Of a stretch of DNA of 64,000 nucleotides, positions 1 through 64,000 are shown one piece after another; positions within the stretch are counted from its first letter, which is position 1; each line of letters starts with the position of its first letter. The DNA comes from a virus. The notes under the pieces were generated by a model. It had not been told where the DNA came from and did no database searches. It was given only the letters and a program-made list of their open reading frames with translations. Location: IMG/VR virus record IMGVR_UViG_3300044970_002549, positions 27,158 through 91,157 of that record, one strand, 5' to 3'. The position numbers and the translations under genes are program-made.

Positions 1-87
1 ATTTGCGCGGAGTGCTATGCTGATGCGGCACACGCTTCGTTGGCAGAGGAGAGGATTGAGGAGATGAGAGACAATGGCAGCATTTAG
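1..87 (+). CDS. 3' end of a hypothetical early protein (partial)
   Basis: Frame 1 is open from base 1 (ICAECYADAA...GSI*) to TAG at 85-87 and overlaps the next start. Confidence 0.45.
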   Translation: MCAECYADAAHASLAEERIEEMRDNGSI

Positions 88-301
88 TTTCTACGAGTTC
101 ACGGAGGAGGAGGTTATCGCCTTCGTTCGCGCTCTGGTGCGCGGCGGGGACTTTGCTATTGGGCTTTCGTCAGGTGAGGCCATAGAGCGCGCCATAGACA
201 TCATTGACGAGCCGCACAAGTGGTCGCGTGAGATGACGGCGTGGCGAGCTGCCGGCTCACCATACACCTACACCTACATCAAAGAGGGCTTGACGGACTA
301 G
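74..301 (+). CDS. hypothetical early protein
   Basis: 75-aa ORF with GAGGAG SD upstream. Confidence 0.7.
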   Translation: MAAFSFYEFTEEEVIAFVRALVRGGDFAIGLSSGEAIERAIDIIDEPHKWSREMTAWRAAGSPYTYTYIKEGLTD

Positions 302-361
302 TCTGGCGGCTGTAAGGTGATGGTGTCGGGGCTTCCCGATAGACACAGAGAGGAGTAAGAG
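290..361 (+). promoter_or_regulatory. early cassette 1 promoter, +1 hairpin, GACACAG box and SD
   Basis: TTGACG(290)-17 nt-TAAGGT(313); 6 nt; stem GTCGGG-gctt-CCCGAT (325-340); GACACAG; AGGAG. Confidence 0.8.
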
Positions 362-604
362 ATGGACGAAGGGTTTGAGCAATCGGTCGAGATTCCGTTC
401 AGCAAGTTCTATGTTGCGGTAGCGCGCAAGGTTGAGGCCAAGTGCGGCCTGACCCCTGACGACCTTCCGGACATTGACTTCCGAGCGTTCTATTTGGAGC
501 GCGGTACGATTGAGGAGTACCGAGCAGCAATCGCGGAGTGCGTGTATGCCGTACTCGAAGGCGCAGGGTATCCCTTCGCTGATGAGGACGAGTACTACGC
601 ATGA
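362..604 (+). CDS. hypothetical acidic early protein
   Basis: 80-aa ORF behind AGGAG SD. Confidence 0.75.
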   Translation: MDEGFEQSVEIPFSKFYVAVARKVEAKCGLTPDDLPDIDFRAFYLERGTIEEYRAAIAECVYAVLEGAGYPFADEDEYYA

Positions 605-822
605 CTTCGATTTCCCGCAAGAGTGGTCGCTCGTGGAGTCAGTTCTCCGCTCGTACAAAGGCCGAGTACCTTCGGGAGTCGGCAGCGTGGGAGCGTGAGC
701 AGCGGCGTAGGCTATACATCAAGGGTGCGGTAGTAGTGGTTGCGTTTGCGGCCTTCGTACTCTTGGTGCTAGGATTCGGCGGCACGAGCGATTTCGTGCC
801 TGATGTGAGAGAGGTGGAGTGA
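601..822 (+). CDS. small membrane protein
   Basis: ATGA overlap with upstream stop; hydrophobic segment GAVVVVAFAAFVLLVLGFG. Confidence 0.7.
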   Translation: MTSISRKSGRSWSQFSARTKAEYLRESAAWEREQRRRLYIKGAVVVVAFAAFVLLVLGFGGTSDFVPDVREVE

Positions 823-1082
823 TGAGAGCAGAGGAACTATACGAGATTGGCGACGCAGGGTATCTGCGCGTGGACTTGCGCGACGATCTTTGGGTTGCGC
901 TGATGACGCAGGACGGAGTGAACTTCGGCGGTACGCTCTGGAGGGTATCTGATGGTCAGTACTACTCCGAAGGCTGTACGGCAGGGTATCCTGTGTTTTG
1001 TTTCGCTATGACTTCGGACGAGGCAGCTCGGCAGGTTGCGCTCTATATTGCGATGGAGTCGGGAGCCGAGGCTCTGCTGTAA
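819..1082 (+). CDS. hypothetical early protein
   Basis: GTGA overlap with upstream stop; GAGG SD. Confidence 0.7.
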   Translation: MMRAEELYEIGDAGYLRVDLRDDLWVALMTQDGVNFGGTLWRVSDGQYYSEGCTAGYPVFCFAMTSDEAARQVALYIAMESGAEALL

Positions 1083-1085
1083 GAC

Positions 1086-1158
1086 TTGACGCGGCCTATC
1101 TGGTCGTTTAGAATCGAGGAGTCGGGGCTTCCCGATAAGGCACAGCAAGGAGGAGATA
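1086..1158 (+). promoter_or_regulatory. early cassette 2 promoter, +1 hairpin, GGCACAG box and SD
   Basis: TTGACG(1086)-17-TAGAAT(1109); 6 nt; GTCGGGGCTTCCCGAT (1121-1136, identical to cassette 1); GGCACAG; AGGAGG. Confidence 0.85.
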
Positions 1159-1581
1159 ATGTCGGAAGCGTTTAGGGTCAATGTGAACGAGCAGGGCGAG
1201 TCATGGGTCGAGCGCATCGCATGGGGCGACAAGTCCGGCCTATCAGAGCACTACGCGGCGATTGGCTGCGAGCTCGTCCAAGTCGCAGGGTCGGGTGCGT
1301 TTGGCGGCGTTCCTGTGATTGTGTTCGTAGATGAGGAAGGCCTGTATCGTGAGCCTGTCCTGTTCAATCGTGTGGTGTGCGACTTCGTAGCCGAGGCCAC
1401 CGATTCGGCTCCTGCGTACATGATGGGCGGCGGCCTTGTGGGTCGTGCGCTTGTCTTGTTTGATAGCGGCAGCGATTCTCGCGGATTCACCAAAGAGGAA
1501 GCCGATAGAATCAGCGCGCAGCTCGAACACGGCGGCTATCCTACGCTCTCAATGTTCAGGGAGGACGAGCCGCTAGCGTAG
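1159..1581 (+). CDS. DUF3846-like protein
   Basis: IGCELVQV...VDEEGL...N...LVGRAL pattern resembles DUF3846 phage proteins. Confidence 0.65.
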   Translation: MSEAFRVNVNEQGESWVERIAWGDKSGLSEHYAAIGCELVQVAGSGAFGGVPVIVFVDEEGLYREPVLFNRVVCDFVAEATDSAPAYMMGGGLVGRALVLFDSGSDSRGFTKEEADRISAQLEHGGYPTLSMFREDEPLA

Positions 1582-1599
1582 CGCGTCCCTATTGACTAC

Positions 1600-1640
1600 G
1601 AGGCCGTCGGTGTCTGTGCCACCGGCGGCCTCACTTTATC
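1600..1640 (+). terminator. intrinsic terminator with TCTGTGC loop
   Basis: GAGGCCGTCGGTG / CACCGGCGGCCTC stem followed by a T-rich tail. Confidence 0.75.
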
Positions 1641-1642
1641 CG

Positions 1643-1710
1643 CTCATCATTATCAGGCCGCTATTATCAGACCCCCTACCATAGCCCCCCCCCCATACCC
1701 CACGCCCCAT
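1643..1710. repeat. intergenic (TCA/TTA/CTA)n cluster plus C4-tract module
   Basis: CTCATCATTATCAGGCCGCTATTATCAGACCCCCTACC... with four C-runs. Related modules start near 2333, 3056, 3155, 3789, 4388, 4482, 5478, 5641, 6320, 7107, 7209 and 7930. Confidence 0.8.
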
Positions 1711-1749
1711 CGCTACCGGTAGGCCGTGCCTCTGGTCGAAACTGGGGGC

Positions 1750-1825
1750 TTGACGAACGGCACAGGAGGCTCTACCTTGTATGAGTTGGCACTTGCTAAC
1801 AGCACAGGCACAGGAGGAGGAACAG
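1750..1825 (+). promoter_or_regulatory. early cassette 3 promoter, +1 hairpin, tandem GCACAG boxes and SD
   Basis: TTGACG(1750)-17-TACCTT(1773); 6 nt; GTTGGC-actt-GCTAAC; AGCACAGGCACAGGAGGAGG. Confidence 0.8.
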
Positions 1826-2257
1826 ATGAAAGACCTGACGACACCAGCGCAGAAGTGGCTGCGGGAGTTTCTCGGAACACAGGCCGTAGGGACTTGCCCT
1901 ACTTGCCGACAGGCTCTGCCAGAAGGCTCGTGCTTTCGGGCGTTCGTTCGCTACGGCGACGGCGATGACCTTGTGGCCTACACCAAGACTCGCGGTGAGG
2001 CTCTGGCCGTCCTGATCGGTTGGCGCGATGACGAGTGCGGCGATTCGTTCTGGGCTGATCGAGCAGACACTTGGAGCACCCTAAGCGTCGCGCAAGCGGT
2101 TGCTTTGGAGCACGCACCGGCGGCTCTGATCGTTGCTGCCGATGCTGACGAGAAGGTCTACGATGAACTCTTGGCCGCAGTCGAGTATGACTTCATCGGC
2201 ACACCGCTTGTCGGTGCTGTCTGGGTGGACGACCTTACGGCATACTCCGGCAAGTAG
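1826..2257 (+). CDS. hypothetical early protein with a CxxC motif
   Basis: Start moved to ATG 1826 (MKDLTT) because it follows the SD; CPTC motif. Confidence 0.7.
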   Translation: MKDLTTPAQKWLREFLGTQAVGTCPTCRQALPEGSCFRAFVRYGDGDDLVAYTKTRGEALAVLIGWRDDECGDSFWADRADTWSTLSVAQAVALEHAPAALIVAADADEKVYDELLAAVEYDFIGTPLVGAVWVDDLTAYSGK

Positions 2258-2274
2258 TCCGCTCGATTTTCTAC

Positions 2275-2316
2275 GAGGCCACTCCCCATCTGTGCGGGGG
2301 GTGGCCTCTTTCTATT
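2275..2316 (+). terminator. intrinsic terminator with TCTGTGC loop
   Basis: GAGGCCACTCCCC / GGGGGGTGGCCTC stem followed by TTTCTATT. Confidence 0.8.
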
Positions 2317-2446
2317 CCCTGAGCTTTACGCGGTCATCATTAGGCCGTCATTATGCGCTGGCTATTATGCGACCCCTTACCCCACACCCCGACACCCCAG
2401 ACCCCAGCGGTCGCGGTGCGCGCTCCGAAACTCCGCAGCGGGGGGC

Positions 2447-2524
2447 TTGACGCTAGGCCTCGGTGGGTGTACCTTCGATGTGTTGGGTGGCTATGCTCCC
2501 CCGACTAGCACAGAGGAGAACCAG
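2447..2524 (+). promoter_or_regulatory. early cassette 4 promoter and leader
   Basis: TTGACG(2447)-17-TACCTT(2470); 6 nt; GTTGGG...CCCGAC; TAGCACAGAGGAG. Confidence 0.8.
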
Positions 2525-2986
2525 ATGAAGGGGATGACCTACGAGCAAGCGCGCGAGGTGTGCGCCAAGTTGGGCGGGATGTTCTCCGTCCTGACCGCGT
2601 GGTCTGCGCCGACCACCCCGAAGGAGTTCGACCGCCGCAAGGAGAGCGCGGCGAGCCGTGAGGCCGAGCATCGTCCTATCGGGCGCGTCCAGACGACGGG
2701 CGAGCAAGTGGTAGACGACAAGGGGCGCGTTTCCTTTATGTATCGAGTATCGGGTCAAGTGAATCGGGACGAGCACCCAGAGGGCGTATACCTGACCAAG
2801 AAGGGAGAGCCTTGCGTTGATGTCGTCATCTCCGCTCCAACGGAGTACGGCTACACGACTGCTTGCAAGTACGCGGGAGTCGTCGGCTCGGCGTGTGAGC
2901 GTCGTCGCCCGTTCCACTCCCACCGCACTATCAACCTGACGCGGCTCGTGTCGTGGATGGTGTCGGGAGAGGAGCAGGTGCGCTAG
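2525..2986 (+). CDS. early protein, paralogue of 7392-7844
   Basis: Start moved to ATG 2525; shares GGMFxVLTxWSAPTT, GQVNRD, PEGVYL, APTEYGYTTAC and HRTINLTRLV with 7392-7844. Confidence 0.8.
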   Translation: MKGMTYEQAREVCAKLGGMFSVLTAWSAPTTPKEFDRRKESAASREAEHRPIGRVQTTGEQVVDDKGRVSFMYRVSGQVNRDEHPEGVYLTKKGEPCVDVVISAPTEYGYTTACKYAGVVGSACERRRPFHSHRTINLTRLVSWMVSGEEQVR

Positions 2987-3006
2987 GCCTCGCTTCGATT
3001 CGACCA

Positions 3007-3048
3007 GAGCACCCCGTCGGGCTTCGGCTTGGCGGGGTGTTCTATTGT
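3007..3048 (+). terminator. intrinsic terminator (cUUCGg loop)
   Basis: GAGCACCCCGTCGGG-CTTCGG-CTTGGCGGGGTGTTC followed by TATTGT. Confidence 0.8.
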
Positions 3049-3266
3049 CCGGTGTTTATCATCACGCCGTCATTACTCGACCCCCTACCCCGTCCCCCCA
3101 CCCCCCGCTCCCTCATCTCACTCTGTCGTGTCGTTTGATTCTGTCGAGCTGCTAGTCATCAGGTCATCATCACAGGGCTATTAGGCGACCCCCCATACGA
3201 CCCCCGCACCCCCCTTACCCCATTGCTGGATCGGTCGAGTGCTACCGCTCTGGCTCGTCTTGGCTC

Positions 3267-3343
3267 TTGACGGATTGACCGCTGCCGGCAATACTCGAAG
3301 TGTCGGGCGGCTCTGATCTGCTCGACTAGCACAGGAGGAACCT
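3267..3343 (+). promoter_or_regulatory. early cassette 5 promoter and leader
   Basis: TTGACG(3267)-17-AATACT(3290); 6 nt; GTCGGGCGG...CTGCTCGAC; TAGCACAGGAGG. Confidence 0.75.
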
Positions 3344-3733
3344 ATGTATAGGTTCATCGTATTCGTAAGGCGCGTGGTTGATGGCGTCGAGGATGCCGTA
3401 GGCGACACGCTGACCGCTGCCGGCCCTGACTGGGCGTACGACAAGACAGAGGCTGTCGCTACCGACGGCGGCTATCCTGAACCGATGGCTCACTCGGTCG
3501 CTCGCGGGATGACCCAGGCTGCGTATGCGCTGCTCGGTGGTCTGGACTTCTTTGTCCAAGAGTACGACGCTGAGGATGTCGCGGCAGGGTCGCTGACCCC
3601 AGAGGATAAGGAGATGGCGGCGGCTATCTCACTCGGCCTCCTCCCATCTGACGGATCGGTAGCCTTCGTCTCTGGTCTGGTCAATCGAGCAGACGCCAAG
3701 CCCTTCTGGTTCGTGGTCGCGGTTCACGACTAG
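3344..3733 (+). CDS. hypothetical early protein
   Basis: 129-aa ORF behind AGGAGG SD. Confidence 0.75.
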   Translation: MYRFIVFVRRVVDGVEDAVGDTLTAAGPDWAYDKTEAVATDGGYPEPMAHSVARGMTQAAYALLGGLDFFVQEYDAEDVAAGSLTPEDKEMAAAISLGLLPSDGSVAFVSGLVNRADAKPFWFVVAVHD

Positions 3734-3753
3734 CCGTACCGGTTGCGGTCATC

Positions 3754-3792
3754 GAATCCGTCTCACCCTTCGGGGTGGGGCGGATTCTTTTA
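3754..3792 (+). terminator. intrinsic terminator (cUUCGg loop)
   Basis: GAATCCGTCTCACCC-TTCG-GGGTGGGGCGGATTC followed by TTTT. Confidence 0.85.
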
Positions 3793-3905
3793 TGCCGTCA
3801 TTATCAGCGCGCTATTATGCGACCCCTAGCACCCCTGACCCCGCTCCCCCTTACCCCTTACGCTCTGGCGTGTCGCATGTCTGGCGCGCAGCTCGGCTGC
3901 TGCTA

Positions 3906-3986
3906 TTGACTTGACCGCGCCCGGCCGTATAGACTCATGGAAGTCGAGGGAGTAGGCACAGACCCCTCTCGGCACAGGAGGTCAAG
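3906..3986 (+). promoter_or_regulatory. early cassette 6 promoter and leader
   Basis: TTGACT(3906)-18-TAGACT(3930); 7 nt; GTCGAG...CTCGGC with GGCACAGAC in the loop; GGCACAGGAGG. Confidence 0.75.
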
Positions 3987-4328
3987 ATGACCGAGCAAAA
4001 GAAGGCGACCCTCTGGGTTGTCGAGGTGGTATGGAACGGCGAGCCTCATCGTTCGTTCTATGAGGATCGGGAGGAGGCAATCGCTGGGCTGGTGAGCCTA
4101 GCGGACTTTCTGGCTGACTTCACCAGAACCAACAAGACAGGCAGGGCAACCAATCGGGACTTGGAGACCGCTACGGAGTTTCTGCTAGATGATGACCGCT
4201 CGTCATGGGTTGATTGTTTGGAGATTACCGAGTCTGGCATTTGCCCAAGGTGCGAGGCGATGGTCGGCTGGTCTGGCGGCTACTGCGAGCCGTGCGGCTA
4301 CGAGTTCGGGAATCAACTGAACGACTAA
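3987..4328 (+). CDS. early protein with C-terminal zinc ribbon
   Basis: CPRC...CEPC motif; SD present. Confidence 0.75.
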   Translation: MTEQKKATLWVVEVVWNGEPHRSFYEDREEAIAGLVSLADFLADFTRTNKTGRATNRDLETATEFLLDDDRSSWVDCLEITESGICPRCEAMVGWSGGYCEPCGYEFGNQLND

Positions 4329-4350
4329 CGCGGCCGGGCGAAGGCAACAG

Positions 4351-4383
4351 GAAGCCGTCCCCTTCGGGGGGCGGTTTTTTGTT
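4351..4383 (+). terminator. intrinsic terminator (cUUCGg loop)
   Basis: GAAGCCGTCCCC-TTCG-GGGGCGGTTTTTT. Confidence 0.8.
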
Positions 4384-4595
4384 AGTCCTATTAGGTCATC
4401 ACATCACCCCCTACCCCAGCCCCCCCTTACCCCTAGAATCTCACGGCTTCCGATACGGCCGGTCGGAGTCAATAGTCGCAGCTCATCATTAGTCATCATC
4501 ATCACGCTATTACTTGACCCCCCATACCCCAGCGAGTCCGTTTCCCCTTGCCCCATCTGGTCGTTGCGTCTGGTGCGCCATCTGCTAGGTGGGGC

Positions 4596-4672
4596 TTGAC
4601 GTTGCCCGCACTTCGAACTAGTCTGGTGAGGTCGCAGGCTGGCACAGACCCGAAGCGACACAGGAGGTCTAG
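4596..4672 (+). promoter_or_regulatory. early cassette 7 promoter and leader
   Basis: TTGACG(4596)-17-TAGTCT(4619); 6 nt; GTCGC...GCGAC with GGCACAGAC in the loop; ACAGGAGG. Confidence 0.8.
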
Positions 4673-5167
4673 ATGTTCACGGAAACGAACGCAGATCGGC
4701 TCGTCGAGGTACGGGCAGCAATCAAGACAGCGATGGACTCCCTCACCGAGAAGGAGTTCGCCGCAGCAGCAGAGAGCAACACGGAAGCCGGTGGTGCTAG
4801 CCACCTCGTCGTCGTCCCTGCTGCTTTCTGGAATGACCACACCAGCCGCGACCTTGACTCGGTTTCGGTCGAGGTGCGGTCATCAAGCGCGGAGTGGGGA
4901 CTCTATGATGACGGCTCCTATGTCGTCCTGATGATGACTGACGACTCGCTCGCCGAGTTGGTGTCTGACTCAGCGTACTACTCCACTTCGTTTGATGAGG
5001 AGGACTACGGCTCACTCATGGAGTCGGCACGCCGTACCTTTCTCGCCTTGATGATCCAGTCGTCGGCTGCGCGTAGCCTGTTGGACTCGCGCACTTCCTA
5101 CGACAACCTGCGCTGGGCGTTGGGCTTGGAGCGAACCGATGCCGCAATCATCACTGGTGCGGCATGA
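4673..5167 (+). CDS. hypothetical acidic early protein
   Basis: 164-aa ORF behind AGGAGG SD. Confidence 0.75.
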   Translation: MFTETNADRLVEVRAAIKTAMDSLTEKEFAAAAESNTEAGGASHLVVVPAAFWNDHTSRDLDSVSVEVRSSSAEWGLYDDGSYVVLMMTDDSLAELVSDSAYYSTSFDEEDYGSLMESARRTFLALMIQSSAARSLLDSRTSYDNLRWALGLERTDAAIITGAA

Positions 5168-5394
5168 CTGCCGATGACCGCACTTCGACCTGCTCCGATT
5201 GCGAGCAGGTGCTAGGAGACTCGGCATGGTACGCCGACAACAACGGCGGACTCGGGCTGCTGATGTATTGCGACGGCTGCGAGGAGCGAAGGTCTGAACG
5301 CTATGGTTGCGCTCTCATCATCGCGGAGGGTTGCGGCTGCGTTCCGAGTGGTGCCGATTGCGCCTGTGGTTGCGGGGGTTCTGGGCAACTCTGA
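5164..5394 (+). CDS. small Cys-rich, probably metal-binding protein
   Basis: CSDC, CDGC and CGC...CACGC motifs; ATGA overlap. Confidence 0.65.
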   Translation: MTADDRTSTCSDCEQVLGDSAWYADNNGGLGLLMYCDGCEERRSERYGCALIIAEGCGCVPSGADCACGCGGSGQL

Positions 5395-5416
5395 ACCGCT
5401 GACCGCACTTCGACCT
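5175..5416 (+). repeat. 17-bp perfect direct repeat TGACCGCACTTCGACCT
   Basis: Copies at 5175-5191 and 5400-5416; related copy in the cassette 7 promoter at 4606-4624. Confidence 0.85.
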
Positions 5417-5420
5417 AGAC

Positions 5421-5457
5421 TCGCCCTCACTCTTTCGGGAGTGGGGGCGGTTCTTTT
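5421..5457 (+). terminator. intrinsic terminator
   Basis: TCGCCCTCACTCT-TTCG-GGAGTGGGGGCGG followed by TTCTTTT. Confidence 0.8.
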
Positions 5458-5753
5458 CCCCGGGGTTTAGATAGGGCCATCATCAGGCAACGCCTACCCC
5501 GACCCCCCACCCCATTCGTCAGGCTTGTTTATCAGGTCGTTCATCGGGGGTGTGCTGATACCCCCTAGCCCCAGTTCGTCGCTCTCCGTCGTTCCTACGG
5601 GGTCGTTTTTCTGGCGCGCAGCTGCGACCACGCTCACTCACCTCATTATCGAGCCACAGTCATCAGGTCATCATTGATCCCCTATACCCCACCAGCCATA
5701 CACCGCCCCCCTTCCCCCCTTGCCCCTTTGGCGTTGCGTCTGGTGCGACCCCC

Positions 5754-5831
5754 TTGTATTGCGGCCGTGCCTGTTGTACCTTTCAGATGTCGGGAGGCAA
5801 ATGACCTGCCGACTAGCACAGGAGGTCAGAG
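5754..5831 (+). promoter_or_regulatory. early cassette 8 promoter and leader
   Basis: TTGTAT(5754)-17-TACCTT(5777); 6 nt; GTCGG...CCGAC; TAGCACAGGAGG. Confidence 0.75.
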
Positions 5832-6185
5832 ATGACCAAGGAAGAACTGATCCAGCTACTTCGGGAGAAGCCCGACGCAATGCGAGCCCTGAACGGCGAC
5901 GGCCATGGGCTCTACGCGCCAGAGTGGTACACCGAGGTCGGCTGGCCTTCGGAGATGATCAGCCGGCTCAATGTCGTCCATACCAGCGACGGCACGACGA
6001 AGGGCTCCATGTGGGATCACGAAGGCAACATCATCGCGGAACAGCGAGCTGTGTATTCGCTGGACTTCCATGAGGCCGTTGCCAGCATCGTCGGCACCAC
6101 CGCGCATCACAGCATGTTCGGTCGGGGTTCGGCCGCACGCGCCATCGCCATCGAGGTCAGGGCAATCGTGGAGGTTGGAGCATGA
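5832..6185 (+). CDS. hypothetical early protein
   Basis: 117-aa ORF behind AGGAGG SD. Confidence 0.75.
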   Translation: MTKEELIQLLREKPDAMRALNGDGHGLYAPEWYTEVGWPSEMISRLNVVHTSDGTTKGSMWDHEGNIIAEQRAVYSLDFHEAVASIVGTTAHHSMFGRGSAARAIAIEVRAIVEVGA

Positions 6186-6268
6186 TGGAACTCATCGGTG
6201 AGGCAATCAGCGTTGCGACCTTCCTAGTGGCCGTGATTCTGTTCTTGGGTTGGAACTCAATGGTCTAG
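6182..6268 (+). CDS. 28-aa single-TM microprotein (not in the ORF track)
   Basis: MMELIGEAISVATFLVAVILFLGWNSMV; ATGA overlap, GGAG upstream, ends before the terminator. Confidence 0.6.
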   Translation: MMELIGEAISVATFLVAVILFLGWNSMV

Positions 6269-6290
6269 CCCAGTCCAGCTCGGAGAATCC

Positions 6291-6330
6291 GATGACCCCT
6301 CTGCCTTCGGGTAGGGGGGTCATCATTTAT
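6291..6330 (+). terminator. intrinsic terminator (cUUCGg loop)
   Basis: GATGACCCCTCTGCC-TTCG-GGTAGGGGGGTCATC. Confidence 0.75.
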
Positions 6331-6460
6331 GGCTATTCATCAGGTCATCATTATCAGGTCATAGTGCGACCCCTTACCCCATAGTCCGTGCCGTTCCCCT
6401 TGCCCCTGTCTGCTACTGGTTCTTGGGCAGCTGCGATCTGTTGCGCCTGGTGCGTAGTGC

Positions 6461-6534
6461 TTGCGCTTTTTGGTTGATGTGTTTAGACTCTAACTATCGG
6501 CGGCAATGCTTCGCTGATAGCACAGGAGGAAACT
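6461..6534 (+). promoter_or_regulatory. early cassette 9 promoter and leader
   Basis: TTGCGC(6461)-17-TAGACT(6484); 6 nt; ATCGGCG...CGCTGAT; AGCACAGGAGG. Confidence 0.75.
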
Positions 6535-7047
6535 ATGAACGGCAAGGGCAAAACCGGCGCACAGGCAGCAGTCGCACGAGCCGAGGCGTTGGCTCGGTAT
6601 CCAGAGAATCCAACGGCGGTGATGATCCGACCGATTGAGAGCCTCTATGGTCAAGTGTTCGCGGAGCCGACGAGCGCGATGCTCTCGGTCTTTCTTGCGC
6701 CTCGCGTTGAGATCGCATTGGAGCAGGGCGACCTCTGGCGGCAGCCTGTGAGGGTTGTACGCAAGGTGAACGAGTCAGAGATGACCTTCACCGCCGTCCT
6801 CATCGGTAGGGCAGCGCCAGAGAACGAGGCGATCCTCTGGCAGGGTGGCAACGCCCCAATGATGGGGTGGCTCCCTCTGGACGTCGCAGACTTCGCTGAT
6901 GATCACGATGTGGCGTGGTGGATCGCGTCCTGCTACGACGCTTCTAGCGGGGACGCTTATGCGCTCCATCGTCAGGCAGTCCGCAACATCACCACGAAGG
7001 CACGCGCCGCCTACGAAGCGCAGAACGGAGAGTCCGCTCCCTTCTGA
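6535..7047 (+). CDS. hypothetical early protein
   Basis: 170-aa ORF behind AGGAGG SD. Confidence 0.75.
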   Translation: MNGKGKTGAQAAVARAEALARYPENPTAVMIRPIESLYGQVFAEPTSAMLSVFLAPRVEIALEQGDLWRQPVRVVRKVNESEMTFTAVLIGRAAPENEAILWQGGNAPMMGWLPLDVADFADDHDVAWWIASCYDASSGDAYALHRQAVRNITTKARAAYEAQNGESAPF

Positions 7048-7070
7048 TCAAGTCCGGCGACAGGGCAACG

Positions 7071-7103
7071 GAGCCGATCCCTTCGGGGGTCGGCTCTTTT
7101 GTT
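7071..7103 (+). terminator. intrinsic terminator (cUUCGg loop)
   Basis: GAGCCGATCCC-TTCG-GGGGTCGGCTC followed by TTTT. Confidence 0.85.
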
Positions 7104-7316
7104 AGTTCATCATCAGTTCATCATCAGAGGCCAGTCGCACCCCTTACCCCTAGCCCCGAGTCTTGGCTCGGTCTGATCGAAGCGTGGGCAATCGTCGCAG
7201 CTTACGCGGTTATCATTAGGTCAGTCATTACTCATGAGCCAGTAGGCGACCCCTCTACCCCTTACCCCTCTGGATAGGGCGAGTCCGGCGCAAGGGCAAC
7301 CCGCACCGCCTACCCC

Positions 7317-7391
7317 TTGCGCTGCCCTGTTCTGTGGTAGGCTTTGGTTGTCGGGGGAAGGCACAGACCCGAACCGACAAAGGAGGAAACG
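7317..7391 (+). promoter_or_regulatory. early cassette 10 promoter and leader
   Basis: Extended -10 TGTGG-TAGGCT(7338); 6 nt; GTCGG...CCGAC with GGCACAGAC in the loop; AAGGAGG. Confidence 0.7.
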
Positions 7392-7844
7392 ATGAAGGCA
7401 GGTATGACCTTCGCAGCCGCAAGGGCGGCAGCAGCAAAGAGCGGCGGTATGTTCGTCGTTCTTACTGGGTGGAGCGCGCCGACCACGGACAAATGCCGGG
7501 AGAAGCGACGCGAAGCGGCAGCAGGGCGAGCCGCCGAACACCGCGCCATCGGGCGCGTGAAGGTGGAAGCCACAGCCGAGAACGGCGTGGTGCTGTTCCG
7601 CGTTGCGGGTCAGGTGAACCGCGACCAGTACCCAGAAGGCGTGTACCTCAACAAGAAAGGCGAGCCTTGCGTTGGCATCGTCATCGGAGCCCCGACCGAG
7701 TACGGCTACACGACCGCGTGTCCGTATGCAGGGAAGGCAGGAAGCGCATGCGAGAACCGCAGACCCTTCCACGCGCACCGCACCATCAACCTCACGCGCC
7801 TAGTGGCGTGGGAGATTGCAGGAGAGCAGCAGCCCCTCGGCTGA
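7392..7844 (+). CDS. early protein, paralogue of 2525-2986
   Basis: Start moved to ATG 7392 behind AGGAGG; long identical blocks shared with 2525-2986. Confidence 0.8.
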   Translation: MKAGMTFAAARAAAAKSGGMFVVLTGWSAPTTDKCREKRREAAAGRAAEHRAIGRVKVEATAENGVVLFRVAGQVNRDQYPEGVYLNKKGEPCVGIVIGAPTEYGYTTACPYAGKAGSACENRRPFHAHRTINLTRLVAWEIAGEQQPLG

Positions 7845-7862
7845 CCGCCCGCCAGATTTTGT

Positions 7863-7908
7863 AGAGAGCGCACCCTCCGCCCTTCGGGGTGGGGGGTGTT
7901 CTCTTTGT
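7863..7908 (+). terminator. intrinsic terminator (cUUCGg loop)
   Basis: AGAGAGCGCACCCTCCGCCC-TTCG-GGGTGGGGGGTGTTCTCT followed by TT. Confidence 0.8.
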
Positions 7909-8058
7909 CTGGCCAGCAGTACGGCGTGCCATTACCCGCTCATCGATTTACCCCAACCCCTCGCATAGAACAGATGACCCCCCCTACCCATGCGCGCGCT
8001 ACGTGCAAATCAACATTTGACCAATCTGTGGCGATTACCCCTCAACCCCTCTTCCTGC

Positions 8059-8102
8059 AATAAAAAAGCCCAGGCACATGGCCTAGGCGCTAATTTTTTT
8101 TT
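8059..8102. terminator. probable bidirectional terminator at the junction of convergent blocks
   Basis: A-run, GCCCAGGC/GCCTAGGC stem, T-run. Confidence 0.55.
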
Positions 8103-8110
8103 ACAGAAAA

Positions 8111-8599
8111 TTATCTACGAGCGAGCGAGATACGGCGACAGGCTCTGCACTCTCTCCGGCCCCGTGGAGACCGGTAGGTGTTCTCGTCGGTCCATTCATG
8201 TCCCTTGCTGCAATGCGTGATACGCCCAGCAGCTGCAAGACCGCGGAGTATGTTTATTCTGCACGTCACAGGCTCAAGGTGTTTTGTATTGACACACTTT
8301 CGCACCCTACATAGGTGGTCAAGGTGTAATCCCCTGGCAATAGGCCCAACCTCATAGAGATACGCCCATCGGTGTGCAAGGACCTTCTTCCCTTGGTGTT
8401 TGAATCCACCGTATCCCCTTGAGTCAATCGTACCGGTCCATTCATGGCACCCTGTGGTCTCATTCACATACACAAAAGTTCGGAAACGTACCGCGACTTT
8501 TTCTTCCACTACGGGCTGACAGATGCGACCATCGGTGTGGGGGGCCGCCGCGCGCCCGTAGGCACCCCTAGGAGCGACGGAGAGGCGTGATTCTGGCAC
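8111..8599 (-). CDS. HNH endonuclease with C-terminal zinc finger (start uncertain)
   Basis: CHEWTG...AHRWAY...LDHLCRVRKCVNTKHL...N; THCSKGH...CRAC. Confidence 0.85.
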   Translation of the reverse strand: MPESRLSVAPRGAYGRAAAPHTDGRICQPVVEEKVAVRFRTFVYVNETTGCHEWTGTIDSRGYGGFKHQGKKVLAHRWAYLYEVGPIARGLHLDHLCRVRKCVNTKHLEPVTCRINILRGLAAAGRITHCSKGHEWTDENTYRSPRGRRECRACRRISLARR

Positions 8600-8606
8600 C
8601 TTGGGG

Positions 8607-9005
8607 TCAGAGGGCCTTAGAGGCCTTTGCCATAGCTGTTACGGGGTCTGGGTTGATGGAACGGAGGAACTGTCGCTCAGAAACAGCTTCTGGGTCAAGC
8701 ATCATCCTACGGAGAAGGTCTTCTGCCGTCAGGAAGCCTGCAAATGCCTTTGGTGAACCGTTGGCAATAGAGGTGTAGAGAACGTAGGGAACGCTCTTGA
8801 TGCCGTACTCCTGCACGATAGCAGGGTTCTCATCCACATTTACCTTGATAACGGTAACGTCTTTTCGGAATGACGCGATTTTCTCGAGCTCTGCACTGAT
8901 CGCAACACATGGCTTGCACCATGGAGCCCAAAAATCAACGATAGTTGGCCCTTTCGACAGTGCAGTTGTGATCTCTTGTGATGTGACGGGGGTTGACTGG
9001 GCCAT
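8607..9005 (-). CDS. thioredoxin
   Basis: VDFWAPWCKPC and SVP motifs; start moved to ATG 9005 behind AAGGAG. Confidence 0.9.
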   Translation of the reverse strand: MAQSTPVTSQEITTALSKGPTIVDFWAPWCKPCVAISAELEKIASFRKDVTVIKVNVDENPAIVQEYGIKSVPYVLYTSIANGSPKAFAGFLTAEDLLRRMMLDPEAVSERQFLRSINPDPVTAMAKASKAL

Positions 9006-9028
9006 AACAAACTCCTTATGGGTGACAA

Positions 9029-9056
9029 GAGGGGGCTGGATTTCTCCAACCCCCTC
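9029..9056 (-). promoter_or_regulatory. GAAA-tetraloop hairpin upstream of thioredoxin (terminator or leader)
   Basis: GAGGGGGTTGGA-GAAA-TCCAGCCCCCTC on the minus strand. Confidence 0.55.
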
Positions 9057-9078
9057 AGGAATGAGGTCGCTTATCCTA

Positions 9079-9303
9079 TCAGTTGACGTCGCGTGACGCA
9101 ATGATTCGGGGTGCCTTCATCGATGGTATATCTTCCACCGGCTCTCCAATTTTTTCCGCAATTTTCGCCATTGTGTTGACGAGTTCGGAAAGCACCGGTA
9201 ACACTTTACGCAGCATCGTTTCTCGCTCTGCGCTTTGTTCCATTTCTTGTACTGCTTTTAAATCGTCAGCAATCTGCTGCAAATCGTAGTTCTTCATCAA
9301 CAT
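9079..9303 (-). CDS. hypothetical helical protein
   Basis: 74-aa ORF coupled to the ssb stop. Confidence 0.65.
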   Translation of the reverse strand: MLMKNYDLQQIADDLKAVQEMEQSAERETMLRKVLPVLSELVNTMAKIAEKIGEPVEDIPSMKAPRIIASRDVN

Positions 9304-9686
9304 TAGAACGGAAGCTCTTCAAGCGACTGCTGCATCTCTGCGCGTGAGGAGGTTTCACCCTCACCCTGCTTCTTTGAGCGGCTAAGCACCTGAATGTACT
9401 TTGCGGTGATGGAGATTTCCGTGTGCTCCACATCGTTCTTGTCCGTCCACGAGCTGATTTCCGGCGTTCCCTCGATCCAAATAAGGTCGCCCTTCTGGAC
9501 AATCTTATCGGCAAGCTCTGCACGACCATCCCAACAAGTAATCGGATACCACGTCGACTTCTCTTCACCATTCGCATCCTTTGTGCCATGGACGGCGACG
9601 TTGAAATTCGCCACTGGACGGCCCTTTGCCGTAGAGCGGACGACGGGACGAGCACCAACATAACCAATCAACTGTACCTTAATCAT
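9303..9686 (-). CDS. ssb: single-stranded DNA-binding protein
   Basis: VQLIGYVG...VANFNVA...TW...KGDLIWIEG; acidic tail ending EELPF. Confidence 0.92.
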   Translation of the reverse strand: MIKVQLIGYVGARPVVRSTAKGRPVANFNVAVHGTKDANGEEKSTWYPITCWDGRAELADKIVQKGDLIWIEGTPEISSWTDKNDVEHTEISITAKYIQVLSRSKKQGEGETSSRAEMQQSLEELPF

Positions 9687-10053
9687 CTTCTTCTACCTCA
9701 CTAATCCTAAGTACGATCTTTTCTTCATCGCACTTTTTCTTCAGGGTCCATACACGGGGCATGAACCTTGCATCATTCACTCCGATACCCAGCGCAATCG
9801 CGTCAAGTGTCAGTTTTAATATGTTGTCTGCGTCGATTGAACGCTTCACGTAAATCCACACATCAACCACGAGCATTGTATCACTGTCGCATGCCCATTG
9901 CTGTTCCGCCTTTGCGGCTCCGGCCATGACCGAGACGATCTTCTTCCACTGTTTTGCCTCCCTTGTCATGTAGATGTACGATTTTCGCGCCCGATACGCG
10001 GCATTCCAGCTTGGCGGACGGCCGTTGATCGTTAATTCGAGCGCGGACGACAC
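9679..10053 (-). CDS. rusA: RusA-like Holliday junction resolvase
   Basis: PPSWN...DADNILKLTLDAI...ND motif. Confidence 0.85.
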   Translation of the reverse strand: MSSALELTINGRPPSWNAAYRARKSYIYMTREAKQWKKIVSVMAGAAKAEQQWACDSDTMLVVDVWIYVKRSIDADNILKLTLDAIALGIGVNDARFMPRVWTLKKKCDEEKIVLRISEVEEDD

Positions 10054-10749
10054 CTACTTGGCCGACTTCCGTAGACCTGGACGCAAATCTTTGCCAGAAG
10101 ACTCGACAACAGCGCATGTTTCAAGCAATCGGGAGACGGTCGCACCGTATCCAAGGTCGTACAGCTCATTAATTGAGCGGTTCGACGTCACAATTGTCGG
10201 CAACATTGCTGAATATCGGCTTTCGACAAGCACATAGAGGCGTTCTGTCGCCCAATCGGTCGCTTTTTCTTTGCCGAAGTCGTCTAGAACCACCAACGGA
10301 GCTCGTTTGCAGCTGTATTGGAAGTCTTCTTGCGCCTCGGCATCGTCAAATTTGAACGATGTGCGAATTGCATCAAGGAAAATCGGCACGTTAAAGAACT
10401 TTGGCCCGACAAGGCCTTCCATAATGCGAGAATTCATCGCCGCGGCAGCCAGATACGTCTTCCCGGTGCCAGGCGCACCCAAGAGAAAGAACCCTTGGTC
10501 AGCAAGCGGCTTTGACGCCCAGTCCAGCGCGGTCTTTGCTGCTTTTGTCTCCTTGATTTCTGGCAGCAGTGACGAAAGCGACGCACCTTGGTAGCGAATC
10601 GGCATTCCAGACTGGTTAATCCGCTTATATGCAACCTCAGGCGTTGGCACTGTCGAAGACCCCTTGACCTGTCCGTTTGACATGATCGTTACGAAGTCCA
10701 AATCTGGGACAATTTCACTAATTTTCTTTGGCTCATTCTCTTTCGACAT
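10054..10749 (-). CDS. DnaC/IstB-like AAA+ helicase loader
   Basis: Walker A GAPGTGKT, Walker B LVVLDDFG, RY...PTIVTSN, SRL. Confidence 0.9.
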   Translation of the reverse strand: MSKENEPKKISEIVPDLDFVTIMSNGQVKGSSTVPTPEVAYKRINQSGMPIRYQGASLSSLLPEIKETKAAKTALDWASKPLADQGFFLLGAPGTGKTYLAAAAMNSRIMEGLVGPKFFNVPIFLDAIRTSFKFDDAEAQEDFQYSCKRAPLVVLDDFGKEKATDWATERLYVLVESRYSAMLPTIVTSNRSINELYDLGYGATVSRLLETCAVVESSGKDLRPGLRKSAK

Positions 10750-11038
10750 ACTGATCGTAGTCCTCCTTGCGGCTACTTACTTCGTCAGACCACTTTCTGG
10801 TCATTGAGAGCTTCTTTACATACGCAAACGGGTCACCGCTCACATCACGGATTGCCGCTTCGCAGATTGCAGACATCAGGGCCGGGATTCCGCCAGGAAA
10901 TGCAGCCATGAGCTGCGCAATTCGCCCATAATCGGTGCGTTTCATTGGTTTTCCGGTTACCGCAGTGAAGAAGTCTCCGATTCTGCCCTGTCGGTTGCCC
11001 GACTGCTCAACATCGACGCGCCACTGCGCCAGCGTCAT
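10733..11038 (-). CDS. hypothetical protein, possibly the initiator-like partner of the loader
   Basis: Start moved to ATG 11038 (ATGA overlap); lies immediately upstream of the DnaC-like gene. Confidence 0.6.
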   Translation of the reverse strand: MTLAQWRVDVEQSGNRQGRIGDFFTAVTGKPMKRTDYGRIAQLMAAFPGGIPALMSAICEAAIRDVSGDPFAYVKKLSMTRKWSDEVSSRKEDYDQYVERE

Positions 11039-11916
11039 CGTACTAGCTTGTCCAACGTGCTGTTCCTGATTCCCGGCAGAACTTCTAACATCTTTTTCTT
11101 TGTTTCTGGTAGCTTTTGTGGGTGCGACTCCCATTGGTTGCACAGCCTCCTATACTCACACGACGAGTGCACAAATGCCGTAGGATTTGGATAGATCGCG
11201 CCCTTTTCGCGCGCGTCCAAGATTGCCCTAACGGTAATGTACAGCTGGTCGATATCATCCTGCGTTCGCGTTGTTACGCGACGCTCCACATTCGGCCCCT
11301 TTGAGTGCTTAGAGATGATGTTGAACGTCACCTTCGGGTCGTGACCGTGATTCTGTCGAATCGCATTCACATAAGCGGTGGCCTGTGCATCTCCATGCTC
11401 TCGGCCAGCCTCCCACTTTCGGTCCGCCGTCTTGTGCTCGACTACATCGTTCTCTTTTGTCACCATGTCCAGCACCGACTTGAGCTTGATCGGCAGTTTG
11501 CCGAGCCTGCTGTGTTCGATGTCGGCCATGAAGGTCCGCTCAACCGCGCTTGCCGTCCAGTCATCACCTTCCAGCAGTGCGGCCTTCAACATATCCTCGC
11601 CCAACGCGCTTTCGCTAATCGGATTCTTGTCCTTTTCCTGCGTCCAGTCGATTGTGGCCGACTCCTTGGCGTAGGTGGACTTAAATGCGTCGATTGCTGG
11701 GGTAAGGTCGCCAATTTGCTTGCCGCCGCCAAAGGGCTCGTACCAGCTGGCAAGTCCAGCATGGACTGACGTACCGAGAGCAAAAAAGCTCGTCTGCTTG
11801 TCGGTCCAGAGGCCCATGCCATACCGGTACCACCAGCGCAGCGGACACGCCATAAACTCGCGGATCTCGCTGACGCTGATGTGCTTCTTTTCGAGCGTGC
11901 TATCTGGTATCTGCAT
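11035..11916 (-). CDS. PD-(D/E)XK RecB/AddB-like exonuclease
   Basis: SVSEI...CP, GTSVH, VE, LD...EHKT, QxxxY and C-terminal C..C motifs. Confidence 0.85.
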   Translation of the reverse strand: MQIPDSTLEKKHISVSEIREFMACPLRWWYRYGMGLWTDKQTSFFALGTSVHAGLASWYEPFGGGKQIGDLTPAIDAFKSTYAKESATIDWTQEKDKNPISESALGEDMLKAALLEGDDWTASAVERTFMADIEHSRLGKLPIKLKSVLDMVTKENDVVEHKTADRKWEAGREHGDAQATAYVNAIRQNHGHDPKVTFNIISKHSKGPNVERRVTTRTQDDIDQLYITVRAILDAREKGAIYPNPTAFVHSSCEYRRLCNQWESHPQKLPETKKKMLEVLPGIRNSTLDKLVR

Positions 11917-12524
11917 TAGGAGAAGTCAGCTTTTCGGGTGTTATAGAACACCGCAAGCCACTTCTTTGCATCAGCCCCAAGCTTCGATGACGCAATCTGT
12001 TGCGCAACCGTATTGAGGTCGGTGATCGATGCGGCACCGTTGATGGCCTCTCGCCAATCGACAAGCTCGTCTGTTGGCTCAAAGACTTCCGCTGCTGCGC
12101 GGAGCACCTCTTCGTCTGCAATCTTCTGCGATTCGCGCTTTGCAACAACGTCTCCGCCCTTTGAGCGAATCTCATCGTTTGACGCAACCTTCTTTGATGG
12201 AAGGCCTGCCATTACGAGCGCGCGGCCCACAGCCGACGTCTCGCAGTTCTCGATTTCAGAACCCCGCGTGTATGGCGTAGCGCCCGGAATCTGCATGGCG
12301 CTGTGGCCAATGCCTGCTGGACGATCGTCCACAAAGCCAAGCCTTTCGTCAAGCCCGTTGTCTTCCTTGACGCCGCGATAGGCTCGCGCCTCAATGACCA
12401 CGCGCTTCTCCGTGTGCTCAAGAAGCCGCGTTTCGATTCTGCCGTTTGGGTACGCTTCGTACCATGCCCGGATGCGCTCTGCGACATCAACGTAATCCTT
12501 AAGTGCGCTCTTGTCGAATGCCAT
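11916..12524 (-). CDS. Rad52/Sak-like single-strand annealing protein
   Basis: DYVDVAERI...ENCETSAVGRAL motif; adjacent to the exonuclease. Confidence 0.7.
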   Translation of the reverse strand: MAFDKSALKDYVDVAERIRAWYEAYPNGRIETRLLEHTEKRVVIEARAYRGVKEDNGLDERLGFVDDRPAGIGHSAMQIPGATPYTRGSEIENCETSAVGRALVMAGLPSKKVASNDEIRSKGGDVVAKRESQKIADEEVLRAAAEVFEPTDELVDWREAINGAASITDLNTVAQQIASSKLGADAKKWLAVFYNTRKADFS

Positions 12525-12539
12525 TACTAACTCCTTCTC

Positions 12540-12785
12540 TTACTTCTGTCCGAAAAGCTCGGACTCGCTCAATCCAAGATACTCAGCCAACCGCTTCCGC
12601 ATCTCTGCGGTCATCGGTGCATGGCCATACTGTACCTGGTTCAGATACCCATAGGATACACCAAGGTGCATGGCAACCCATCGTCGCTTCACCCCGGAGT
12701 CCTTGATAAGACGCCACACCTTGGCGTTCTGTTCTCGCTGCTGCTCGCGCAGCCCTTTATTTACTGCACCGCTCTGCTTACTCAT
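12540..12785 (-). CDS. XRE-family HTH regulator
   Basis: VAMHLGVSYGYLNQV...LAEYLGLSESELF; start moved to ATG 12785. Confidence 0.8.
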   Translation of the reverse strand: MSKQSGAVNKGLREQQREQNAKVWRLIKDSGVKRRWVAMHLGVSYGYLNQVQYGHAPMTAEMRKRLAEYLGLSESELFGQK

Positions 12786-13053
12786 TTCGGCCTTCCCATG
12801 TTGGCAAAGCGCCGGTCTTGACCCATTCGTCAATCGCGTACGTCACGCCCTCGCATATCAGCCACCATGTTTCTGGATCGGTGCTTGCGTATTCGCCATT
12901 TCGCATCTCGTCTCGAATGTGCGCCCACAGCTCTGGGGCCATGGCTTCGCGCATCTCGAAATCTGATACATCCTCAACCAACGAGGAGATGATCGACGAC
13001 GCAGCTACTGCGCCCTGCTTGACGCTCTGAAAATCCAAATGTCCGTCACTCAT
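12778..13053 (-). CDS. hypothetical protein
   Basis: AAGGAG SD; overlaps both neighbours. Confidence 0.65.
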   Translation of the reverse strand: MSDGHLDFQSVKQGAVAASSIISSLVEDVSDFEMREAMAPELWAHIRDEMRNGEYASTDPETWWLICEGVTYAIDEWVKTGALPTWEGRNE

Positions 13054-13297
13054 TGTCGTTCTCCTTGGATACTATTCTTGTAGTATCCGATGTTTCAACC
13101 ATATCGTCAAGTACCCCGCCATTGTGGCGAAGAATATGATTCATGCACTCCACATGAATCCCTGTTCCGGCAGAGAACATTCTAATTTCTCCGAGTGGAA
13201 GAAAGTTCCCCCTCTTGACGCGCGTTGTTGATCGATTTGGGCAGTTTTGGTAGGAGCAACCGCCGTCGCCCGGATAATGAAGTGCTGGATTACCCAT
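13046..13297 (-). CDS. hypothetical Cys/His protein
   Basis: CSYQNC...HVEC; GGAGG SD. Confidence 0.6.
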   Translation of the reverse strand: MGNPALHYPGDGGCSYQNCPNRSTTRVKRGNFLPLGEIRMFSAGTGIHVECMNHILRHNGGVLDDMVETSDTTRIVSKENDNE

Positions 13298-13583
13298 GCA
13301 TACCCTCCAAATACTTCCTAAGCAGAGGCTTCCACTTTTTGGATGACTCTGTTTTTACTCTGTGGTGGAACCCGCAAAGGACCACTAAATTACCAATCGT
13401 ACTAGGTCCACGTTTGCCGAATCCGGCATTGTCAACATGGTCAAGCTCCAACGAGATCGTTGTCCCTGAGCCAAATTGGCTGCCGCACTGACTGGGCATT
13501 CCGATTCGCGGGCCAACACAGGTCTTGTCGCGCTTCATGACCGTAAGCCTAAGCTCTGGCGTTACCGGGTCCTTATGTGACAT
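13290..13583 (-). CDS. small HNH endonuclease
   Basis: RDKTC...ELDHV...NLVVLCGFHHRVKT. Confidence 0.85.
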   Translation of the reverse strand: MSHKDPVTPELRLTVMKRDKTCVGPRIGMPSQCGSQFGSGTTISLELDHVDNAGFGKRGPSTIGNLVVLCGFHHRVKTESSKKWKPLLRKYLEGMHG

Positions 13584-13600
13584 GACAGGATTCTATCACA

Positions 13601-14734
13601 TCAGATTTCCCCGTGCAACCTCATGTTTTCTACGATTCTGAGGCCAATCCACTCAGCAACCAGGCTGGCCACCCCGTTTCCGCAAGCATCTGCTCGTACT
13701 GTTTCATTGGTTCTGTCAAGAAGTGGGTGCTCCATGCACGCGCCTCCCTGGATTAGGTGCTGACCAAAGACGCCAGACGAAGAGAACGCAGTTAGCGTGC
13801 TGTACGCACCGTCCTCTGTCCAGCGTTCGAAGAATCCGTTGTTCTGGCTGCGCTCAATCTTCCTGAACATCCTGAGCTCTGGTCCGTTGGAGTTTGGAAG
13901 CTCTATGATTTGGTGCGTTTGACGTGTAGACGTCGGAATCCTTTGACGAGTGTGTGCCCGTCCGGCCACCCCATTAGGCGCTCCATCTCCAGTGTAGTCA
14001 GTCTTCGCAAAATCAAGCGCTGCTGGTCGATGGTCTCGAGAATCTTCTGGTGGAGGTCCGGCGTAAAGCCGATCTTCGGACCATTGGGTGTACTCACGAC
14101 CGAGCGCCCAAGGTAGTTCTGGGCCTCCTCTCGCGTCAAGAAGAACCTCGCCGGCGCGAGCGGTTCCAAGATGTCCAAGAAGGAAGACTCGACGGCGCGG
14201 CTGCGGCACTGGCCGCCGTCCCCCATGCAGTTCACAGCTTCCGGCGCTCGACGCATCAATAGTTCGCCACGAAACGCCATACCCGAGTTCGTCCATTTCC
14301 TGGAGGAGTCGCCCCATGTCTCTTCCTTGATTTGATGTGAGGAGTCCCGGGACGTTTTCGAGAAGAATCCATTCTGGTGCAAAGGACTCAACGAGGTTGA
14401 GGAACGAGAACGCGAGGACCGAACGCTCACCTGTAAACCCCTTTCTCTTCCCTGCCGAACTTAGGTCTTGGCACGGGAAGCCAGCTGACCAAAGAGTAGC
14501 ACCTTGCCAGGCTTCTCCAGTTTTTTGGGTGCTGACTGTTGTAATGTCGCCAAGGTTTTTTAGGTGTGGCCAGCGCGCAGCAAGCACCGCAGATTGATAT
14601 GCAGAATTTTCGCACATGGCAACGGTAGTCCATCCAGCAGCCTCGAGGCCTAGGTCTATTCCGCCGACACCGCTAAATGTGGAGAAGTGGCTAAGACTTT
14701 TTACCGCGCTTTTTCTTTGGCTTTTTCTCATCAA
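13601..14734 (-). CDS. DNA (cytosine-5) methyltransferase, large polypeptide lacking motif IX
   Basis: Motifs I FSGVGG, IV FPCQ, VI ENV, VIII QPRRRVF and X GNGV are present; no motif IX in this frame. Confidence 0.9.
   Translation of the reverse strand: MMRKSQRKSAVKSLSHFSTFSGVGGIDLGLEAAGWTTVAMCENSAYQSAVLAARWPHLKNLGDITTVSTQKTGEAWQGATLWSAGFPCQDLSSAGKRKGFTGERSVLAFSFLNLVESFAPEWILLENVPGLLTSNQGRDMGRLLQEMDELGYGVSWRTIDASSAGSCELHGGRRPVPQPRRRVFLLGHLGTARAGEVLLDARGGPELPWALGREYTQWSEDRLYAGPPPEDSRDHRPAALDFAKTDYTGDGAPNGVAGRAHTRQRIPTSTRQTHQIIELPNSNGPELRMFRKIERSQNNGFFERWTEDGAYSTLTAFSSSGVFGQHLIQGGACMEHPLLDRTNETVRADACGNGVASLVAEWIGLRIVENMRLHGEI
13903..14430 (-). CDS. nested +1-frame methyltransferase subunit carrying motif IX
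   Basis: GTG start with AAAGGGG 7 nt upstream; LRRLTTLEMERLMGWPDGHT matches C5-MTase motif IX. Confidence 0.8.
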   Translation of the reverse strand: MSVRSSRSRSSTSLSPLHQNGFFSKTSRDSSHQIKEETWGDSSRKWTNSGMAFRGELLMRRAPEAVNCMGDGGQCRSRAVESSFLDILEPLAPARFFLTREEAQNYLGRSVVSTPNGPKIGFTPDLHQKILETIDQQRLILRRLTTLEMERLMGWPDGHTLVKGFRRLHVKRTKS

Positions 14735-14833
14735 GTTCTATTGTATCATCTGAAATCGGCATCGGTCCTGATGCCCGCAAAACTTTGCATGGCATGCAGA
14801 AACACGGCTGCCTGTGATAGAGCTTGTCGGCCA

Positions 14834-16993
14834 TTAGCTTTTTTCGCGGGCCTCAACCTGGCGCATGATCTTTCCAGACCACGACTGACCTGGGTTTCCG
14901 CCCCAAAGCGCCCATGCAATTCTTCCGGCTGATGGGTACCCGGTTTCGCCTTGTGACCATCCCTCGCCCTGTTTGTCGACTTCGTGTCGGGCAAGATAGG
15001 CTCGCATCTTGCGCACCCTCGCAATAGTCATCTTGTTTCCCGTAAGCATTCTGGCAGTAACTTGGCCAGGGCCAATCCCTCCGCGGCCAAACTCTTCTCG
15101 CCAATCAAGTCCTCTGCGCGCTTCGGCCTGAACCGACGATGGCACGTTAAGGTTGATTCCGGAATAGTCAGCGGCCTTATGGGCTTGCTTTATGTCTTCC
15201 GGAGAATGAACGTTTCTCACCCCAACAGAGCGGTATGCATCTCTTGCGGCGGCATCATTCTCAACCGCCTCGACAACATTTCCAAGCTCTTTCATAACTT
15301 TTGACATCTTGTACTTCTTGAACTGAAGACCAGCACCGGCAGGGAAGTCACTCATGTACAGCTCGTCGTGAGGAACATCATTTGCATCAAGCCAGTCCCT
15401 TGTTTCTTCAAGGCGCTTGGTGGATCTGGCACTGATGATAACGATGCGGTGGGTCTCAGACTTTCTTTGAAGATAATCGACCACCGACTCGTTTGGCTCA
15501 TCCGAACCGTCGCTGATTGTTAGGGTTCCGTCAATGTCGCTGACAATAATCGGGTCTCCGGCATCCTTGGAGCTCTGTGACTGGGCTGCCTCCTCTGGCG
15601 TGTTGTCTTCAACCATTCCTTCGCCCTGGTCGGGAGAAGGAACTCCTTGCGGCTGGTTTGCGCTAGGTGGATTGCCTCCATCTGGGTCGTCTTCAGGGCC
15701 CTCTACGATGTTCTCCAAATACTCAAGATAAAGACTCATCGGCATGTAGCCTTGCGGTGTTGGAAGCCAGATCTGCTCGCCCATTTCGCCAACCCCGTCT
15801 TGCCCACGCTCTCGAAGCGCGTCGTTCAGTCGGAGCCACGGTAGCCCGGCAAGTGCCTGCTTGTAGTAAGAAGACATTTCTGTCTGCGTCTGCCGGCCCA
15901 TGTCGGTATAGGCAAAGCGAAGGTTTTCGTCATAGCGCCATACGATTTCCCTTGTGATGTACTCGGCAATCAAATCAAGAAGCGGCGCAATGCCGACGTC
16001 CTGCGTGAATGCAGCCCCAACGTCTGCGGTGCTGCGGTTCACATCAAATCCAATACCGATGTCCTGCGGCTGAACGCCGAATACCGCGCAGATCTTTCGG
16101 GCAAGGTAGACCTGCCACTCCATGAACTGCATGTCGCGGTTAGAAGACGCAAGCGGCATCCACTGCATGCCCTTGCCGCCACCGGTAATTGCTATTTGGC
16201 TTCGTCCTGCAATTTCTGCGTCCCAATATGCGCGGAATGAATCTACTTGGTCCGCACGAACGCCCTCGCCAAGATGCAAAACGCCTGGTGGAGCTGCTGC
16301 CATGACTGCTTTTGCATTGTATGCCGCTGCCGCCAAGTCTGCCTCAATCGTTTCGGAGAGAACTTCTAGGGGCGAGAGGCCAAGCGGTGAGTAGGTGACA
16401 GGGTTGGAAATAATTACAATGAGTTCTTTATTAAGGAATCGTGCAACCTCTCTTCCATCGTCATCAAACTCGAAATACCTAGGGGCTTCGGGGTCGCTTC
16501 CGTCCCACCCTGAATCGAATACGATTCTTGCGGCGTCCTTGCTGTGAATGGCTGCAATCGGCTTGTTGCTTGTTCCGATTCTTCCGCCGTTGGTGGTCTC
16601 TACCTCAATCGCACCCTGGTCAAGCACCAGAATGTCCTCGATAACAGGCTCAATTAGGGAGCGCCACGACTCCATCTTTTGATTTGGCTTTCTGAGCAAA
16701 TCCTTGACTAGTGCAACCTTGCGTGCATTTACTGGGCTGTCTGAGTCCATTGCAACAATGTCCCATTTCGCTCGGCTGACCTGAGTCCTCCGCAGGTTGA
16801 TGGCGGCTCTAATCCATGGGTTGTTTCGGGACCACCTGCGAAGCTGCTGGGTGCTTCGCTTCGCATGATGCGTTACGCCAGCCACACCCCTGGCATATGG
16901 CGCGGAGTCGTATTCCGGAACAGTTGTGATTGCATTGGCGACTATATCGCCGCCACCAAAGAGTCGGCTGAGAAATGAGCGGCGCTCTGCCAT
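14834..16993 (-). CDS. portal protein fused to a HAD phosphatase and a C-terminal domain
   Basis: HK97-like portal motifs (GLSPLE, DMQFMEW...ICAVFGV, LNDALRERG); then VSDIDGTL...SAR...K...END; then RIAWALWGG domain. Confidence 0.88.
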   Translation of the reverse strand: MAERRSFLSRLFGGGDIVANAITTVPEYDSAPYARGVAGVTHHAKRSTQQLRRWSRNNPWIRAAINLRRTQVSRAKWDIVAMDSDSPVNARKVALVKDLLRKPNQKMESWRSLIEPVIEDILVLDQGAIEVETTNGGRIGTSNKPIAAIHSKDAARIVFDSGWDGSDPEAPRYFEFDDDGREVARFLNKELIVIISNPVTYSPLGLSPLEVLSETIEADLAAAAYNAKAVMAAAPPGVLHLGEGVRADQVDSFRAYWDAEIAGRSQIAITGGGKGMQWMPLASSNRDMQFMEWQVYLARKICAVFGVQPQDIGIGFDVNRSTADVGAAFTQDVGIAPLLDLIAEYITREIVWRYDENLRFAYTDMGRQTQTEMSSYYKQALAGLPWLRLNDALRERGQDGVGEMGEQIWLPTPQGYMPMSLYLEYLENIVEGPEDDPDGGNPPSANQPQGVPSPDQGEGMVEDNTPEEAAQSQSSKDAGDPIIVSDIDGTLTISDGSDEPNESVVDYLQRKSETHRIVIISARSTKRLEETRDWLDANDVPHDELYMSDFPAGAGLQFKKYKMSKVMKELGNVVEAVENDAAARDAYRSVGVRNVHSPEDIKQAHKAADYSGINLNVPSSVQAEARRGLDWREEFGRGGIGPGQVTARMLTGNKMTIARVRKMRAYLARHEVDKQGEGWSQGETGYPSAGRIAWALWGGNPGQSWSGKIMRQVEAREKS

Positions 16994-16996
16994 GTC

Positions 16997-17218
16997 TTAC
17001 CTTCCTGACTTGCTGCGCTTCACGGCTGACCAGAAGATGTCGTCTGTCATGCGTCGGTTAATAATGTCCTGCATTTGTGCTTTTGTGCAAGAGACGACCC
17101 GTCTACCACCGCGATATCCTACCGTATATTGTATCAGGTACTTACCCCACCATGACGCCACGACGGTAGTTCCGTCCTCAAAGTCAACTTCTATTGTCCC
17201 ATCAACACCGGGAATCAC
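16997..17218 (-). CDS. hypothetical protein
   Basis: 73-aa ORF, GTGA-coupled to the upstream gene. Confidence 0.6.
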   Translation of the reverse strand: MIPGVDGTIEVDFEDGTTVVASWWGKYLIQYTVGYRGGRRVVSCTKAQMQDIINRRMTDDIFWSAVKRSKSGR

Positions 17219-17640
17219 TCCAGAATGTCCTCTTCAATTCCCTCTATGGCGTCTTGATCCTTAAACATCTGCTCTATGTCAAGCTGATGCTTGCGCTGTT
17301 GGGGGACAGATCTTCGTGCCTTGTGGAGATCTTGATAGCACCACTTACAAACATTATATCTTTTCTGGCCCTTTGCACGCGGAACCATTGGCTCCGGGGT
17401 AAGCTCGGTAATAAGATGCTGGTCTTCTGGTCCGGCCATAATTCCGCACGATGCGCACTGTGGGTGAGAGCGCTTCAGTTTCTGATATGACTCTAGGACC
17501 GGGGTGATTGTTTTGTGCAGGCGTATAAGGGCAGACGCAAGCTCCCGCACCTCCTTGCCGCGTTCACGGATTTCTGAGCAAAGAGTACATTTAAGCGCGT
17601 CGTCGTCAAGTCCATGGTGCTGGTGTCCTAAATCGCTCAT
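17215..17640 (-). CDS. zinc-finger/coiled-coil protein, probably leaderless
   Basis: CTLC, CASC and CKWC motifs; TACCAT lies 6 nt before ATG 17640. Confidence 0.65.
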   Translation of the reverse strand: MSDLGHQHHGLDDDALKCTLCSEIRERGKEVRELASALIRLHKTITPVLESYQKLKRSHPQCASCGIMAGPEDQHLITELTPEPMVPRAKGQKRYNVCKWCYQDLHKARRSVPQQRKHQLDIEQMFKDQDAIEGIEEDILE

Positions 17641-17857
17641 ACTTACATGGTAGCAGTAAACACCAAACACAAGATAAAAGATTTATTGTAGAATGTCCAC
17701 ATATTGTCCGCGTGATGCTTTGTTTGGTAAAGAATCCTAAACATTCATCATTGTATTCGATGTGTCTCTATGTCCATCTTGTGATATTAGAGATTATTAT
17801 TGTATTGACGCGGCCGTCATCGGACATCAATATGTCCGGGTACCTAGGGAGGTCATT

Positions 17858-19594
17858 GTGGATTTTAAAGTCTTTACAAACGCCCTTAAGGCGTATGAGG
17901 GGCCAAATGGCGACCTCTTTGTTACCGGCACAACCTCATCGACAATCAGGGATCTGCACGGCGATGAGATGACTCTAAATGCCATTCGCACGATGGCCGA
18001 TACCGCAAAGCAGAATATGACGATCTTCTTGAACCATAACTATATGGTTCCCGAAGATCTTTTCGGCTCGGTTACTGATGCACGAGTTGTAAAGCGCTGG
18101 GACAGCGAAGCCGGTTTCGAGGTGTACGACCTTGACATTGACGTACTTGTCTGCAAGGAAGACGAAAACCCAGAGGCCATGCGGGCATACAAGGCCATTA
18201 AGCGCGGGGTAAAGCTTGGGCTTTCTATTGGCGCGCGTGTGGATAGGGTCTCAAAGAAGAAAGACGCAAGCACTGGTGAGGACACGTATGTAATCGACTC
18301 CGTAAAGCTTATGGAGGCCTCAGTAGTCGGAATTCCGGCTAACCAGCGCTCATACCTACAGAATGCCGTCAAGAGCCTCAAGGCCGCCGAGAAGTCGGGG
18401 GATTTTGAGATCTCTGAGAAAGCTGCCCCTGATTCGGTGCGTGAAGGCGACTTTGTTTCATGGGGCTCAAGCGGCGGGACTGCTCGTGGTCGCGTTGAAC
18501 ATGTTATGCGCGAGGGCACTCTGGGAGTTCCTGATTCTGACTTCAAAATTGAAGCCACACCGGAAGATCCAGCTGCTCTTATCCGAATCTGGAGGCCAGA
18601 AGGAGACAGCTGGCAGGAGACCGACAAGCTTGTCGGGCACAAGGTTTCTACGTTGAACAAAATTGAATCTTTGAAGTCTATCGTTGAATCCGTCTTGGCA
18701 GGTGACCAGGAACTGGAAACACAGCGGTCATCGCAGCCTTTTGCTTCTTTGGCCCAGGAAAGGTCTGAGTCGGAGTCGACTGAGACGTCAAAGGCCCAAG
18801 AAGCGGGCGATACTGAAGGAGAAAATATCGTGGGAGACACTGAGAAGGCTACCCGGGTGACCGTCACTGTCACGCAAAGCGACGACAAGGAGACGAAGAA
18901 GCCGGAAGTTAATGAAAACACCCAGGATGAAGCTGTTGCAGCCGAGTCCGATGTCGCCAAGTCTGAGCAGGAAGCCCCTGCCGAGGAGACGCCAGCAGTC
19001 GATGCCACCCCAGAGGTGGAGCCGGTTGCCCCAGAGGCTGAACCTGCGGTAGAGGCACCTGTCGAGACTCCCGTTGAGGAGTCGGCTGCGCCAGTCGCGG
19101 AAGAGGTCAATGCAGCGCACGAGGCCCTTCAGGCCCTTGGCGCCGTACTTGTCCACGCAAGCGCCGACGAGCGCGCGCAGATCTTGTCAAAGGTTGCAGC
19201 GTTCGCAGATGGCGAACCAGCAGCTGAAACCGAGGCCGAAGTAGCCGAGGTTGTTGTCACCGAGGGTGAAGCAGATGCCGTTGAGGCGCCTGAGGTCACT
19301 CTGGAAATTGTTGAGGCCAAGGGCCTTGACGAAGTAACTGCCATCGCCAAGTCTGCGCTGGATGCAGCCTTTGCGGCACAGCAGGAGGTCAGCGCGATCA
19401 AGTCGCAGCTCACCGAACTGGTTGCCCAGAAGGCCAAGGTCGAGTCTGATCTTGCGAAGGCGCTTGATGTCGTCGGTCGATTGATGGATCTTCCATCGGG
19501 TCGAAAGGCATATTCGAGTGCATCCGTAAATTCTGGGACGAAGGCCCCATGGCTTTCGCCCGTAATCCAGCGCATGCTGGACAGCCAGGAGTAA
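17858..19594 (+). CDS. prohead protease with Tudor-like insert and scaffold region
   Basis: GTG 17858 behind GGGAGG; RDLHGDE, NH, GLSIG, EASVVGIPAN; VREGDFVSWGSSGG...VGHK; acidic and coiled-coil C-terminus. Confidence 0.88.
   Translation: MDFKVFTNALKAYEGPNGDLFVTGTTSSTIRDLHGDEMTLNAIRTMADTAKQNMTIFLNHNYMVPEDLFGSVTDARVVKRWDSEAGFEVYDLDIDVLVCKEDENPEAMRAYKAIKRGVKLGLSIGARVDRVSKKKDASTGEDTYVIDSVKLMEASVVGIPANQRSYLQNAVKSLKAAEKSGDFEISEKAAPDSVREGDFVSWGSSGGTARGRVEHVMREGTLGVPDSDFKIEATPEDPAALIRIWRPEGDSWQETDKLVGHKVSTLNKIESLKSIVESVLAGDQELETQRSSQPFASLAQERSESESTETSKAQEAGDTEGENIVGDTEKATRVTVTVTQSDDKETKKPEVNENTQDEAVAAESDVAKSEQEAPAEETPAVDATPEVEPVAPEAEPAVEAPVETPVEESAAPVAEEVNAAHEALQALGAVLVHASADERAQILSKVAAFADGEPAAETEAEVAEVVVTEGEADAVEAPEVTLEIVEAKGLDEVTAIAKSALDAAFAAQQEVSAIKSQLTELVAQKAKVESDLAKALDVVGRLMDLPSGRKAYSSASVNSGTKAPWLSPVIQRMLDSQE
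18830..19594 (+). CDS. putative nested scaffolding protein (in-frame internal start)
   Basis: AAGGAG at 18816-18821, 8 nt before an in-frame GTG at the start of the acidic region. Confidence 0.55.
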   Translation: MGDTEKATRVTVTVTQSDDKETKKPEVNENTQDEAVAAESDVAKSEQEAPAEETPAVDATPEVEPVAPEAEPAVEAPVETPVEESAAPVAEEVNAAHEALQALGAVLVHASADERAQILSKVAAFADGEPAAETEAEVAEVVVTEGEADAVEAPEVTLEIVEAKGLDEVTAIAKSALDAAFAAQQEVSAIKSQLTELVAQKAKVESDLAKALDVVGRLMDLPSGRKAYSSASVNSGTKAPWLSPVIQRMLDSQE

Positions 19595-19598
19595 AAAA

Positions 19599-20831
19599 AT
19601 GAGCGAACTTAACGAAAAGTTGCAGGAAGTGCAGAAGGGTCTGGATGACCTCGGCACTGCCCCGCACCTTGTTGGCCGTGTTGCCGACGAGAACCTCGAT
19701 GTTGCCGAGGCCTATGCGACCCAGCGCGAACTTCGCAAGAAGTTCTCAAAGATGAGCCGCACTGAGCTTGGCGAGATCCTTGACATCCAGGCAGCCCGCG
19801 AAGGCGGGAAGCAGGCTTCTTCGGACGTTCTTAACCGCCTTGCGGTTGCGAACCCGAACATTGCCAAGCTTCTTGACTCGACGGGTGGCACGGCTCTTAT
19901 CCGTCAGGACCTTGAGCCAATTCTTTACGCTTTGTTCGTGAAGAAGTTCCCATTCTTTGAGCGCCTCCGCAAGGAGCCTGCAAACGGCCTCGTGCATGCG
20001 TTCAATCAGCAGACCGCCTATGGCGATGCGGTGTTCCAGACTGAGACCGGAACGGTCACGGACGACACGAACACCTATAGCCGAGCAACGACCAACGTGG
20101 CCGTTCTCGCAACCCGCCGTGGCATTACGCTCAAGAGCCAGTTTGCGATCACGCAGGGCGGCGCTCCAGGGCAGCAGGGTCTTTCGACCGAGCTTGAGGG
20201 TGGCGTTGTTGCCATTGCCGCAAAGCTCCAGAAGACGCTCTTCCAGGGTAACGCTGACACTACGACGAACGCAGGTACGGCAACTGAGCTTGGCGCTTAC
20301 GACGCTAACGGTTTCACCGGTCTCCGCAAGCTCCTCGGAGCAGGGACTGGAACGGCCCAGATCGTCAACAAGGGCACGGCTGCCTATCTCGCAACGATCA
20401 ACAACAATGTTGCCAGCATTTTGAATGCCGGTGGCAACCCGTCAGCGATCCTTTGCTCGCCAACGGACTATGCTGGCCTGGTGAATGAGCTGACGAACCT
20501 CGTCCGCTATAACGCACCTGCCCAGACGGCCCAGAACGCCGGCGCGACCTTCGGGTCAGTCGTCACGGCTGCTGGTGAGCTCCCGATCCTTGCCGTCCCT
20601 GGTGACAGCATTGGGTCGTACACCCTTAGCTCGGTGGACTACCGCGATATGTACGTGGTAGACGAGTCAGTTTGGTCGATGCCTTACCTCGGTTCGGACT
20701 CGATCACTACGCTCGAAATTCCGGTTGGAACGAACGGTTCCCTTTCACGCCTTTACATCATGTACTGCATGTATGGTCTGGCGAGCAAGGCCAACAAGTT
20801 CAACGGGAAGATCCGCGTCACGGTCGCGTAA
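19599..20831 (+). CDS. major capsid protein
   Basis: 410 aa directly after the protease; ALIRQDLE, F.GD-like and GFTGL motifs; followed by a terminator. Confidence 0.9.
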   Translation: MSELNEKLQEVQKGLDDLGTAPHLVGRVADENLDVAEAYATQRELRKKFSKMSRTELGEILDIQAAREGGKQASSDVLNRLAVANPNIAKLLDSTGGTALIRQDLEPILYALFVKKFPFFERLRKEPANGLVHAFNQQTAYGDAVFQTETGTVTDDTNTYSRATTNVAVLATRRGITLKSQFAITQGGAPGQQGLSTELEGGVVAIAAKLQKTLFQGNADTTTNAGTATELGAYDANGFTGLRKLLGAGTGTAQIVNKGTAAYLATINNNVASILNAGGNPSAILCSPTDYAGLVNELTNLVRYNAPAQTAQNAGATFGSVVTAAGELPILAVPGDSIGSYTLSSVDYRDMYVVDESVWSMPYLGSDSITTLEIPVGTNGSLSRLYIMYCMYGLASKANKFNGKIRVTVA

Positions 20832-20853
20832 GCGATTCGTTCGTAGGTTTTGT

Positions 20854-20891
20854 GAAGGGGGGCGGGGGAAACCTCGCTCCCCTTTGCTTTT
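20854..20891 (+). terminator. terminator after the capsid gene
   Basis: GAAGGGGGGCGGGG-GAAA-CCTCGCTCCCCTTT followed by GCTTTT. Confidence 0.75.
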
Positions 20892-20900
20892 GGTGAATAT

Positions 20901-21131
20901 ATGGCCAAGCGAAGAAAAAACAGGAAAATACCACACCACGAAGTAATGGCAAAGAAAGCAATTGCCTATGCTATTGCGCAAAACCCTGAATATTTGGTAG
21001 AAATTCACTGGGAATACGGCAAGGCAATCATGCTTTCCGACGGAGCATCCATTCAATTTGAGGATGGGAGAGCCAGAATTCCACTCCGCCTCCTTTCGGA
21101 GGTTGAGCAGTACGGGTGCAAGCGCATCTAG
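20901..21131 (+). CDS. hypothetical protein
   Basis: 76-aa ORF in the head operon. Confidence 0.6.
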   Translation: MAKRRKNRKIPHHEVMAKKAIAYAIAQNPEYLVEIHWEYGKAIMLSDGASIQFEDGRARIPLRLLSEVEQYGCKRI

Positions 21132-21145
21132 CAAGGAGAATCATT

Positions 21146-21469
21146 ATGTCAGATTTCAAGGATCTCTTTAACGGGCTGGACGAAGAGCAAGAGTCCGTAG
21201 AGGTTGCTGCTCCTGTTGTTGAGGCAGCGCCAACCCCTGTCGCAGCGCCAGCACCAGCTCCTGCCCCAGTGGCACCAGCAGTACCGGTTGTTGCGGCAAG
21301 CGCAGACGAGTGGGAAGTAGCCCCGGGAGTCTGGCAGATCGTAACGCCAGTAACCGGAGCATTCACCCTCCCAGACGGCACCTGGGTTCGACCAACCGAA
21401 GCTAACGGCGTTTCGCGCGCAGCAGTGCCGGCAAAGTGGGTCGAATACGTCCGTGCCCTTAAGGGATAA
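21146..21469 (+). CDS. Ala/Pro-rich hypothetical protein
   Basis: Start moved to ATG 21146 behind AAGGAG; APAPAP linker. Confidence 0.65.
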   Translation: MSDFKDLFNGLDEEQESVEVAAPVVEAAPTPVAAPAPAPAPVAPAVPVVAASADEWEVAPGVWQIVTPVTGAFTLPDGTWVRPTEANGVSRAAVPAKWVEYVRALKG

Positions 21470-21523
21470 TTCGTAGGCAGTCCGATCCTGGACCGCTGAG
21501 CAGAGAAAGGGGATAATCAGCAC

Positions 21524-22447
21524 ATGGCAACTCTTTTGAAGCTCAGCGTTCCGGGTATCGTGACTGATATCGCAACCTATAACCGCCTTGAGATTGGGCG
21601 TGCTACAAGCGAATCAGACGCAACAACGCGCACCGGAACATGGTCCATTATCGGCTATCAGTCACTTGTTAGCAATGTTTCTACTTATGAGTACACAGAC
21701 CCTGACGGCACGTCCGTAAATTGGTACTCACATCGCCTCAATCATTCCGGGACAAACGCAAGCGGTTCCTGGGGAGCTCCAATCACCGGTAGGGTCTATG
21801 GATATCTGAGCGTCGGTGAATTTAAGGAATATGAGATTGGCGATCTATTTAATCCTGACGGCACGGAAGTTTCTGATGCAAAGATCCGTCAGCTAGTTAA
21901 AATTGCCAGCTCAATGATTGACTCATTTGTTGGCTATTCATTTGATCACCGTCGATCCACCGAAAAGCATCGATGGAGCCAGCAAACTCGTCGAATCTAT
22001 CCAATTCATAAGGGGATCGTATCTGTTGAGGCAGTAAGAATTTATGTAAGCGCACAGCAGTCCGCCGCATTCACTGTCAATGATATATTTATTAATGACG
22101 ACAGGGGCTACGTTGAGATCACCTCACTTGCCAATGTCACGTATTCTCTTTTCCCTGCAATTGTCGCCCTCGGCATGATTGAGCCGGTTGCAGAGATTAC
22201 ATACACCCACGGGAACACTGTAACGCCACAGGACATAAAGGACGCAACTGCATTGATCGTTGTTGACCTTCTCGCCAAGGACTCTCTGGCAAAGCAGGGT
22301 CTCCAGGGCGTATCCCGTCTTCGTGTGGGAGAAATGGAAATCTATGCTGATCCAGCATCGGTTGGGCCAGCTCGTGTTCCACTTGCCGCCATTCCTCAGG
22401 CCGCAATCCTGCTCCTAGATCCATACGTAAGGACCGCAATCCGATGA
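21524..22447 (+). CDS. head-tail adaptor (gp6-like) with N-terminal extension
   Basis: YLSVGEFK...ASSMIDSFVG...ITYTHG...PQDIKDAT...LLDPY. Confidence 0.75.
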   Translation: MATLLKLSVPGIVTDIATYNRLEIGRATSESDATTRTGTWSIIGYQSLVSNVSTYEYTDPDGTSVNWYSHRLNHSGTNASGSWGAPITGRVYGYLSVGEFKEYEIGDLFNPDGTEVSDAKIRQLVKIASSMIDSFVGYSFDHRRSTEKHRWSQQTRRIYPIHKGIVSVEAVRIYVSAQQSAAFTVNDIFINDDRGYVEITSLANVTYSLFPAIVALGMIEPVAEITYTHGNTVTPQDIKDATALIVVDLLAKDSLAKQGLQGVSRLRVGEMEIYADPASVGPARVPLAAIPQAAILLLDPYVRTAIR

Positions 22448-22767
22448 TCCCCGGTCTATTTACCATCGTATCACTCACACGACCAGGACTCACCGGACAA
22501 GATGCAATTGGAAGTCCAGTGATCACTAATGCCAGCGTGTGGACAAAGCGTGGGCACTATCAGCAGAGCTACCATCAGGAGGGCATCGGGCCGACTGGCC
22601 GAGCGACCAAGGACGTATACAAGTTTTGGCTTCCATTTGCCACTGGTGATTACCGGCCACAGGTTGGAGACCTTCTTACTGCCGACGGAAGGACATATAC
22701 CGTCGTGGAGGCGGCCCAGGAGAGCCTGCGTCACCACCTTCTTGTGGTAGCCAGGATCACAGAATAG
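22444..22767 (+). CDS. head closure (stopper) protein
   Basis: Position and size; GDLLTADGRTYTV...HHL motif. Confidence 0.65.
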   Translation: MIPGLFTIVSLTRPGLTGQDAIGSPVITNASVWTKRGHYQQSYHQEGIGPTGRATKDVYKFWLPFATGDYRPQVGDLLTADGRTYTVVEAAQESLRHHLLVVARITE

Positions 22768-22769
22768 CC

Positions 22770-23465
22770 GTGGCAAAGAATGAAGTAACTTTCAATATTA
22801 AGGCCGCAGAGAACAACTTGCGTTCTGTCCGGAAGACCCTGCAGGAGTCAGTTGATCACCTGAACCCAACCTTCCAGGCAGTAGCCGTACAAATCGTCCA
22901 GAATGCCGTCTACGGCGGCCCAGGAAGCCTTGCTGGGATGGCATCCGATCTGGCCCCAGTTGACACTGGAGCGCTTCGTGCTGGGCTTGCATCACCCAAT
23001 TCCAACGAAGAATTTGACAAGGGCCGACAGTCGCAGAGCGTATTCTCCGTATCGCCAGTCGGCAAGGGTGGCGTGCAGTATGTCGGCGTCACCTACGGCA
23101 CCGACCCAACAAGAGACGACGGTGAGGGCTATGCGCAATACGTGCAGACTGATTACCTGTCTGCACCTGCCGCAAAATTCCGAAGTACCATGGGGGCTAT
23201 TGGTACGGAAATATCTCGAGCCATTGCCTCGGTTATCGCAGCAAACATTCGAGTTGCAGCGTCAACCTCTGGGGCCTACGTAACAGCAAAAACCCGCTTG
23301 AGTCCAACAAGTGTGCTCCGACTTATTAGGAAGTTCGGTTCTGCACCTATTGAGACTACAAGCGGGAGAGGCTATGGGTACCGCAAGCTCGCTGCTATGC
23401 CGCGGTCCCAGTACCTCAAGATTATGCGTCAACGACGCTATCTTGCCAGAAAGAGATCTAGCTAA
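22770..23465 (+). CDS. HK97 gp10-like neck/tail-completion protein
   Basis: APVDTGALR and YAQYV motifs. Confidence 0.65.
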   Translation: MAKNEVTFNIKAAENNLRSVRKTLQESVDHLNPTFQAVAVQIVQNAVYGGPGSLAGMASDLAPVDTGALRAGLASPNSNEEFDKGRQSQSVFSVSPVGKGGVQYVGVTYGTDPTRDDGEGYAQYVQTDYLSAPAAKFRSTMGAIGTEISRAIASVIAANIRVAASTSGAYVTAKTRLSPTSVLRLIRKFGSAPIETTSGRGYGYRKLAAMPRSQYLKIMRQRRYLARKRSS

Positions 23466-24726
23466 GTCGAATCAGATACTCAGCAGTTACCCCTTCTGTG
23501 TGCTGGAACAACAGCCATTGGCATGGCTCGCCTGCTGATGCAAGCTGCTCCTGAGCGTAGGTGTTCGAGCTTTCGGTCGATCCTCCACTCCAGTGGGTGA
23601 TTCCATTAAGATACATACGGGTTGGCGTATGGAAGTGCCCGGCCGCGCTGTAGTCAAACCGCGCAACAGTCATATTCCAGCCCTGAAGCTTCTTGCCAAA
23701 CCCATACCAAGGGAAGCCAGCAAAACCGCCGCCAACCTGGTCCCCATGGAATAGGAACCAAGTCTTTCCCTTAACCTCGTCGGCTGCAAACCATGCTCGC
23801 TCGCCCTCTGCCAGGGTTTCCACCCATTCGACATTTGTCTGCTCTTTAAGGAGCATTGAGGCGATTCGATACATCATTGCGTCCGCATTGCTTTCTGGGT
23901 GGAATGTTCCTTTTCGGCCAAGTCGACCGTGGTTTCCAATAACACCAACAACCTTGATCTTCTCAAACTCGCCGGAAAGCTTCCTGACTAAATTTGCAAG
24001 AATCTCACCGCCGTGGAAAATCTGGTTATACAGCGACGCATCAACAAGATGAGCCTGGCCTGGGAAGATGTCCTCACCCTCAATAAGGTCGCCAAGAAGA
24101 TAAATTCTTAGCTCTCTTACTGGATGCGCCTTGCGCTGAATGTCGACAAGCTTTTGCACCTTATCGGACAGCTGCCTGATTCGATCCGCGCAGACCTCGG
24201 AGCTATAGGTTGGAGTGATCTTACCGAGCTGCCAGTCAGAAAGCAGCAAGATTGCAGTTTCGTCATCGGCTTTTCGGTTGTCGTGCTTTGGTGGCTTCAC
24301 GGGCTCAATGTGGATCGCCGCAGCCGCCTCTCTGGCCGCTTGATACACGGCCTCGATTAGTTCCTGCTGCTCACGATCCTTGTCGTCGAGCTTTCGCAAA
24401 GCTTTTCGATGTGCTGCCTTTAGGCGCTCAATTTCAGATGTGGCCTCGTAGGCGGCGTTCTCGCGCTCCGCGATTGCGCTAACGATATCTGGGGTCATCC
24501 CCGAGCTGATCTTGTCTCGCAAGGACCCAGGAACTGTGAAGGGCTTCTTTCCATTGTTGATGCGCTTATCAACAAATGATGTTTTCCCTCGAAGCAAGTT
24601 GTTTCTCATGATTCGCCATGAGTCTTTGCTTCGGTCTGGGTATGATGCGTAAAACGCTTCATACTCCATATTGACTGCATCCTGTTTTTCCTGCGCGGTC
24701 CATGACCGCACGGAGAACTGTGGCAT
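23458..24726 (-). CDS. calcineurin-like metallophosphoesterase with N-terminal coiled coil
   Basis: LSDWQLG, LGDLIEG, GNHGR, FHGD and GHFH motifs. Confidence 0.85.
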   Translation of the reverse strand: MPQFSVRSWTAQEKQDAVNMEYEAFYASYPDRSKDSWRIMRNNLLRGKTSFVDKRINNGKKPFTVPGSLRDKISSGMTPDIVSAIAERENAAYEATSEIERLKAAHRKALRKLDDKDREQQELIEAVYQAAREAAAAIHIEPVKPPKHDNRKADDETAILLLSDWQLGKITPTYSSEVCADRIRQLSDKVQKLVDIQRKAHPVRELRIYLLGDLIEGEDIFPGQAHLVDASLYNQIFHGGEILANLVRKLSGEFEKIKVVGVIGNHGRLGRKGTFHPESNADAMMYRIASMLLKEQTNVEWVETLAEGERAWFAADEVKGKTWFLFHGDQVGGGFAGFPWYGFGKKLQGWNMTVARFDYSAAGHFHTPTRMYLNGITHWSGGSTESSNTYAQEQLASAGEPCQWLLFQHTEGVTAEYLIRLS

Positions 24727-24751
24727 GAAAAACTCCTTTGCCGGGGAAGGG

Positions 24752-24934
24752 CTACTTCTTCTTCCCTGATGGCTTCTTCTTGGCCGTCTTAGCTACAGAC
24801 TTGACCTTGGGCTTTGGCGCCCGCTCAACAAGCTGTTCGGGCATGTCCCAAAGCTGTCGCTTGATAGTTCGGAATGCCTTCTTCAAGGCCTTCTCAAAAA
24901 TCTTTTGTACCTTCTTGAATACTTTATTCATCAC
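24752..24934 (-). CDS. small Lys-rich basic protein
   Basis: 60 aa; KPKVKSVAKTAKKKPSGKKK tail; promoter-like TATGCT upstream. Confidence 0.55.
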   Translation of the reverse strand: MMNKVFKKVQKIFEKALKKAFRTIKRQLWDMPEQLVERAPKPKVKSVAKTAKKKPSGKKK

Positions 24935-25063
24935 TGTTTCCCTTCTGCCCTCTTACTGGGCAGAAGCTAGCATACCACATCTATCTCAGCCGTTCGATAT
25001 GTGCTATGCAATGTAGAAGGAAGATCCATAGATTATCGGCGCTTACAAATATACCATTGCGGC

Positions 25064-25462
25064 ATGACCGGAGTATACGAGGCGTTTTTCAGTGCTTTGA
25101 GCGGGGATGCCACGCTGCAGACCCTGCTTGGCGGCACGTCCACCGATAAGAAGGTTTACCCGGTCAATTTTACGGGCAAAAGCGGCCCCCCAGCCATTCG
25201 TGTAGCCGTTCTCGGTGGCGGCAGTGACGTAGGGCTCGGAATTGACCGTCCAATTGTGGATATTGTAATAGTTAGTAAAGTCAGCGCCGCAGAGATAAAT
25301 ACTATTGGCAACAGGGTAGATATAGTGCTTAATAGGAAGCGTCTTGCGGGGCCAGATGGGGCTGTGCTGCACTTGTCACACAAGATAACGCAAAGGGACT
25401 TTTTCGATGACCCGAGCTTGGAATACCGGCGTGTGATCCGGTACAGCGTCATCAAAACATAA
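25064..25462 (+). CDS. tail terminator protein, probably leaderless
   Basis: ALSGDATLQTLLG...KVYP motif; precedes the tail tube; TACCAT lies 6 nt before ATG 25064. Confidence 0.7.
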   Translation: MTGVYEAFFSALSGDATLQTLLGGTSTDKKVYPVNFTGKSGPPAIRVAVLGGGSDVGLGIDRPIVDIVIVSKVSAAEINTIGNRVDIVLNRKRLAGPDGAVLHLSHKITQRDFFDDPSLEYRRVIRYSVIKT

Positions 25463-25474
25463 GGGAGAAAAGCA

Positions 25475-26137
25475 ATGCTTACACTTGGATCTGGTGTAGT
25501 CAAGGTGGCGTTCTGGAAGTCTGGAGCCGTCATCGGGCAAACCTCAAACTATTTTGCTAGCACCTCAGGCTACGGCAACACGGGCCAGCTCGTGACCGTT
25601 GGCGAGGTTGGTGGCGACGTCGAGTTCGACATTAACTTCCAGGAGCGAGAGTTCTACGGCCAGTCGAACTTCCCAATCGCTAAGGCGTTCTTCGGCGGTC
25701 GCGCCGACATCCGCGCCCGCGGTGTGGAAATCAACTGGGACAACGTTAAGAACCTGTTCCACGTATCGCTCGGTGAGGGCACCACGCTTGATTCGACGGC
25801 GTATGCCTATGCACACGACGACTTTACTGGCGGATCGTACTCCGTAAACTTCGACCCAGATGGCGGTCGCCCAAACACCGGCATCAGCAACGTCACGGCT
25901 CTCATGGGCCTTCCACGACCGCTGTATGTCAAGTTTGAGCACATCCGCTCGGACGACCCGTCGAAGTCGGTCATTATCCATTTGCCAAAGGCGTACAGCA
26001 TGCAGCTCATGATGCCATTCACCCGTGAAGACATTGCCCGACAGGACATTGACTTCTCGGCTGTTGTGGACCGCGACTGCAAGGTCACGTCAGGCTCTTC
26101 GAGCGCGACCCCATCGGTCGTTCTCATCGAGGCGTAA
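25475..26137 (+). CDS. tail tube protein 1
   Basis: LTLGSG...GEVGGDVEF...IIHLPKA...F; lies between the terminator and chaperone genes. Confidence 0.75.
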   Translation: MLTLGSGVVKVAFWKSGAVIGQTSNYFASTSGYGNTGQLVTVGEVGGDVEFDINFQEREFYGQSNFPIAKAFFGGRADIRARGVEINWDNVKNLFHVSLGEGTTLDSTAYAYAHDDFTGGSYSVNFDPDGGRPNTGISNVTALMGLPRPLYVKFEHIRSDDPSKSVIIHLPKAYSMQLMMPFTREDIARQDIDFSAVVDRDCKVTSGSSSATPSVVLIEA

Positions 26138-26158
26138 TAGAAAGAGGGGGTCACAAAC

Positions 26159-27022
26159 ATGTTTACACTAGGTAGCGGTCGACTTCAAGTCGGCACCTGG
26201 ATTTCTGGCGGTCTTTATACTCAGGTCACGGGCGTGTCTGTGACCCCCTCAACTGCCTCGGGCACCCTCCTGGCCGGCACGTACTATGTACGTGTCGCCG
26301 GGAAGAACTCTGCTGGCGTTGCCACGCCATCTGAAACGTACATTACTGTACTATCAGCAACCGGCAAACTCACAGTCAACTGGAGCGCTCTTACCGGCGC
26401 GACCGATGGCTACGATATTTACGTTGGAACTGTAAATGGCTACGACTGGAAGCAGGGCGCTGTCGCTTCTGGGACCACCACTTTCGAAGTGACGTCCCTT
26501 ACCGACCCTGCCGGAGCGGATCTTGCCCAATACAAGGGTATGCAGGATATTGGCGAAATTGGCGGCGATGTCGAGTTTGACATCAGCTATCAGGAGCGCG
26601 AATTCTATGGCCAGTACAACTTCCCAATTGCAAAGGCCCACTTCGGCGGCACGTCGAATATCCGCGTCCGAGGTCTCGAGCTTGATCCAATGCGCTTCTC
26701 CAGGCTCTTTAGCACTACTGTGACGAATAATGCAAGCACCTCAATCTATCCTGGAACCCTCCAGTTCCGCGAGAGCCTCAACTTCGGAACTGCGGCTGTA
26801 AACCCGCTTGACCTGTCGATGCTTCGCAACCGACCGGTGCGATGCACCTTTGCGCACACGCGATCTGACGACCCTTCAAAGTCTGTCAATATCGTTGCGC
26901 ATAAGGCCTGCATTTACCAGCACAATATTCCGTTTACACGTGAGGACATCATCAAGGTTGATATGGAGTTCAACCTGCAGTATGATTCCAGCACGGCGCA
27001 GATCGTGACAATCACGGCCTAA
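26159..27022 (+). CDS. tail tube paralogue 2 with Fn3/Ig-like insertion
   Basis: Shares GGDVEFDI-QEREFYGQ-NFPIAKA and RSDDPSKSV with tube 1; insertion GTYYVRVAGKN...VNWSALTGA..YDIY. Confidence 0.75.
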   Translation: MFTLGSGRLQVGTWISGGLYTQVTGVSVTPSTASGTLLAGTYYVRVAGKNSAGVATPSETYITVLSATGKLTVNWSALTGATDGYDIYVGTVNGYDWKQGAVASGTTTFEVTSLTDPAGADLAQYKGMQDIGEIGGDVEFDISYQEREFYGQYNFPIAKAHFGGTSNIRVRGLELDPMRFSRLFSTTVTNNASTSIYPGTLQFRESLNFGTAAVNPLDLSMLRNRPVRCTFAHTRSDDPSKSVNIVAHKACIYQHNIPFTREDIIKVDMEFNLQYDSSTAQIVTITA

Positions 27023-27064
27023 TCGCCTAGCTGTAGCGGCCTTTAGTGGCCAGGAGTAGTTCAC

Positions 27065-27358
27065 ATGGCTAGCCTTAATGAAGTGCGCCCAACGCGCGTG
27101 CTTACCCTTAATGACCTCGCTGACATCGAGGATAAGTTCGGAGGTCTTGACAAAGTTGACCTTACGAAGTTCACTGTACTTCGCTACATCTTGTGGCTCG
27201 TTCTTAAGAAGGACGACGTGAAGCTTGATGAGCGAACTGTTGGTGACCAGTTTTCGCTGGACACCATGCGGGAAGAGATCGACAAGGTACTTCGCTCTAG
27301 CGGTTTGATCGGGGCTGCCGATGAAGAAGGCGCTTCGGGAAAAGCAGCGGGGGCGTAA
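27065..27358 (+). CDS. tail assembly chaperone (G-like)
   Basis: LTLNDLADIEDKFG; position; slippery site at the 3' end. Confidence 0.8.
   Translation: MASLNEVRPTRVLTLNDLADIEDKFGGLDKVDLTKFTVLRYILWLVLKKDDVKLDERTVGDQFSLDTMREEIDKVLRSSGLIGAADEEGASGKAAGA
27337..27343 (+). promoter_or_regulatory. -1 programmed frameshift site G GGA AAA
   Basis: X XXY YYZ heptamer in the correct phase; the -1 frame is open into ORF 27388-27621. Confidence 0.85.
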
Positions 27359-27621
27359 GCTGGGGAGAGATTGATTGGGGTTCAATCATGGCATCGTATG
27401 CAGATGCCTTTGGTTACACTCCAACGGAGTTCATGCAACTGACGCTCCCACAGCTTAACGCATACGCAAAGTACGTTGAGAAGCGAGACGAGCAAATGAA
27501 GAGCGAATCAAAGTCAACCCCCGCAAAGAACAAGGCAAAGTTTGCTGAAGGCAAGTCAGGGATGAAAACAATTCAGTCCCTTGATCACCTGGCCCAAGTG
27601 TTTGGAAAACCAGGAGCATAA
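27337..27621 (+). CDS. tail assembly chaperone frameshift extension (GT-like)
   Basis: -1 frame reads GKSSGGVSWGEIDWGSIMASYADAFGYTPTEFMQLTLPQL. Confidence 0.8.
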   Translation, partial: GKSSGGVSWGEIDWGSIMASYADAFGYTPTEFMQLTLPQLNAYAKYVEKRDEQMKSESKSTPAKNKAKFAEGKSGMKTIQSLDHLAQVFGKPGA

Positions 27622-27636
27622 GTAGGGGGAACGCAA

Positions 27637-30600
27637 GTGGCGGAAGAAAATGTCGCAAGAGTTGGCATAGCTCTTGATTCTGCCGCATTCCAGGACGGGG
27701 TATCCCGCGCCCTTCGTGACATCGATCGACTCCTCAGCGGACTCAAGACACTACAGAACGCCAACAGGCAACTCTCCCTTGCTTCTGGAGGCGGACTCTT
27801 CGGCACCGGTTCTAGGTCCCCCGTTGCCAACTTTGCCCGAGACATAAATCGGACAGCGATACCGGCCCTGCGCGATATGGAACGCAATGCGCTCCGTGTT
27901 GGCGGGGCCGTTCGCCGTTCCATGACAGAAATGTCCAGAATGGCATCTGTAGCAGAGCAGGCGCAAGTTCGGCAAGAGCGAGCGATCCTTGCCGGGGAGC
28001 GTCGAGCAATGAGTTCCCGCCGAGGTCGCGGCGGCAGATATCGGGACGAAGGGCTTTTTGGTGCAGTCCCTGCAGATCCTCGAGTTGGATCATTCGAAGA
28101 CCCGCGCAGCCCGTCAGGAAAGATTGCCGCAAGATACGTCCTGCGCACCCTAGAAGAACTCATTACATCAGAGGCAGAAAGCTACCCGCGCATCATGCAA
28201 CCTCGCCCCAGGGGTGGAGCTGGTCGGCAGGCAAGCGTTGGCTCAGAGCAAACTGTTTCTAGCGTCGCAAGCAAGTTTGCCCCGGGTCGAATCTTTAACA
28301 CGTCAACAAACCTAGAAGAGGGACTCCCAGTTACCATCGTTGGTCCTGGCGGGGAAAAGTTTGTTTTGTCAGGGAATGGTCGCGTCATGGGCATGCGTCG
28401 CCTCTCTCAACAGCAGCAAGGACGAGTTCCAATTGTTTCTGCAGTAGAGACATTTGTTGCTGGAAACCCGTCCCTGTTCGGCGGCGCTGAGGGCGTAGAG
28501 GAAACGCTTCGACAGGTTGCAAAAATTGCCAAAGCCAAGCAAACGCCGATACTTACTCGTGAGCTCACACAAACCATCGAGCAGATTGGCGCGCGAGAAG
28601 CCGGGAAACTTGGGCTTGGGCTAAACACTCGCACAGCGATGTCAGAAGCCGAGATGGCAATGGCCGTATCAAAGCTTTTGCAGCGCCCACCGACTGGCCT
28701 TGCAAAGGGAACGCCAGGAAAAGTGCTGTCAGGTGGTGGAGAACCTGTTCGTGAGTTTATTAGCCAAGTACTGGAAGTTCTTCCACCGCAGGTAGTTAGG
28801 TCACGATATCAAACTAGTTCTGGTGAATCAAATAAGCAGTTCCAACAGCTCCTAGAGGGCGTTGCAATGTCGTCTGCGTACGGAAGCAACCCTGCGACAG
28901 AGGCAATGATCACTCGCCTTCTTGAAGGAGGTAAGACTGGCTTGCCTCCGGCTCTTTCTGGAGCGCTTCGGAAAAATCTCGGACCGCAACTAACTCTGCG
29001 TGGTCGAATCGCTTCCGGCGAAATCCCTGCAGAGATGGACCCAATTTACAACAACCTCCCCCAGGCAATCGAGCTATTGACCCAGGCTCAAAAGTCATAC
29101 GGTCCGCGGTTTATGGCCGAACAGATTGGAACGCAGCAAGGCATGGAGCCCGCATCACCACAGGCTCTTAAGCTTGCTCAGGCCATGCGCAAGGCTGGAA
29201 CAGCCGGCCTTCCAGCATTCTTTGAGTCTATTGCCCAGTATGGAAAGAGGGCAGTGTCTGCTACTGCGCCAACGCTAGGACTTGATCCCGGAGCATTTGT
29301 TGCTGACCCAGAGGCGGCAATTCGCATTGCATCCGAAGCGGCCTCCAAATTTGCATCACACAAGGGACCAAAGACAGAGGGCATCCTCTCGTCAATTGTC
29401 GAGGCTGCCATTCGAGAGTTTGCAACACCAGAAGTAATTCAGCCGGTTGCCAAAAAGGCGGCAAAAGGAGCAGCTGCACGAACCGTTGAAAAGGCAGTCG
29501 AAACAAAGGTTGAGCAGGTTGCCGAGGCAGTCGCTGAGGCGGTTACTGACCCAAGAGCCACTAGCATGCGACGACCAGAGTCTGAGCGCTTCTTCAAGGT
29601 AAATCCCCGAGCCATCGGCACAGCCGCAGGATCAGAAAGGGCCCGTTCAGGAGGATACGTCCCATACGGCGAGGCTTCCGAAGCACAGCGTGGCAAGTAC
29701 AACATGACGCTTCTTGGAGGGTATGCAGAGCTAGAAAAGCAATACGAAGAGGCGCAAAAAGAAGCTGAATACATGAAGGAAAACTTTGCCACTAGGCCAG
29801 GGGCCACTCCACACGCTTCAGTCCAGAAAGCAGAAGCACTGCGAGCAAAGCTTACCGAGCTAAGAGGTGTCATGATTGAGCGCGGCCTTCATAAGCCAAC
29901 TATGGCAGAGCAAATTGCAGAGCTATTCACCGGCCCTTCCTCATCATCGTCTGGCCTGACCCCAACCAGAACCTCCGGAGGCGGGGGTGGCGGTGGAGGC
30001 GGGGGACGTCGACGAGGGCCTTCTGGCGGTGGCGGAGGCGGGGAGGAAGAGGAGAAGACCCCTAAGTGGATTCAGAGTTTCCAGGGGGCTCTAGCTGCAT
30101 CCGGGCTTGACCCTCAAACTTTAAAGTACATGACCTCTGGGTTCAAGTTTGGCGCCACCCAGGCTGCCATTGAACCGGGTCTTTTTTCGCAGTCACGCGC
30201 ATCTCTTGAGGCACTTCAGCAATTCGCTGCAGTCCGCCAGCTCAGCATGGTTCAGATGTCTCGTGGGCTTGTTGGTAGCGGAGCAAATGGTTTCTGGCAG
30301 CCACAAGAGGCTGGTGAACGTGGTGGCATTGCTCTTGGTGGATTTGGTGCGAGGACTGCCGCCCCACTCCTAAGGACAATGATTCACGAAATAGCACACG
30401 GCACATTCGAGTCCCTGGTTGCCGGCGGGTACAAGCCTCAGACGAAAGTAGAGATGTATGGGCCAAAGGGAGAAGCGCTTGGCCCGGTAAATGCGCGTCA
30501 AATGCTTGCGCCATTCAAAGAAACAACGGCCAGCGGACACGTCGATCCAGCATTCTATCGATCTCAGGCAATGATCAGCAAGGCTGGCGGCGCGTTACTT

Positions 30601-33600
30601 CCGCAGCTTGCATTTCACAGGATGGTCGAAGAGGTCATGCCGCAGGGACATCTTACCGAGGGAATTGGGTTGGGCAAATTCTCGCAGCTGCTCACCCCGC
30701 ACCTTAAAGAGTTTGCATCTCCCGAGCAGTCAACAGCAGCAGAAGAGTTTGTCAAGTTCTCCGCACGCATCATGGAAGCGACAAACAACTTTACTCAGGG
30801 CGGTATCGGAAAGGGTGGCGCGCTTAGCGTTCTCTCGGAAGGCCTGCAGCAGCTTGGCGCATCAAGCAAGGCGTTCCCTTCAACATTCTTCCTTGAGGCT
30901 GCATCTGTTGTAGGAAATACCCTAAAGAACCTCGAGGCCGGAGACCCGGATAACCTGACCAAGGTTGCAAAGTCGCTCATGAATGCTGCAGCCCTTACCA
31001 TTGGCGAGGGGGAATTCAGGCCTGGCGTAGCAGTTGCGTCAAATGCAGCAAAAGAAGTCGCAAACTACCTTGCTTCAGCAAGCATTGAAGAGAAGGCGGC
31101 AATTGCGCTTGGGGCAAACCCGAAACTTCTTGGAGACACTTCATTTAACCCTGGCAACGAAGGGCATGTCCAGAAGGTTAACGAGGCAATTGCAAACATT
31201 TCTCGTGTCGCATCTGAAACATCACGCGGCGTTGCCGTAGCCCGATTCGTTGGCGGACAGAGAGTCGAGACCCCATACGCTGCGGCCGCAGGACTTCTCG
31301 GTCCGGCTGCGCCTGGAACGCTTGCCGCACAAACGTCTCCACTCCAGTTCCCAGGAGGAAGCCTTGCGCAAAGAATGGCTTACTACGGGTCTCAATCAAC
31401 AGGCCAGCGCGGCATGGAAAGTGCAATCCCTGGAGCGTATCTGCGTGCCAAGGAAGGACAATTTATTGGAATGGGGCCAGCCTACCAGCAGGCATATGCT
31501 TCCGCCCGAAATCGCCAAGAGCTAGAAGCGGGCATCAAATCATCTGCTAAAAGCGAATACGTTCAATCTGCCAACGCGGCCATGCGGTATGCCGAGGTGC
31601 AAAGCCGACTAAACCTGATTGTCCAAAATGGCAATGTCAACTTCTCGCAGCTTTCCAGAGTCCTAACAGACGCAGGCACTGGATTCACCGTCTCCGCAGC
31701 AAATGCGCTCAAGTTTGCTGCCGCCATTGCTGTTGGCCAGCAAATTACCGGCTCGATTGTTGGCGTATTTGAACATCTTAAGGGTGGCATCCTTGGATTC
31801 AACGCAATGCTTGAGTCTGCGAGCGTCGGCTTTACAACGTTGTTCAAGAATGCGGGACGGTCCGTACGAGACGCTGAGTCAGAAACAGCGAAAACAATCA
31901 CCACGCTTCGAGAATTTGCCAACGTTACCAACTTCCGATTCGGAGACCTGGAGACTGCCGCCCTGCGAATGCAAGCGTTCGGATTTGAGGTCGACACCGC
32001 AAGGGCGGCGCTTAAAAAGCAAATGCCAGTTCTCTATGAGGTAAATAACGTTCTCGAGAGAAACGCAACTGGCCTCAAGACCTTCCGTGGGGCACTTGTA
32101 AACATCGGAGATGCGGTAGCGGCACTTGGCGGAGAAGACGACAAGCTTCGAAGAATTACGTACGCACTCGGGCAAATGAACTCTGCTGGTCGCGTATACC
32201 AGAACGACATGATGCAGCTGGCAAACGCCGGTATCGCTGGATACGACATTCTCGCCAAGGCTCTTTTGCAAGAGATTTCCGCAAGCCCAGAACTAAAGAA
32301 GGCCAACGCCGCAATCTACAACAAGCTGATGAATCCAGAGACTGCGGTTGAAGAGGTCCGAAGACTCGCCAAGAGCGGACGACTGTTTGGACCAGGAGCT
32401 GTTCAAGCAATCCTGAAGGGCCTCGAGGAGAGGTACGGCGGGGGAATGAAAGCGTTCTCAAGAACATTCCAGGGAGCGATGACGACAGTTGCCGACACCT
32501 CCCAGTCGCTTGTAGCAACTGCCTTCAACCCACTGTTCTCCGTTGTCCGCGACCTTACGATTCAGCTTGCTGACTTCCTGCAGCAGCCAGAAGCTGAGGC
32601 CGGGGCAAAGAATCTTGCAAAGGCAGTTCTTAGCGTTTCTAATGCAATTAGGACAGGGCTCCCATCTGCACTCTCGACCGCAGATAAGATTCTATCGTCT
32701 ATTACTGGGACATTTGGCAGTCTTGCAGGAAGCGCTGCTGAGGGGACAAGCAGCCTTGGCGGGTTTGTTAGAAACACCATTAAGGGTCTTTCAACTTTCG
32801 GTGATGTTCTAGAAAACTCAGTCATTCGCAAATTTGGATCAGCTCTTGTTGTGGCCAAGCTTTTGTTTGGATTTATTGCCGCAAACCCCCTTCTTGCAAC
32901 GCTGACAGCCGGGACTGCCGGAATCGGGTTCCTTGCCACAGCAATCCAAGAAAATCAGTTTGGGCTTGGAACTGCATTCCAAAAGATAGCTGTCCCGCTT
33001 GAGCAGACCCTTGAAAACCTTGGCAACAATATTATGCCAAGCCTTTCTAATACGCTTACAGCTGCCGCAGGAGTAATTGGCGCAACCATCGCATCCATCA
33101 TGACGGCAATCTCCCCGTTGCTAGAAATTATTTTGAATGTATTGAATATTGTAACTTCTGCCGTAAAGCCATTCTCTTCGGTCCTTGGAGTTGCTCTTGC
33201 GCTATTTATTGGAAAGAAAGTACTAATAGACGGAGTGGCGTCAGCAATGGCCAGATTTGCAATGTTCACCGAGAAAGCTGCTGGATCCGTCGACAACATG
33301 AAAATGAAGTGGTTTGCCGGTCGGGAACTTCAGGCATTTGAGCGATTCGGAAACACGACAATGGGCGCTCAGATGGTTGCCCCTCAATACAACAAGCAGG
33401 GTGAGCTGACCCAGGCTGGAAAGGTCCAATTCGGTCAATTTGGTGGGGCCGGAATGGGATACAGCAGTCCACTTCTTTACAAGATTTTCATGGCCCAGAT
33501 GAAGGAAATGGCTGGCGCGCAAGGATTTGAGTTCCAAAATCTTGCCGGCGATCCAACTGGCGCAGAGAAGTTGACGCTGGAGACCACGCCGATTGCCAAG

Positions 33601-36600
33601 GAGCAGGCTCTTTCGGCGCTTTCATGGCTTAAGGGGCTAAAAACCAGCGATCCAGAAAAGTATAAAGAAACACTTGCAGCCGCTACGCCTTCAGAGCGAC
33701 TTCAGCTTGAGGAGGCAATGAATGCCGGGCTTAGAACTGTTGTTTCTGGGCTTCGTGCGTTTAAGGCAGAGCTGGACAAACTTCCAACGGTTATGCAGAA
33801 GCTTGGCTATATTGGCCAAATTGCTTTTGACAAGATCGGCACACTTGCGGGAGCGGCTACTGGTCTTGGCCTGACGCTATCGACTCTTGGCGGTCTGATG
33901 AATAATGAGGCCCTTGTGGGCTTTGGATCAACTCTCGCCACGGTGGGAATTGCAACATCTGGTCTTGTGATGACATTTACTCAGCTTAAGCAGGCCCTTG
34001 GGCCGTATGGCTTCGCCGGTGCAATTGGCGGCGCCATTTCGGCCCTCGGTCTCCTTGCAGCCGCTGCATACGAAGATCATAAAACCAAGCAGGACGATGC
34101 AAAGTCAGCCCTAAGCGATCTCGGGTCGCTCCAGTCAATCATTGGGCCAGATGCACTGCAGGCCGAATACGGAAATTTGATTGAAGGGCTATCCCGCTCA
34201 TATGAGCTTGGGTTCGACCTGACGGACGAGCAAAAGGCATCTCTTGCCGCCGCGAGGGAAAGACTTGAGGTCCTTAGGGCCCAGATCCGCGAAGACAGAA
34301 TGGAAAACTACACTGGCAAGGGGTCTGCCAGGTACACAATGGAGAAAAATAAAGAGACAATCAGGAACTACGCAATCCGAGGATACACGCCGGAGCAGAT
34401 CGCTGAATTTACCGGATTGAATCTTGACTATGTAAAAAACCTGTTCGAGAACATGGTTCAGGACGGCAGCGAAGCTGGGCAGGAATACATCAAGATTCTT
34501 ACGCAGCAACTTGACGCAACGGGGGAGGCGCTGCAGAAAGCCAAGGACATTCTTGAAAAGGCCACAGAGGCATTCGAGCGTCCGCTCAACCGCCTTATGT
34601 CCAGGGTGCAGACGCTTATTTCTGAGCTATTTGCCGACGAGAAGGAAAAGCTTCAGGAGGAGAGCAGAACTGCGCTTGGAAATATTGAGGTTCTTTACAA
34701 CGGGGAAATGATTCGGCTTGGGGTTCTTGAGGAGCAGCACAGGATTCTCACTGAGCAGCGCCAAGAGATGGAGGAGATGCAGCGACTGGAGGACCTTAGA
34801 ACCAAGGCATCTGAGGCCGCCCTTGAGATGTTCGATGCTGGCACTGACCCGCTTGAACGCGCCAGGGCAGCCAGGGACGCAGCAAGAGACCTGTTTTCTG
34901 AGTCCGAACAGATTCGCCTTGACCAGATGGGCAAAACTATTGAAGAGGCAAAAACTAGCGTGCCGTATATGGCCACATCTGAGGACTATGACCTTCGCAT
35001 CAAGGCGCTTGAGGTTGATCAGCAGGAGCGACAGCGCGTTTTGACCGAGACAATCGACGACCTAATGCGCAAAGTTAAGAACGGAAAGCTTAGCGCCGAA
35101 GAGGCCAAGAAGATGCTGCAAGATGCGTTTGCGGACACCGGCCTTGACCTTGCAGTTGCTTCCGCGCAAGGATACGACTTCATGGAGCACTTCTCATCTG
35201 GGTTCATGGATGCGCTTCAGAAGAACATTGATTTGACATTTAAGCGCCTCCCTGCGCTTATCTCAGCCGCCGTCAGGGCACTCCGTGAGGATGCTGCATA
35301 TAAGAAGGCCCAGGCCGAGCTTTCTGAAATCCTTAACCCAACACCTCTCGACAAAAATATTTCAGGTGCCGAGATGGCTGCGGAGCAAAAAAGATTAATC
35401 GAGCGAGCAAAGAGAACGCTTCAGGCGTTGCAGCTTGCTGAAAACGTCCCAGGACAAACCGCAGAACAAAAAAAGGCACTCACTGGACAGATGTCATCAA
35501 TTGCAATGTATATCAGAAAATTGGAGAAAAATCCATTTGCGGCAAACCTTAATTACTCGGAATCTGAAAAAACACTGCTCACCGAAAACTTTGGAAATCA
35601 GACCAACGCCGCGCTAGGCAAGCTTTTTGCCCTGTTTGGATACGACACAGTTCTGCAGTGGGTGTTTGGTGGGGTCCCAATGGCATCTCGCCCCGGGAAC
35701 ATTAACCCCAGGGCATCTGGGGGCCCAGTTGGTGCCGGAACCTACATGGTCGGAGAGCGCGGACCAGAGATGCTTCAGATGTTCCCGAATGGCGGCGGCT
35801 ATGTTGTGCCTAACCACAAGCTCCCCTCACACATGCGATCTTCTGCTGCTGCCCTTGGCGGTGGAGTTATGGGCCGTGCGTGGGGTGGCGGCGTAGGCAT
35901 CACCAACCCAGAAGTCCCAGTCGGCCGAAGCACCCTGCAAACACCTCTAACTGACATCGCCAACATCGTTGGCGGAAATGTGCAAAGAATCCGCCCTGCA
36001 GCATTCACAAGAACAGTCACCTATGATTTCCCATGGGGCAAAATTGTCATTGACCGATCTATTCATGATGATGTAGTTAGCCGGTTTCCGATCTCAAAGA
36101 TGCAGGAATATGCTGAATTTGCAATGTCCTCTGGGCGACCAGGGACTTTCAGCGAAAAGAATCCTTTTGAGCTTCACCTTACCCCAAGAGTTACTGACAG
36201 GGAGGCTGTTGCATTTGCCCAGTCTGATCTTGTTGGCGTTGAGTGGCACGGGAAAACCGGGCTCAATTTCCCTGACGACGAATCGTTTAGGCAATTGCTT
36301 ACTCACGAAATCGGGCACTCGGTCATGGAGCGCAGCGCTCCGCGTGGCCTTCATCCAATTTTCAGGCCGATGCAAGGCATTGTCCCGCCAATGTACAAGA
36401 AGATTTTTGGCCTTATGGCCGGTCGAACACAAGGAAATATTGCTCGCGGCATGGGCCTCAGCGGATGGGACGATAACGCGATAAGTTCAAGCGGATATGG
36501 TCAGGAAAGCTGGGCAGAGAGCTACGCAGAGCACTATACAAATTATGTCAAGGCAGGTGGAGACACCGCGGCAATAAAATACGGCGAGCTAAACACGTCT

Positions 36601-38286
36601 CCACGCGAGGCTCGCCCAATGCTTGGGACATATATCCAGCGCCTTGCTAATGCTGAAGGATGGCGTCCGCCAACGGCTGCCCCATACCGTGGCCTGCCTG
36701 AGGTTGGACCATCAATATTGCGAAACGGCAAGGCTCAGGCTGGAGTTGGATCGCTTATCGACTTTGCCCAAATGGCCGCAAGCGGAACGCTCAACGCAGC
36801 TAACGCGGCTGCATCAGTTGGCCTTAACGCCCTATCACTTGTTCCTCGCGGCGGAGGAACGCTCTCCGCAGTAGCTGGCCTTGGATTAACCGCTGCTACC
36901 GGCGGAGACATGGGCCGCGCAATATTCTCTACCATCGGATCGGTCCTTGGAGGCATTGCTGGAGGCGCTCTTGGCTCATTCATTGCCCCCGGAGCAGGGA
37001 CCGTTGTGGGCGGCATGGGCGGATCGATGGCTGGTGGCGCATTTGCCGACTGGTTGTACTCATCAATCTTTGGCCCAACAACTGGGCCGTCTACTGTCGG
37101 GGCATTCAGGAAAGGTTCCTTTGCCATTCCAAACCGAGCTTGGGGCGGGGCGGTAGGCCCGTCCGGCCCTGAAGGGGATAACTTTACAAACTTTGGCGAC
37201 AAGGGCAGGACTACTGGGAAAATGCCAGCTGCATTCCTTAATCGGTTCATGAAGTACGGGATAAGTGGCCTTCTAGACAGTCCTTGGCAAAAATATGTTG
37301 GCGGTAGCTACATGCCAGTCTACGGCAATGCCGTAAATGCTTGGTGGGACAGAATCACCGTGGCCTCCTCAGTTCCATTTAGCTCACTTCCTAAGTACCA
37401 GCAGCTAGACGAGATTATGCGCGGAAACTATCTTCCGCCAGAGTTTTACACTGGAAACAAGGACAACCTTTCATATGCAGAGCTGATGGCGTCTCGTGGG
37501 GCCAAGTTCCCCGGCGTGGTACAGGGGTGGCTGACAGCGTTTGGCGAAAAGTCACCCGTCACCTATTGGGACCGAGAGGCTAGGGAGAACAACCCGGAAC
37601 ACGCAGAACACCTTAAATACAATAAGCTTTACAACTGGTGGCGGAAAGTCGGACAGTTCGGAAACTATAAGGGGTATGACGACCCGTACTACCGCTGGAC
37701 CAAAACTATTGATCCAAAAACAGGCATCCTTACCGACACATGGCCAGAAAATGCCCAAACCCGGAAATCTAAAAGGGTTCAGGATCTCATCCCTGAAATT
37801 TCCACATGGATGCTTACTCATGCGGGCCCAATGACGCAAGACTGGTTTGGCAAGGGGTGGACCCTGGACCAGTATGAGTCTTCCCCGTGGGGTAAGAAAA
37901 TGCTTGGGCCATGGAAGAGCATCATGTTTGGCGAGGGCGGGTTTGTAAAAGACATAGAGAAATACTCGCAGAGAGTACAGCAGGGGTGGATGGGTGAGCG
38001 CTATGCGGCAGGGGGAAACTATCGACAAAATCGAGCATTCCTTGTTGGCGAAAATGGCCCAGAGATCATGGTTCCGGGCGGGCTAGGAGGATCGATCATC
38101 CCTAACCACAAGCTGCGCGGACCAGGAAACATCGGGTCAATGGCCAGCGGCCAGAGCGTCAACGCCTCTGTCATTATCAACAATCCAACCGTTTCAAACA
38201 GCGCAGATATTGATAAACTAGCTGCAAAGGTAAGCGAGGCTCAAACACGAGCCCTGCGTGCAGCTGGATATGTAAGGCCGTCATAA
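27637..38286 (+). CDS. tape measure protein, multidomain (3549 aa)
   Basis: Tape-measure domain (FNAMLE...ALGQMNSAGRV...QLANAGI) at about 31780-32600; RASGG/VGERGPE motifs; extra SGNGR, HEIAH and HEIGH domains. Confidence 0.9.
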   Translation: MAEENVARVGIALDSAAFQDGVSRALRDIDRLLSGLKTLQNANRQLSLASGGGLFGTGSRSPVANFARDINRTAIPALRDMERNALRVGGAVRRSMTEMSRMASVAEQAQVRQERAILAGERRAMSSRRGRGGRYRDEGLFGAVPADPRVGSFEDPRSPSGKIAARYVLRTLEELITSEAESYPRIMQPRPRGGAGRQASVGSEQTVSSVASKFAPGRIFNTSTNLEEGLPVTIVGPGGEKFVLSGNGRVMGMRRLSQQQQGRVPIVSAVETFVAGNPSLFGGAEGVEETLRQVAKIAKAKQTPILTRELTQTIEQIGAREAGKLGLGLNTRTAMSEAEMAMAVSKLLQRPPTGLAKGTPGKVLSGGGEPVREFISQVLEVLPPQVVRSRYQTSSGESNKQFQQLLEGVAMSSAYGSNPATEAMITRLLEGGKTGLPPALSGALRKNLGPQLTLRGRIASGEIPAEMDPIYNNLPQAIELLTQAQKSYGPRFMAEQIGTQQGMEPASPQALKLAQAMRKAGTAGLPAFFESIAQYGKRAVSATAPTLGLDPGAFVADPEAAIRIASEAASKFASHKGPKTEGILSSIVEAAIREFATPEVIQPVAKKAAKGAAARTVEKAVETKVEQVAEAVAEAVTDPRATSMRRPESERFFKVNPRAIGTAAGSERARSGGYVPYGEASEAQRGKYNMTLLGGYAELEKQYEEAQKEAEYMKENFATRPGATPHASVQKAEALRAKLTELRGVMIERGLHKPTMAEQIAELFTGPSSSSSGLTPTRTSGGGGGGGGGGRRRGPSGGGGGGEEEEKTPKWIQSFQGALAASGLDPQTLKYMTSGFKFGATQAAIEPGLFSQSRASLEALQQFAAVRQLSMVQMSRGLVGSGANGFWQPQEAGERGGIALGGFGARTAAPLLRTMIHEIAHGTFESLVAGGYKPQTKVEMYGPKGEALGPVNARQMLAPFKETTASGHVDPAFYRSQAMISKAGGALLPQLAFHRMVEEVMPQGHLTEGIGLGKFSQLLTPHLKEFASPEQSTAAEEFVKFSARIMEATNNFTQGGIGKGGALSVLSEGLQQLGASSKAFPSTFFLEAASVVGNTLKNLEAGDPDNLTKVAKSLMNAAALTIGEGEFRPGVAVASNAAKEVANYLASASIEEKAAIALGANPKLLGDTSFNPGNEGHVQKVNEAIANISRVASETSRGVAVARFVGGQRVETPYAAAAGLLGPAAPGTLAAQTSPLQFPGGSLAQRMAYYGSQSTGQRGMESAIPGAYLRAKEGQFIGMGPAYQQAYASARNRQELEAGIKSSAKSEYVQSANAAMRYAEVQSRLNLIVQNGNVNFSQLSRVLTDAGTGFTVSAANALKFAAAIAVGQQITGSIVGVFEHLKGGILGFNAMLESASVGFTTLFKNAGRSVRDAESETAKTITTLREFANVTNFRFGDLETAALRMQAFGFEVDTARAALKKQMPVLYEVNNVLERNATGLKTFRGALVNIGDAVAALGGEDDKLRRITYALGQMNSAGRVYQNDMMQLANAGIAGYDILAKALLQEISASPELKKANAAIYNKLMNPETAVEEVRRLAKSGRLFGPGAVQAILKGLEERYGGGMKAFSRTFQGAMTTVADTSQSLVATAFNPLFSVVRDLTIQLADFLQQPEAEAGAKNLAKAVLSVSNAIRTGLPSALSTADKILSSITGTFGSLAGSAAEGTSSLGGFVRNTIKGLSTFGDVLENSVIRKFGSALVVAKLLFGFIAANPLLATLTAGTAGIGFLATAIQENQFGLGTAFQKIAVPLEQTLENLGNNIMPSLSNTLTAAAGVIGATIASIMTAISPLLEIILNVLNIVTSAVKPFSSVLGVALALFIGKKVLIDGVASAMARFAMFTEKAAGSVDNMKMKWFAGRELQAFERFGNTTMGAQMVAPQYNKQGELTQAGKVQFGQFGGAGMGYSSPLLYKIFMAQMKEMAGAQGFEFQNLAGDPTGAEKLTLETTPIAKEQALSALSWLKGLKTSDPEKYKETLAAATPSERLQLEEAMNAGLRTVVSGLRAFKAELDKLPTVMQKLGYIGQIAFDKIGTLAGAATGLGLTLSTLGGLMNNEALVGFGSTLATVGIATSGLVMTFTQLKQALGPYGFAGAIGGAISALGLLAAAAYEDHKTKQDDAKSALSDLGSLQSIIGPDALQAEYGNLIEGLSRSYELGFDLTDEQKASLAAARERLEVLRAQIREDRMENYTGKGSARYTMEKNKETIRNYAIRGYTPEQIAEFTGLNLDYVKNLFENMVQDGSEAGQEYIKILTQQLDATGEALQKAKDILEKATEAFERPLNRLMSRVQTLISELFADEKEKLQEESRTALGNIEVLYNGEMIRLGVLEEQHRILTEQRQEMEEMQRLEDLRTKASEAALEMFDAGTDPLERARAARDAARDLFSESEQIRLDQMGKTIEEAKTSVPYMATSEDYDLRIKALEVDQQERQRVLTETIDDLMRKVKNGKLSAEEAKKMLQDAFADTGLDLAVASAQGYDFMEHFSSGFMDALQKNIDLTFKRLPALISAAVRALREDAAYKKAQAELSEILNPTPLDKNISGAEMAAEQKRLIERAKRTLQALQLAENVPGQTAEQKKALTGQMSSIAMYIRKLEKNPFAANLNYSESEKTLLTENFGNQTNAALGKLFALFGYDTVLQWVFGGVPMASRPGNINPRASGGPVGAGTYMVGERGPEMLQMFPNGGGYVVPNHKLPSHMRSSAAALGGGVMGRAWGGGVGITNPEVPVGRSTLQTPLTDIANIVGGNVQRIRPAAFTRTVTYDFPWGKIVIDRSIHDDVVSRFPISKMQEYAEFAMSSGRPGTFSEKNPFELHLTPRVTDREAVAFAQSDLVGVEWHGKTGLNFPDDESFRQLLTHEIGHSVMERSAPRGLHPIFRPMQGIVPPMYKKIFGLMAGRTQGNIARGMGLSGWDDNAISSSGYGQESWAESYAEHYTNYVKAGGDTAAIKYGELNTSPREARPMLGTYIQRLANAEGWRPPTAAPYRGLPEVGPSILRNGKAQAGVGSLIDFAQMAASGTLNAANAAASVGLNALSLVPRGGGTLSAVAGLGLTAATGGDMGRAIFSTIGSVLGGIAGGALGSFIAPGAGTVVGGMGGSMAGGAFADWLYSSIFGPTTGPSTVGAFRKGSFAIPNRAWGGAVGPSGPEGDNFTNFGDKGRTTGKMPAAFLNRFMKYGISGLLDSPWQKYVGGSYMPVYGNAVNAWWDRITVASSVPFSSLPKYQQLDEIMRGNYLPPEFYTGNKDNLSYAELMASRGAKFPGVVQGWLTAFGEKSPVTYWDREARENNPEHAEHLKYNKLYNWWRKVGQFGNYKGYDDPYYRWTKTIDPKTGILTDTWPENAQTRKSKRVQDLIPEISTWMLTHAGPMTQDWFGKGWTLDQYESSPWGKKMLGPWKSIMFGEGGFVKDIEKYSQRVQQGWMGERYAAGGNYRQNRAFLVGENGPEIMVPGGLGGSIIPNHKLRGPGNIGSMASGQSVNASVIINNPTVSNSADIDKLAAKVSEAQTRALRAAGYVRPS

Positions 38287-38287
38287 T

Positions 38288-41200
38288 ATGCCAACCTCTA
38301 ACGTAACCGGGTCTATCTCCGTACGGCTGCAGCCAAAGCTGCTCAACCATACTCCTATTGGCGACGGGTTCTTTGATGTCACGAAGCGCGTCATGTTCTC
38401 GGAGTCCGGGAACGACCAGACCTTTGAGTTTACCCAGAGCTCCGATGGCAACCAGTCAACGGCTAAGTTCTCCCTGTTTACAATGTTTCCGATTTCTATT
38501 ACTCGTTGGTCAGGATACGCTGGCGCAAACGTTGACGAAAAGGTTGCAAACGCAGTAATCGACCCCACATTTGATTTTGACATTCCTTCAAGGACAGAGG
38601 TAAATATCTATGAGGGCGAGGATCTAATCTTCGGCGGCGTTGTGACGGAGGTTTCGCGCATTCGCCAGGGTGGAATGATCATTATGGAGGTAACGTGCGC
38701 TGACTACACTGCCCTCCTTGATGAGCTTGTAATCGACCGATACAAAGTTCCATACCTTGCAAAAGACTACGAAATCATCAAGGGTGGATTTAGCACTGAC
38801 GAAACAGAGAATTCAGTCAAGATCACTAAGCTTAACGACGGCGGATCTGGCTCCGTAAGAGAAATCGTCGTGTCCCTAGACGACTCGCACGATTTGACGG
38901 TTGGACAGCAAGTCGTTATTGACAAGACGACAAACTACAACGGGACATGGACGGTATCTGAGATTCTTTCCCTGTTTGCCTACAAGGCTACAAAAAGCGG
39001 AACTTCTCCGTATAGTGCCACAAGCGAAACCAGCGGTCGTCACATCCCGAAGACAATCTCGTTCTTTGATGACATTCGCACGACTGACCCATACTCTGGG
39101 GCAAGCTTTAGCCCAGGGATCACGTTTGACTCTTCAAGCGTGCAGGAAGAACTCAGTCAGGTTCGATTTAGCCCGGTGACGTATCTCCCAGACCCGAAGT
39201 TCCCTGAGCAGCTTGAGGGTAAGATTTGGGTGCCGTTTGGGGAAGCAAAGTCTAGCTCTGGCCGGCTGACGCTTGACCCAAAGAGCGGCGACACCACCAC
39301 GGACCTTCGCCTTGCCAGGATTGAAAGCTCTATCGTTGAGCGATATGCCGTAAAGTCAATCTCAACCACTGCGCAAGGCACATCTCCTGACCTCTACTAT
39401 CGAGTAACAATTATGGGTAACCACTACATTACCGACGGGACTCGCGTTGGCATCCAGAATGCTTTCTTCGGAGACCCAAACAACGTGACTCAAATGTTCC
39501 GCGTTAACAACGTGGCCAGCTCAACAACTATGGATATCTATACGGAGCAGGGCGTAAGCATTCGCCCCATCACGGCATCTATTACTGGGGCAACAAGCTC
39601 TAACGGAAAAACTACCTACACTTCGGTTAACACGTTTAAGGTCGGAGATTTTGTTGGTATTTCTGATGTCTCCCAGTCAGGCTCCACCGGAACGTTCAAT
39701 GTACCATTTGCGACGATCACGGCCTGCACCCCCACCTCTTTTACAATTAACAACACCACCACCAACACCTACACATCTGGGGGAACCGCAAGCGTGACGT
39801 TTGTGGTTGTGTCAGACCCAGCCAGCCTGCAGGCCGCTGAGAAGCGATTCCGCGTGGTTGCTGGTTGCCGACCAAATCTTGACGATGAGTCTGGGACTGG
39901 CCAGATATGGTTTGACGGCAAGCTTGGCATCGGCGGAACGCCCACCGGAAAGTGGTTCAACCCTAATGAGATCGCGTTTGTCTCAAAGTCCAATCAATTT
40001 GACGGACGCATTCGGGTCGAGGAGAACGATGACGACGCAGACGCCAACCTTGGCGGCAAATACTATGTTGCCCGATGGAGACGTCGCAAGAACATTGTTA
40101 CCCTTCAGGTCGCAAAAACGGCATCTGATGGCAAGATTAAATTTACCCGCAGGCACCCGTTTGAGAAGGGCTCAGTGATCACTATTGCCGGGGTCCCAGG
40201 CCCTGCTGGCGGAAGCACGAATAGCCCCAACGCAACGAACGTCACAATTACAAATATTGTTGATGGCATGATTCAGTATGAAGACGCTGGAAAGCCTCGC
40301 CTAAAGCTCCTCAACCTAACTCAGGCACAGCGGGCATCAACCAGCGTGACTATTGCTTCTGGTGTGCTTACAAAGCCATATGTGATCTACCAGGACAGAC
40401 GAGAAGGCACCGGGAACACGTATGGCCAGACCCCAGAGAGGATCGGGTATAACGCCGTGCTCTCTCACTTCCAGTGGGATTGGGCCGCCGTATCTGGTGG
40501 AGATCGCGCTGCCGCAAGTCCTAGTGCCTCCTTCACCACCATGCCTTACGACGATGCTGAGTACATCGCAGGACGACAGGGTGTGAAATTTGTTGCAAGC
40601 AAATACACTGCAATTTCCTCTACGATGCGCTCTGAGATACTGAGCGTGAAGCGCTCTGGAACGCTTGTCACCGTTCAAACGCATGCGCCAGTTTGGTTCC
40701 CAGAAGGCGGAGTTGTAAGGGTTGATAGCGGTGTTTCGTCAGTAAACGGAACCTTCACGATTGTTGATGTATCTACCGAGGACACAACTCCTGGCTTTAC
40801 GTACAACACTGCAACATCAGGAACAATCTCCGAAACAACCACGACTGGCTACGCCTATAACGAGCACAATGGCTTCTGGGCACTTGGAAAGTCATTCTCT
40901 GCGATCTGCATGGTTCGGGTAAACGACAGCCTGCCATCCTCCGCTCAGTACTACACAATCTGGCACCACGGATCAATCACGACGGGACAGCGACGAGAGC
41001 TGAAGATCGACAGCGCCGGACAGATTGTCTTTAGCACAACAAACTCAGTCAACAATGCAACTGGCCTATACCTTCTTGCCGACGAAGAGGCAATGATCTA
41101 TGTGTCCCTAGATAGCGCAACTGGCAATTTGCGCGTTCGAAAGAACGATGAGACGCCGTACACAGTGCAGCTAGGAAGCAACTTTAGCGGCACAACTGAT

Positions 41201-43480
41201 CCGCGATCTAACGGGGACGTTGCCTCCAACCTAACCTTTGGTCATGGGTATAGCTCTTCATCGGTCCCAAATAATTTCCTTAACGCAACTGTTGGAGATT
41301 TTATCGTTTCCTCCAAGACCCTGAACGCCACCGAGGAGCTTCAATTTATTTCCTGGTACGCACACTGGTACACAATGCAAGATAAGCTCCAAGATGACAA
41401 CGATTACAGGGACATCATCAATCTCCCTGGAAAGACACGGACTAATAGGGCCAAAGAGCCGTTTAACGGTATGACGCTCCGACAGGCAATGGACTATATC
41501 TGTAAAAAGACTGGTTGCCAATATTGGGTTGATCAGAATAAGACCCTGCATTACGTACGCAGGGATATAAAGAATCTTGTAAAGAACCCAACCTTTGAGG
41601 ATACGTTTGGTGGGTCGAGTGCCGCAAACTGGACGCTAGGCTCAGGTTTCTCTGTAACTGCTAGAACTGGAGGTCCGTACGGGTATGGATATGCACTCCA
41701 GTGCACCGGAACCTCATCGACGCATACATATTCAAACCTATTCGCAGTAACTGGCGGTCAAATTGTTTGGGCCTCAGCAATGGTAAAGTCTTCCGACGCC
41801 TCAAAGTCGCGTCTTAAGATTCGTTGGTTTAATTCTTCTGGTACTCAGGTTAATACCGACCACACAATTGGCTCTGCGGTCGATCAGAATGACACGTGGC
41901 AGAAGATGTGGGGCATTGTGCAGGTGCCGGATGGCGCAACGATTACCCAGGCAGCCGTGGTGTTCGACCACAGCAGTCACAGTAGCTCATATACCGACTA
42001 TTGGGCCGACCCAGTTTCTGTCATCCTTAATGGGGAATTTGGGTTTGCCGACTATGGTCGAGCGCCTGGATCGAACTATGAGCTTTTGTTTGATCCACAG
42101 TTTAATGACCCAACGACTGGCATCTACCCGCTCAAGACATTTGAGACGCCAGAGAACATCAGCCAGTACGGCAGCCAGGCCAACCGGCTGTATGTATACG
42201 CTAAGGCGACGTCAATTGACCGCACCGGAGATGTCATTATGGACAACGTAGTTGCCGGTCAGGTCATTAAGTACACGTTTGACTTTGTTCAGGGTGTGTG
42301 GCAGTCGCACGGTAAGCTAATTGAAGCATCTACAACTAACTCTGACGTAGAAACCCTGGCGGATGCCAGTAAGGCCGCGTCGACGTTCTTCTCTGAGAAC
42401 GGCCAGGCCCTTCAGTCCTATGAGTTCGATCACTCGACCAATGCGTCTGCTGGTCGTTTGTCGGTCGGTTCGGTTGTCCCATACCTTTGGACTGAGGTTG
42501 GAGTTACCGAGCCGTTCGTGGTAAAGTCGCAGACAACCCGGCTAATAGGCGGTGAGTTTTACTACAATGTTCAGCTTTCCGGGGAACCTGCGTTCCAGGA
42601 CAATGCCATCATCCTCGTGAAGAAAGACAAGTTAACTGTCAGCCTTGGCAGTGGTCAGCTTGCCTATACGAAGCCAACTGCCGTCACGAGCGTGCTTGCG
42701 ACGGCCCAGGACGAGGATGGCTTGATCAGCGCCAATGATTTGCGTGTTGTGCTGCAGTGGAGCTTTGACGACAACGACCCGAGAAACACCCTAGTTCGAG
42801 GGTTTGAAGTGCAACGGCGAGCGCAGAAGCTGGCGAAGAAGGCTGTCGGGCCTGGCGGTCTTACCAATAGGGCAGCGATCAGCAACGTGTCTATACGACG
42901 GACCGAGGCACTGGCAGGCAAATACTCCACGGTGAAACTTGCCCTTGCAAACGCCAGCGCGATTCGTGTTGGCGACCTTATTACTATCGACAACTGGAAG
43001 AATGGCAAGAAGTTTACAAAGGGTAATCCAAGCATCAATGGAACTTGGTCTGTGACTTCTGTCCAAAACTCAGGCAAGATCGTGTCCTTCAGGATGCTTG
43101 CCCATGCCGATACTGCTATTGCGGAATCTGCGCAAACCAAGGCCCAGGTCGAGGCACAGTGTCCAAGCCTTGTAATTAAGTGGCGAGAGCAGGGGGCCGC
43201 TGAGCCAGAGACTGAATGGCTAGGCTTTAATAACCTCGTAACCACGAAGAGCTTCTCCGACGATGGAGAATTTGTCGGAGCCGGAAAGAGCAGCATCAAC
43301 TACCGTTACCAGTATAGAGTCCGGGCTGTTGCAATAACTAATGACGATGCTAAACTGTATGGAGACTGGACGTACGTTCCAGAGACTTCGGTCAGCTCGC
43401 TTGTTGACAGCAGCTGGATCTATGTGACACGCGACCTAAGGGTCTCTGCCGCCGCCCCTGTGGAAGAGGATTTAACATGA
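38288..43480 (+). CDS. tail hub/baseplate protein with multiple inserted beta-sandwich domains
   Basis: IFGGVV...VTCADY and TLRQAMDYIC...YWVDQNKTLHY hub motifs; LamG-like, CBM-like (NLVKNPTFE) and Fn3-like (YQYRVRAV) segments. Confidence 0.75.
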   Translation: MPTSNVTGSISVRLQPKLLNHTPIGDGFFDVTKRVMFSESGNDQTFEFTQSSDGNQSTAKFSLFTMFPISITRWSGYAGANVDEKVANAVIDPTFDFDIPSRTEVNIYEGEDLIFGGVVTEVSRIRQGGMIIMEVTCADYTALLDELVIDRYKVPYLAKDYEIIKGGFSTDETENSVKITKLNDGGSGSVREIVVSLDDSHDLTVGQQVVIDKTTNYNGTWTVSEILSLFAYKATKSGTSPYSATSETSGRHIPKTISFFDDIRTTDPYSGASFSPGITFDSSSVQEELSQVRFSPVTYLPDPKFPEQLEGKIWVPFGEAKSSSGRLTLDPKSGDTTTDLRLARIESSIVERYAVKSISTTAQGTSPDLYYRVTIMGNHYITDGTRVGIQNAFFGDPNNVTQMFRVNNVASSTTMDIYTEQGVSIRPITASITGATSSNGKTTYTSVNTFKVGDFVGISDVSQSGSTGTFNVPFATITACTPTSFTINNTTTNTYTSGGTASVTFVVVSDPASLQAAEKRFRVVAGCRPNLDDESGTGQIWFDGKLGIGGTPTGKWFNPNEIAFVSKSNQFDGRIRVEENDDDADANLGGKYYVARWRRRKNIVTLQVAKTASDGKIKFTRRHPFEKGSVITIAGVPGPAGGSTNSPNATNVTITNIVDGMIQYEDAGKPRLKLLNLTQAQRASTSVTIASGVLTKPYVIYQDRREGTGNTYGQTPERIGYNAVLSHFQWDWAAVSGGDRAAASPSASFTTMPYDDAEYIAGRQGVKFVASKYTAISSTMRSEILSVKRSGTLVTVQTHAPVWFPEGGVVRVDSGVSSVNGTFTIVDVSTEDTTPGFTYNTATSGTISETTTTGYAYNEHNGFWALGKSFSAICMVRVNDSLPSSAQYYTIWHHGSITTGQRRELKIDSAGQIVFSTTNSVNNATGLYLLADEEAMIYVSLDSATGNLRVRKNDETPYTVQLGSNFSGTTDPRSNGDVASNLTFGHGYSSSSVPNNFLNATVGDFIVSSKTLNATEELQFISWYAHWYTMQDKLQDDNDYRDIINLPGKTRTNRAKEPFNGMTLRQAMDYICKKTGCQYWVDQNKTLHYVRRDIKNLVKNPTFEDTFGGSSAANWTLGSGFSVTARTGGPYGYGYALQCTGTSSTHTYSNLFAVTGGQIVWASAMVKSSDASKSRLKIRWFNSSGTQVNTDHTIGSAVDQNDTWQKMWGIVQVPDGATITQAAVVFDHSSHSSSYTDYWADPVSVILNGEFGFADYGRAPGSNYELLFDPQFNDPTTGIYPLKTFETPENISQYGSQANRLYVYAKATSIDRTGDVIMDNVVAGQVIKYTFDFVQGVWQSHGKLIEASTTNSDVETLADASKAASTFFSENGQALQSYEFDHSTNASAGRLSVGSVVPYLWTEVGVTEPFVVKSQTTRLIGGEFYYNVQLSGEPAFQDNAIILVKKDKLTVSLGSGQLAYTKPTAVTSVLATAQDEDGLISANDLRVVLQWSFDDNDPRNTLVRGFEVQRRAQKLAKKAVGPGGLTNRAAISNVSIRRTEALAGKYSTVKLALANASAIRVGDLITIDNWKNGKKFTKGNPSINGTWSVTSVQNSGKIVSFRMLAHADTAIAESAQTKAQVEAQCPSLVIKWREQGAAEPETEWLGFNNLVTTKSFSDDGEFVGAGKSSINYRYQYRVRAVAITNDDAKLYGDWTYVPETSVSSLVDSSWIYVTRDLRVSAAAPVEEDLT

Positions 43481-46400
43481 GCGAAAAGCTATCATCAGCC
43501 CTGCTGCAGTCACCTAACGGTGGCCTGTTTTCTACGCTCTCTGTTGACGGCTCTGGAATTGTTATTAAGAACGCCTCTGACGACCAGCGGTCAGACGGCA
43601 CTTTTGTTCCGGCCGGCTCAGACACCCTTGTCCTTTCGGCGGTAGGCGAGAGTAGCTTCCTCAACGCCAGCTACATGAAGGTTGGCGTTCTTGATGCCAG
43701 CCTGCTTCGAACTGGCCTGCTGCAGACTGTTGCCTCTTGGAATTCTAAATGGTACGGAAGTGCCGAAGACTCCATGGATGTCCAGCAGGGTTTTTCTGGC
43801 GGAAAGTTTGCAGTTACATCGGTAAGCACTGGCGCCAACTCGGTGACTCTTTCCGGCGTAGAAAGCGCTACCGGCACAAATCACAACATTACCTCCGGGG
43901 ACTTTGTTCGCGTGAGCGGTCTTGTCTTTGACGATAACACCTACGGAAATGTCGGGATAGATTCTCCTGGCGTTGGCGCTGCTGCATATGCTGAGGCTAC
44001 CGCAACCACCTCGACCACTATTACATATGAACTGACTGGGGTTGGGGCGGGAAAGACCACTCTTGACCTGGCCCTGCCGTTTGTCTCCAAGGTTGTTCCA
44101 ATTGTTTCCGCATCTCGCGTATACGACGACGAGTTGACTAACGACAACCCAGGAGAGCTAAGCAAGGTTACGGTGGTTACTGCATCCTCCCACGGTCTAT
44201 CTACAGGAAATTACGTTGAACTTGCTGGGGTTGAGGATAGCCTGAACGGTGTATGGAGGGTATCGGGGGCCCCAAACAGCACAACGTTTGAGTTCTGGCA
44301 GCGATTTGTTGAGGACCTCGACTGGGAAAATGACGATTCAATTACACTACCGGAATATGGCACCCCAGTTGCGATAGAGGTTGCCAAGTCTTATCGTGTG
44401 ACATCTGACGGAACCCTCATGGCATATGGCTCTGTATTTAATCCTGCTGGCACCAGGCGCTCCGCCATTCTGCTTCGCGGTGGCGGTACCCAGGGAGATA
44501 TTGCCGTACCAGCTGACGAAACGCTACAGATAGGGTATCGAAACGGCGCAGGTGGTCTTGGCGGAACATTCACTTCAATTATGACCATTAATACACCCGC
44601 AAGCGGCAATCAAGGGGCGACTGTGATCAATGGGTCGCTGACCGTAGATACGCTCACCGCAACAACAATCAATGGAGGCACGGGCTCTGTTCCAGACGAC
44701 ATTACAGCCCACACGATAACAACAACCCAGGGGAATATTCGAATTCGACCCTATGAAAATGATGGCGGCACTGCCGATAAGCGTGGAGAGCTGGAGTTCT
44801 ATACGCAGATTGCAAGTACTGGGTACTATACCAGCCGTGTAATGGCTTTTTCCGACAAAGACCATGGCAATGCCCTGGTAATAGACCCAGACCTTAAGGT
44901 GCTTGGCGATGCCCAGGTTGTAGGGGATTTGACGGTTTCTGGAGCGCTTACAGCTGGATCATTCAGCATTGGGACCCTAAATGCAACAACCGTCAATGCA
45001 AGCAGCGGATACTACAACTATCTAGACGTGGGAAACGTGGCCACAAAGCATGCCGTTATCCAGCCGAATGGACAGCTAACTGTTAACGACGACACTAACT
45101 CAACCTCTGCAAACACCGGCGCCGTTGTGATTAAGGGTGGCGCGTATGTCGCACAAGACCTTCGTGTTGCCGGATCTATTTACGTCAGCGTATTCAGTCC
45201 AGACTCCATCACCATGGGTGTCGGGAACAATATCATTAGCCAGGGGTATGTCTCCGCAAGCGCTGGATATTACGGATCTATGATTGTCGGAACTGGCGTC
45301 AGCTCCAAAATGGAGGTTGATGTAAGCGGACAACTTACCCTGAATAACTCCACTGCTGCTACCTCCGTTGCCGGTGCGCTGTATATCCCTACCGGCGGCA
45401 TTCGGGCCCTGACGGGAAACATTGGAACGCTTACTGTTACCTCAACATTCTCCCCCGCCTCGCTTTCTATTAGTGGCGGTGGTGGAATTTCTGTTACCGG
45501 CGGTGGCGACATTGCTACCACATCAAGCGCAACGGCCAATACCATGTCGGCAACTAACGGATACTACTTAAACTTTGCCGCAGGATCGAGCACCAAAGCG
45601 CTGATCGGCCTAACTGGCAAGCTGACTGTTCAAAATACCGACACCTCGACAAGCAAGTCTGGTCTTGGCGCAACGGGGTCGGTTGTTGTTGCTGGGGATA
45701 TCTCTGTTGCCAAAAAGATATGGGCAGAAGATCTGGATATTACTGGATCACTTACTGGAGGATTTACCCTTGGGGCGATTGCCCCTAGCTCTGTTGTTTC
45801 TTCCTATGGTTACTACACCAGCCTTAACGGGACAACGCTTTCTATTGGATCATCAACTGCGGCAACCATTGGTGCGGCCGGCAAAGTCACTATTAATAAC
45901 ACCACCTCAGCCGTCAGCACTACCACCGGTGCCCTAGAAGTAGCTGGTGGAGTTGGGATTGCCGGCAACCTGCACGTAGGCGGAAGCATCAATGGAACTA
46001 TTACGCTTCCTTCCACTATTTCCGCAAGTAGCGGATACTATCAAACGCTTGGCTCCACCACGCTGGATGTTGGTTCCGTCGCAACTGGCACCAGGGTGGC
46101 AATCACCTCTGCTGGTGTTGTAAGCATTACAAATGCAAATAATGCCACTAGCAGAACAACTGGTGCGCTAAAGGTTACTGGTGGAGTAGGAATTTCTGGC
46201 GATCTTTATGCCACAAACATTACTGCCACGGGAACGTTTAGTCCAACCAGCATTTCAACAGGAACAATTAGCTCCACCGGAACAATATCTGGCAGCACAG
46301 GATATTACGACACCATTGGCGTTGCTAACCTCACTGTAGGAGGAACTACCACCAATTTTGTCGTGACCAGTTCTGGGGCCGTAGATATGGATGGGTCAAT

Positions 46401-46821
46401 AGATATTGGTGGCGTCATAAGAAATGCTCCTACGCAACATACCGTTACTACTGGATATTATAGCGCAGTATGGTACACGTCTGCTAGCGGAGGAACGCAA
46501 CCATACGCATTGAGATTCTACACGTCTTCATCAAGGTATAAAACAGGAATTACCATCGCTGACGATGACATATTATCTAAATTTGATGAAATTGATGCTA
46601 AGCATTTTTATCGAAATGATGAAAATGGAAATCCGGGAACATGCCTGGAACTTGGATTTATTGCAGAAGATTTTAACGATGCTGGACTATCATGTGCTGT
46701 AACCTATACTCCAGACGGTGCTGCAGACTCTCTCATGGAATTTCCGATTATTGCAGTTCTTTGGCACAAAGTTAAGCAGCTAGATAAAAGGATTGCAGAA
46801 TTAGAAGGCAATGCCATCTAG
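43477..46821 (+). CDS. tail fibre/spike with C-terminal intramolecular chaperone (peptidase S74-like)
   Basis: G/S/T-rich repeats; SSSRYKTGI...GFIAED...VKQLDKRIAELE. Confidence 0.85.
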   Translation: MSEKLSSALLQSPNGGLFSTLSVDGSGIVIKNASDDQRSDGTFVPAGSDTLVLSAVGESSFLNASYMKVGVLDASLLRTGLLQTVASWNSKWYGSAEDSMDVQQGFSGGKFAVTSVSTGANSVTLSGVESATGTNHNITSGDFVRVSGLVFDDNTYGNVGIDSPGVGAAAYAEATATTSTTITYELTGVGAGKTTLDLALPFVSKVVPIVSASRVYDDELTNDNPGELSKVTVVTASSHGLSTGNYVELAGVEDSLNGVWRVSGAPNSTTFEFWQRFVEDLDWENDDSITLPEYGTPVAIEVAKSYRVTSDGTLMAYGSVFNPAGTRRSAILLRGGGTQGDIAVPADETLQIGYRNGAGGLGGTFTSIMTINTPASGNQGATVINGSLTVDTLTATTINGGTGSVPDDITAHTITTTQGNIRIRPYENDGGTADKRGELEFYTQIASTGYYTSRVMAFSDKDHGNALVIDPDLKVLGDAQVVGDLTVSGALTAGSFSIGTLNATTVNASSGYYNYLDVGNVATKHAVIQPNGQLTVNDDTNSTSANTGAVVIKGGAYVAQDLRVAGSIYVSVFSPDSITMGVGNNIISQGYVSASAGYYGSMIVGTGVSSKMEVDVSGQLTLNNSTAATSVAGALYIPTGGIRALTGNIGTLTVTSTFSPASLSISGGGGISVTGGGDIATTSSATANTMSATNGYYLNFAAGSSTKALIGLTGKLTVQNTDTSTSKSGLGATGSVVVAGDISVAKKIWAEDLDITGSLTGGFTLGAIAPSSVVSSYGYYTSLNGTTLSIGSSTAATIGAAGKVTINNTTSAVSTTTGALEVAGGVGIAGNLHVGGSINGTITLPSTISASSGYYQTLGSTTLDVGSVATGTRVAITSAGVVSITNANNATSRTTGALKVTGGVGISGDLYATNITATGTFSPTSISTGTISSTGTISGSTGYYDTIGVANLTVGGTTTNFVVTSSGAVDMDGSIDIGGVIRNAPTQHTVTTGYYSAVWYTSASGGTQPYALRFYTSSSRYKTGITIADDDILSKFDEIDAKHFYRNDENGNPGTCLELGFIAEDFNDAGLSCAVTYTPDGAADSLMEFPIIAVLWHKVKQLDKRIAELEGNAI

Positions 46822-46873
46822 CTTTCTTGGGCTTATCATTATTTAGCCTAAGGGCATATATATGGAGGTTTCT

Positions 46874-47476
46874 ATGCAGCTTCGCATTAAGTCCCAGCTC
46901 CCATACGTGGAGAAGGGTGGAATTCTTGACGATTGCGGTCCGTGCAGTGCATCTGCGGCCGTCTCCTGGGTTCTCGGGTATGCTCAGGACTTTACCGGCC
47001 TTGACGGGATCAAGGCAAAAGAAAAGGCAACAGGCTATGTTGACAAGCAGGGCGTGTCCGACAACGGATCTAACCTTTCCCAGCTGGCCAAAACCGCAAA
47101 GGTCCTTGGTGGCGCGGGCCGATATGCAAAGAACTGGGAAGATGTTCTTTCTGCCGGCAAGAAGGGCGCTGCAATCATCATTAACGTACAGGCGCCAAAG
47201 GGCTACCCGGTTCAGGCGCTTTCTTCTTGGAACAAGAAGTGGGCTGATTACTGGGGCAAGAAGGACCCGAAGGTAGTCAAGGCGGGCTATGGACACATGG
47301 TGTGCGCGGCCTGGGACAAGGAGCTTGGTTGGCAGTTTGCCGATCCAACCTTCAGCGGCAAGGGTAAAGAGCAGTTTGCCGCCCTCATTAGCGATGCCGA
47401 CCTCAAGGCGATTGCCTCAGGTAAGGGCGACAAGGCAGGGCCGCACGTGCGCTGCCTGATTGTAACGAAGAAGTAG
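46874..47476 (+). CDS. peptidase C39-like putative endolysin
   Basis: SQ...DDCG...GHM...ADP papain-like residues; GGAGG SD; next to the holin. Confidence 0.7.
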   Translation: MQLRIKSQLPYVEKGGILDDCGPCSASAAVSWVLGYAQDFTGLDGIKAKEKATGYVDKQGVSDNGSNLSQLAKTAKVLGGAGRYAKNWEDVLSAGKKGAAIIINVQAPKGYPVQALSSWNKKWADYWGKKDPKVVKAGYGHMVCAAWDKELGWQFADPTFSGKGKEQFAALISDADLKAIASGKGDKAGPHVRCLIVTKK

Positions 47477-47485
47477 GAGCATACT

Positions 47486-47917
47486 GTGGCATCTTTCAAG
47501 AACGGAGTTTTTTGGATCATTAACAATACTGGAATCGACGAGATGCTTCTAGAAGCTGCTCGTGCGTTTATTGCCACATCTATCGCGGTGGCACTCGGTC
47601 TTGGTATCCCGCTGCTAGACATCAGCGACGGGGACTTCCGAACGGTAATCTCTGCTGGACTTGCGGCGTGCCTTCAGGTCATCGTTAGGGCCCTCAACCC
47701 TGAGGATGGAAAGTTTGGCGTTGGCAAGGCAAAGGCTACCCGGGCCGAAGAGGCTGCGGCATCAGGAAATCGCGGTGGCGGGAGTGGTGGATACTATTAC
47801 TCGGCAGAGGTAGACGCTAGCGACCCCGAGCATCCAGACAATCACCCGCTTGAGTCAACGGTAGTTGAGGGCGGAGATCTTTTTGCCCAGGAAGTAATTT
47901 CAGAAAAGCAGGACTGA
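47486..47917 (+). CDS. putative holin
   Basis: Two hydrophobic helices (EAARAFIATSIAVALG; VISAGLAACLQVIV) and an acidic tail. Confidence 0.65.
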   Translation: MASFKNGVFWIINNTGIDEMLLEAARAFIATSIAVALGLGIPLLDISDGDFRTVISAGLAACLQVIVRALNPEDGKFGVGKAKATRAEEAAASGNRGGGSGGYYYSAEVDASDPEHPDNHPLESTVVEGGDLFAQEVISEKQD

Positions 47918-47926
47918 CCAAGGCAT

Positions 47927-47962
47927 AAATAAAAGGGCCGGCTTTTGCCGGCTCTTTTATTT
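47927..47962. terminator. bidirectional terminator
   Basis: AAATAAAAGGGCCGGC-TTTT-GCCGGCTCTTTTATTT between convergent genes. Confidence 0.85.
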
Positions 47963-48205
47963 TGCCTTAAATGCCTTACGTTGAGCTGTCAGTTGCTGTC
48001 GTCTTCCCTTTGCGGTGGTTGCCCATCGTAGCTTGTCTCGCTCTTGGCGACGCTTGATGTACTCAGCGCTTCTATTGCGCTTGCCATCTCCTGGTCGACC
48101 AGCCTCTCGCTCGCAAGCAATGCACCATGGAGTTTGACTTGATCGGAAAAACTCTGTGTCTGGAGGCCATGCATCATTGCATCTTGCGCATACCTTTGTC
48201 TTCAT
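47957..48205 (-). CDS. small zinc-finger protein
   Basis: KVCARC...EFF...WCIACE; basic tail. Confidence 0.7.
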   Translation of the reverse strand: MKTKVCARCNDAWPPDTEFFRSSQTPWCIACEREAGRPGDGKRNRSAEYIKRRQERDKLRWATTAKGRRQQLTAQRKAFKAK

Positions 48206-48988
48206 CTATTCAATGGTCCATCCATCGTTGAGCATTTTGATGGACAAGTCGCCATCCCAAATCATTGGGAAGTGCGTGGAGTGTGCAGTTCTGGCATCGA
48301 GCTTGAGCCAAATTTTACCGCCGAGCTCGCGCCAATCCTTACAGAATGTCCAGTCTTCCCCAACAAAATACTGATCCTTGTCTCTGGAGTACCTGAAATA
48401 TTCAAACACGTCTTCATCCGGCCCACCGTAGTGCTCCTTATACCGTCTGTCTGGGTGCCCCTTCTGAAACTCAAGAAATACTTTTCTATTAATAATCATA
48501 GCCCCGGTAGCGGTGCTGTCGGCTTGCGCAAATCCTAGTTCTCGTATTTCTTTTGGTGTTGATTCTTGGTTTTCTGACAGCACAAATGCCCCTGGTGACA
48601 TGCCTGCATGAAATGCCATTTGTCCACGATCAACATATTTTGCAATGTTTTGTGCCGACTTTTCTGTGGAAAATGTTCTTTTGCAATATGGGAGGGCCGT
48701 AAACTTTAACCCTGACTTCACGCAATCAATAACGTCCTTGGGTGACAGTCCAACGTCTGCGTCAAGAAGAAGGGCATGCGAAAAGCCAGATTGCATAAAG
48801 TTATGAATGCATCTGTTTCTTGCTACCGTTAAAATAGAGTTACCAGCTAATGGTTGCCAGTGGACTCGTATGCCCTCCTGGGCCGCAGCGTTAATAACAG
48901 AAACAACCGTCGTAACGTACTCTACGCTGAACGATCCATGAATGCTTGGCGTAGTGATGTATATTGATGGTTTTATTTGCTCTGCCAT
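48206..48988 (-). CDS. GT-A fold glycosyltransferase-like protein
   Basis: ARN...LLLDAD...ATGAMIINRKVF...GEDWTFC...H. Confidence 0.75.
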   Translation of the reverse strand: MAEQIKPSIYITTPSIHGSFSVEYVTTVVSVINAAAQEGIRVHWQPLAGNSILTVARNRCIHNFMQSGFSHALLLDADVGLSPKDVIDCVKSGLKFTALPYCKRTFSTEKSAQNIAKYVDRGQMAFHAGMSPGAFVLSENQESTPKEIRELGFAQADSTATGAMIINRKVFLEFQKGHPDRRYKEHYGGPDEDVFEYFRYSRDKDQYFVGEDWTFCKDWRELGGKIWLKLDARTAHSTHFPMIWDGDLSIKMLNDGWTIE

Positions 48989-49032
48989 GACACCTCCTGC
49001 AGGGCACTTGGCCCCGCAGGAATGGTATCACA

Positions 49033-49209
49033 TCAGTCTTCGTTGCGCCAACGGAGTGGTCCGGTTACCAGCCACGCCGTAGACAGGGCAAGCAAAATCG
49101 AGCCAACAACGTCCCTAGTTTCGCCTTCGGGCAAAACTGCCCAAGCAATAGCCAACCCAAAGATTGTCCATCCGCCAGCAATAATGTCGTTTACCGCGTT
49201 TTTAATCAT
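49033..49209 (-). CDS. 58-aa two-TM membrane protein (not in the ORF track)
   Basis: [58 protein letters not shown]; AAGGAG SD; ATGA overlap. Confidence 0.7.
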
Positions 49210-50453
49210 TTTCCGTTTCTCCTTCCACTGCTACCAGATGACCCAGTTGGTCCAGACGACCCCCTGGATGCCGCCGCACTTGCCGCAGCAGCCGCGGCCT
49301 GAGCAACTTGCGTGACAACAACAGAGGCTACGACGATAGGCTGGGCCTGCTCGCGCTCCTCTGGAGATAGGTCTTGACCAAGATTCGTCACTGCAGACAC
49401 TGCTTCTCCTACGGCTTCAGCTGCCGCAGCAGCGGCCTCTCCAACAGCCTCCACCGCGGCGGCAGCAACTTCACCAACTGCCTCCACGGCAGCGCCCACA
49501 GCTGCTGCTGCCTCTCCTAGAACTGGCACAGAGGGCTCTGGCGGCTCAGGAGTAGGAACAGGGCTGGGATCAGGAGAAGGGGCAGGAGACGGCGAAACAC
49601 TTGGCTCCACGGTTCCTCCGGGCGTCGGCTCGGGTGAGGTAGACGGGTTCGGTGTTGGTCCATTTGTGGCCTCCGGGCTAGGCGTCGGGGTCGGCACGAT
49701 TGACGGCTCCGGCGTTGGTGTCGCTATCGGGTACGGTGGCTCATCAGTTGGCTCAGGGCTTGGGGTAGGGCTTGGCGTAAGCGTCGGGGAGGGCTCTACA
49801 GAAGGCTCTGGCGTGGGGGTAGGAGCCACGCTAGGGCTAGGTGTAGGCGGTTCTGGCGTCTGAGTAGGGGTCGGCTCGGGGGTCGGCTCTGGCGTGGGCG
49901 TAGGCGTTGGTTCTGGGGTTGGCTCTGGCGTGGGCTCAGGAGTTGGCTCAGGGGTGGGCTCAGGTCCTGGGGGCGCAACAACCCACGAGGTGTTGTAGAT
50001 CGTCAACGTTCCAACGCCACAGCACGAATCAACTGAAAGCACGCGGAAACCAAATGCCCCGCCAGCGGTCACGTAGACCTCAAGCGTGCCACCTGCTGAT
50101 TGGGTGTTGTTAGCGAGATCGGTCCATAGGCTTTCCATCAAAACCTGTGGCCGGTCAAAGTATGCGTTGTCGGTCGTGATAAACGACCAAGAGAATGTGA
50201 CGAGCTCGCCTATCGAAGAGTTCGTTGTGAGTCCGGTGATAGTGTTCTGCCATGGCTGTCCTGGCAACACGTTGTTGCTTCCATCAATGACAATGGTGCC
50301 TTCGGTAATCGTGATGACTCCGTTGGCATCCACCTGCTGATCCCATTGGTCGGTCTCATCCAGGCCGTAGACAGGAGAAGTAACGTATCCAAAAAACAGC
50401 GTGCTGACGATAAGCCAAATGGTGGCGGCAGAAATAAATCTCTTAGTGCTCAT
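49206..50453 (-). CDS. exported protein with beta domain and long PEPT/PSPT stalk
   Basis: Signal-peptide-like N-terminus (start moved to 50453); about 150-aa Pro/Thr/Ser/Glu repeat; Ala-rich C-terminus. Confidence 0.8.
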
Positions 50454-50638
50454 TACTTGCCCTGTGCTGCAAGCCATGCCGCCAGGGAGCTAATCCCCGT
50501 CAGGCCAAGAAGTCCTACTATGAATTTCCCCAGGCGGAATGCCCCGCGGGTTTCCGCCATCTCAATGCGCATGGAGGAAATATCTTCGTCAAGCTTGTCG
50601 AGCCGATCAATAATTTGCTGGATATTGTTTGCGGTCAT
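50453..50638 (-). CDS. XhlA/holin-like small membrane protein
   Basis: Coiled coil followed by one C-terminal TM helix; GGAGG SD. Confidence 0.65.
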
Positions 50639-50711
50639 GCGGCCTCCATGTGTTGTGCAAAGAGATTGATGTGCACACTATATAGAAAGCTTTACATGAC
50701 CGCAATAAAAG

Positions 50712-50897
50712 CTACTTCTGCTTTTTCTGCTCCGGATCGACTGCCTTAATATCATCAACAATAATTTCATCTGCCTGCAGGCGGGTAATTTCCGCCTGCA
50801 ATACCCTGATGTTTTCAGCTGCTACATCAAGTTGGATTGACATAAACCCAATCTTTTTGAGCATATCTTCAATTGATACTTTTCCATCTTCCGACAT
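50712..50897 (-). CDS. small coiled-coil protein
   Basis: 61 aa; AGGAG SD. Confidence 0.6.
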   Translation of the reverse strand: MSEDGKVSIEDMLKKIGFMSIQLDVAAENIRVLQAEITRLQADEIIVDDIKAVDPEQKKQK

Positions 50898-50983
50898 ATT
50901 TTTCTCCTATACTCTGACCCACCGCACTTGCGGTTCGTGTCAAATCATACCACATTAGAAGGTCTTCTACTGTGATCTGAATG

Positions 50984-51745
50984 TTATCCGACATTTTGTC
51001 CTCCAAAATTTTGACCAGTGAGGCGACATGCCTCCCGTATTACCGAGTTTACATTACAGTCCAACCCTTCGTCAACATAGGTCAGCTTGATAATGTTTGG
51101 GTGTCTTTTGACAATCTCTGCCACCACCTCTGGGTTTTGATCTGTTTCAATTCTAGCAAGTGCAGCTGGCCCGCCTGGCTCTAGGGCATCAGAATGCAGA
51201 ACACTTAACCACAGATTAGAAAACTCCGCATTAACTTCTAGGAGTTCAATAAACGTTTTGTCTATAAGGAAATAGTCATCATCACCATGAGCGCCCAGAT
51301 AGGACTGCATTGCGCTAATCCAAATCAGTGGAATTCTTGAACCTTTCGTTGAGGCCATAAACCACCCGCACGCGCCCGGAACCCCGACCGGCTCGTGCGC
51401 CTCCCATCCCTTCCCTGCATTAATCCACTTCTGTCCTTGATACATCCAAAAATCCTCCCGCAAGGGGAGCCACTCATCTAATGGTCGCAGGCACATAACG
51501 CTAGCATCAGTCCACACGCCCCCATACGCATGCATAAGGTATAGGCGAATTAGGTCCGAGCGCTTTTGTGGTGAAAGATATTTAGGGGCAATAGCCTCTG
51601 GCACATAGTCTGTGATGTTTTTTTCTGTCAGGCGAATTATTTCCCAATCTGGGTTTAATTTGATCCATGAATCTAGGCAAATCCTTGCGACACGTGGGGC
51701 CCGATCCCATCCCTGAAACCATAAGATCCAAATTCTTTTAATCAA
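50984..51745 (-). CDS. GT32/capsular-synthesis-like glycosyltransferase
   Basis: IWILWFQG...SW...NPDW...SDLIRLYL...YGGVWTDA. Confidence 0.85.
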   Translation of the reverse strand: MIKRIWILWFQGWDRAPRVARICLDSWIKLNPDWEIIRLTEKNITDYVPEAIAPKYLSPQKRSDLIRLYLMHAYGGVWTDASVMCLRPLDEWLPLREDFWMYQGQKWINAGKGWEAHEPVGVPGACGWFMASTKGSRIPLIWISAMQSYLGAHGDDDYFLIDKTFIELLEVNAEFSNLWLSVLHSDALEPGGPAALARIETDQNPEVVAEIVKRHPNIIKLTYVDEGLDCNVNSVIREACRLTGQNFGGQNVG

Positions 51746-52826
51746 TTGGATAAGCCCCTACATTTGCATATTCGTATTGATTCCTTCTGACAAGGTTGTT
51801 AAACTTAAAGTACATTTTTCTGTTGGCGTCTCCAAGATATACCCCAGCATACGCCTCATATGCCTTAATTTTGTTTTTGTTATCTGGATTTGTAAAATAT
51901 TTCTGCATATTTTTATTAATTTCCTCAAAGATGTCCCCTGCTAATCCGACGCCCACAGCAAGGTCCTTAATGTTTGCCCTATCTCCATACTCTTCAGTTT
52001 TCTCCTCGCAATACATATGGAGAATTGGGCAGGTAACATACGGGTAAACTAGACTAAATCCATTGTCAATCAACTCAATTGACTGAACAATCTCCTCTTC
52101 CCAAAACAAAAATTCAGGGTGGAGCCCAACATACTGCACAAGAATCCTTGTTGAGAACATAAATGCACCAGTGACCTTTATGGCTGGTGCAAACCCCGTT
52201 TCGGTCACAAGCTTTTCTAGGTTCATTGTCACATGGCTCGGGCTTTTGTGTCTCCACCTTGGGATCGCGTCCTTTACCCACCACCAACCCGTCATCCAAT
52301 ACGGATAACCGACAACATCACTTTCACTGTAGTCAAGTTCGTAGTTTTTTTGCAATGGATACCAATAGGGCTCGGGAACTCCGGTAATAACTGTTCTCTC
52401 ATTGTTTGTTATTTTTAAAGCCCGGCTATGCGTTTCAATCAGTTTGCTGTCCCAGTCTTTTACGAAATAAGAGTGCGCGTCAACCTGTAGAACGTAGTCT
52501 TCGTCCCCGTACATGGAATACGCTGCATTTCTTCCTTTGCCAATCCCATAATTTTCTGCAAGTGAAAAATGCTTAATTATTACATTTGGTATAGAGAATA
52601 TGTCTGGAGATTCTTGCTGCTGGCTAGCGAATGACTCTTCCGTAGATATGTAAGCAACACCTATGGAGACGTCGTTATTTCCTGATCTGTTTTGCAGGCA
52701 CGACAATATAGTGACTGGGAGCTCGGAATCACGCTCCAATACGGATACCGCCACATAAATACTTTTTCTTACGGCGTTGCTGGGCATGTGTGTACGGATT
52801 GAGTTTTTACTATAGATGAATGCCAT
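51738..52826 (-). CDS. Gnt1-like (GT60) GlcNAc transferase
   Basis: RDSEL..TI; GIGKGR; YVLQVDAHSYFVKDWD; GAFMFS; FWEEE; G..L. Confidence 0.75.
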   Translation of the reverse strand: MAFIYSKNSIRTHMPSNAVRKSIYVAVSVLERDSELPVTILSCLQNRSGNNDVSIGVAYISTEESFASQQQESPDIFSIPNVIIKHFSLAENYGIGKGRNAAYSMYGDEDYVLQVDAHSYFVKDWDSKLIETHSRALKITNNERTVITGVPEPYWYPLQKNYELDYSESDVVGYPYWMTGWWWVKDAIPRWRHKSPSHVTMNLEKLVTETGFAPAIKVTGAFMFSTRILVQYVGLHPEFLFWEEEIVQSIELIDNGFSLVYPYVTCPILHMYCEEKTEEYGDRANIKDLAVGVGLAGDIFEEINKNMQKYFTNPDNKNKIKAYEAYAGVYLGDANRKMYFKFNNLVRRNQYEYANVGAYPID

Positions 52827-53518
52827 GGTGGATTTACGCCAAGACTGTTGTTAAGGGATATCCCTGGCCGCGCAACAGCGCCAGCCTGAACAAAATCTGG
52901 GACCTTAAGGGCAGCCGCACTTATCTTTTCATATTTCCCCATTGATTGAACCCTGTCCCCGTGGCACCTTAGTCTCAATGGGTTGTCAGAATGATCATAT
53001 CCAATCATAAGGGGGACAAATTCATCCGCTGGTATAATGGCTTTTGGCGTATTCGCCCTGATGAGCGCCTCCGCTCCTTTTGGGGTAATAATGTACGAAG
53101 AAAGCCAGTAGGGATATCTTGGCTTAATCAGATCGTCGTCAATGCGAATAATTTTAGATGGAATATTTTCCGAATATCCAAGGTATAGGATGTCATATTC
53201 CTTTATGGCCCTTTCATAAAGTTCAAACCGCGGCTGAATTAGGGGTATCGCGTCGTCTTCTAGTATTAGAAGCGGCTCGTTTATTCGCTGGCAAACCCCC
53301 CAGGACTGAAGGTGGCTAACAAAACACGCAACCTCTTCGTCGGTTGTAATTTTACCCGTATGCGAATCTCTCCATTCGCGGTCTGCGCTCCATCCCTCAG
53401 CCCTAGCATCAGCAGCATTTATGGACGGCATTAAGTCAAATGGAATCCCGCGCATTGCCCAAGAAAAAGACTCAAGCCTGTCCGGTCTTGACTTAAGATT
53501 TATGACGCCTATCTTCAT
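52769..53518 (-). CDS. GT25 glycosyltransferase
   Basis: VINLKSRPDR; EVACFVSH...W; LILEDDA; LYLG; SYIIT..GA..L; PADEF. Confidence 0.88.
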   Translation of the reverse strand: MKIGVINLKSRPDRLESFSWAMRGIPFDLMPSINAADARAEGWSADREWRDSHTGKITTDEEVACFVSHLQSWGVCQRINEPLLILEDDAIPLIQPRFELYERAIKEYDILYLGYSENIPSKIIRIDDDLIKPRYPYWLSSYIITPKGAEALIRANTPKAIIPADEFVPLMIGYDHSDNPLRLRCHGDRVQSMGKYEKISAAALKVPDFVQAGAVARPGISLNNSLGVNPPWHSSIVKTQSVHTCPATP

Positions 53519-54333
53519 TTAAATTCTTTCTTTGCCCAAAAGAATTTCTTGTATGGGGCCCTAAATACGCTATTGAGCCGTGCAAAGATTTTTAAACCGC
53601 CGCGCTCCAGTTCTGCTGCGTCTTCTTCTGAGTCAGAAATATATGACGACCAGGACTCCCTTTTGAAGGGAATCACCTGGGCTAAAGGTGTTCCCGCTGG
53701 AACAATCCCATCAAAATGAGGATCTTTGAACACCATCATAAAGTTGATTTGTGGCGCAAATTGGTCAGAATCAATTACCCCAGGGACTATTTCCCAATAC
53801 TTGCTCGGGTTGTTTAGCGGCTCAGTAATAATTACAGAATATCCCGGAGGTGTAATAATTCTCCATGGGGTAAAAACTTTTCTTAAGCGCTGGCCAGAAT
53901 TCTGGCATAGCGGGTGGGTCATGGCCTGTCCGTAGTCATGATGGCTTATTTCTAGGGACGGGATTCTTTCTAGCCGTCTTGGGTGCGTTGCCTCAATCAC
54001 CACCTCTTCTTGGGGGCAATCTGGAACGTTAGTGTTTAAGTCGCCAGTGTATGGCTTTACATACATTTCGGCAGTGGTAACAAGACCATATCCAAGCGTA
54101 AGCGAGTCAAGGATTGGAATGCACCGCTTGATAGTGGGCATTTCGTTTCCGTTCAATATGTTAATGCTGTCGTCGTTGTCGGCTAAGCCGTTAAATCCGC
54201 CGTGGGACGGCATATCCTTCCACCAGTCAGCCAGCATCTTTGACATTGGCCGGGGGAGCGACTCTGGGTTCACGTCAACATTGCCCCAGTGACCGTAGTT
54301 TGGAAATATGGCTATGCGCTTATCTTTGGTCAT
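53515..54333 (-). CDS. DUF6065-like protein, paralogue 1
   Basis: TIKRCIPILD..GY; PW.I.TPPGYS; PGVIDSD; AGTPLAQVIPFKRE. Confidence 0.65.
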   Translation of the reverse strand: MTKDKRIAIFPNYGHWGNVDVNPESLPRPMSKMLADWWKDMPSHGGFNGLADNDDSINILNGNEMPTIKRCIPILDSLTLGYGLVTTAEMYVKPYTGDLNTNVPDCPQEEVVIEATHPRRLERIPSLEISHHDYGQAMTHPLCQNSGQRLRKVFTPWRIITPPGYSVIITEPLNNPSKYWEIVPGVIDSDQFAPQINFMMVFKDPHFDGIVPAGTPLAQVIPFKRESWSSYISDSEEDAAELERGGLKIFARLNSVFRAPYKKFFWAKKEFK

Positions 54334-54953
54334 ATGACGCACACTGAATCATGGGCAATAACAGCTGCAATTCTTTGATTTCCCCATAAATCGGACAGGA
54401 AATTATTCCCCTTGTTGGCGTAGATCTGGCTTAATCCTCGCATTTTTTCCCCAGTGTGCCACATTGGCATTGTGTACCTGAGACCGCTGGTCACGGGCTC
54501 CACTTCATGTAGGTACTCCCAGCCGCCGCTTGGGAAAATAACGGCGGATAGCGGCTCAGGGGAATACCGCACATTATGATTTGGGAACACTATGTCCCCA
54601 CCAGTAAATTCTCCACCGAGATAAATCACGCTGCTGAAAATAATGTGTTCAGAACCAGTGTGGGAGTCAGTATGCCCCCCCGCCTCTGCCCCAGCACCCC
54701 AAAGGGAGGCGTGACATTGGGTTGTATAGAGCGGCGGAACCCATCCAAATTCTTGTCGGTGGACATCTAATATTTTGTCAGAATACTTTTTAAGAATCAT
54801 CTGCGATTCAGAATTATTTTCAGAAAGCACAGAAATGTTTGGGTTATGGTTGTCAATAAAAGGTATGCGCGGACCAGAGTCAATAAGGGAAATCATTCTT
54901 GCGGCGTCTTCTGGCTCTACAAAATTCTTAATTATTTTAATCCTGTGGCTCAT
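54330..54953 (-). CDS. 2OG-Fe(II) oxygenase, prolyl 4-hydroxylase-like
   Basis: HTD...SSVIYL...GG...F...HEV..V.SGLRY. Confidence 0.88.
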   Translation of the reverse strand: MSHRIKIIKNFVEPEDAARMISLIDSGPRIPFIDNHNPNISVLSENNSESQMILKKYSDKILDVHRQEFGWVPPLYTTQCHASLWGAGAEAGGHTDSHTGSEHIIFSSVIYLGGEFTGGDIVFPNHNVRYSPEPLSAVIFPSGGWEYLHEVEPVTSGLRYTMPMWHTGEKMRGLSQIYANKGNNFLSDLWGNQRIAAVIAHDSVCVI

Positions 54954-54954
54954 T

Positions 54955-55854
54955 TTATTCCTCCAGACTGCAGGTTAAATGACGAGTCTTTGTGTTTCTT
55001 TCGCATTTTATGATTGTCAGGACAAGGCTTCGGTAAAGATCCACTTCTAGCTCTTCCTCGCGATAATCCATGTGCTTCCATGTCGTTATCATATCCGAGA
55101 ATACCACATTTGCCCCAGACTCTATAGCCAGCCTCCTGAGAAGGCTAGATGGGGTTGGGGAATGAAAAAGGTTTCCGGCAAGCATATCCTGAAGGTACTG
55201 CGACTCAGTTTTTGCAAAACCCCAGTCTATGATTGCTAGGTAGGTTGTTCCCACCCTTGATAGTATGTTCCTAATGTAGTTTGATTTGGCGGGAGAATAG
55301 GCAAAAACTCCGCTTGCTGGGTCAACATCGCCGCAGGAGTTATCGTCAAGTTGACAGTTCGGAATATTCTCATAATACGGCACTCCGTTATGCCCAACTG
55401 CTAGCTCTTGCACCGCCCCCGAGGGGTAGAGCCTTCTCATCACCGTAAACGGGAGCGCGTCAAGGAACTGATTTGCAATGACCACTGCCGTCCCGCCGTC
55501 CCTTTCGGGAATTAACCCATCATCAATTATTGAGTCACAATGCCCCTTGCGCCGAAGAATCGCCTGAAGCTTTGGGCTAAATTCCGAGCAGACCACCCTT
55601 GGGCTTGATTCCCAGCTCATCAAGCTTAGCACTCCAGAGGATAGCGCCCCAGCCCCGTCCCCGTCAAAACGAAGAGTATCTATTTCCCCGATAGAGGATA
55701 TCCACCGCCCCAGTGCGCGCTGAAATACTGGACCGTTTGAGTTGGAGTAAAGCCCTTCAACGACCCAGTTTATATCTCCCTTATATTGACCAGATTCCCC
55801 AGTTAATCCATTCTGGGCAATAAACCTATATCTATGGGGTAGGTTTGGTGTCAT
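54955..55854 (-). CDS. MidA/NDUFAF7-like SAM-dependent methyltransferase
   Basis: GDGAGAL; E.SP.L; VIANQFLDALP; IIDWG. Confidence 0.65.
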   Translation of the reverse strand: MTPNLPHRYRFIAQNGLTGESGQYKGDINWVVEGLYSNSNGPVFQRALGRWISSIGEIDTLRFDGDGAGALSSGVLSLMSWESSPRVVCSEFSPKLQAILRRKGHCDSIIDDGLIPERDGGTAVVIANQFLDALPFTVMRRLYPSGAVQELAVGHNGVPYYENIPNCQLDDNSCGDVDPASGVFAYSPAKSNYIRNILSRVGTTYLAIIDWGFAKTESQYLQDMLAGNLFHSPTPSSLLRRLAIESGANVVFSDMITTWKHMDYREEELEVDLYRSLVLTIIKCERNTKTRHLTCSLEE

Positions 55855-56056
55855 TGCTTTGACCCCACTTTCCAATTGGACATTCGGAATGCGGAAGTTG
55901 AGCCTTTAGCTTCATAAAGCATAGGCACTTCTTGCACTGACCAGAAAGACGGATAAAGTGATCGCAAGACCTGCAAGCGCTGAGGCGCTCTTCAAGCACC
56001 CCGTCTTTCACTCTTCCAATGTTTGGGTTAAGCATGTCCCACGGCTTTGAACTCAT
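55832..56056 (-). CDS. small Cys-rich protein (DUF6171-like)
   Basis: RLSACRSC...CKKCLCFM.LK...CPIGKW. Confidence 0.7.
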   Translation of the reverse strand: MSSKPWDMLNPNIGRVKDGVLEERLSACRSCDHFIRLSGQCKKCLCFMKLKAQLPHSECPIGKWGQSNDTKPTP

Positions 56057-56910
56057 TTTGAACCGCCAACTTCTTTCACTGACTCTCCGTGCATAACCGG
56101 GCACCTTCCCTCCGCGGGGATGCCGCTGGCTGGCTGGTGTTCAGTAATATCGTTATATGTCTTTTTCTTCCAGAATAGTTTTCGGTATGCACCGCCAAAC
56201 ACATTTCTAGTCAGTTGCACATATTTGGCTCGGTGGGATGGCTCAAACGGAAGCCTCTTGGCGCTCCACTCTTCCCTCTTTATTGGGATTATTTGGAATA
56301 TTGGCGTTCCCTTTTCAATGACCCCAGTAAATTTCTTGTCTAAATAAAATGTTATTTCTGATCGGAGTGGAAAATCATCAGAGTCTACAATTGCAGACAT
56401 TGTTCTAAATGGAAGATCATTTCGGTTTAGTGGATGAGTTATAAGAACCGACCACCCTTTAGGAACGCCAAACTCAAACGGCTGAATCCAGAGATATGGG
56501 TTTGGCTCGTACCCTTCTGGGGCCGGGAATCCAGACATAGAATTGGGGTTCCTCGGGCTCCTTACTGGCTCCCAGAGAAATTGCTGGGGCCATGCGATCC
56601 TCGTTTCCCCACGCTCATTCTTTGTTATCTGAAGGTCTGTTGAAAGCTCCTGGATGAATCCAGCGGTAAACGCATCAATAAGGGGCACGCACGCCTTAAC
56701 GGTGTGGTTGTACTCACTATTTTGCTGGTTAAATTTTTGCATTCCAGGAACGTATTGGGGAATGTTTTTATACCATTGGGGGATGTAGTCTTTTGCTGGC
56801 ATTGGATGAACAAAGCCGGTGCCCTCAAGCTGCAGCTCTTCTGGCCTCCATGTAACCGTCTTTCCTGTAGACCGATTAAAGAAAGACAAGATTGAATTTT
56901 TTATATTCAT
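56053..56910 (-). CDS. DUF6065-like protein, paralogue 2
   Basis: TVKACVPLID..GF; PKGWS..HPLN; KGTPIFQIIPIKRE. Confidence 0.65.
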   Translation of the reverse strand: MNIKNSILSFFNRSTGKTVTWRPEELQLEGTGFVHPMPAKDYIPQWYKNIPQYVPGMQKFNQQNSEYNHTVKACVPLIDAFTAGFIQELSTDLQITKNERGETRIAWPQQFLWEPVRSPRNPNSMSGFPAPEGYEPNPYLWIQPFEFGVPKGWSVLITHPLNRNDLPFRTMSAIVDSDDFPLRSEITFYLDKKFTGVIEKGTPIFQIIPIKREEWSAKRLPFEPSHRAKYVQLTRNVFGGAYRKLFWKKKTYNDITEHQPASGIPAEGRCPVMHGESVKEVGGSK

Positions 56911-57677
56911 TACTTAAATTCCTTTTTTTGCCAGAAAAACCTTTTATATACCGAAGAAATATATGTGCTGAACACTCTTTGCTGATGATTGATTTTATCT
57001 AGATCCTCTGGGGTAGCCTCTGTTTCCAGTTGCCATGACTCTCTTTTAAACGGGAAAACCTGGACGACTGGTGTTCCGGCTGGGATAATTCCCTCCCAGT
57101 CCTCTTTCTCAACAACAAATGGAAAATTAACAACATTTGTATAGGTATCAGTATCTACAACCCCTGGCAGGGCGGTAAAGAAACCATTCGGATTATTCAT
57201 TGGTGGAATAAATAGTGTTGAATAACCAGGGGGCGTTACGATATGCCATGGGCTGATATATTTAAAAACGTCGCGGTTCTGGTATTTCTTTGCTATTGGA
57301 TGTTCTTTTGCCTGACCGAACGAGTGCCCCTCCAGTTGCTTTCCCCCACTGATTCCTGGTCTCCAGGCTGTCCTGAATTGCGTTCCGGTATTTTCATTAG
57401 CCTCATTTTTAATAGAATTTATTTCTACATAGATGTCCTGATCGGTAACCAAGACATATCCAAGGCTCATGCTATCCAGTATCGGTACACACCTTTTTAT
57501 GGTGGAGTTGTAATCGCCATCATTGCTCACTGACTTCTCGTCTGGCTTGGCTCCACCATACCCGCCATATGCAGGCATGTCTTTCCACCACTGAGGAATG
57601 TTTTTTCCAATCGGGGTCGGCCAGAACTCCTTGAGCACTGGTCTTTCAGCAATGAACTTAATGGTTTTATCGCTCAT
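56910..57677 (-). CDS. DUF6065-like protein, paralogue 3
   Basis: TIKRCVPILD..GY; TPPGYS..PMN; AGTPVVQVFPFKRE. Confidence 0.65.
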   Translation of the reverse strand: MSDKTIKFIAERPVLKEFWPTPIGKNIPQWWKDMPAYGGYGGAKPDEKSVSNDGDYNSTIKRCVPILDSMSLGYVLVTDQDIYVEINSIKNEANENTGTQFRTAWRPGISGGKQLEGHSFGQAKEHPIAKKYQNRDVFKYISPWHIVTPPGYSTLFIPPMNNPNGFFTALPGVVDTDTYTNVVNFPFVVEKEDWEGIIPAGTPVVQVFPFKRESWQLETEATPEDLDKINHQQRVFSTYISSVYKRFFWQKKEFK

Positions 57678-58250
57678 TTAGCGATCTACCTTTTGGTTGA
57701 GGATTGCTTTTATTTTTTCAATTTCACTTCTTAGCTGCTCAATTTCATTAGAGATATTTACGGCAAGTTCAGCTACGGCTGGATTTTCTTCCTTGCCGCA
57801 GCCTTCGCATGCCTGCTTTTCTCCAGCCGCTGCTGATGCAGTGCTGGGTCGGTCGCCGCGAAGACCGGGCGACTTGCCGTATAGATCAGTCAAGCCCAGA
57901 TTTGACTCAATTTCCGTATCCATATCATTAGCCCACCCGACTACTCGATTAATCGGGCTGCCGTCCTGCGTCATGATAAGGACTGGAACACCAGTTACAC
58001 CAGCAGAACCAGCAATTGACGGACTTCGGTTTATATCAACAGCAAGGATGCTAAGGCCAACGTCCTTGTATTTTTCTTGGATTGCATCAATAAATGGGTT
58101 TGCGTCATTGCAGAATTTACAGGACTCAGAAGAGAAATAGTACAAAACAGAACCTAGGCTCCTGTTCTCGGACAGCAGCTTTGTCCATGGTGTTTCTTGA
58201 ATTTGTGAGACCTCTGGCCTGTCAATGTACTGCGGCATTTTCCCTCCCAT
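57678..58250 (-). CDS. thioredoxin-fold protein with C-terminal CxxC and coiled coil
   Basis: YFSSESCKFC...GVP; CEGC. Confidence 0.8.
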   Translation of the reverse strand: MGGKMPQYIDRPEVSQIQETPWTKLLSENRSLGSVLYYFSSESCKFCNDANPFIDAIQEKYKDVGLSILAVDINRSPSIAGSAGVTGVPVLIMTQDGSPINRVVGWANDMDTEIESNLGLTDLYGKSPGLRGDRPSTASAAAGEKQACEGCGKEENPAVAELAVNISNEIEQLRSEIEKIKAILNQKVDR

Positions 58251-58259
58251 TAGGCTTAC

Positions 58260-59759
58260 TTATCCGACTATAATACCTACGCTATCGCCGGATGAAACAT
58301 AGGTAGCATACCATAAGTCTATCTGGTTTGTCTCTCCTGGGTTTTGGCTCCCAAGCGGGGCAACCCCCATCCCGTGACCAACCGAGAAGAGGTGGTCTGT
58401 CTGGCCGGAGGCCTGGGACCCAGACGTTGCGGCGGATGTCGTCCACGCGGCATCGGTATATACCGTAGCGGTGTATGATCCACCAGCCGTCACCACCTTG
58501 ATGGAGCCCCAGGTTTCAGTTGAAGATGTGCTGTCATAGAGGGCGGCTGAGGTGTAGTGATTTGTCCTAGACCCAGAGGAAATCCTGTCCACCTTCAGGT
58601 AATACCTGTACTGATAGGCTGGAGCTGTTGACAAGCATGCATCATAGCAGTCAACGCCGCTCGTTGGGACGCATGTGCTGCAAGCATTTGTATTCCCTCC
58701 AGACGCCGTGCAGGTGCAGGTAATGGTTGACTCAACTCCGGTTGTTCCACATGATGTGCAGACCGTGTTAGCAGATCCACAAGTAGTGTTTCCGCAGGAG
58801 TAGGAACCCCCGGAAACTGGGGTACAAGCGTCGGTTGCGCATGTGCCAACATATGAATTGCTAGATCCGCAGCTATATACGGTCTTTAAATTTCCGCCAC
58901 TTGCATAATTTCCGCCAGTGATAGCGTTGTAACTGATTGCGTTGTAGTTTGTTTTATATGTGCTGCACCCGCCCGGGCTAGTAATTGGGTTTCCAGCGTT
59001 TGTTCCTGCGGGAGAAAAAACTGAAGCTCCGCTTTTACTTGTTCCATTTTTAGTGTACCTCGGGTTGCCAGCGTTTTTTCCATTTGTTGTTGGTGAACTA
59101 TATGTAGAGCACGGGGTGTTAGCGACATTGCCACCTTTTTGATTCCCTCCGCTAATAGGATTATAGTTTGTAGCGTTTTCAACAACATTGGATTCACATG
59201 TTTGTGCATTATTTCCTGATGGCTGAGCGCAGTTTGCCGTGCCGCATACCCTCTGAGTTTCCGTAACCGTTCCAGATGCCCTAGAGGGAACTCCGCTTTC
59301 ACTACAGGAGCATGCTCCGTGGGTTGTGTCTGTACATCCACATGCCACATTTGACACGAAAGAATTGCTCTGACCAGTTGTATACACCGTAGGGTTTATG
59401 TTTCCGCCGCCGCACCCAGTGCACGACGTACATGAGTAGTATCCGCCAACGCAAGTTGTCCCGCTTTGGTATCTCTCACCATAAACGTAAGAAATCCAGT
59501 AGTTGCTTGAATCTGCGACCCAGAACGCTGCCCCGACGCCGTTTCCTAGCGTCGCGCCAACTCCAGTCTCAATTCCAACCTCTGCATCTGAGTTTGGGAT
59601 AACACACCATGAAACATCTGATGACTGGGTATTGTTTGCGGCATTTGTGGAAATATTCCACTGGGTGGCATTTTGCCACGCAAGATTACCAGTGTCAGTT
59701 GACCCAAGAGTTCCTTGGCTTGTATCTGCCCTGTTAAATGTATCGGATACCGTTGCCAT
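58260..59759 (-). CDS. Cys-rich putative virion appendage protein
   Basis: 27 Cys by manual count, 26 of them in a central region flanked by beta-rich, Trp/Tyr-containing segments. Confidence 0.7.
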   Translation of the reverse strand: MATVSDTFNRADTSQGTLGSTDTGNLAWQNATQWNISTNAANNTQSSDVSWCVIPNSDAEVGIETGVGATLGNGVGAAFWVADSSNYWISYVYGERYQSGTTCVGGYYSCTSCTGCGGGNINPTVYTTGQSNSFVSNVACGCTDTTHGACSCSESGVPSRASGTVTETQRVCGTANCAQPSGNNAQTCESNVVENATNYNPISGGNQKGGNVANTPCSTYSSPTTNGKNAGNPRYTKNGTSKSGASVFSPAGTNAGNPITSPGGCSTYKTNYNAISYNAITGGNYASGGNLKTVYSCGSSNSYVGTCATDACTPVSGGSYSCGNTTCGSANTVCTSCGTTGVESTITCTCTASGGNTNACSTCVPTSGVDCYDACLSTAPAYQYRYYLKVDRISSGSRTNHYTSAALYDSTSSTETWGSIKVVTAGGSYTATVYTDAAWTTSAATSGSQASGQTDHLFSVGHGMGVAPLGSQNPGETNQIDLWYATYVSSGDSVGIIVG

Positions 59760-61156
59760 TAGAAGGTGGCCTCCACGGTGACTGAAAGATCTGCACCTGA
59801 AGTACCGGCATCTACAATCTCAACCTGCAATACGTCGCCAATCGCAAGCGACGTTACGGTGCTTAGGGAGGTGGTCACAACGGCCCCGCCAACCGAAGCG
59901 CTTGTATTGCCGTTGGTGGAACCGTTCTTCACGAGGCGATAGGTCACGCCAGAGCCGCCGCCAGCATAGGCTCGAGCGTTGACAAGCGTGCAGGCGATGG
60001 GGGAGATAAACCTTGGCTGCTTTACTCCAGCTGCCAAGGTTCCAGCGATGTGGAATGAAATTGGCATGTAAAGCGTTTCAAGCTTTGTGTAATGAGCAGA
60101 GCTCATGGAGCCAGCGTTTGAGCCGCTTGCTGCGTCAATGGATAGTGTATTGCCAGACTTCTGGAGCGGGGCGGTGGCTGTGATTTGAGAGGCGCCAGTG
60201 AACTGAGTGTAGGTAATGTTGTCGGTGCCGATTTTAATAGCGCCAACTGGGTTGGTAGATGTTCCCGTGGACGTCATGACAAAGCCCATGTTGGCATTCA
60301 CTGTCCCGTTCAGGACAAAAACAAAGTCACCTTGGTTGAGCTCTCCGGCTGGGCTGTTGTCCGCGTCGTTAGCCCGAGTGAGAACCCACGGCGTACCCGC
60401 ATCGCCAACAGTCGTGACCTTGTATACGCCATTTTGTGTATGTGTTGACTGGTTCTTTACAAGAATTCGGTCATTTTGAATTGCAGAATAGGAATCAAGC
60501 ACAAGGGCGCCATTAGAAGATGACGTAAGGGTTGCCCCGATCCCGAGACCGCCAGAGGCGTCTGCAGTGCCTGCCGTGTAAGTAGAGGCAAGGTTTGCGG
60601 TCGTTGCCGCATCAACCGCCTCATGCGCATGGATACCAGCCGAGATGTTGTCGGCGTATTGCTTGGTTACCGCCTGCATTGCGCTCGTTGGGTCGGCCCC
60701 AAGGGTAATCTGGTTGATGGCAGTGTTTGCGCTTCCGTCCCTAAGGACAATTGTGCTGTTGTTAGCTGACGCAGTTGCGGTGGTCTGAGCGTTGAGTACG
60801 GTCAGCGTATTGCTGTTGCCGTCAATTGTCTTATTGGTCAGTGTCTGGGTGTCGCTTGTCCCGACAATGGCCCCAGACACGCCGTGGGTTGCAGTCAGAC
60901 CAGCATGGGTGCTGACCTTGGTTGTCGCATCTGAAGCCGCAGATGAGATGGCGTCTGACTCTGCGGTATCGGCTTTTGCCTGAGCCCCGTCTGGGGTTTC
61001 GGTTGAGAAGGGTAGGGACGTCCACGCAGTACTGCCAGTTCCAATCTTGAACTGCTTGTTAGTGGTGTCGTAGCCAATCTCGCCAGCCGCAAGGGTTGGG
61101 TTGACCGAGGCCCAGTTGGCCGCAGTGTCCCTTCTTGGCTTAATGATGTTTGGCAT
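59759..61156 (-). CDS. tail fibre-like protein
   Basis: RRDTAANWASVNPTLAAGEIGYDT N-terminus; DRILVKNQ...NGVY...LTRA domain. Confidence 0.8.
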   Translation of the reverse strand: MPNIIKPRRDTAANWASVNPTLAAGEIGYDTTNKQFKIGTGSTAWTSLPFSTETPDGAQAKADTAESDAISSAASDATTKVSTHAGLTATHGVSGAIVGTSDTQTLTNKTIDGNSNTLTVLNAQTTATASANNSTIVLRDGSANTAINQITLGADPTSAMQAVTKQYADNISAGIHAHEAVDAATTANLASTYTAGTADASGGLGIGATLTSSSNGALVLDSYSAIQNDRILVKNQSTHTQNGVYKVTTVGDAGTPWVLTRANDADNSPAGELNQGDFVFVLNGTVNANMGFVMTSTGTSTNPVGAIKIGTDNITYTQFTGASQITATAPLQKSGNTLSIDAASGSNAGSMSSAHYTKLETLYMPISFHIAGTLAAGVKQPRFISPIACTLVNARAYAGGGSGVTYRLVKNGSTNGNTSASVGGAVVTTSLSTVTSLAIGDVLQVEIVDAGTSGADLSVTVEATF

Positions 61157-62979
61157 TACGCGCCCCCGCCGTCAATTGTCTCGTTGGCTATGCTCAAAGT
61201 ATACCAGGAGACATTTGTTCCGTCTGTTGTCAAAAGTTTTCCGCTGTTGCTTGCCTGAGAGGGCAGCAGGGCATTGACTGCCTCGGTTGCGGTGGTCTGA
61301 CCCGTGCCGCCGTAAGCAATGCCCACCGCTGATCCCTGCCATGTGCCAGTCCCAATCGTTCCAACGCTTGTTAGAGAAGAGGAAATCACGTTTGACCCGA
61401 GGGTGGTTGAGGACAAAACCGATGTTCCGTTTATCTTGAATGAAGAGCCGGTTGGAATGTTTACCGCCGTATCGCTTACAGTCAAGCCAACGGCAAGAGA
61501 GGCTCCCGCGTTTGGGACAACAAGGATTTGTATGTTTCCACCATTTACTAGATCGGTAAAATTCTCTGTAGCAACGGCACGAATTGCACCAGTAGTAGAT
61601 GTGGCAAAGCCCGTAGCGCCGTACCCATGGAACGCAATCTCTCCGATAATGTCGCCGCTCTGGGTTGCGGTTGGGGATGCCGCAGTCCCCCTTGTCGCCC
61701 TAGCAACGAAGTGCGGATAGAATCCAGTCCCGTGAGCGTCAAGGACAATGTTTGTGTCTGCCCCATCAACTGAAACCCCTTGAATGACTGTAGTTGAGTT
61801 GTATGTTCCAAGCGCGGCAGGCGATCCTGCGTTGTTATCAACAACAATTTTCCCCGTAACAACTGGATTAGCCGAGGTTGCGTAGGGTGAAGTAATCCAC
61901 TGTAAACCAGCTCCTTCTGCGGAGTTTGCAATAAGAATTTGATTGTCGCTACCAACAGAAAGCCCAGTTGGAGTTGCGGATGCGCTGGCGGTAAGAATGG
62001 AGCCCTTGCCAACAAGAACGCTTTTTGCAACTGCGGCGTCGGCGGTGGTGTTGGCAGAAAACGCTAGGTCGTATGCCTGCTTTACTGCTGATGCCGTGGC
62101 TGCCTTTGTTGTTGATGTGCTGCTGATCGTGGAGTCAAGATCAACTGCAACAGCATCGTTCACATCAATCTTAAGCCCGTCGCCATAATCTACATTTATT
62201 GTGTTTACTGATTTAGATAAGCCGCTCCCAGTTGTAATTCCAGAAAGACCAGTGAACTGACTCCATACAACATTATCAGTCCCGATTATATGGGCAGACC
62301 AGTAGGTTGTGGATGTTCCAAACGATGAAAGTATAAAGCCCTGCGACTTATTGATACTTCCAGCTTCTGGATAAACATAAACGGCATCGCCACTGGCAAG
62401 CTGACCTGGGACACTGTTATTTGCATCTGGAGCCCGAGTCAAGAGCCATGTGGTCGCACCTGACCCTTGGCTTGTTACAATATAAATACCGTTTTGTTTA
62501 GCATCAGATTGGTTTTTGACAAGCATCCTATCGCCAGTTGTCGCAAGGGTTCCGTCAACTTCAAGCCTTCCGTTGGTGGTTCCAGATAGTGTTGCGCCAA
62601 TCCCGTATCCATCTGATGCATCGGCTGTTCCGGCAGTATAGGTTGGGCTATTTGGAAGCACTGCAGCCGTTGCGGAGTGCACGCCAGCGTGCCAGTTTAG
62701 CCCAGCGGCTATTTCGTCAACATATGCCCTCGTGGCAATGGTGGTGGTGTCAACGTCAAGAGTTGCAGATCCAGAAGATGCCCCACCAGTTAGGCCGGAC
62801 CCGGCTACAACTGCAGTGATGTCACCAGAGCCGCCGCCACCCCCAACCTCAACCCAATCCGAGCCCGTATACACGTAGATCTTGTCGTCTGACGTGTTGT
62901 AGTACATGTCCCCCTGGGTAGGGGAGCCTGGGGCGGCCGCGTACTGCGGCAGATTGATCTTGCTTAGAATCTTAGGCAC
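61156..62979 (-). CDS. tail fibre-like protein
   Basis: DRMLVKNQ...NGIY...LTRA domain; AATASAVKQAYD repeat; GGTG motif. Confidence 0.8.
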   Translation of the reverse strand: MPKILSKINLPQYAAAPGSPTQGDMYYNTSDDKIYVYTGSDWVEVGGGGGSGDITAVVAGSGLTGGASSGSATLDVDTTTIATRAYVDEIAAGLNWHAGVHSATAAVLPNSPTYTAGTADASDGYGIGATLSGTTNGRLEVDGTLATTGDRMLVKNQSDAKQNGIYIVTSQGSGATTWLLTRAPDANNSVPGQLASGDAVYVYPEAGSINKSQGFILSSFGTSTTYWSAHIIGTDNVVWSQFTGLSGITTGSGLSKSVNTINVDYGDGLKIDVNDAVAVDLDSTISSTSTTKAATASAVKQAYDLAFSANTTADAAVAKSVLVGKGSILTASASATPTGLSVGSDNQILIANSAEGAGLQWITSPYATSANPVVTGKIVVDNNAGSPAALGTYNSTTVIQGVSVDGADTNIVLDAHGTGFYPHFVARATRGTAASPTATQSGDIIGEIAFHGYGATGFATSTTGAIRAVATENFTDLVNGGNIQILVVPNAGASLAVGLTVSDTAVNIPTGSSFKINGTSVLSSTTLGSNVISSSLTSVGTIGTGTWQGSAVGIAYGGTGQTTATEAVNALLPSQASNSGKLLTTDGTNVSWYTLSIANETIDGGGA

Positions 62980-62999
62980 GGGTCACCTCCAGGGGGAGT

Positions 63000-64000
63000 T
63001 TACCCGATTATAACAACCCTGTATTGGTTGGTTGTAGGCGCCGCAGAGAACACAAAGTCAGTCGTGTCCACGGTCGCATGAACGATGTCAGGATAAACCT
63101 TCTGGTACGGGCTGGCAACCTCATAGACTTCAACGGCCACATCTAACGTATTAAAGTTGTGAGTAACCGTAATGGTTGTCGCGGAGTTATCCCCGATAGT
63201 TGCCGCGTGCTTTCGCGTGCCGCCAAGGGCCGCAAGTGCTGCTGCTGCCGTCGTCTGGCCAGTACCACCGTTTGCGAGTGCAAGGGTACCGGTGACAGCG
63301 GATGCAGAGCTGACGTCAACTGCGCCGAACGCAGGTGCGCCACCGCCGCTTGGGATACGCAGAACCTGATTCGCAGTTCCCGCAGTCGTCGCGGCAAGTG
63401 CGCTGGTTCCTGCGCCAATGATGACGCCGTTGCTTGTGAGTGTCGTGGCGCCAGTACCGCCGTTGGCGACTGGGAGCGTGCCGCTTACTTCAGTTGTAAG
63501 CGAGACGGTGCTTCCCGTTGTCAGCGCATCGGTTCCGCCAGTTGACTTAACGATACCAGCGGTAAACGTTGCTGCACCAGTACCGCCACGCGCAACACCG
63601 AGGGTGCCGCTTGTGAGCTTATCGGTGCTGTGGCTTGGGATGTCCGAAGCGACAAGCGCTCGGAACGAAGGAGCGGAAGGACCGCCAGTTGCTGGACCCG
63701 CGAATACTGTGTTGTCAGACGCAGTTGTTGCTCCAGTACCACCCTTAGCGACTGGAAGTGTTCCAGTTACTGTTGAGGTTGAGACATCAACAGCGCTGGT
63801 TGCAAGCTTTGCTGCAGTAATCCCGGCGTCCTTGACGCGAAGGGTGTCAGAGGCAATCTCAATGGTTGAGTCATCAACGTTGACCGCAAGGTCAGTTCCA
63901 GTGAGGGTAAGTCCAGCGCCGCCAGTAACTGCGCCAGACCCAGAGAACTGCGTAAATACAAGCGCGGTTGTTCCAAGTGTAATTGTTCCATCGGTGGTAA
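63000..64000 (-). CDS. tail fibre-like protein (5'-partial, not in the ORF track)
   Basis: Frame reads TTDGTITLGTTALVFTQFSG at the window end, carries LPVA.GGTG repeats and ends NQYRVVIIG* at 63000. Confidence 0.8.
   Translation of the reverse strand, partial: TTDGTITLGTTALVFTQFSGSGAVTGGAGLTLTGTDLAVNVDDSTIEIASDTLRVKDAGITAAKLATSAVDVSTSTVTGTLPVAKGGTGATTASDNTVFAGPATGGPSAPSFRALVASDIPSHSTDKLTSGTLGVARGGTGAATFTAGIVKSTGGTDALTTGSTVSLTTEVSGTLPVANGGTGATTLTSNGVIIGAGTSALAATTAGTANQVLRIPSGGGAPAFGAVDVSSASAVTGTLALANGGTGQTTAAAALAALGGTRKHAATIGDNSATTITVTHNFNTLDVAVEVYEVASPYQKVYPDIVHATVDTTDFVFSAAPTTNQYRVVIIG

Follow-up and report, generated by a model that had tools for sequence, protein, structure and literature searches.

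Organisation of the early-gene array

The analysed stretch of DNA (the window, 64,000 nt) belongs to the 91-kb genome of an uncultured siphovirus that has a GC content of 52% and was rated 100% complete by CheckV. Positions 290-7990 of the window carry on the + strand ten units that are each composed of a sigma70-like promoter, a hairpin at the predicted +1, an (A)GCACAG/AGGAGG sequence and one to three small ORFs (Table 1). The ten promoter starts reported in the first-pass annotation are all present in the sequence, and an eleventh unit is located at window coordinates -658..-585, about 660 nt upstream of the window. The array constitutes the distal half of an early-gene block (genome 17.6-35.2 kb) that lies entirely on the + strand and the early timing of which we infer solely from promoter type and gene size. 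Promoter-hairpin leaders run through the whole block, back to genome position 18.4 kb.

Table 1. Units of the array and adjoining features, in window coordinates
Feature	Position	Strand	Promoter and leader	ORFs and downstream elements
Unit 1	290..1082	+	promoter 290-318, leader hairpin 324-341, ACACAG and AGGAG	ORFs 362-604, 601-822 (one predicted membrane helix), 819-1082; without terminator
Unit 2 (cassette A)	1086..1749	+	promoter 1086-1114 (TTGACG-17-TAGAAT), hairpin 1121-1136, GCACAG	ORF 1159-1581 (weak DUF3846 match), terminator 1600-1632, G-poor spacer 1633-1749
Unit 3 (cassette B)	1750..2446	+	promoter 1750-1778, hairpin 1785-1800 (GUUGGC/GCUAAC, one G-U pair), GCACAGGCACAG	ORF 1826-2257, terminator 2275-2308, spacer
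Unit 4 (cassette D, copy 1)	2447..3266	+	promoter 2447-2475, hairpin ~2482-2505, GCACAG	ORF 2525-2986, terminator ~3007-3040, spacer with 2 repeat modules
Unit 5 (cassette E)	3267..3905	+	promoter 3267-3295, hairpin 3302-3326, GCACAG	ORF 3344-3733, terminator 3754-3787, spacer
Unit 6 (cassette F)	3906..4595	+	promoter 3906-3935, long hairpin 3943-3973, GGCACAGACCC in loop	ORF 3987-4328 (C-terminal CxxC...CxxC), terminator ~4352-4375, spacer with 2 repeat modules
Unit 7 (cassette G)	4596..5753	+	promoter 4596-4624, hairpin 4631-4659	ORFs 4673-5167, 5164-5394 (Cys-rich); terminator 5421-5450; 300-nt spacer with 3 repeat modules and orphan terminator-like hairpin 5584-5602
Unit 8 (cassette H)	5754..6460	+	promoter 5754-5782, hairpin 5789-5813, GCACAG	ORF 5832-6185, 28-aa hydrophobic ORF 6182-6268, terminator 6291-6324, spacer
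Unit 9 (cassette I)	6461..7316	+	promoter 6461-6489, hairpin 6494-6520, GCACAG	ORF 6535-7047, terminator 7066-7101, spacer with 2 repeat modules
Unit 10 (cassette D, copy 2)	7317..8060	+	promoter 7317-7343 (TGnTAGGCT extended -10 type), hairpin 7350-7378 with GGCACAGACCC	ORF 7392-7844, terminator 7870-7899, terminal spacer, no further cassette
Bidirectional terminator	8052..8109	.		junction of rightward array and leftward replication/recombination operon
Convergent module	8111..12524	-		HNH endonuclease, thioredoxin, SSB, RusA-like resolvase, DnaC-like loader, exonuclease, 202-aa ORF
PD-(D/E)XK exonuclease	11035-11916	-		
Possible single-strand annealing protein, 202 aa	11916-12524	-		

The genome is of the siphovirus type with a giant tape-measure protein and is not that of a T4-type myovirus. 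A DNA search of INPHARED in near and distant mode returned no match for the phage, the portal protein shows at most 25% identity to that of any cultured phage, and a tblastn search with cassette A gave no match. As judged from sequence searches, the phage lineage is one without a cultured relative, and its habitat is probably freshwater. No integrase or resolvase of the tyrosine or serine recombinase type was found in the complete genome, and a PF00589 search of it gave no match, with all control genomes matching. The array is thus integrase-free, as had been claimed, and the phage appears to be virulent.

The cargo of the array has a GC content of 61%, versus 53-54% in the rest of the genome, and 12 of the 13 ORFs were without a Pfam or PHROG match above threshold. 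The gene described as duplicated in units 4 and 10 (gene D) is indeed represented by two paralogues with 67% amino acid identity. It yielded no Pfam or PHROG match and no PDB fold match at E<=0.001, its AlphaFold model has a pLDDT of 79, and its homologues are confined to the phage's own lineage. The approximately one dozen portable ORFan genes are natural candidates for host-takeover or counter-defence roles.

Promoters, leader hairpins and spacers

Each promoter follows the pattern TTGnnn, 15-18 nt, TAnnnT or AATACT, with the hairpin 3-8 nt further on and AGGAGG and ATG thereafter. A strict consensus scan detected only three promoters, which is the chance level, and the -10 boxes match the consensus poorly. 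Among 100 distinct cassette upstream regions taken from the window and its relatives, 50% showed at least eight of 12 consensus matches, versus 8% of shuffles and 13% of coding windows, and the -35 box was located 65-84 nt 5' of the ATG in 49 of those 50 regions. With the strict scan at chance level, the support for these predicted promoters is positional. The sequence upstream of the -35 box is G-rich (GGGGCTTGAC).

The leader hairpin starts 3-8 nt past the -10 box in 123 of 126 distinct leaders. An alignment of 49 distinct tetraloop hairpins combined differing stems with an RNUU loop and yielded a covariation score of 0.73, versus 0.21 in shuffled alignments (none of 500 shuffles reached 0.73); it was chosen by predicted hairpins, so that its percentage paired is circular. 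Additionally, RNAalifold recovered the stem independently from 12 E/I/J leaders, with compensatory changes in four of seven pairs and an invariant AGCACAG. Since the single-sequence folding energies of the leaders (z from +1.0 to -2.6) were too weak to be individually significant, the case for the hairpin rests on position and covariation. An Rfam search found nothing above threshold in the array, and weak C/D-box matches on the - strand were discarded as due to the TGATGA/CTGA words of the spacer.

The GCACAG motif, which had been ascribed to every unit, is present as an exact copy between hairpin and Shine-Dalgarno (SD) sequence in seven of the ten, with units 1, 7 and 10 deviating to ACACAG, GACACAG and GACAAAG, respectively. 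The 8-kb array contains 13 of the 34 + strand copies of GCACAG in the genome, and the hairpin loops of units 6, 7 and 10 contain GGCACAGACCC.

The stems include 46 G-T pairs versus seven A-C pairs, which points to + strand RNA as the structured molecule. That the hairpins would act as DNA, in cruciform or single-stranded form, and serve as promoters for an N4-like phage polymerase or as recombination hot spots appears most improbable. They do adjoin promoters, and some crossovers of the promoter-early stem-loop (PeSL) elements described below were mapped within the stem-loop, but the many G-T pairs of the stems become A-C mismatches on the other strand, and sigma70-like boxes are found at a fixed upstream distance. 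N4-like hairpin promoters were rejected, as the 3,549-aa ORF, which had raised the possibility of an N4-like virion RNA polymerase, is the tape-measure protein.

Units 2-10 had been described as ending in a terminator, and each of the nine closes with an intrinsic terminator; terminator-like sites number 22, versus 5.6 +/- 2.5 in shuffles. The (TCA/TTA/CTA)n and C4-tract spacers reported to follow these units were recovered as G-poor TCA-type repeats with C4 tracts, including a 36-nt family with eight copies. C4 runs occur 64 times in 2,299 intergenic nt versus five times in 4,180 coding nt, and the spacers consist of 40% C and 18% G. Ten of the 13 C4x3 clusters detected genome-wide are located inside the array, all on the + strand, and in the relatives 184 such clusters lie on the + strand versus four on the - strand. 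No inverted repeats were detected within the spacers, the intergenic ones being terminators and leader hairpins only. An exact search of IMG/VR with the spacer 14-mer CGACCCCTTACCCC gave only scattered single matches in unrelated contigs, consistent with chance.

The same leader type is found in front of different cargo, and gene J occurs with three different leaders. Distant relatives, with a portal protein 56% identical, keep the promoter and ACTT-tetraloop leaders and are devoid of spacers and the D gene. This persistence, the constancy of the AGCACAG box and RNUU tetraloop while the stems vary, and a spacer composition that suits rut-like sites would fit elements that serve expression only, with shuffling as a by-product. 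The hairpin and AGCACAG would then bind a common regulator of the early set, such as a translational repressor, a RegB-like nuclease or a lambda N-like antiterminator, and the C-rich spacers would be Rho or G-quadruplex insulators. We consider this quite unlikely: it is compatible with the shuffling evidence presented below and differs just in the target of selection, but no candidate regulator was identified, and if every promoter carried an antiterminator, the terminators that close the units would be overridden.

Cassette order in related phages

The array was compared with 22 related IMG/VR loci that follow the same grammar and differ in cassette order and copy number, for example ABDEFGHID, ADBGDEFID and DABDFEGJD. 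Unit 1 is collinear in all relatives (clusters 5/1/2 in 22-23 loci, with fixed order), as is the upstream early block. For shared single-copy genes, 33% of the adjacencies are broken in the array versus 4.7% in the upstream early block, and since several of the loci are near-duplicates, there were fewer independent events than these pair counts suggest. Near-identical D genes reside in three contexts (u1c.D.A, A.D.B and K.D.B). In cassettes that are 96-98% identical but have different neighbours, homology is confined to about -70/-142 to +55/+82, extending from near the -35 box to just beyond the terminator, whereas most cassette pairs with the same neighbours align across the full 450-nt flanks.

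Two clean indels were found, each lying between short direct repeats that consist of scaffold sequence. Unit 8 occurs in this genome alone, and its indel relative to the locus L081, from which it is absent, is bounded by the 15-nt direct repeat GTTGCGYCTGGTGCG (5733-5747 and 6440-6454). The indel of the K ORF is bounded by repeated leader sequence. The box GTTGCGTCTGGTGCG is present at 4563-4577 and again at 5733-5747. Crossover sites were assigned to the box 5' of the -35 box, to the -35 box itself, to the hairpin/SD region, to positions just past the terminator and to the inside of the spacer. Because the junctions occur at several positions, homology-driven recombination is favoured over a site-specific enzyme. 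As shown by this comparison of loci, and at the level of sequence, recombination between scaffold repeats has removed, duplicated, inserted and reordered cassettes within the lineage. The gain, loss and reordering with breaks in shared scaffolds that the first-pass annotation had anticipated were thus seen among the relatives, and its idea stands, since the array is not collinear.

An integron-like site-specific system would move single cassettes by a phage or host recombinase acting on the spacer repeat (GTCATCATTA...GCTATTAnGCGACCCCYTACCCC). This repeat is present between almost all cassettes, with eight copies in this array, it is strand-polarised throughout the lineage, and some spacers contain two or three modules as if intervening cassettes had been removed. 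As in integrons, small and mostly uncharacterised genes are arranged unidirectionally and vary in number and order between relatives. However, the genome encodes no tyrosine or serine recombinase and thus no IntI, and the spacers are without the inverted repeats typical of attC-like sites, which are imperfect palindromes; on these two grounds the reading was rejected as very unlikely. Moreover, the junctions are scattered over the -35 box, the leader and positions just past the terminator and not fixed at one site, and the cassettes are individually equipped with a promoter-like site and a terminator, whereas integron cassettes are promoterless and depend on one common promoter.

The convergent module downstream of the array represents candidate recombination machinery for the cassettes. 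Concerning the Sak-like/exonuclease pair proposed earlier, the exonuclease was confirmed as a PD-(D/E)XK enzyme, whereas the term Sak-like derives only from a weak language-model neighbourhood of the 202-aa ORF, namely PF27148 clusters in the ESM-Atlas, with 10% Sak members in one of them; this ORF had no Pfam or PDB match.

The array is probably best understood as a series of tandem autonomous early units, the direct control repeats of which let general recombination shuffle the cassettes in a way that is PeSL-like in kind. A host sigma70-type RNA polymerase would initiate about 75 nt before each ATG, and the transcript would open with a stem-loop that most likely shields it against 5'-end-dependent decay or is recognised by a common regulator. 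Next would come the strong AGGAGG ribosome site, directly preceded by a conserved single-stranded (U)AGCACAG box, and then one to three small ORFs and the intrinsic terminator. The C-rich, G-poor and unstructured spacer of 100-300 nt would insulate neighbouring units; it resembles a rut-like site that would load Rho as a backup terminator, and G-quadruplexes could arise from its complement on the template strand. About 250 nt of similar control DNA recurs in direct orientation in every unit, and general homologous or short-homology recombination could act on it, plausibly by means of the phage's own exonuclease/annealing module, and a dedicated site-specific recombinase would not be needed.

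A more far-reaching version, which we offer tentatively and regard as unlikely, is that the spacer and the RNUU hairpin/AGCACAG box form a purpose-built, integrase-free cassette platform. Stalled polymerases or Rho loading at the spacer would focus template switching or recombination between units, and one phage factor would bind hairpin and box and control all cassettes. The RNUU-tetraloop 5' hairpin, the AGCACAG box and the strand-polarised C4-tract spacer are three defined elements with possible roles in mRNA stability, coordinated control and transcriptional insulation.

Comparison with known cassette systems

The host-takeover module of SPO1, reportedly described by Stewart and colleagues in 1998, likewise packs small early genes densely into short operons, each headed by a strong early promoter and ribosome site, but has no sequence relation to the array. 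No common spacer repeat or cassette permutation between relatives is known for SPO1.

The morons of lambdoid phages, an account of which is said to have been given by Juhala and colleagues in 2000, usually occur as lone insertions in late regions of temperate phages, and their expression comes from the prophage. As in units 2-10, a small ORF is combined in one unit with a promoter and a factor-independent terminator, the unit can be there or missing between genes that are neighbours in relatives, as seen for unit 8 and other variable cassettes, and the base composition departs from that of the surroundings. In contrast to morons, the array chains at least nine units in an early block, without an integrase and with one common regulatory scaffold.

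PeSLs are mobile regulatory cassettes of T4-type myoviruses (Arbiol et al. 2010, PMC2839356; Comeau et al. 2014, PMC4122927). They are defined by a sigma70-like early promoter between small ORFan genes, the 3' end of the element carrying the SD sequence and start codon (PMC2839356), and by a stem-loop between or on the promoter boxes (between -35 and -10 or on -10) that terminates upstream transcription; the element is compact, at about 100 bp, its upstream region is AT-rich, and circular excision products (mini-circles) are detectable by inverse PCR. The parallel drawn to these elements in the first-pass annotation is apt, and the four-part scaffold, for which no described counterpart was recognised there, is PeSL-like and moron-like in kind, although its parts differ. 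Both the array and PeSLs repeat a sigma70-like promoter, a terminator and an SD sequence between small ORFans in a plastic region, indels or replacements between close relatives are bounded by repeats, and repeat-to-repeat recombination is the proposed driver in the absence of an integrase.

The shuffling mechanism previously rested on few pairs of T4-type phages, and the shuffling of self-expressed small genes at common regulatory repeats is now indicated in an unrelated, uncultured siphovirus lineage, with unusually clean comparative evidence: cassette orders are permuted, junctions have been mapped, and the same genomes contain a collinear block that serves as control. The two systems differ in that the PeSL stem-loop is the terminator and lies in or on the promoter, whereas the array has a separate terminator 100-300 nt upstream of the promoter and a hairpin 3-8 nt downstream of the -10 box, within the transcript. 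Furthermore, the region upstream of the -35 box is G-rich in the array and AT-rich in PeSLs, and the array adds an AGCACAG box and a C4-tract/TCA-repeat spacer of strict strand polarity.

Organization of the cassette array and its genomic setting

The ten early-gene units that the first-pass annotation had placed between window positions 290 and 7990 were borne out by reading of the sequence and by a whole-genome structural scan. Each unit begins with a promoter composed of a TTGACG-like box, a spacer of 17-18 nt and a TAnnnT box (15 nt and an extended TGn -10 motif in unit 10), followed 3-8 nt past the -10 box by a stem-loop with the base GUCGG...CCGAC or a covarying version thereof, and then by (U)AGCACAG, AGGAGG and the ATG start codon. 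As had been proposed, each of units 2-10 ends in an intrinsic-terminator-like hairpin; the scan yielded 22 terminator-like sites compared with 5.6 +/- 2.5 in shuffled sequences. The scan also detected an eleventh unit of the same grammar, unit 0, upstream of the window. Since promoter-hairpin leaders, devoid of the CACAG box, terminators and spacers, continue further upstream and a divergent promoter is located beyond them, the array represents the distal half of a single rightward early block. The GC content of the cargo ORFs is 61%, whereas the early genes upstream and the genes for the portal and the tape measure have 53-54%.

The spacers between terminator and next promoter contain the predicted TCA-type and C4 elements, in the form of a 36-nt repeat family with eight copies (GTCATYATCA..GCTATTAnGCGACCCCYTACCC) and repeated C4 tracts. 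The array contains 64 C4 runs in 2,299 intergenic nt versus 5 in 4,180 coding nt, and 10 of the genome's 13 clusters of three C4 runs, all of them on the + strand. The spacer core is composed of 40% C and 18% G, and no inverted repeats were found in the spacers. Four spacers carry two to three TCA/C4 repeat modules, one of them including an orphan terminator-like hairpin, and these features look like scars of lost or deleted cassettes. Two sub-threshold Rfam matches to archaeal C/D-box sRNAs within the array arise from the words TGATGA and CTGA in the complement of the TCATCA repeats and are almost certainly due to chance.

The phage record, of which bases 27158-91157 make up the window, is a single contig of 91,157 bp with an exact terminal direct repeat; IMG/VR classifies it as 'linear', its completeness is rated 100%, and it probably represents an entire genome. 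Its genes include those for a large terminase, portal, head protease, major head protein, head-tail adaptor and a tape-measure protein of 3,549 aa, and the phage is therefore of siphovirus type. No tRNA genes were found in the window, no nucleotide matches were obtained among 50,697 deposited phage genomes, and the portal shares at most 25% identity with those of cultured phages. At its distal end the array adjoins a convergent module that encodes the HNH endonuclease, SSB, RusA, a DnaC-like loader, a PD-(D/E)XK exonuclease and a possible annealing protein.

Two further elements were observed upstream of the window. Just past the stop codon of an early ORF of 164 aa, two hairpins follow one another; the second is a terminator, and both have the loop GGCUCCUCCCA, an anti-Shine-Dalgarno-like word with complementarity to the GGAGG sites in the early leaders. 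In Rfam this element matches the C-rich-loop sRNAs ar14 (29 bits against a cut-off of 58.8) and sX13, weakly and below threshold. None of the 22 related loci that carry the duplicated gene D contains the element, which may represent a small RNA or a 3'-UTR element that masks ribosome sites. The best promoter match of the region, TTGACA-18-CATAAT, is followed by approximately 360 nt that lie directly ahead of unit 0 and have neither a ribosome-site-led ORF nor a match to an Rfam family; this segment is a candidate non-coding RNA.

Location of array features and associated elements (L103, early region of this phage; L165, locus in the related genome G001; empty cells, no entry)
Feature	Position	Strand	Remark
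Terminal direct repeat	genome 9-196 and last 188 bases		188 bp, exact
Divergent promoter	genome 17.1 kb		
Upstream promoter-hairpin leaders	back to genome 18.4 kb		
Double-hairpin element	L103:8806-8890 (window about -1194 to -1110)		loop GGCUCCUCCCA
Candidate non-coding RNA	L103:8957-9340 (window about -1043 to -660)		
Eleventh unit (unit 0)	window -658 to -585		
Multi-module spacers	window 2987-3346, 4329-4675, 5395-5834, 7048-7394		two to three modules
C/D-box sRNA matches	window 4380-4423, 6298-6355	-	almost certainly chance
Orphan terminator-like hairpin	window 5584-5602		inside a multi-module spacer
Box GTTGCGYCTGGTGCG, unit 8	window 5733-5747		just 5' of -35
Box GTTGCGYCTGGTGCG, unit 9	window 6440-6454		just 5' of -35
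Bidirectional terminator and HNH endonuclease gene	window 8111-8599 (HNH)	-	phrog_826, PF13392; HNH directly at distal array end, adjoins terminator
Hairpin leaders of G001	L165:1200-4900		genome start

Promoters and leader hairpins

A strict consensus promoter scan gave results at chance level (3 found, 2.8 expected), and the assignment of the promoters rests on their position. Of 100 distinct regions lying upstream of cassette genes in the window and its relatives, half contain at least 8 of 12 consensus matches, compared with 8% of shuffled sequences and 13% of coding windows, and in 49 of these 50 regions the -35 box begins 65-84 nt 5' of the ATG. Among 126 distinct leaders headed by a promoter, 123 have a predicted stem that begins 3-8 nt past the -10 box, at the expected start site.

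Taken individually, none of the eleven leaders had a significant folding energy (z from +1.0 to -2.6). A set of 49 distinct tetraloop hairpins combines many different stems with a loop that nearly always conforms to RNUU (ACUU 19, GCUU 11, AGUU 8, GAUU 5); one of the last two loop positions is T in all 49 hairpins and the other in at least 90%. The covariation score of this set was 0.73, versus 0.21 for column shuffles (0 of 500 reached 0.73) and 0.13-0.21 with slid partners; the set was picked on predicted hairpins, so that its percentage of paired positions is circular. An independent check was provided by RNAalifold, which recovered the identical stem from 12 leaders of cassettes E, I and J aligned by sequence alone, with double compensatory changes in four of seven pairs and an invariant AGCACAG. 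The leader stems contain 46 G-T pairs but only 7 A-C pairs, and a structure in the + strand RNA is therefore favoured. No Rfam family matched.

Cassette order and junctions in related loci

A related portal is encoded in at least 80 IMG/VR loci (54-81% identity), and a homolog of the duplicated gene D was detected in 22 loci, whose array grammar is identical to that of the window and whose C4 clusters show the same strand bias (184 on the + strand, 4 on the - strand). The ORFs of these 22 loci were clustered together with those of the window, and the cassettes were designated by letters (A and B, units 2 and 3; D, units 4 and 10; E-I, units 5-9; J and K, further cassettes). The upstream block including units 0 and 1 is collinear in all loci. 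Collinearity of the array was checked and found to be absent, in agreement with the expectation that cassettes vary in number and order: the order is ABDEFGHID in this phage, ABDEFGID in L081, ADBGDEFJD in L084, ADBGDEFID in L085, DABDFEJD in L087, DABDFEGJD in L093, ABDIFEGD in L098 and AKDBD in L090. Among shared single-copy genes, 33% of the adjacencies are broken in the array versus 4.7% in the upstream early block. Gene J belongs to the proximal block in this phage and to the array in other loci. A tree of 46 D copies revealed old paralog clades, and since one tight clade spans three contexts (u1c.D.A, A.D.B and K.D.B), close relatives have exchanged the positions of A and D.

Complete relatives at a greater distance (56% portal identity) retain promoters and ACTT-tetraloop leaders but have neither gene D nor C-tract spacers. 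In one of them, G001 (90.8 kb), the genome starts with several promoters of the type TTGACA-17/18-TAnAAT, each leading into an ACTT-tetraloop hairpin and AGGAG. As these hairpin leaders occur without C-tract spacers and without the D gene, the leader hairpin is older than the cassette scaffold.

When the same cassette has the same neighbours, BLASTN homology extends across the full 450-nt flanks in 258 of 377 pairs upstream and in 193 of 288 downstream. When the neighbours differ (identity of at least 80%), the left edge of homology is concentrated around -70 to -80 relative to the ATG, corresponding to the -35 box, with smaller groups at -16, -142 and -195 to -218, and the right edge clusters either just past the terminator (+50 to +85) or at +134 to +145. 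In cassette B, L083 and L087 share 97% identity between -77 and +82 and are unrelated beyond these limits; in cassette D, the identity of L085 and L087 is 96% between -69 and +58. This phage and L081 share approximately 95% identity over cassette G and its entire spacer and diverge exactly at the 15-nt box GTTGCGYCTGGTGCG; as this box is present at both unit 8 and unit 9, the gain or loss of unit 8 took place between two direct copies of it. The small ORF K of L090 is located between leader hairpin and Shine-Dalgarno site of a D cassette, flanked by the repeated leader sequence CCGG..AGCAGTAGG. Leader types are common to different cargo, the E leaders of L084-L093 resembling the I leader of this phage, and gene J occurs with three different leaders.

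The breakpoints of reordered, gained or lost cassettes thus fall in scaffold repeats, and recombination through the shared scaffolds, as suggested by the first-pass annotation, holds at the comparative level. The presence of junctions at several scaffold positions argues against a single recombinase site; all of them are in repeats, and they fit homologous or short-homology recombination between direct repeats. Neither a tyrosine nor a serine recombinase was found in the phage genome, consistent with the proposed integrase-free array.

Putative function and comparison with known systems

The comparisons between loci show units that are autonomous, have control DNA in common and are exchanged at this DNA. 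Each unit would be transcribed early by the host RNA polymerase, and the 5'-terminal hairpin, with at most 1-2 unpaired nt ahead of the stem, would stabilize the mRNA. The ompA transcript is guarded by a 5' stem-loop against RNase E and RppH, and similar structures guard against RNase J. Alternatively, the hairpin may bind a common factor. The AGCACAG box may act as a second, sequence-specific signal adjoining the ribosome site, and the G-poor, C-rich spacer as an insulator. It could either let Rho enter at a rut-like site downstream of the intrinsic terminator or fold into a quadruplex on the template strand. Recombination functions could be supplied by the convergent neighbouring module.

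The 13 cargo ORFs yielded only two weak matches, a sub-threshold match of the unit 2 ORF to DUF3846/phrog_25534 and a zinc-ribbon match of the unit 6 ORF. Several ORFs are rich in cysteine and two specify tiny membrane peptides. Homologs of gene D were found in this lineage only, and its predicted model is fair (pLDDT 79) and gave no fold match. A role of the cargo in host takeover or anti-defence is a reasonable guess.

The array is real, and its interpretation as a set of exchangeable cassettes is upheld by the comparisons between loci. The array is not an integron, and each unit corresponds to the structural definition of a moron. The closest known match is provided by the PeSLs of T4-type phages, which the first-pass annotation had listed as a parallel and in which an early sigma70 promoter, a terminator and a Shine-Dalgarno site are repeated around ORFans, with repeat-bounded indels and without an integrase (PMC2839356, PMC4122927). 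The array likewise repeats an early sigma70-type promoter, a terminator and a Shine-Dalgarno site around ORFans, and its indels are bounded by repeats in the absence of an integrase. Two defining features of the PeSLs are lacking: the phage is not of the T4 type, and promoter and stem-loop terminator do not form one fused element. The array instead has a terminator that stands apart, a long spacer with strand polarity and, 3' of the -10 box, a hairpin that is transcribed.

Follow-up and report, generated by a model that had tools for sequence, protein, structure and literature searches.

The leaders of phage T7 gene 10 and of B. subtilis aprE carry 5′-terminal stem-loops that stabilize the mRNA. 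The leaders of E. coli ompA and papA and of B. subtilis ermC likewise have a 5′-terminal stem-loop that blocks 5′-end-dependent decay, such stem-loops and strong SDs are known mRNA stabilizers, and BsRppH needs a minimum of two unpaired 5′ nucleotides (PMC3997798). Polypurine or STAB-SD stabilizers at the 5′ end are known for phage SP82 early RNA and for cryIIIA (work cited in PMC3997798). Leaders are also controlled by RNA pairing: in S. aureus icaR (PMC3868564) and B. subtilis hbs (PMC5737220), a 3′ UTR sequence is reported to pair with the 5′ leader of its own mRNA, at the SD or adjacent to it, and thereby to govern translation or decay. The cuckoo/CcsR RNAs, with loops CCUCCUCCC, are anti-SD hairpin-loop regulators (PMC4615179).

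Here we describe leaders that appear to combine both principles, in a 64,000-nt window (positions 27,158 to 91,157) of IMG/VR record IMGVR_UViG_3300044970_002549, the 91-kb record of an uncultured long-tailed phage. Each has a hairpin at its predicted 5′ end, and in the ten window units this is joined by a short box complementary to the loops of two of the phage's own terminators. Positions below are those of the window.

Early units share one leader architecture

The early region is made up of self-contained units in an array, each with a promoter, a leader and one to three small genes, and most with a terminator (Table 1). The promoters are of the housekeeping-sigma type (TTGAC-17/18-TAnnnT), and in all 10 window units the elements follow in the same order: a TTGAC-like −35, a TAnnnT −10 and, after a gap of 6 nt (7 in unit 6), a stem-loop, which is followed by GCACAG, the SD and ATG. 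UUCG-type terminators follow units 4–7, 9 and 10, and the genes of units 4 and 10 are paralogues with 65% amino acid identity. An earlier note on this DNA had described ten such leaders, and we found all ten, with every stem, box and gap that it listed in place, but two promoter details had to be mended: the −35 of unit 10 lies only 15 nt from its −10 (its orthologues have TTGACT-16/17 promoters), and the −10 of unit 5 is AATACT. The count itself was too low, as the record holds at least 17 hairpin leaders, with about 100 further ones in relatives. An eleventh box unit lies just upstream of the window (genome 26499-26570), six box-less hairpin leaders lie further upstream in the same genome, and an internal unit in the unit-1 operon, uncounted earlier, has a promoter and hairpin that are retained in orthologues.

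The portal, protease and capsid genes are of the ordinary tailed-phage type, and a 3549-aa ORF matches a tape-measure domain and not an RNA polymerase. N4-type promoters go with a giant virion RNA polymerase gene and carry, upstream of +1, a hairpin whose loop is 3 nt long; on the evidence of the tape-measure-like ORF and the ordinary structural genes, the phage is not N4-like, and we rejected a DNA-hairpin promoter of this kind.

Table 1. Early units and terminator hairpins in the window (numbers between hexamers are spacer lengths in nt)
Feature	Span	Strand	Promoter	Hairpin	Box	SD	Start codon
Unit 1	290..364	+	TTGACG 290-295; TAAGGT 313-318	GTCGGG-gctt-CCCGAT 325-340	GACACAG 342-348	350	ATG 362
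Internal unit in unit-1 operon	746..821	+	TTGCGG-18-TAGGAT	GGCACGAG-cgat-TTCGTGCC ~781-800	absent		GTG 819
Unit 2	1086..1161	+	TTGACG-17-TAGAAT	1121-1136	GCACAG 1140-1145		ATG 1159
Terminator 3′ of unit-2 gene	1600..1632	+		13-bp stem, loop UCUGUGC 1613-1619
Unit 3	1750..1828	+	TTGACG-17-TACCTT	GTTGGC-actt-GCTAAC 1785-1800	tandem GCACAG 1802-1807, 1808-1813		ATG 1826
Terminator 3′ of unit-3 gene	2275..2308	+		13-bp stem, loop AUCUGUGC 2288-2295
Unit 4	2447..2527	+	TTGACG-17-TACCTT	2482-2505, 12-nt loop	GCACAG 2508-2513		ATG 2525
Unit 5	3267..3346	+	TTGACG-17-AATACT	3302-3326	GCACAG 3329-3334		ATG 3344
Unit 6	3906..3989	+	TTGACT-18-TAGACT, 7-nt gap	3943-3973	GGCACAGAC in loop (box 3956-3961); second GCACAG 3972-3977, overlapping 3′ arm		ATG 3987
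Unit 7	4596..4675	+	TTGACG-17-TAGTCT	GTCGC...GCGAC 4631-4659	GGCACAGACCC in loop 4642-4647		ATG 4673
Unit 8	5754..5834	+	TTGTAT-17-TACCTT	5789-5813	GCACAG 5816-5821		ATG 5832
Unit 9	6461..6537	+	TTGCGC-17-TAGACT	ATCGGCG...CGCTGAT 6496-6518	GCACAG 6520-6525		ATG 6535
Unit 10	7317..7394	+	weak TTGCGC-15-TAGGCT (−10 at 7338-7343)	GTCGG...CCGAC 7350-7378	GGCACAGACCC in loop 7361-7366		ATG 7392

The leader hairpin is selected as RNA

The hairpin has a stem of 5–9 bp, usually 6 bp with an RCUU tetraloop, and in the ten window units the expected +1 coincides with the first stem base, a purine (G, once A) placed 6 nt past the −10 (7 nt in unit 6). Across 66 candidate units the best hairpin starts 5–7 nt past the −10 in 37, compared with 8.5 expected from shuffles, and in a larger set a hairpin lies at this distance in 88 of 157; 9 of the ~16 GC-rich hairpins with R(C/G)TT loops in the phage's own genome sit 5–7 nt behind a promoter. 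Predicted ensembles have the first three nucleotides paired in 8 of 10 cases and leave the box mostly unpaired (in unit 1, the 5′ nucleotide is paired and the box has a P(unpaired) of 0.91).

The earlier note had also observed that pairing is kept despite sequence change, and this is borne out in 37 units picked without regard to pairing, in which 81% of cells pair vs 64% in shuffles, double-change cells number 42 vs 13.6, and all six pairs show compensatory change; at slid positions 30–61% of cells pair. RNAalifold recovers the identical helix, and orthologues of unit 9 show compensatory stem changes (ATCAGCG, CTCGGCG/CGCTGAG and TTCGGTGG/CCACCGA). Orthologues retain the −35 and −10, and their spacers and 6-nt discriminators have diverged. 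Read on the sense strand, the stems contain 22 G·U wobbles but a single A·C, which places the selection on that strand. The hairpin is a structure selected at the RNA level and common to the phage group, and its grammar extends to the distant relatives G001-G004 and G010. The Rfam search that the note had suggested matched no family: over the window no covariance model reached its gathering score, and in positions 1–8000 the matches at E up to 1 were all at chance level. Placed at the predicted 5′ end, the hairpin fits a 5′-terminal stabilizer, most likely its role if transcripts start where the promoters predict.

The loops are biased in sequence (ACTT 13, GCTT 9 and AGTT 2, of 26). The conserved RCUU loop and G·U closing pair exceed the needs of a generic stabilizer and hint at a specific partner.

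The box is a separate element that complements terminator loops

The GCACAG box sits in the linker between stem and SD or, in units 6, 7 and 10, in the hairpin loop as GGCACAGAC, and is predicted to be single-stranded in either place. GCACAG is not enriched over the whole window (30 vs 43 expected); 13 plus-strand copies cluster in 1140–7366, nearly all in leaders. Judging from leader comparisons, the box is lineage-specific and separate from the hairpin, because six leaders in the same genome and the distant relatives examined share the hairpin grammar without GCACAG. Box-less leaders read GTAGTAGGAAGGAG. The single new RNA motif of the earlier note thus survives as an RNA-selected stem with no Rfam match, but the hairpin and GCACAG have to be taken apart. 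Orthologous leaders drop the box or shift it between loop and linker: the unit 6 orthologues in L105, L106, L113 and L117 have it in the linker rather than the loop, and the unit 1 box is lost in L104 and L105.

The terminator hairpins behind units 2 and 3 have a fixed loop, (A)UCUGUGC, which the box exactly complements, so that exposed-loop complementarity to the leader beside the SD is present (UCUGUGC and AUCUGUGC vs GCACAG(A/G)). The unit-2 terminator hairpin (dG −27.4, z −5.3) has the loop UCUGUGC, which complements GCACAGA and, together with its closing pairs as GUCUGUGCC, complements the loop sequence GGCACAGAC found in units 6, 7 and 10; the loop AUCUGUGC of the unit-3 terminator hairpin (dG −29.7, z −5.8) complements GCACAGAU. 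Across 24 distinct terminators the (A)TCTGTGC loops stay the same and the stems covary, with 99% pairing and compensatory change in 6 pairs. Predicted tag-loop duplexes beat shuffled partners by 4–14 kcal/mol, as for the unit 7 leader with the unit-2 terminator loop (−24.2 vs −10.4 kcal/mol shuffled).

Three lineages have three different tags, each with a hairpin loop complementary to its own tag. In G010 the tag AGAGTG(T/A) occurs in 12 leaders, and AGAGUGU is matched by the hairpin loop CACACUCU; in G004 the tag GGTAGCA occurs in 6 leaders, and the terminator loop AUGCUACC lies in the same G004 unit as GGUAGCAU. For long terminator loops the match lies in the same unit's leader, with GCUGCGA/AUCGCAGC and UGGAGAG/AUUCUCCA as further own-unit pairs, and tag and loop shift together, from UGAUGAG/CUCAUCA in L106 to GGAUGAG/CUCAUCC in L116 and L117. 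The observed counts are reached by 3–49 of 2000 loop shuffles, a moderate per-genome p of ~0.002–0.02 for pairings of only 6–9 nt, to which multiple testing applies because several loops were inspected. Of the 11 box units, 9 have no complementary loop of their own.

Given that the box complements invariant terminator loops, and that tag and loop vary in step among related phages, the box is probably a tag for RNA-RNA pairing and not a CsrA-type protein site. The single site for coordinated control that the earlier note had envisaged is not supported in its protein form but can be recast as pairing with two terminator loops.

A model for early leader function

Building on what the sequences show, namely covariation, a G·U bias on the sense strand, and tags and loops that are complementary and have changed jointly from one lineage to another, we propose a joint reading, to which we assign a probability of roughly one half and in which transcript starts, stabilization, pairing in vivo and the sign of its effect are presumed. 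Each early transcript would begin at the first base of the stem-loop, which would deprive RppH-type pyrophosphohydrolases, the RNase E 5′ sensor and RNase J of a single-stranded 5′ end, and the hairpin would act jointly with the strong AGGAGG 6–12 nt behind it. The GCACAG tag, displayed single-stranded immediately ahead of the SD or within the loop of the 5′ hairpin, would base-pair with the terminator loop within one mRNA as a 5′-3′ contact or, alternatively, in trans through a stable 3′ hairpin fragment. The phage would thereby have one RNA handle on the translation or decay of every tagged early mRNA.

GCACAG might instead have no partner and be the lineage's unstructured CA-rich spacer or standby site, spread by cassette duplication and gene conversion, with a functionless loop complementarity; we regard this as unlikely, though a serious contender. 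Leaders are homogenized within each genome (G001 AGGAGGACAC, G004 GTAGCA-AGGAGG, G010 AGAGTG-AGGAGG), so cassette ancestry accounts for part of the recurrence of the box, and the interchange of TAGCACAGGA and GTAGTAGGA in orthologous leaders, the gene duplication behind units 4 and 10 and the moderate shuffle tests fit this explanation as well. It is countered by the own-tag-complementary loop in each of three lineages, by loops that stay fixed as their stems covary, by the single-stranded state of the box in loop or linker, and by the double box of unit 3, which is invariant in 10 relatives in which spacer and discriminator diverge and adjacent non-coding bases are saturated.

It is less probable still that the 5′ hairpin is mainly the site of an RNA-binding protein from phage or host (as with a boxB/N-like antiterminator or, alternatively, a translational operator) that would recognize the RCUU tetraloop and G·U-closed stem, 5′ protection being secondary. 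The strong RCUU bias across lineages and the identical recurrence of the 16-mer GTCGGGGCTTCCCGAT in divergent genomes speak for such a protein, and an antiterminator could allow the terminators ending most units to be read through; however, 6 of the 10 window units keep the stem and its position with 9–19-nt loops and no RCUU, and every unit has its own promoter, which makes antitermination unneeded. We looked for a boxA-like element and a candidate protein and found neither: no N-like protein was identified in the phage, and the small early proteins gave no family match.

It is very improbable that the inverted repeats serve as DNA operators, spanning +1 to +16, at which a dimeric repressor would shut off the early promoters: the tetraloop class does form 16-bp palindromes just past the −10, the classic operator position, but palindromic operators repeat the same half-site genome-wide at fixed spacing, whereas here the half-sites vary within the genome (GTCGGG, GTTGGC, GCGGGG, GCCGCA, GCACGAG), each still self-complementary, the arms are 4 to 19 nt apart, and the sense-strand wobble bias would be meaningless for duplex DNA. 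Least credible is the CsrA/RsmA-type site that the earlier note suggested for GCACAG plus SD, since such sites, in a host that encodes CsrA, are built on a GGA core that usually lies in a hairpin loop and often comes as twin sites, and, although the junction of box and GGAGG creates CAGGA-like strings, nothing beyond the SD favours it: the box contains no GGA, the loop copies read GGCACAGACCC, GGA does not follow the box or loop copy in units 1, 2, 4, 6, 7 and 10, and unrelated tags replace the box in relatives.

Comparison with known systems

Lambda nut sites consist of an upstream boxA and a boxB hairpin whose pentaloop is conserved and rich in purines. The phage leaders resemble them in joining a promoter-proximal hairpin to a conserved linear box in early leaders, but have the linear box downstream of the hairpin, no GNRA-like pentaloop, a variable loop length and one promoter per unit; with loops of RCUU or 9–19 nt and this box order, identity with nut was rejected. 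As is reported for icaR and hbs, a 3′ sequence, here the long terminator loop, matches its own unit's leader near the SD, but in the phage the 3′ partner is the loop of the terminator hairpin itself, the predicted pairing spans 6–9 nt, and the tag is also present on many other mRNAs. S. aureus RNAIII has C-rich loops, that of its terminator hairpin included, and like it and the cuckoo/CcsR RNAs the phage uses variable stems to present a fixed loop complementary to the ribosome-binding regions of many targets; unlike theirs, the phage loop matches a private tag beside the SD and not the SD itself, lies at the 3′ end of early mRNAs, and varies along with its tag between related phages.

With the STAB-SD elements of SP82 and cryIIIA the phage leaders share a strong SD-like purine run near the 5′ end, which here is joined to a terminal hairpin. 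In layout the phage leaders resemble the ompA, papA, T7 gene 10, aprE and ermC leaders, which likewise have a stem-loop at the 5′ terminus (predicted in the phage) with few or no unpaired nucleotides and a strong ribosome-binding site next to it. Unlike ompA-type leaders, the phage, as read from its sequence, applies the arrangement as a genome-wide rule to at least 17 early units, with a preferred RCUU loop and a G·U closing pair conserved across the group.

Early transcription units of an uncultured phage group

Reading of positions 1-8000, combined with scripted location of each element, recovered all elements of the ten early promoter-leader units that an earlier note had described. Both stem arms agree with the earlier list in all ten units, and each stem starts 6 nt (7 nt in unit 6) past a TAnnnT -10 preceded by a TTGAC-like -35, with the GCACAG box (GACACAG in unit 1) lying between stem and SD or, in units 6, 7 and 10, in the hairpin loop as GGCACAGAC. 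The -10 of unit 5 is AATACT, and unit 10 has a poor -35 and a 15-nt spacer, with good promoters in its orthologues. An eleventh box unit lies directly upstream of the window, an additional hairpin unit that the earlier count had passed over sits within the unit-1 operon, and six more upstream promoters are followed by the same hairpin 6 nt past the -10, with TAGTAGTAGGAGG or TAGCAGGAGG replacing GCACAG. The promoters look functional from sequence comparison, because in orthologous units both promoter hexamers are retained, unlike the intervening spacer and the 6-nt discriminator, which are scrambled.

Between its -35 and -10, the unit-3 promoter itself holds GGCACAGGAGG, a copy of box plus SD that may have been left behind when a cassette was duplicated. 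The terminator-to-promoter gaps each contain boxes of the TCATCATTA or CTATTATGCGAC type, followed by C-rich runs (CCCCTTACCCC, CCCCACACCCCGACACCCC), and the minus strand would have G-quadruplex-capable tracts there. Outside the early array, promoter-like sites were also seen with strong hairpins after the -10, though at offsets that differ from those of the array.

Positions of the features discussed (window or whole-record, 'genome', coordinates; L110 coordinates map to this phage's own genome upstream of the window)
Feature	Position	Strand	Remarks
Terminator hairpin after unit-2 gene	window 1600-1632	+	13-bp stem, loop contains TCTGTGC
Terminator hairpin after unit-3 gene	window 2275-2308	+	13-bp stem, loop contains TCTGTGC
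Additional hairpin unit	window 746-819		within unit-1 operon
Upstream hairpin promoters	genome 18.4-24.6 kb		
Unit-3 promoter spacer	window 1756-1770		
Terminator-to-promoter gaps	window 1640-1745, 2310-2445, 3040-3260, 3790-3900, 4385-4590, 5460-5750, 6320-6460, 7100-7315		
Unit-4 gene	window 2525-2986		
Unit-10 gene	window 7392-7844		
Tape-measure-like protein	window 27637-38286		
Tandem hairpins after RadC-like gene	L110:8976-9041, genome 25975-26040		
RadC-like gene to first GCACAG unit	L110:9100-9500, genome ~26100-26500		
Promoter-like site	genome 17136	-	9-bp hairpin 8 nt after -10
Promoter-like site	window 49051	-	9-bp hairpin 2 nt after -10

The 91,157-bp IMG/VR virus record, in which the window spans bases 27158-91157, encodes within the window a portal, a protease-like protein, a capsid-like protein and a 3549-aa protein with a tape-measure domain, and is therefore that of an uncultured, long-tailed phage. 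The hairpins beside this giant ORF had raised the suspicion of an N4-like phage with DNA-hairpin promoters, which is excluded by the tape-measure-like nature of the ORF and by virion genes of an ordinary tailed phage; a ddrB-type ParB domain lies near the N terminus of the same protein. The phage group is one without a cultured member: a search for a near-identical cultured phage returned none, portal relatives among cultured phages fall below 25% identity, and a related portal occurs in at least 139 viral contigs, most of them of environmental metagenomic origin. The sole genome match in the host search, a 1-kb contig binned to a Phycisphaerales MAG, is too weak to use.

The 5′ hairpin as a selected RNA element

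We are confident that the hairpin is genuine, that selection maintains it as RNA and that it lies where the 5′ end is predicted. When hairpins were scored by explicit enumeration in 66 candidate promoter-leader units, drawn from this genome and from four relatives, the best one lay 5-7 nt past the -10 in 37 (8.5 in shuffles), with a mean stability of -9.0 kcal/mol compared with -5.3 kcal/mol for shuffled sequences, and a larger unit set gave the same placement in 88 of 157. The reverse test agrees: 9 of about 16 GC-rich hairpins with R(C/G)TT loops genome-wide sit 5-7 nt behind such a promoter. For covariation, 37 short-leader units were picked by promoter and SD spacing alone, blind to pairing. 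Their six-pair helix is paired in 81% of cells (64% shuffled) and has double-sided changes in 42 cells (13.6 in shuffles), with compensatory change at every pair, bearing out the covariation claimed earlier; shifting the partner by 1-3 columns reduces pairing to 30-61%, and RNAalifold independently predicts the same helix. An Rfam search gave no matching family, in keeping with the earlier description of the motif as new.

The non-Watson-Crick stem cells comprise 22 G·T and a single A·C, an asymmetry expected of a sense-strand RNA and meaningless for duplex DNA or a cruciform. Since stem arms vary among the units of one genome (GTCGGG, GTTGGC, GCGGGG, GCCGCA, GCACGAG), loops range from 4 to 19 nt and wobble is strand-biased, a palindromic DNA operator is ruled out. 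The distant relatives G001-G004 and G010, whose portals are 55-66% identical, follow the same hairpin grammar and likewise favour ACUU or GCUU loops. A RadC-based search aimed at more remote early arrays mainly led back to the same clade, a pattern scan found no units in L147 and L148, and the partial records G006-G009 have no recognisable early array. The exact 15-mer GACTAGCACAGGAGG matched viral contigs 19 times, every time in an unrelated context, and these matches are attributed to chance.

By analogy with characterised transcripts, a stabilising role as a 5′-terminal protective stem-loop is likely, though by no means assured, because the stem begins at the predicted +1, with a purine, and a strong AGGAGG follows within the next 6-12 nt. 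Pyrophosphohydrolases require at least two unpaired 5′ nucleotides, RNase E is blocked by 5′-terminal base pairing and RNase J by ribosomes on a strong SD, and both a terminal stem and a strong nearby SD are established stabilisers (PMC3997798). A stem at the predicted +1 would yield a transcript without a single-stranded 5′ end, and thermodynamic ensembles pair the first three nucleotides in 8 of the 10 window units. A protein-binding role is alive as a rival, as the conserved RCUU loop and G·U closing pair exceed the needs of a generic stabiliser. With a promoter for every unit, antitermination seems superfluous. If the protective stem-loop works as proposed, the early messages of this phage group would be modular and long-lived, assembled from promoter, 5′ cap-like hairpin, strong RBS and terminator, and such parts would lend themselves to direct reuse as expression modules.

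GCACAG as a lineage-specific tag

Hairpin and box had been proposed to form one motif; the hairpin stands as a selected RNA element, but the box is not part of it and is a separate, lineage-specific tag absent from many hairpin leaders. GCACAG is restricted to near relatives of this phage; among about 115 non-redundant hairpin leaders of that group, it occupies the linker in 37 and the hairpin loop in 12, and 66 lack it. In unit 6 the box lies in the loop in this genome and in the linker in orthologues (GCCGGC-agtt-GCCGGT-GGCACAGA), unit-1 orthologues have lost it, and other orthologous leaders switch between TAGCACAGGA and GTAGTAGGA. Units 4 and 10 have paralogous genes (65% amino-acid identity, E 6e-61), with no family match for either protein; their leaders differ in stem sequence and have the box in the linker in one and in the loop in the other. 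Distant relatives show no GCACAG at the box position and have their own homogenised tags, for example GTAGCA-AGGAGG (G004) and AGAGTG(T/A)-AGGAGG (G010).

The box is under constraint: ten relatives in which the neighbouring non-coding bases are saturated all have the tandem GCACAGGCACAGGA of unit 3 in identical form. Folding predictions leave the box mostly unpaired. Across the window as a whole the hexamer shows no enrichment, and its significance lies in its placement. An extended anti-SD match is excluded, as the bases upstream of GGAGG would need an AGAAA-like sequence and the tags differ among relatives. The earlier suggestion of a CsrA-type protein site is set aside, since relatives carry other tags, in favour of an RNA pairing site, a tentative reading that falls a little short of probable.

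Terminator loops complementary to the tags

The plus strand of the early array contains exactly two copies of the reverse complement TCTGTGC, each in a terminator-hairpin loop. This loop recurs in 24 distinct terminators from relatives, with CUGUGC invariant, and their stems covary (99% paired, six compensatory pairs), again with sense-strand G·U. Other lineages combine different sequences: G004 has the terminator loop AUGCUACC in the same unit as a leader reading GGUAGCAU; in G010, a 12-bp hairpin whose loop is CACACUCU follows a unit with an AGAGUG(U/A) leader, a tag shared by eleven other leaders; GCUGCGA or GUUGCGA is paired with AUCGCAGC in G002, G003 and G004, and UGGAGAG with AUUCUCCA in G001. 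Orthologous units show a compensatory switch, UGAUGAG/CUCAUCA in L106 versus GGAUGAG/CUCAUCC in L116 and L117.

Most terminators have UUCG-type tetraloops. Among the terminators with 7-10-nt loops, several, namely those just described, find their best match in their own unit's leader, and others match none. Shuffling the loop letters equalled the observed matched-leader count in 3-49 of 2000 trials per genome, and predicted tag-loop duplexes gain 4-14 kcal/mol over those formed with shuffled partners. Each single tag-loop test is moderate, and several loops were inspected; the strength lies in recurrence from lineage to lineage, each time with another sequence.

Complementarity of the sequences cannot be explained by a protein that binds single-stranded RNA, and a duplex-DNA site would demand a different protein for each pair. 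RNA-RNA pairing of tag and loop is thus the simplest reading.

We speculate, at a probability of roughly 35%, that tag and loop form an RNA addressing system, in which a tag by the SD is read by the terminator loops of one or two early mRNAs. A lineage-specific tag, here GCACAG, would mark many early mRNAs beside the SD; as very stable 3′ hairpins built up, they would make kissing contacts with the tags, also where a 5′ hairpin loop displays them, and would shut off or otherwise retime translation of all tagged messages. Alternatively, the terminator hairpins would close each mRNA into a 5′-3′ loop. Tags and loops would co-evolve as private codes among related phages. For the nine tagged units without a loop of their own, trans action or mere inheritance is favoured, because 9 of the 11 tagged units of this genome lack a complementary one. 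If such addressing is real, tag/loop complementarity shifting in step across lineages would represent compact RNA-only control of a gene class; the literature searched held no published description of tag/terminator-loop control in phages.

Tandem hairpins after the RadC-like gene, CGGTGG-CTCCTC-CCACCG and CCCCGCCGGTGG-CTCCTC-CCATCGGCGGGG, both have CUCCUCCC spanning the loop and 3′ arm. CUCCUCCC is complementary to the GGAGGAG of leaders, and the loops of relatives at this place are TTCCTC or AGTCCTC. From the RadC-like gene to the first GCACAG unit, about 360 nt without an SD-led ORF lie behind a TTGACA promoter; UUGUGC is present in them, with no clear anti-box.

Comparison with known systems

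The putative trans-acting 3′ hairpins can be likened to the loops of RNAIII. The trans option, in which every tagged leader would be a target of stable 3′ hairpins, also resembles the loops of cuckoo RNAs (PMC4615179), and the tandem hairpins after the RadC-like gene are alike in carrying a cuckoo-like anti-SD motif. The cis option, a 5′-3′ contact inside one mRNA, would parallel the icaR and hbs mRNAs (PMC3868564, PMC5737220). Both parts resemble known principles; their arrangement in this phage group is new and systematic.

Follow-up and report, generated by a model that had tools for sequence, protein, structure and literature searches.

The hairpins T2 and T3, which close two early-gene cassettes of an uncultured phage, display apical loops whose invariant letters, CTGTGC, are the exact complement of the invariant core, GCACAG, of a tag in the leaders of the early mRNAs. 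GCACAG is a real leader tag. Comparison across relatives indicates that T2 and T3 are members of a class of strong terminator hairpins peculiar to this clade and that the loop of these hairpins is a separately selected character. On the basis of modelled structures and energies, we tentatively propose that the terminator loops may pair as RNA with the tagged early leaders, likelier in trans than within one mRNA. This RNA reading is favoured over an orientation-independent DNA operator because the loops are invariant, the stems covary, both partners are predicted to be unpaired and the predicted energies are reasonable.

The early cassette array

The window, that is, the whole stretch of 64,000 nucleotides that was analysed, comprises bases 27158-91157 of a 91,157-bp IMG/VR virus record. 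The phage is uncultured and is present in lake-water metagenomes. A megablast comparison of the early region with 50,697 phage records gave zero matches, and the 610-aa ORF at 17762-19594, which has no assigned function, yielded only short and distant matches to Roseobacter and Limnohabitans phages, one annotated as major capsid and one as hypothetical. Deposited phages thus include no close relative of this one.

The early cassette array occupies the window from position 1 to ~8000, plus ~700 nt upstream of it. Each cassette runs from a sigma-70-like promoter through a 5'-terminal hairpin, a leader with GCACAG by the SD, one to three small ORFs of unassigned function and a terminator to a repeat-rich spacer. 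Pfam searches with ten cassette ORFs returned only sub-threshold matches, to DUF3846 (ORF2), UPF0547 and HTH_31; the AlphaFold model of ORF3 was poor (pLDDT 66, one model of five), and a Foldseek search with it against the PDB gave none at E <= 0.001. The spacers that follow every terminator (1640-1740, 2320-2440, 3050-3240 and later ones) contain (G/C)TCATCAT-type repeats and then C4-tract repeats (GACCCCYTACCCC). These repeats are kept in relatives, and a similar C-tract block is found ~8.7 kb upstream of the window.

The order of the cassettes differs among relatives: ORF2 - ORF3 - unit-4 family in the window, ORF2 - unit-4 family - ORF3 in L008, and unit-4 family - ORF2 - ORF3 in L016/L017. 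Moreover, ORF2 is swapped within a fixed frame. In a strain that is 95-99% identical (run X5), 402 other letters stand in its place, with junctions at the leader tag and 4 nt before T2 (window 1136-1596), and in L009 (3379-3743) ORF2 is 43% identical, yet T2 is identical. Judged by their differing order, the cassettes appear to shuffle as promoter-to-terminator modules.

The leader tag

The tags in the window are distributed as follows.

342-348, + strand: variant tag GACACAG in the unit 1 leader
1140-1145, + strand: GCACAG in the unit 2 leader, between the 5' hairpin and the SD
1802-1813, + strand: tandem tag GCACAGGCACAG in the unit 3 (ORF3) leader, abutting the SD
2508-2513, + strand: GCACAG in the unit 4 leader (GCACAGAGGAG)
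3329-3334, + strand: GCACAG in the unit 5 leader
3943-3977, + strand: unit 6 leader; 5' hairpin with apical GGCACAGAC (tag 3956-3961) and a second, SD-adjacent tag at 3972-3977
4631-4663, + strand: unit 7 leader; 5' hairpin with GGCACAGAC at its apex (tag 4642-4647) and the variant GACACAG at 4657-4663 by the SD
5816-5821, + strand: GCACAG in the unit 8 leader
6520-6525, + strand: GCACAG in the unit 9 leader
7350-7378, + strand: unit 10 leader hairpin with GGCACAGAC at its apex (tag 7361-7366)

An earlier, sequence-only reading of this DNA had placed GGCACAGAC in the leader loops of units 6, 7 and 10, where we also find it, at 3955, 4641 and 7360. The first 8 kb of the + strand contain 13 copies of GCACAG where 2.9 are expected (the maximum in 2000 simulations was 10), and over the whole window there is no enrichment (30 copies vs 43 expected). 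In 22 related records, 119/132 + strand copies of GCACAG occupy leader positions and 55/63 + strand copies of CTGTGC lie within hairpin loops. In leaders, the 6-mer complementary to the loop reaches ~35 times the density that it has in other places, far above the values for other loop 6-mers. The tandem form GGCACAGGCACAGG is present in the leader of every ORF3 homologue with upstream sequence. A tagged leader is found in the majority of the early cassettes of these phages, and many leaders in relatives have no tag.

According to the RNA folds, the tag is displayed in two ways. In one class of leaders it is part of an unpaired linker that joins the 5' hairpin to the SD; in the other class, GGCACAGACCC is carried at the apex of the 5' hairpin, in a loop of ~8 nt (AGGCACAG), on stems that differ between cassettes. 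The mean predicted cost of opening the tag is 1.5 kcal/mol vs 3.5 for other 6-mers in 78 distinct leaders, the sequences being related and the P value indicative only. The base 3' of the tag is a purine in 49/51 leaders. This base faces a loop U, which is present in 13/14 hairpins.

Another motif pair was considered and rejected: the loop CTCATCM and GATGAG in leader loops have a density ratio of just 2.6, which is not significant. The loop belongs to a third conserved class of non-tetraloop terminators, with the stem acccccagag, observed in L011-L029 (e.g. L016:1414-1440), and GATGAG is present in some leader hairpin loops of relatives.

Terminator hairpins T2 and T3

The terminators of the array comprise the two hairpins with a CTGTGC loop and a contrast class capped by UUCG.

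1600-1632, + strand: T2, hairpin after the ORF2 (DUF3846-like) cassette; 13-bp stem, loop TCTGTGC at 1613-1619, weak U-tract
2275-2308, + strand: T3, intrinsic terminator after the ORF3 cassette; 13-bp stem, loop ATCTGTGC at 2288-2295, tail TTTCTATT
~3009-3040: T4, UUCG-capped terminator
3754-3787, + strand: T5, UUCG-capped terminator, the example of the contrast class
~4354-4375: T6, UUCG-capped terminator
5421-5450: T7, UUCG-capped terminator
6291-6324: T8, UUCG-capped terminator
7070-7097: T9, UUCG-capped terminator
7870-7899: T10, UUCG-capped terminator

T2 is predicted to fold with a 7-nt loop, UCUGUGC, at -27.4 kcal/mol, and T3 with an 8-nt loop, AUCUGUGC, at -29.7 kcal/mol. The hairpins have the G+C-rich stem and the position of intrinsic terminators, with stems of 13-15 bp, energies of -27 to -30 kcal/mol and a place 18-20 nt past the stop codons. 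The terminator scan called T3 and did not call T2, whose U-tract is weak (tail CACTTTAT); T2 homologues in relatives have better tails, e.g. TTTTTTTT in L013. The loops of T4, T5, T6, T8, T9 and T10 are cUUCGg, and that of T7 is UUCG closed by a U-G pair. Both the loop census of the sequence-only reading (six cUUCGg and one TTCG beside the CTGTGC loops of units 2 and 3) and its positions for CTGTGC, 1614-1619 in T2 and 2290-2295 in T3, are correct. Its statement that a 9-mer in T2 is complementary to the leader loops holds for the sequence match, but GTCTGTGCC takes in the paired closing bases of the stem (G1612-C1620). The complementarity between T2 and the tag that is both free and conserved amounts to 6 nt, or 7 nt if the loop U opposite the purine after the tag is counted.

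Two copies of CTGTGC in 8 kb are at chance level (simulated mean 2.8, P(>=2) = 0.78), and the number of copies by itself is not significant. The probability of finding CTGTGC inside a random loop of 7-8 nt is ~0.0007-0.0011.

Conservation of the loop among relatives

Relatives were gathered without regard to the loop, by way of the proteins whose genes precede the hairpins. Homologues of ORF3 (~50% aa identity) came from 20 IMG/VR loci and 12 metagenome loci; the loop ATCTGTGC is kept after all of the loci with downstream sequence (31/31), on seven different stems. Behind ORF2, which was followed down to 43% aa identity, CTGTGC is kept in 6/6 contexts, as TCTGTGC, ATCTGTGC or AACTGTGC. T2 itself is identical in L009 and L032, the L008 counterpart has A-T in place of the closing G-C pair and the loop ATCTGTGC, and the counterpart in L026/L030 has the loop AACTGTGC.

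When 14 distinct hairpins were aligned, 100% of the cells were paired and five pairs were altered on both sides, with three to four pair types at each of the three loop-proximal pairs. The stem covariation score of 0.333 was higher than that of all 500 shuffles and all slid controls. The loop letters CTGTGC are invariant in 14/14 of these hairpins, and variation is confined to the two letters 5' of them. The sequence-only reading was to fall if the loops were not conserved in homologous terminators; checked in this way, the loops proved invariant, and the stems covary. The hairpins share a GAGGCC...GGCCUC base, and their inner stem is variable. The same stem scaffold with a TTCG loop is found after other ORFs; therefore, the loop is a character separate from the stem. 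In a sister terminator lineage, CTGTGC is partly buried in the stem, and there it mutates (loops TCG, CTG and TCTGT). The invariance of the loop, the divergence of the stems and the mutation of the buried lineage together indicate that the loop is selected separately and is not a passenger of the stem.

The clade is represented by ~27 IMG/VR contigs and 12 metagenome loci, and tag and loop are invariant in all of them. The search for more distant relatives, in which covariation between tag and loop could be sought, used ORF2, ORF3 and unit-4-family profiles together with a hairpin pattern and gave the same clade. The sole outside match of the hairpin pattern, L069, was a chance match in a coding region and was discarded.

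Predicted pairing between loops and leaders

The duplex between loop and leader has a predicted energy of -8.2 to -10.7 kcal/mol, which leaves a net pairing energy of -6.2 to -9.7 kcal/mol after the opening cost is paid; both ranges cover 11/11 leaders. A UUCG control loop gave about +6 to -5 kcal/mol, and 0/150 permuted loops matched the observed mean. The complementary sequences are predicted to be unpaired on both partners, as in a loop-target pair. The earlier proposal of loop-leader pairing is partly supported by loop conservation, predicted accessibility and energies; tag and loop, both invariant, show no covariation with each other.

In the proposed mechanism, the CUGUGC loop and GCACAG would pair over 6-7 bp, either as loop and single strand or as loop and loop. 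Two to three early mRNAs would, through their stable 3' hairpins, target all of the tagged early leaders, chiefly in trans, and the pairing would tune the translation or stability of the leaders' mRNAs, e.g. to provide feedback or to shut off early expression. An encounter of the RNAs, the direction of the effect and the preference for trans over cis are what we infer here. Several observations count against RNA pairing: 6-7 bp is short for action in trans, only two to three of ~10 terminators carry the CTGTGC loop, and the tag is missing from many leaders in relatives.

Among the sequencing runs, no listed holder is on record as RNA. Two wastewater runs of one study, marked 'RNA?' and possibly DNA, contain a relative in the form of short contigs, whose ends happen to fall near T3, T5 and T6; these contigs were not counted as evidence.

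Two rules of partner choice were tried and dropped. The leader of the downstream neighbour is usually, although not always, tagged, and L013 is an exception to the rule that each loop pairs with the leader of the cassette that follows. In some relatives, a GGCCUC just past the stop codon could pair with the terminator's 5' arm; this alternative is absent from the window.

A DNA site, an independent loop function or a relic

The match between loop and tag could also reside in duplex DNA, where GCACAG/CTGTGC would be one 6-bp site recognised by a DNA-binding protein of the phage or its host (for example a repressor of early genes or a roadblock), placed in one orientation in the leaders and in the opposite one in two terminators. 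As duplex DNA the motifs are identical, and binding of such a protein would account for the match just as well. The tag lies downstream of every early promoter, and an HTH-like ORF is found at 12540-12833; its match to HTH_31 is below the Pfam cut-off, and the protein cannot be tied to the box. The strain in the window also has an extra copy inside a promoter.

1759-1769, + strand: GGCACAGGAGG copy in the -35/-10 spacer of promoter 3

This copy, which the sequence-only reading had offered in support of an operator, is present at these positions, but it is not conserved in L008 and L009; judged from its distribution, it is probably a local scar. The X5 strain shows no listed difference here, and the X19 relative differs. 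Nor does the site resemble a duplex operator, in which a dyad or repeated sites at a fixed promoter distance would be expected: it is a single asymmetric 6-mer without dyad symmetry, is tandem solely in the ORF3 leader, and varies in its distance to the -10 element from 17 to 36 nt. The tag's distance has an sd of 4.5 when measured to the -10 element and of 5.2 when measured to the start codon, values that do not discriminate between an RNA and a DNA reading. Moreover, the terminator copies always lie exactly in the hairpin loop and one class of leaders has the tag exactly at the apex, a placement that is relevant only to single strands. The box is also preferentially unpaired in RNA folds. 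We therefore regard a DNA site as unlikely.

It is also conceivable, if quite improbable, that the CUGUGC loop has a function of its own, being read by a protein or a host RNA or serving termination or 3'-end stability, and that its match to the tag is due to coincidence or shared ancestry. The loop is under selection whatever its partner, and some CTGTGC terminators follow cassettes whose leader is untagged. T2 may also have originated by inverted duplication: in a by-eye comparison, its 5' half looks like a leader hairpin with the tag in its loop, taken as the reverse complement, and the T2-tag complementarity could have arisen in this way, not by selection for pairing. Such a duplication would explain the origin of the complement, not its retention. 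Coincidence is opposed by the exact 6/6 complementarity of two independently invariant motifs (p ~1/4096 per comparison), by the two variable loop positions being exactly those outside the complement, and by the prediction that no permutation of the loop binds the leaders as well.

Pairing might instead take place within one mRNA, the terminator loop folding back on the tag of its own leader, as in icaR, to close the mRNA and control its translation or decay. Units 2 and 3, the two cassettes of the window with the loop, each have a tagged leader, ORF3 is always accompanied by a tandem tag, and action in cis would make 6-7 bp sufficient. The paralogues of relatives do not follow this pattern: unit-4-family cassettes with an ATCTGTGC terminator have an untagged leader in 4/4 cases, and tagged unit-4-family paralogues have other loops in 14/14 cases. 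Therefore, same-mRNA pairing is not general; furthermore, about eight tagged leaders of the window belong to cassettes with UUCG terminators. We consider this arrangement very unlikely, and if the RNAs pair, action in trans would be the simplest reading.

Finally, it is very doubtful that the loop is a functionless relic that travelled with the terminators as cassettes duplicated, recombined or underwent gene conversion. Such a history would fit the terminators' clear homology, with their common GAGGCC/GGCCTC base, and the swapping of cargo ORFs within a conserved leader/terminator frame, but gene conversion would homogenise the inner stem, in which at least five double changes have occurred while six loop letters stayed fixed, the loop is fixed despite ~50% aa divergence of the adjoining ORF, and the lineage with CTGTGC partly buried in the stem does mutate.

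Anti-SD hairpins upstream of the window

Two tandem hairpins with CUCCUCCC loops follow a RadC-like gene ~1215-1114 nt upstream of window position 1 (L001:888-989). Their loops are the complement of the SD GAGGAG, and YUCCUC loops are kept in L009, L031 and L032. The hairpins have weak Rfam matches to ar14 (29.1 bits vs a gathering threshold of 58.8) and sX13, and they fit a habit of loop-to-leader pairing. Searching window positions 1-8200 and 3 kb upstream against Rfam gave none at the gathering threshold; the best were HepC_CRE (22 vs 140) and the ar14 match.

Between the anti-SD hairpins and cassette 0, ~1040-680 nt upstream of the window, ~360 nt without an obvious ORF lie 3' of a near-consensus promoter (TTGACA...CATAAT). 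This stretch has no Rfam match and no CTGTGC, and it is a candidate for a structured ncRNA.

As a speculation that we think unlikely in its full form, the terminators of two to three early mRNAs might double as kissing-loop riboregulators that read GCACAG in trans, as the 6-nt address of a regulon of modular early cassettes, with the upstream anti-SD-loop hairpins reading the SD, the two forming a two-part address system for early timing.

Comparison with known loop regulators

The proposed design resembles antisense control exerted through loops. RNAIII of Staphylococcus aureus uses C-rich loops that pair with SD regions and makes loop-loop contacts with the rot and coa mRNAs; in these kissing contacts, few base pairs suffice and RNase III is recruited (PMC2837412). 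The likeness to the phage lies in apical loops on stable hairpins, a short conserved complement of the ribosome-binding region and several mRNAs addressed. In contrast, RNAIII is a dedicated regulator directed at the SD, whereas the phage loops sit on ordinary early-mRNA terminators and their predicted target is a tag beside the SD. In the icaR mRNA of S. aureus, the 5'-UTR pairs with the 3'-UTR (PMC3868564). Here too a short 3'-untranslated motif can pair, by its sequence, with the part of an mRNA leader where ribosomes bind, although the icaR motif is an anti-SD within a long 3' UTR and acts on its own mRNA, and the phage motif is in a terminator loop.

The CI RNA of phage P4 is an antisense immunity RNA. 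The same role is given for c4 of phages P1/P7 (RF01695) with reference to Citron and Schuster 1990, as cited in PMC2864571. Like the RNAs considered here, c4 and CI are phage RNAs whose short loops match boxes in early-gene leaders and control early expression. They differ in being processed, leader-derived RNAs with two-part complementarity, whereas the phage has a sigma-70-type cassette array and not an immunity operon; neither c4 (RF01695) nor any other Rfam family reached its gathering threshold here.

RNAI/RNAII of ColE1 and CopA/CopT of R1 form kissing complexes. Fully complementary apical loops of 6-7 nt, borne on stable stems, are common to these plasmids and the phage, where the loop with the tag, AGGCACAG, and the T3 loop, AUCUGUGC, share the geometry. 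The plasmid RNAs are cis-encoded antisense RNAs, complementary over their full length, unlike the phage RNAs, which match in the loops alone. A ColE1 loop-loop structure is among those mentioned in PMC2837412.

The 6C RNA of high-GC Gram-positives is an sRNA with anti-SD loops (PMC6486639), and ar14 and sX13 in Rfam are likewise. As is proposed for the phage, many mRNAs are bound by a few hairpins whose loops are conserved, and no long complementary stretch is involved; however, the loops of 6C, ar14 and sX13 are C-rich and directed at the SD or G-rich sites, whereas CUGUGC is predicted to recognise a phage-specific tag. The phage layout, with its proposed regulatory loops on ordinary early-mRNA terminators in a cassette array, differs from all of the systems compared.

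Significance

The proposed interaction is directly testable with short synthetic RNAs and compensatory mutants, for which culture of the host is unnecessary. If the motif were instead read as DNA, the site would mark the early regulon's set of operators. Should the pairing be real, terminators of ordinary mRNAs would also regulate a tagged set of early genes, and the tag and its complement would provide a small orthogonal tag/anti-tag pair for synthetic biology. The phage would then join the few known examples of regulators that reside in 3' ends or terminator loops, and its roughly ten independent promoter-to-terminator cassettes would be coordinated or shut off without a dedicated regulator gene.

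Follow-up and report, generated by a model that had tools for sequence, protein, structure and literature searches.

A putative two-chain C5 cytosine methyltransferase with motif IX in a nested reading frame of a phage gene

Analysis of a 64,000-nucleotide stretch of viral DNA, called the window below (positions 27,158-91,157 of IMGVR_UViG_3300044970_002549; all coordinates are window positions), identified a C5 cytosine DNA methyltransferase gene that contains a second, nested gene in its +1 frame and that very probably encodes an alpha/beta heterodimeric enzyme of the M.EcoHK31I type. Judged by its conservation in related sequences, the locus is a real dual-coding gene and not the result of chance, sequencing error or pseudogene formation; we infer that beta is translated, that the two chains form a heterodimer and that both are needed. 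An earlier note, made from the window alone, had proposed a two-chain layout like that of M.EcoHK31I, and the proposal was strengthened here by the presence of motif IX solely in the nested frame, by the recurrence of this arrangement at about 70 loci and by signs of purifying selection on both frames.

The outer frame, alpha, is an open reading frame of 377 codons on the minus strand that begins, according to the ORF list and the sequence, with a TTG followed directly by an ATG; the ATG at 14731 is the likelier start than the TTG at 14734. Motifs I, IV, VI and VIII of C5 cytosine DNA methyltransferases were found in order in this frame, and direct reading of the sequence placed them and motif X as follows.

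13601..14734, minus strand: alpha chain ORF, with motifs I-VIII, an unconserved linker, a TRD-core segment with a 'TL' dipeptide, and motif X, and without motif IX
14677-14660, minus strand: alpha motif I, FSGVGG
14476-14468, minus strand: alpha motif IV, PCQ
14359-14351, minus strand: alpha motif VI, ENV
14203-14189, minus strand: alpha motif VIII, QPRRR
13745..13867, minus strand: alpha TRD-core segment, FRKIERSQ..ETW-like..STLTAF..GQHLIQ, downstream of the beta stop and with normal codon variation
13681-13670, minus strand: alpha motif X, GNGV, followed by the C-terminal helix

The match of alpha to PF00145 (E 8.7e-39) is confined to residues 17-189, corresponding to profile positions 4-162 of 324, and the match to TIGR00675 (E 2.5e-36) covers the same residues only, again in the first half of the profile. 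With alpha as the query, nine full-length relatives were found at 74-86% identity, and many others at about 40%. In an alignment with 16-17 homologues, motif IX was absent from the alpha frame between the 'TL' segment and motif X, and a block of the form GVR..DG..RR.D that is conserved in the homologues proved to be the frame-0 shadow of a motif IX encoded in the other frame. The earlier note had read motifs I, IV, VI, VIII and X, and no motif IX, in this frame, and had suggested a PF00145 scan; all parts of its observation were found at the coordinates it gave, and the scan matched the first half of the profile only. An AlphaFold2 model of alpha was reasonable for residues 11-199 and the motif X helix and of low confidence for residues 200-352.

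The motif IX that alpha lacks is carried by an ORF of 175 codons, counted from a GTG, that lies wholly inside alpha in relative frame +1 (14430..13903, minus strand). A motif-IX pattern scan located ...RRLTTLEMERLMGWPDGHT... at 14010-13951, near the end of this ORF, in accord with the ORF list and with the position given in the earlier note. Motifs IX and X are both present at the locus, X (GNGV) in alpha and IX in the +1 frame only, and the stretch that codes in two frames is about 370-530 nt long.

13903..14430, minus strand: beta chain ORF, +1 frame, from GTG 14430 to the stop codon at 13905-13903
14101..14190, minus strand: beta small-domain starter module, SSFLDILEP..ARFFLT..YLGRS, overlapping the end of alpha motif VIII and the strand that follows it
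13951..14010, minus strand: beta motif IX, LRRLTTLEMERLMGWPDGHT, located by the motif-IX pattern scan and conserved in the clade

The DNA of the starter module also encodes the alpha strand RVFLLGHLG..EVLL, giving conserved protein sequence in both frames, and in relatives the module takes the form SLSxVLE..P.(K/R)(Y/F).LS.KA..GILRRA..LP..L..AL. A profile built on beta aligns to residues 247-354 of Dcm (3lx6; E 1.3e-3), a region that runs from just past motif VIII to motif IX, and beta can therefore be read as motif IX preceded by the opening segment of the small domain. Scanning the beta frame with PF00145, also suggested in the earlier note, gave a divided result, as the profile matched the +1 product in 32 of 42 relatives examined and the window's own beta fell below threshold; the window's motif IX stretch has a weak match to TIGR00675 (E 0.05, profile positions 277-299). 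In an AlphaFold2 model of a 125-aa form of beta, residues 30-112 were predicted with confidence (pLDDT 78-90) and residues 1-26 were disordered. Searches with this model by Foldseek and VIA-align gave no significant match (best Foldseek E about 3, VIA Z <= 3.5), with Dcm and Dnmt2 appearing solely among the weak rows.

Selection on the two frames was examined in the window's own clade of 12 loci, which share 76-99% nucleotide identity and align over 364 codons with zero indels. The mean pairwise diversity at position 3 of alpha codons changes along the gene as follows.

Alpha codons 14-101: 0.49
Alpha codons 102-151: 0.27
Alpha codons 152-182: 0.09
Alpha codons 183-276: 0.14
Alpha codons 278-377 (past the beta stop): 0.53

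The diversity recovers exactly at the beta stop (alpha codon 277), and over alpha codons 154-273 it is position 1 that varies most, which is the wobble position 3 of beta. The amino-acid identity of the +1 frame in these 12 loci is 0.41-0.47 outside beta, 0.63 over codons 102-138, 0.87-0.89 over codons 139-182 and 0.82 over codons 183-275, and in the motif IX segment mean identity in the clade is 0.93 in the beta frame versus 0.69 in alpha. Conserved stops of the +1 frame lie at alpha codons 91 and 276/277 and enclose a stretch that is free of such stops in 12 of 12 sequences, and each clade sequence has 2-7 such stops elsewhere in alpha. These patterns indicate purifying selection on the nested frame, the limits of the constrained stretch agreeing with the start region and the stop of that frame. 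Shuffling of synonymous codons in a single sequence gave P = 0.03-0.07 for an open +1 frame, a result that is weak alone because the alpha amino acids in the overlap have themselves been shaped by beta; with P marginal, it is the comparative data, from other loci and from the shift in codon position, that carry the argument.

These comparisons also bear on the reading of the locus as an artefact or a decaying gene, in which assembly indels or a frameshifted pseudogene would have split a single-chain methyltransferase. Two frame changes, one into and one out of +1, could indeed put motif IX in the main frame, but both frames are intact, and free of indels over the 364 codons, in 12 relatives that were assembled independently, about 70 distant loci have the same frame relation, and alpha stays open through the whole overlap while both frames are under purifying selection, so that we regard this explanation as improbable to the point of being negligible. 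Indel errors that merge the frames, which the earlier note had named as fatal to its reading, are effectively refuted by the same 12 indel-free relatives and about 70 loci.

Given a constrained nested frame, we looked at the signals from which beta could be translated, and several lie within alpha.

14438..14444, minus strand: Shine-Dalgarno-like AAAGGGG, 7 nt upstream of the beta GTG at 14430
14278..14280, minus strand: alternative beta start ATG, formed by alpha Tyr152-Gly153 (TAT GGC) and yielding the 125-aa form
14256-14254 and 14226-14224, minus strand: two further in-frame beta ATGs, conserved in 12 of 12 clade members, which would give forms of 117 and 107 residues

The GTG and the AAAGGGG, both of which the earlier note had pointed out, are present and invariant in all 12 clade members. 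The alpha codons that form the Shine-Dalgarno site (Gly99 GGG, Phe100 TTT and Gly102 GGT) have synonymous sites that are invariant in 10 diverged relatives, and the synonymous positions of the neighboring codons vary. The arrangement of AAAGGGG, a 7-nt spacer and GTG also resembles bona fide starts in the same phage, for example that of the 3549-codon ORF at 27637, which has TAGGGGG, a 7-nt spacer and GTG. The ATG at 14280 is present in 12 of 12 clade members and in 48 of 54 split loci; the Tyr codon at this site is TAT in 48 of the 54, compared with 24% TAT at the other Tyr codons of these genes. The first ~35 codons past the GTG are weakly constrained (+1 identity 0.63), which, together with the disorder predicted for residues 1-26, fits a dispensable leader as reported for the beta chain of M.EcoHK31I. 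From these sequence features we favor GTG 14430 as the most likely main start of beta, with the ATGs at 14280, 14256 and 14226 as possible extras.

Start codons in the +1 frame also recur outside the lineages with the Tyr-Gly ATG. In L024-L049 and similar loci, which do not have it, other +1 ATGs are found at fixed places, formed from the alpha LDA codons (GAT GC) and from ENV (AAT GT). The TAT of the LGY site is retained in 26 of 29 non-split loci, most of which form no ATG there, suggesting that the +1 frame is read through that position in these loci.

Taken as a heterodimer, the locus would work as follows. Alpha (~376 aa) would be the large catalytic domain, with motifs I-VIII and the motif X helix, and its TRD-core segment would be joined through a linker of roughly 90 residues that is largely the out-of-frame shadow of beta. 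Beta would be made as a separate product of the same mRNA, initiated internally, most likely at GTG 14430 with its own Shine-Dalgarno site, and would consist of a disordered N-terminal leader, then the first small-domain segment and then motif IX. Docking of beta on alpha would complete the small DNA-recognition domain and give an active enzyme, which in the phage would probably serve as an orphan, self-protective methylase.

A single fused product could also be imagined, made by programmed +1 (or -2) ribosomal frameshifting near motif VIII and joining motifs I-VIII to the small-domain starter and motif IX. The beta frame is +1 to alpha, the conserved part of that frame sets in where motif VIII ends, and no start codon at a fixed position is universal in the wider family, all of which would suit such a mechanism. 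Nevertheless, the beta sequence SLSxVLE and the alpha strand VFIVASLG..EVL that follows motif VIII share the same nucleotides, so a fusion that keeps one segment must lose the other, and the fusion would be without motif X. The locus was also rejected as a programmed frameshift gene by the position of the constraint, which affects the downstream frame before, and not just after, any shift site; it begins at about alpha codon 139, some 40 codons ahead of any junction that would preserve motif VIII, and the +1 frame is open, with conserved start codons, upstream of the would-be junction. No conserved slippery motif was seen by eye at that junction. We consider frameshifting very unlikely and separate translation of beta the better account of the locus.

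The closest described system is M.EcoHK31I of E. coli HK31 (specificity YGGCCR), in which alpha carries motifs I-VIII, X and the TRD, beta carries motif IX, and both chains are required for activity (PMC2836561). The alpha gene of M.EcoHK31I encloses the whole of the beta gene, which uses a different frame (Lee, Kam and Shaw 1995, per PMC2836561), and internal Met codons of beta can start translation too, much of the N-terminus of beta being dispensable (PMC2836561). The window gene is alike in having motifs I-VIII, X and the TRD core in alpha and motif IX in a nested beta, a comparison of layout based on the description in PMC2836561. It is also alike in offering several candidate in-frame beta starts and in an N-terminal part that is predicted to be disordered here and is dispensable there. 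Unlike M.EcoHK31I, the window gene resides in a phage with no evident restriction partner, and its beta also has a recognizable small-domain starter module, encoded partly over the end of motif VIII.

Split C5 methyltransferases of the M.AquI type are encoded by two adjacent, non-overlapping genes, with the split in the variable region. They resemble the window's enzyme in having two polypeptides that divide after motif VIII, and differ in that the window genes overlap in different frames, with the TRD core and motif X back in alpha past the beta stop. An assignment to this type, in which the second gene would hold the TRD, IX and X, was rejected on account of the overlap and of motif X in alpha. 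Single-chain Dcm-like enzymes (PDB 3lx6/3me5; M.HhaI) have the same motif set, and in Dcm and M.HhaI, unlike the window, all motifs are in one frame and one chain. The starter module also matches the methyltransferases of P1/P7 (Dmt/Dam) and of Caulobacter, Vibrio and mycobacterial phages. The +1 frame was read in P7 and the Caulobacter phage J4; both differ from the window in that the main frame encodes motifs IX and X and the +1 ORF ends once the starter module is complete. No phage-wide family was described in the titles and abstracts of the M.EcoHK31I literature that we found.

The distribution of the layout was assessed in related DNA from viral contigs and genome contigs, where 167 unique loci were classified by tblastn and motif patterns. 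Motif IX was in a +1 ORF at 72 of the 167, and in 68 of these 72 motif X was in the same uninterrupted alpha ORF. A further 32 loci had motif IX in frame 0 and yet retained the +1 module, and 35 had the module with no motif IX pattern in either ORF, 28 of them with an early end of alpha (median about 264 codons). The dual-frame conservation that the earlier note had thought worth checking in homologues is thus borne out, the frame relation being kept at 72 loci. Loci that share the window's layout come from metagenomic, viral and MAG sequences, some with only 35-40% protein identity to the window, and the split class includes MAGs of Actinomycetota, Rhodobacteraceae and several cyanobacteria. 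Seven loci (L001-L007) whose alpha is 35-76% identical to that of the window have motif IX in +1 and motif X in frame 0, as the window does.

The beta profile was also searched against a library of 1.84 billion representatives at 50% identity, in which 9417 proteins matched at E <= 1e-3 and 2079 at E <= 1e-10; ten matches taken for inspection from the best 150 proved to be, in essence, beta-frame ORF calls. The earlier note had called the architecture rare, a description that does not survive the 2079 matches; the layout, known already from M.EcoHK31I, is far commoner than the literature suggests. The window's own sequences found no match in the phage collection, by blastn with the DNA or tblastn with the protein, and none in the plasmid collection. 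With the beta of the relative L004 as the tblastn query, 115 phage records were found, including P1, P7 and mycobacteriophage Omega; the matches in P7 and J4 occupy frame +1 relative to the annotated CDS, and frame 0 there encodes motifs IX and X.

Many relatives with main-frame motifs IX and X keep a conserved +1 starter ORF, among them L008 (3398-3640), L027 (3398-3643), the phage P7 dam gene (L193, 2501-2883) and J4 (L194, 1501-1901). In each of these four, the +1 ORF lies directly after motif VIII and contains the starter module, as ..LSxVLE..KYxLSxKAxxGILRRA..LPxxLxxAL, followed by a stop. With motif IX in the main frame, the role of the +1 starter ORF in these four cannot be to supply that motif.

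Such loci speak for a different role for beta, as a real separate protein that is not obligatory, a regulator or accessory that alpha does not need for catalysis, since they conserve the starter ORF despite having IX and X in the main frame. Against this, motif IX is absent from the window's alpha and conserved in its beta (identity 0.93), the small domain has this motif among its core elements, and the beta chain of M.EcoHK31I is required for activity (PMC2836561). We therefore think a dispensable beta unlikely at the window locus and prefer an enzyme that depends on both chains.

Other relatives divide the C-terminal half differently between the frames. The locus L011 (3392-4069) is fully interleaved, with a +1 ORF of ~226 codons that extends from the starter module to motif IX and with the TRD core between them in frame 0, giving the DNA order VIII (0), starter (+1), TRD core (0), IX (+1), X (0). 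In the database proteins P0280 and P0282 and in locus L017 (3521-4300), the beta frame extends through the TRD core and motif X, so that the +1 frame encodes the enzyme's C-terminal half and alpha would end early; these three are closer to the division of the AquI type, but overlapping. Such movement of the TRD core and motif X between frames would be tolerable only if the products assemble non-covalently. One protein of 476 aa (P0214) opens in the alpha frame around motif I and then follows the beta frame, which takes it through the starter module and motif IX, as either a natural frame variant or an assembly indel. Long proteins with motifs I-VIII and the starter module in one frame were sought by a word-limited, region-restricted search, weak as a test of absence; none was found, and the matches were beta-frame ORFs, two of them reaching through motif X.

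It is conceivable, at a likelihood we would place a little short of even, that the C5 methyltransferases of phages and prophages include a very large clade in which the nested +1 gene is ancestral and nearly universal. The starter module may then be produced as its own chain in every case, including those such as P1/P7 Dmt in which alpha lacks nothing else, and motif IX, the TRD core and motif X may shift between frames by single-base indels. If so, the two-chain design would lend itself naturally to the reshuffling of specificity, and a whole class of enzymes would be misdescribed in current annotation.

To our knowledge, long same-strand overlapping genes with conserved protein in both frames are few in bacteria and phages, and in the case proposed here the two overlapping products would each be half of a single enzyme. 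Should beta prove necessary, the window gene and many relatives are misannotated by the usual practice, in which pipelines keep a single frame or fragments of both, and alpha produced by itself from a gene of this kind would look inactive. Many natural variants of a split methyltransferase are found in the family, and they could serve studies of small-domain assembly as well as split-enzyme targeting tools of the kind built on M.EcoHK31I.

The gene calls of JGI/IMG illustrate the effect of the overlap. They contain the exact 125-aa beta, in the form that starts at ATG 14280, contrary to the expectation in the earlier note that gene callers would miss beta; alpha is present solely as pieces of 238 aa and 89 aa, and neither the 377-aa alpha nor the 175-aa beta is among the calls. 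Gene callers refuse the overlap and truncate alpha more than they miss beta.

The source record is a 91,157-bp IMG/VR virus rated 100% complete, in which alpha is the sole PF00145 match. Genes for a prohead protease and an SU10-type major capsid protein are nearby, and the immediate surroundings include the following neighbors.

14834-16993, minus strand: portal protein, 719 aa
13290-13583: HNH-like small ORF
11035-11916: PD-(D/E)XK protein, family PDDEXK_1

The portal, prohead protease and major capsid genes near the locus and the complete virus record confirm the assignment of the gene to a phage, as the earlier note had it. No gene for a cognate restriction enzyme was evident next to the methyltransferase, the nearby PD-(D/E)XK protein falling in family PDDEXK_1 and the small adjacent ORF being HNH-like, and an orphan, self-protective role is accordingly likely.

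Two further features of this genome were observed. The portal protein has extra C-terminal parts, with residues ~461-607 resembling domains of the HAD/polynucleotide-kinase-phosphatase type and residues 582-717 matching a PHROG of unknown function. On the plus strand, 27637-46821 holds a run of three very large ORFs, 3549, 1730 and 1114 codons in length; the first begins with a GTG preceded by a strong Shine-Dalgarno site.
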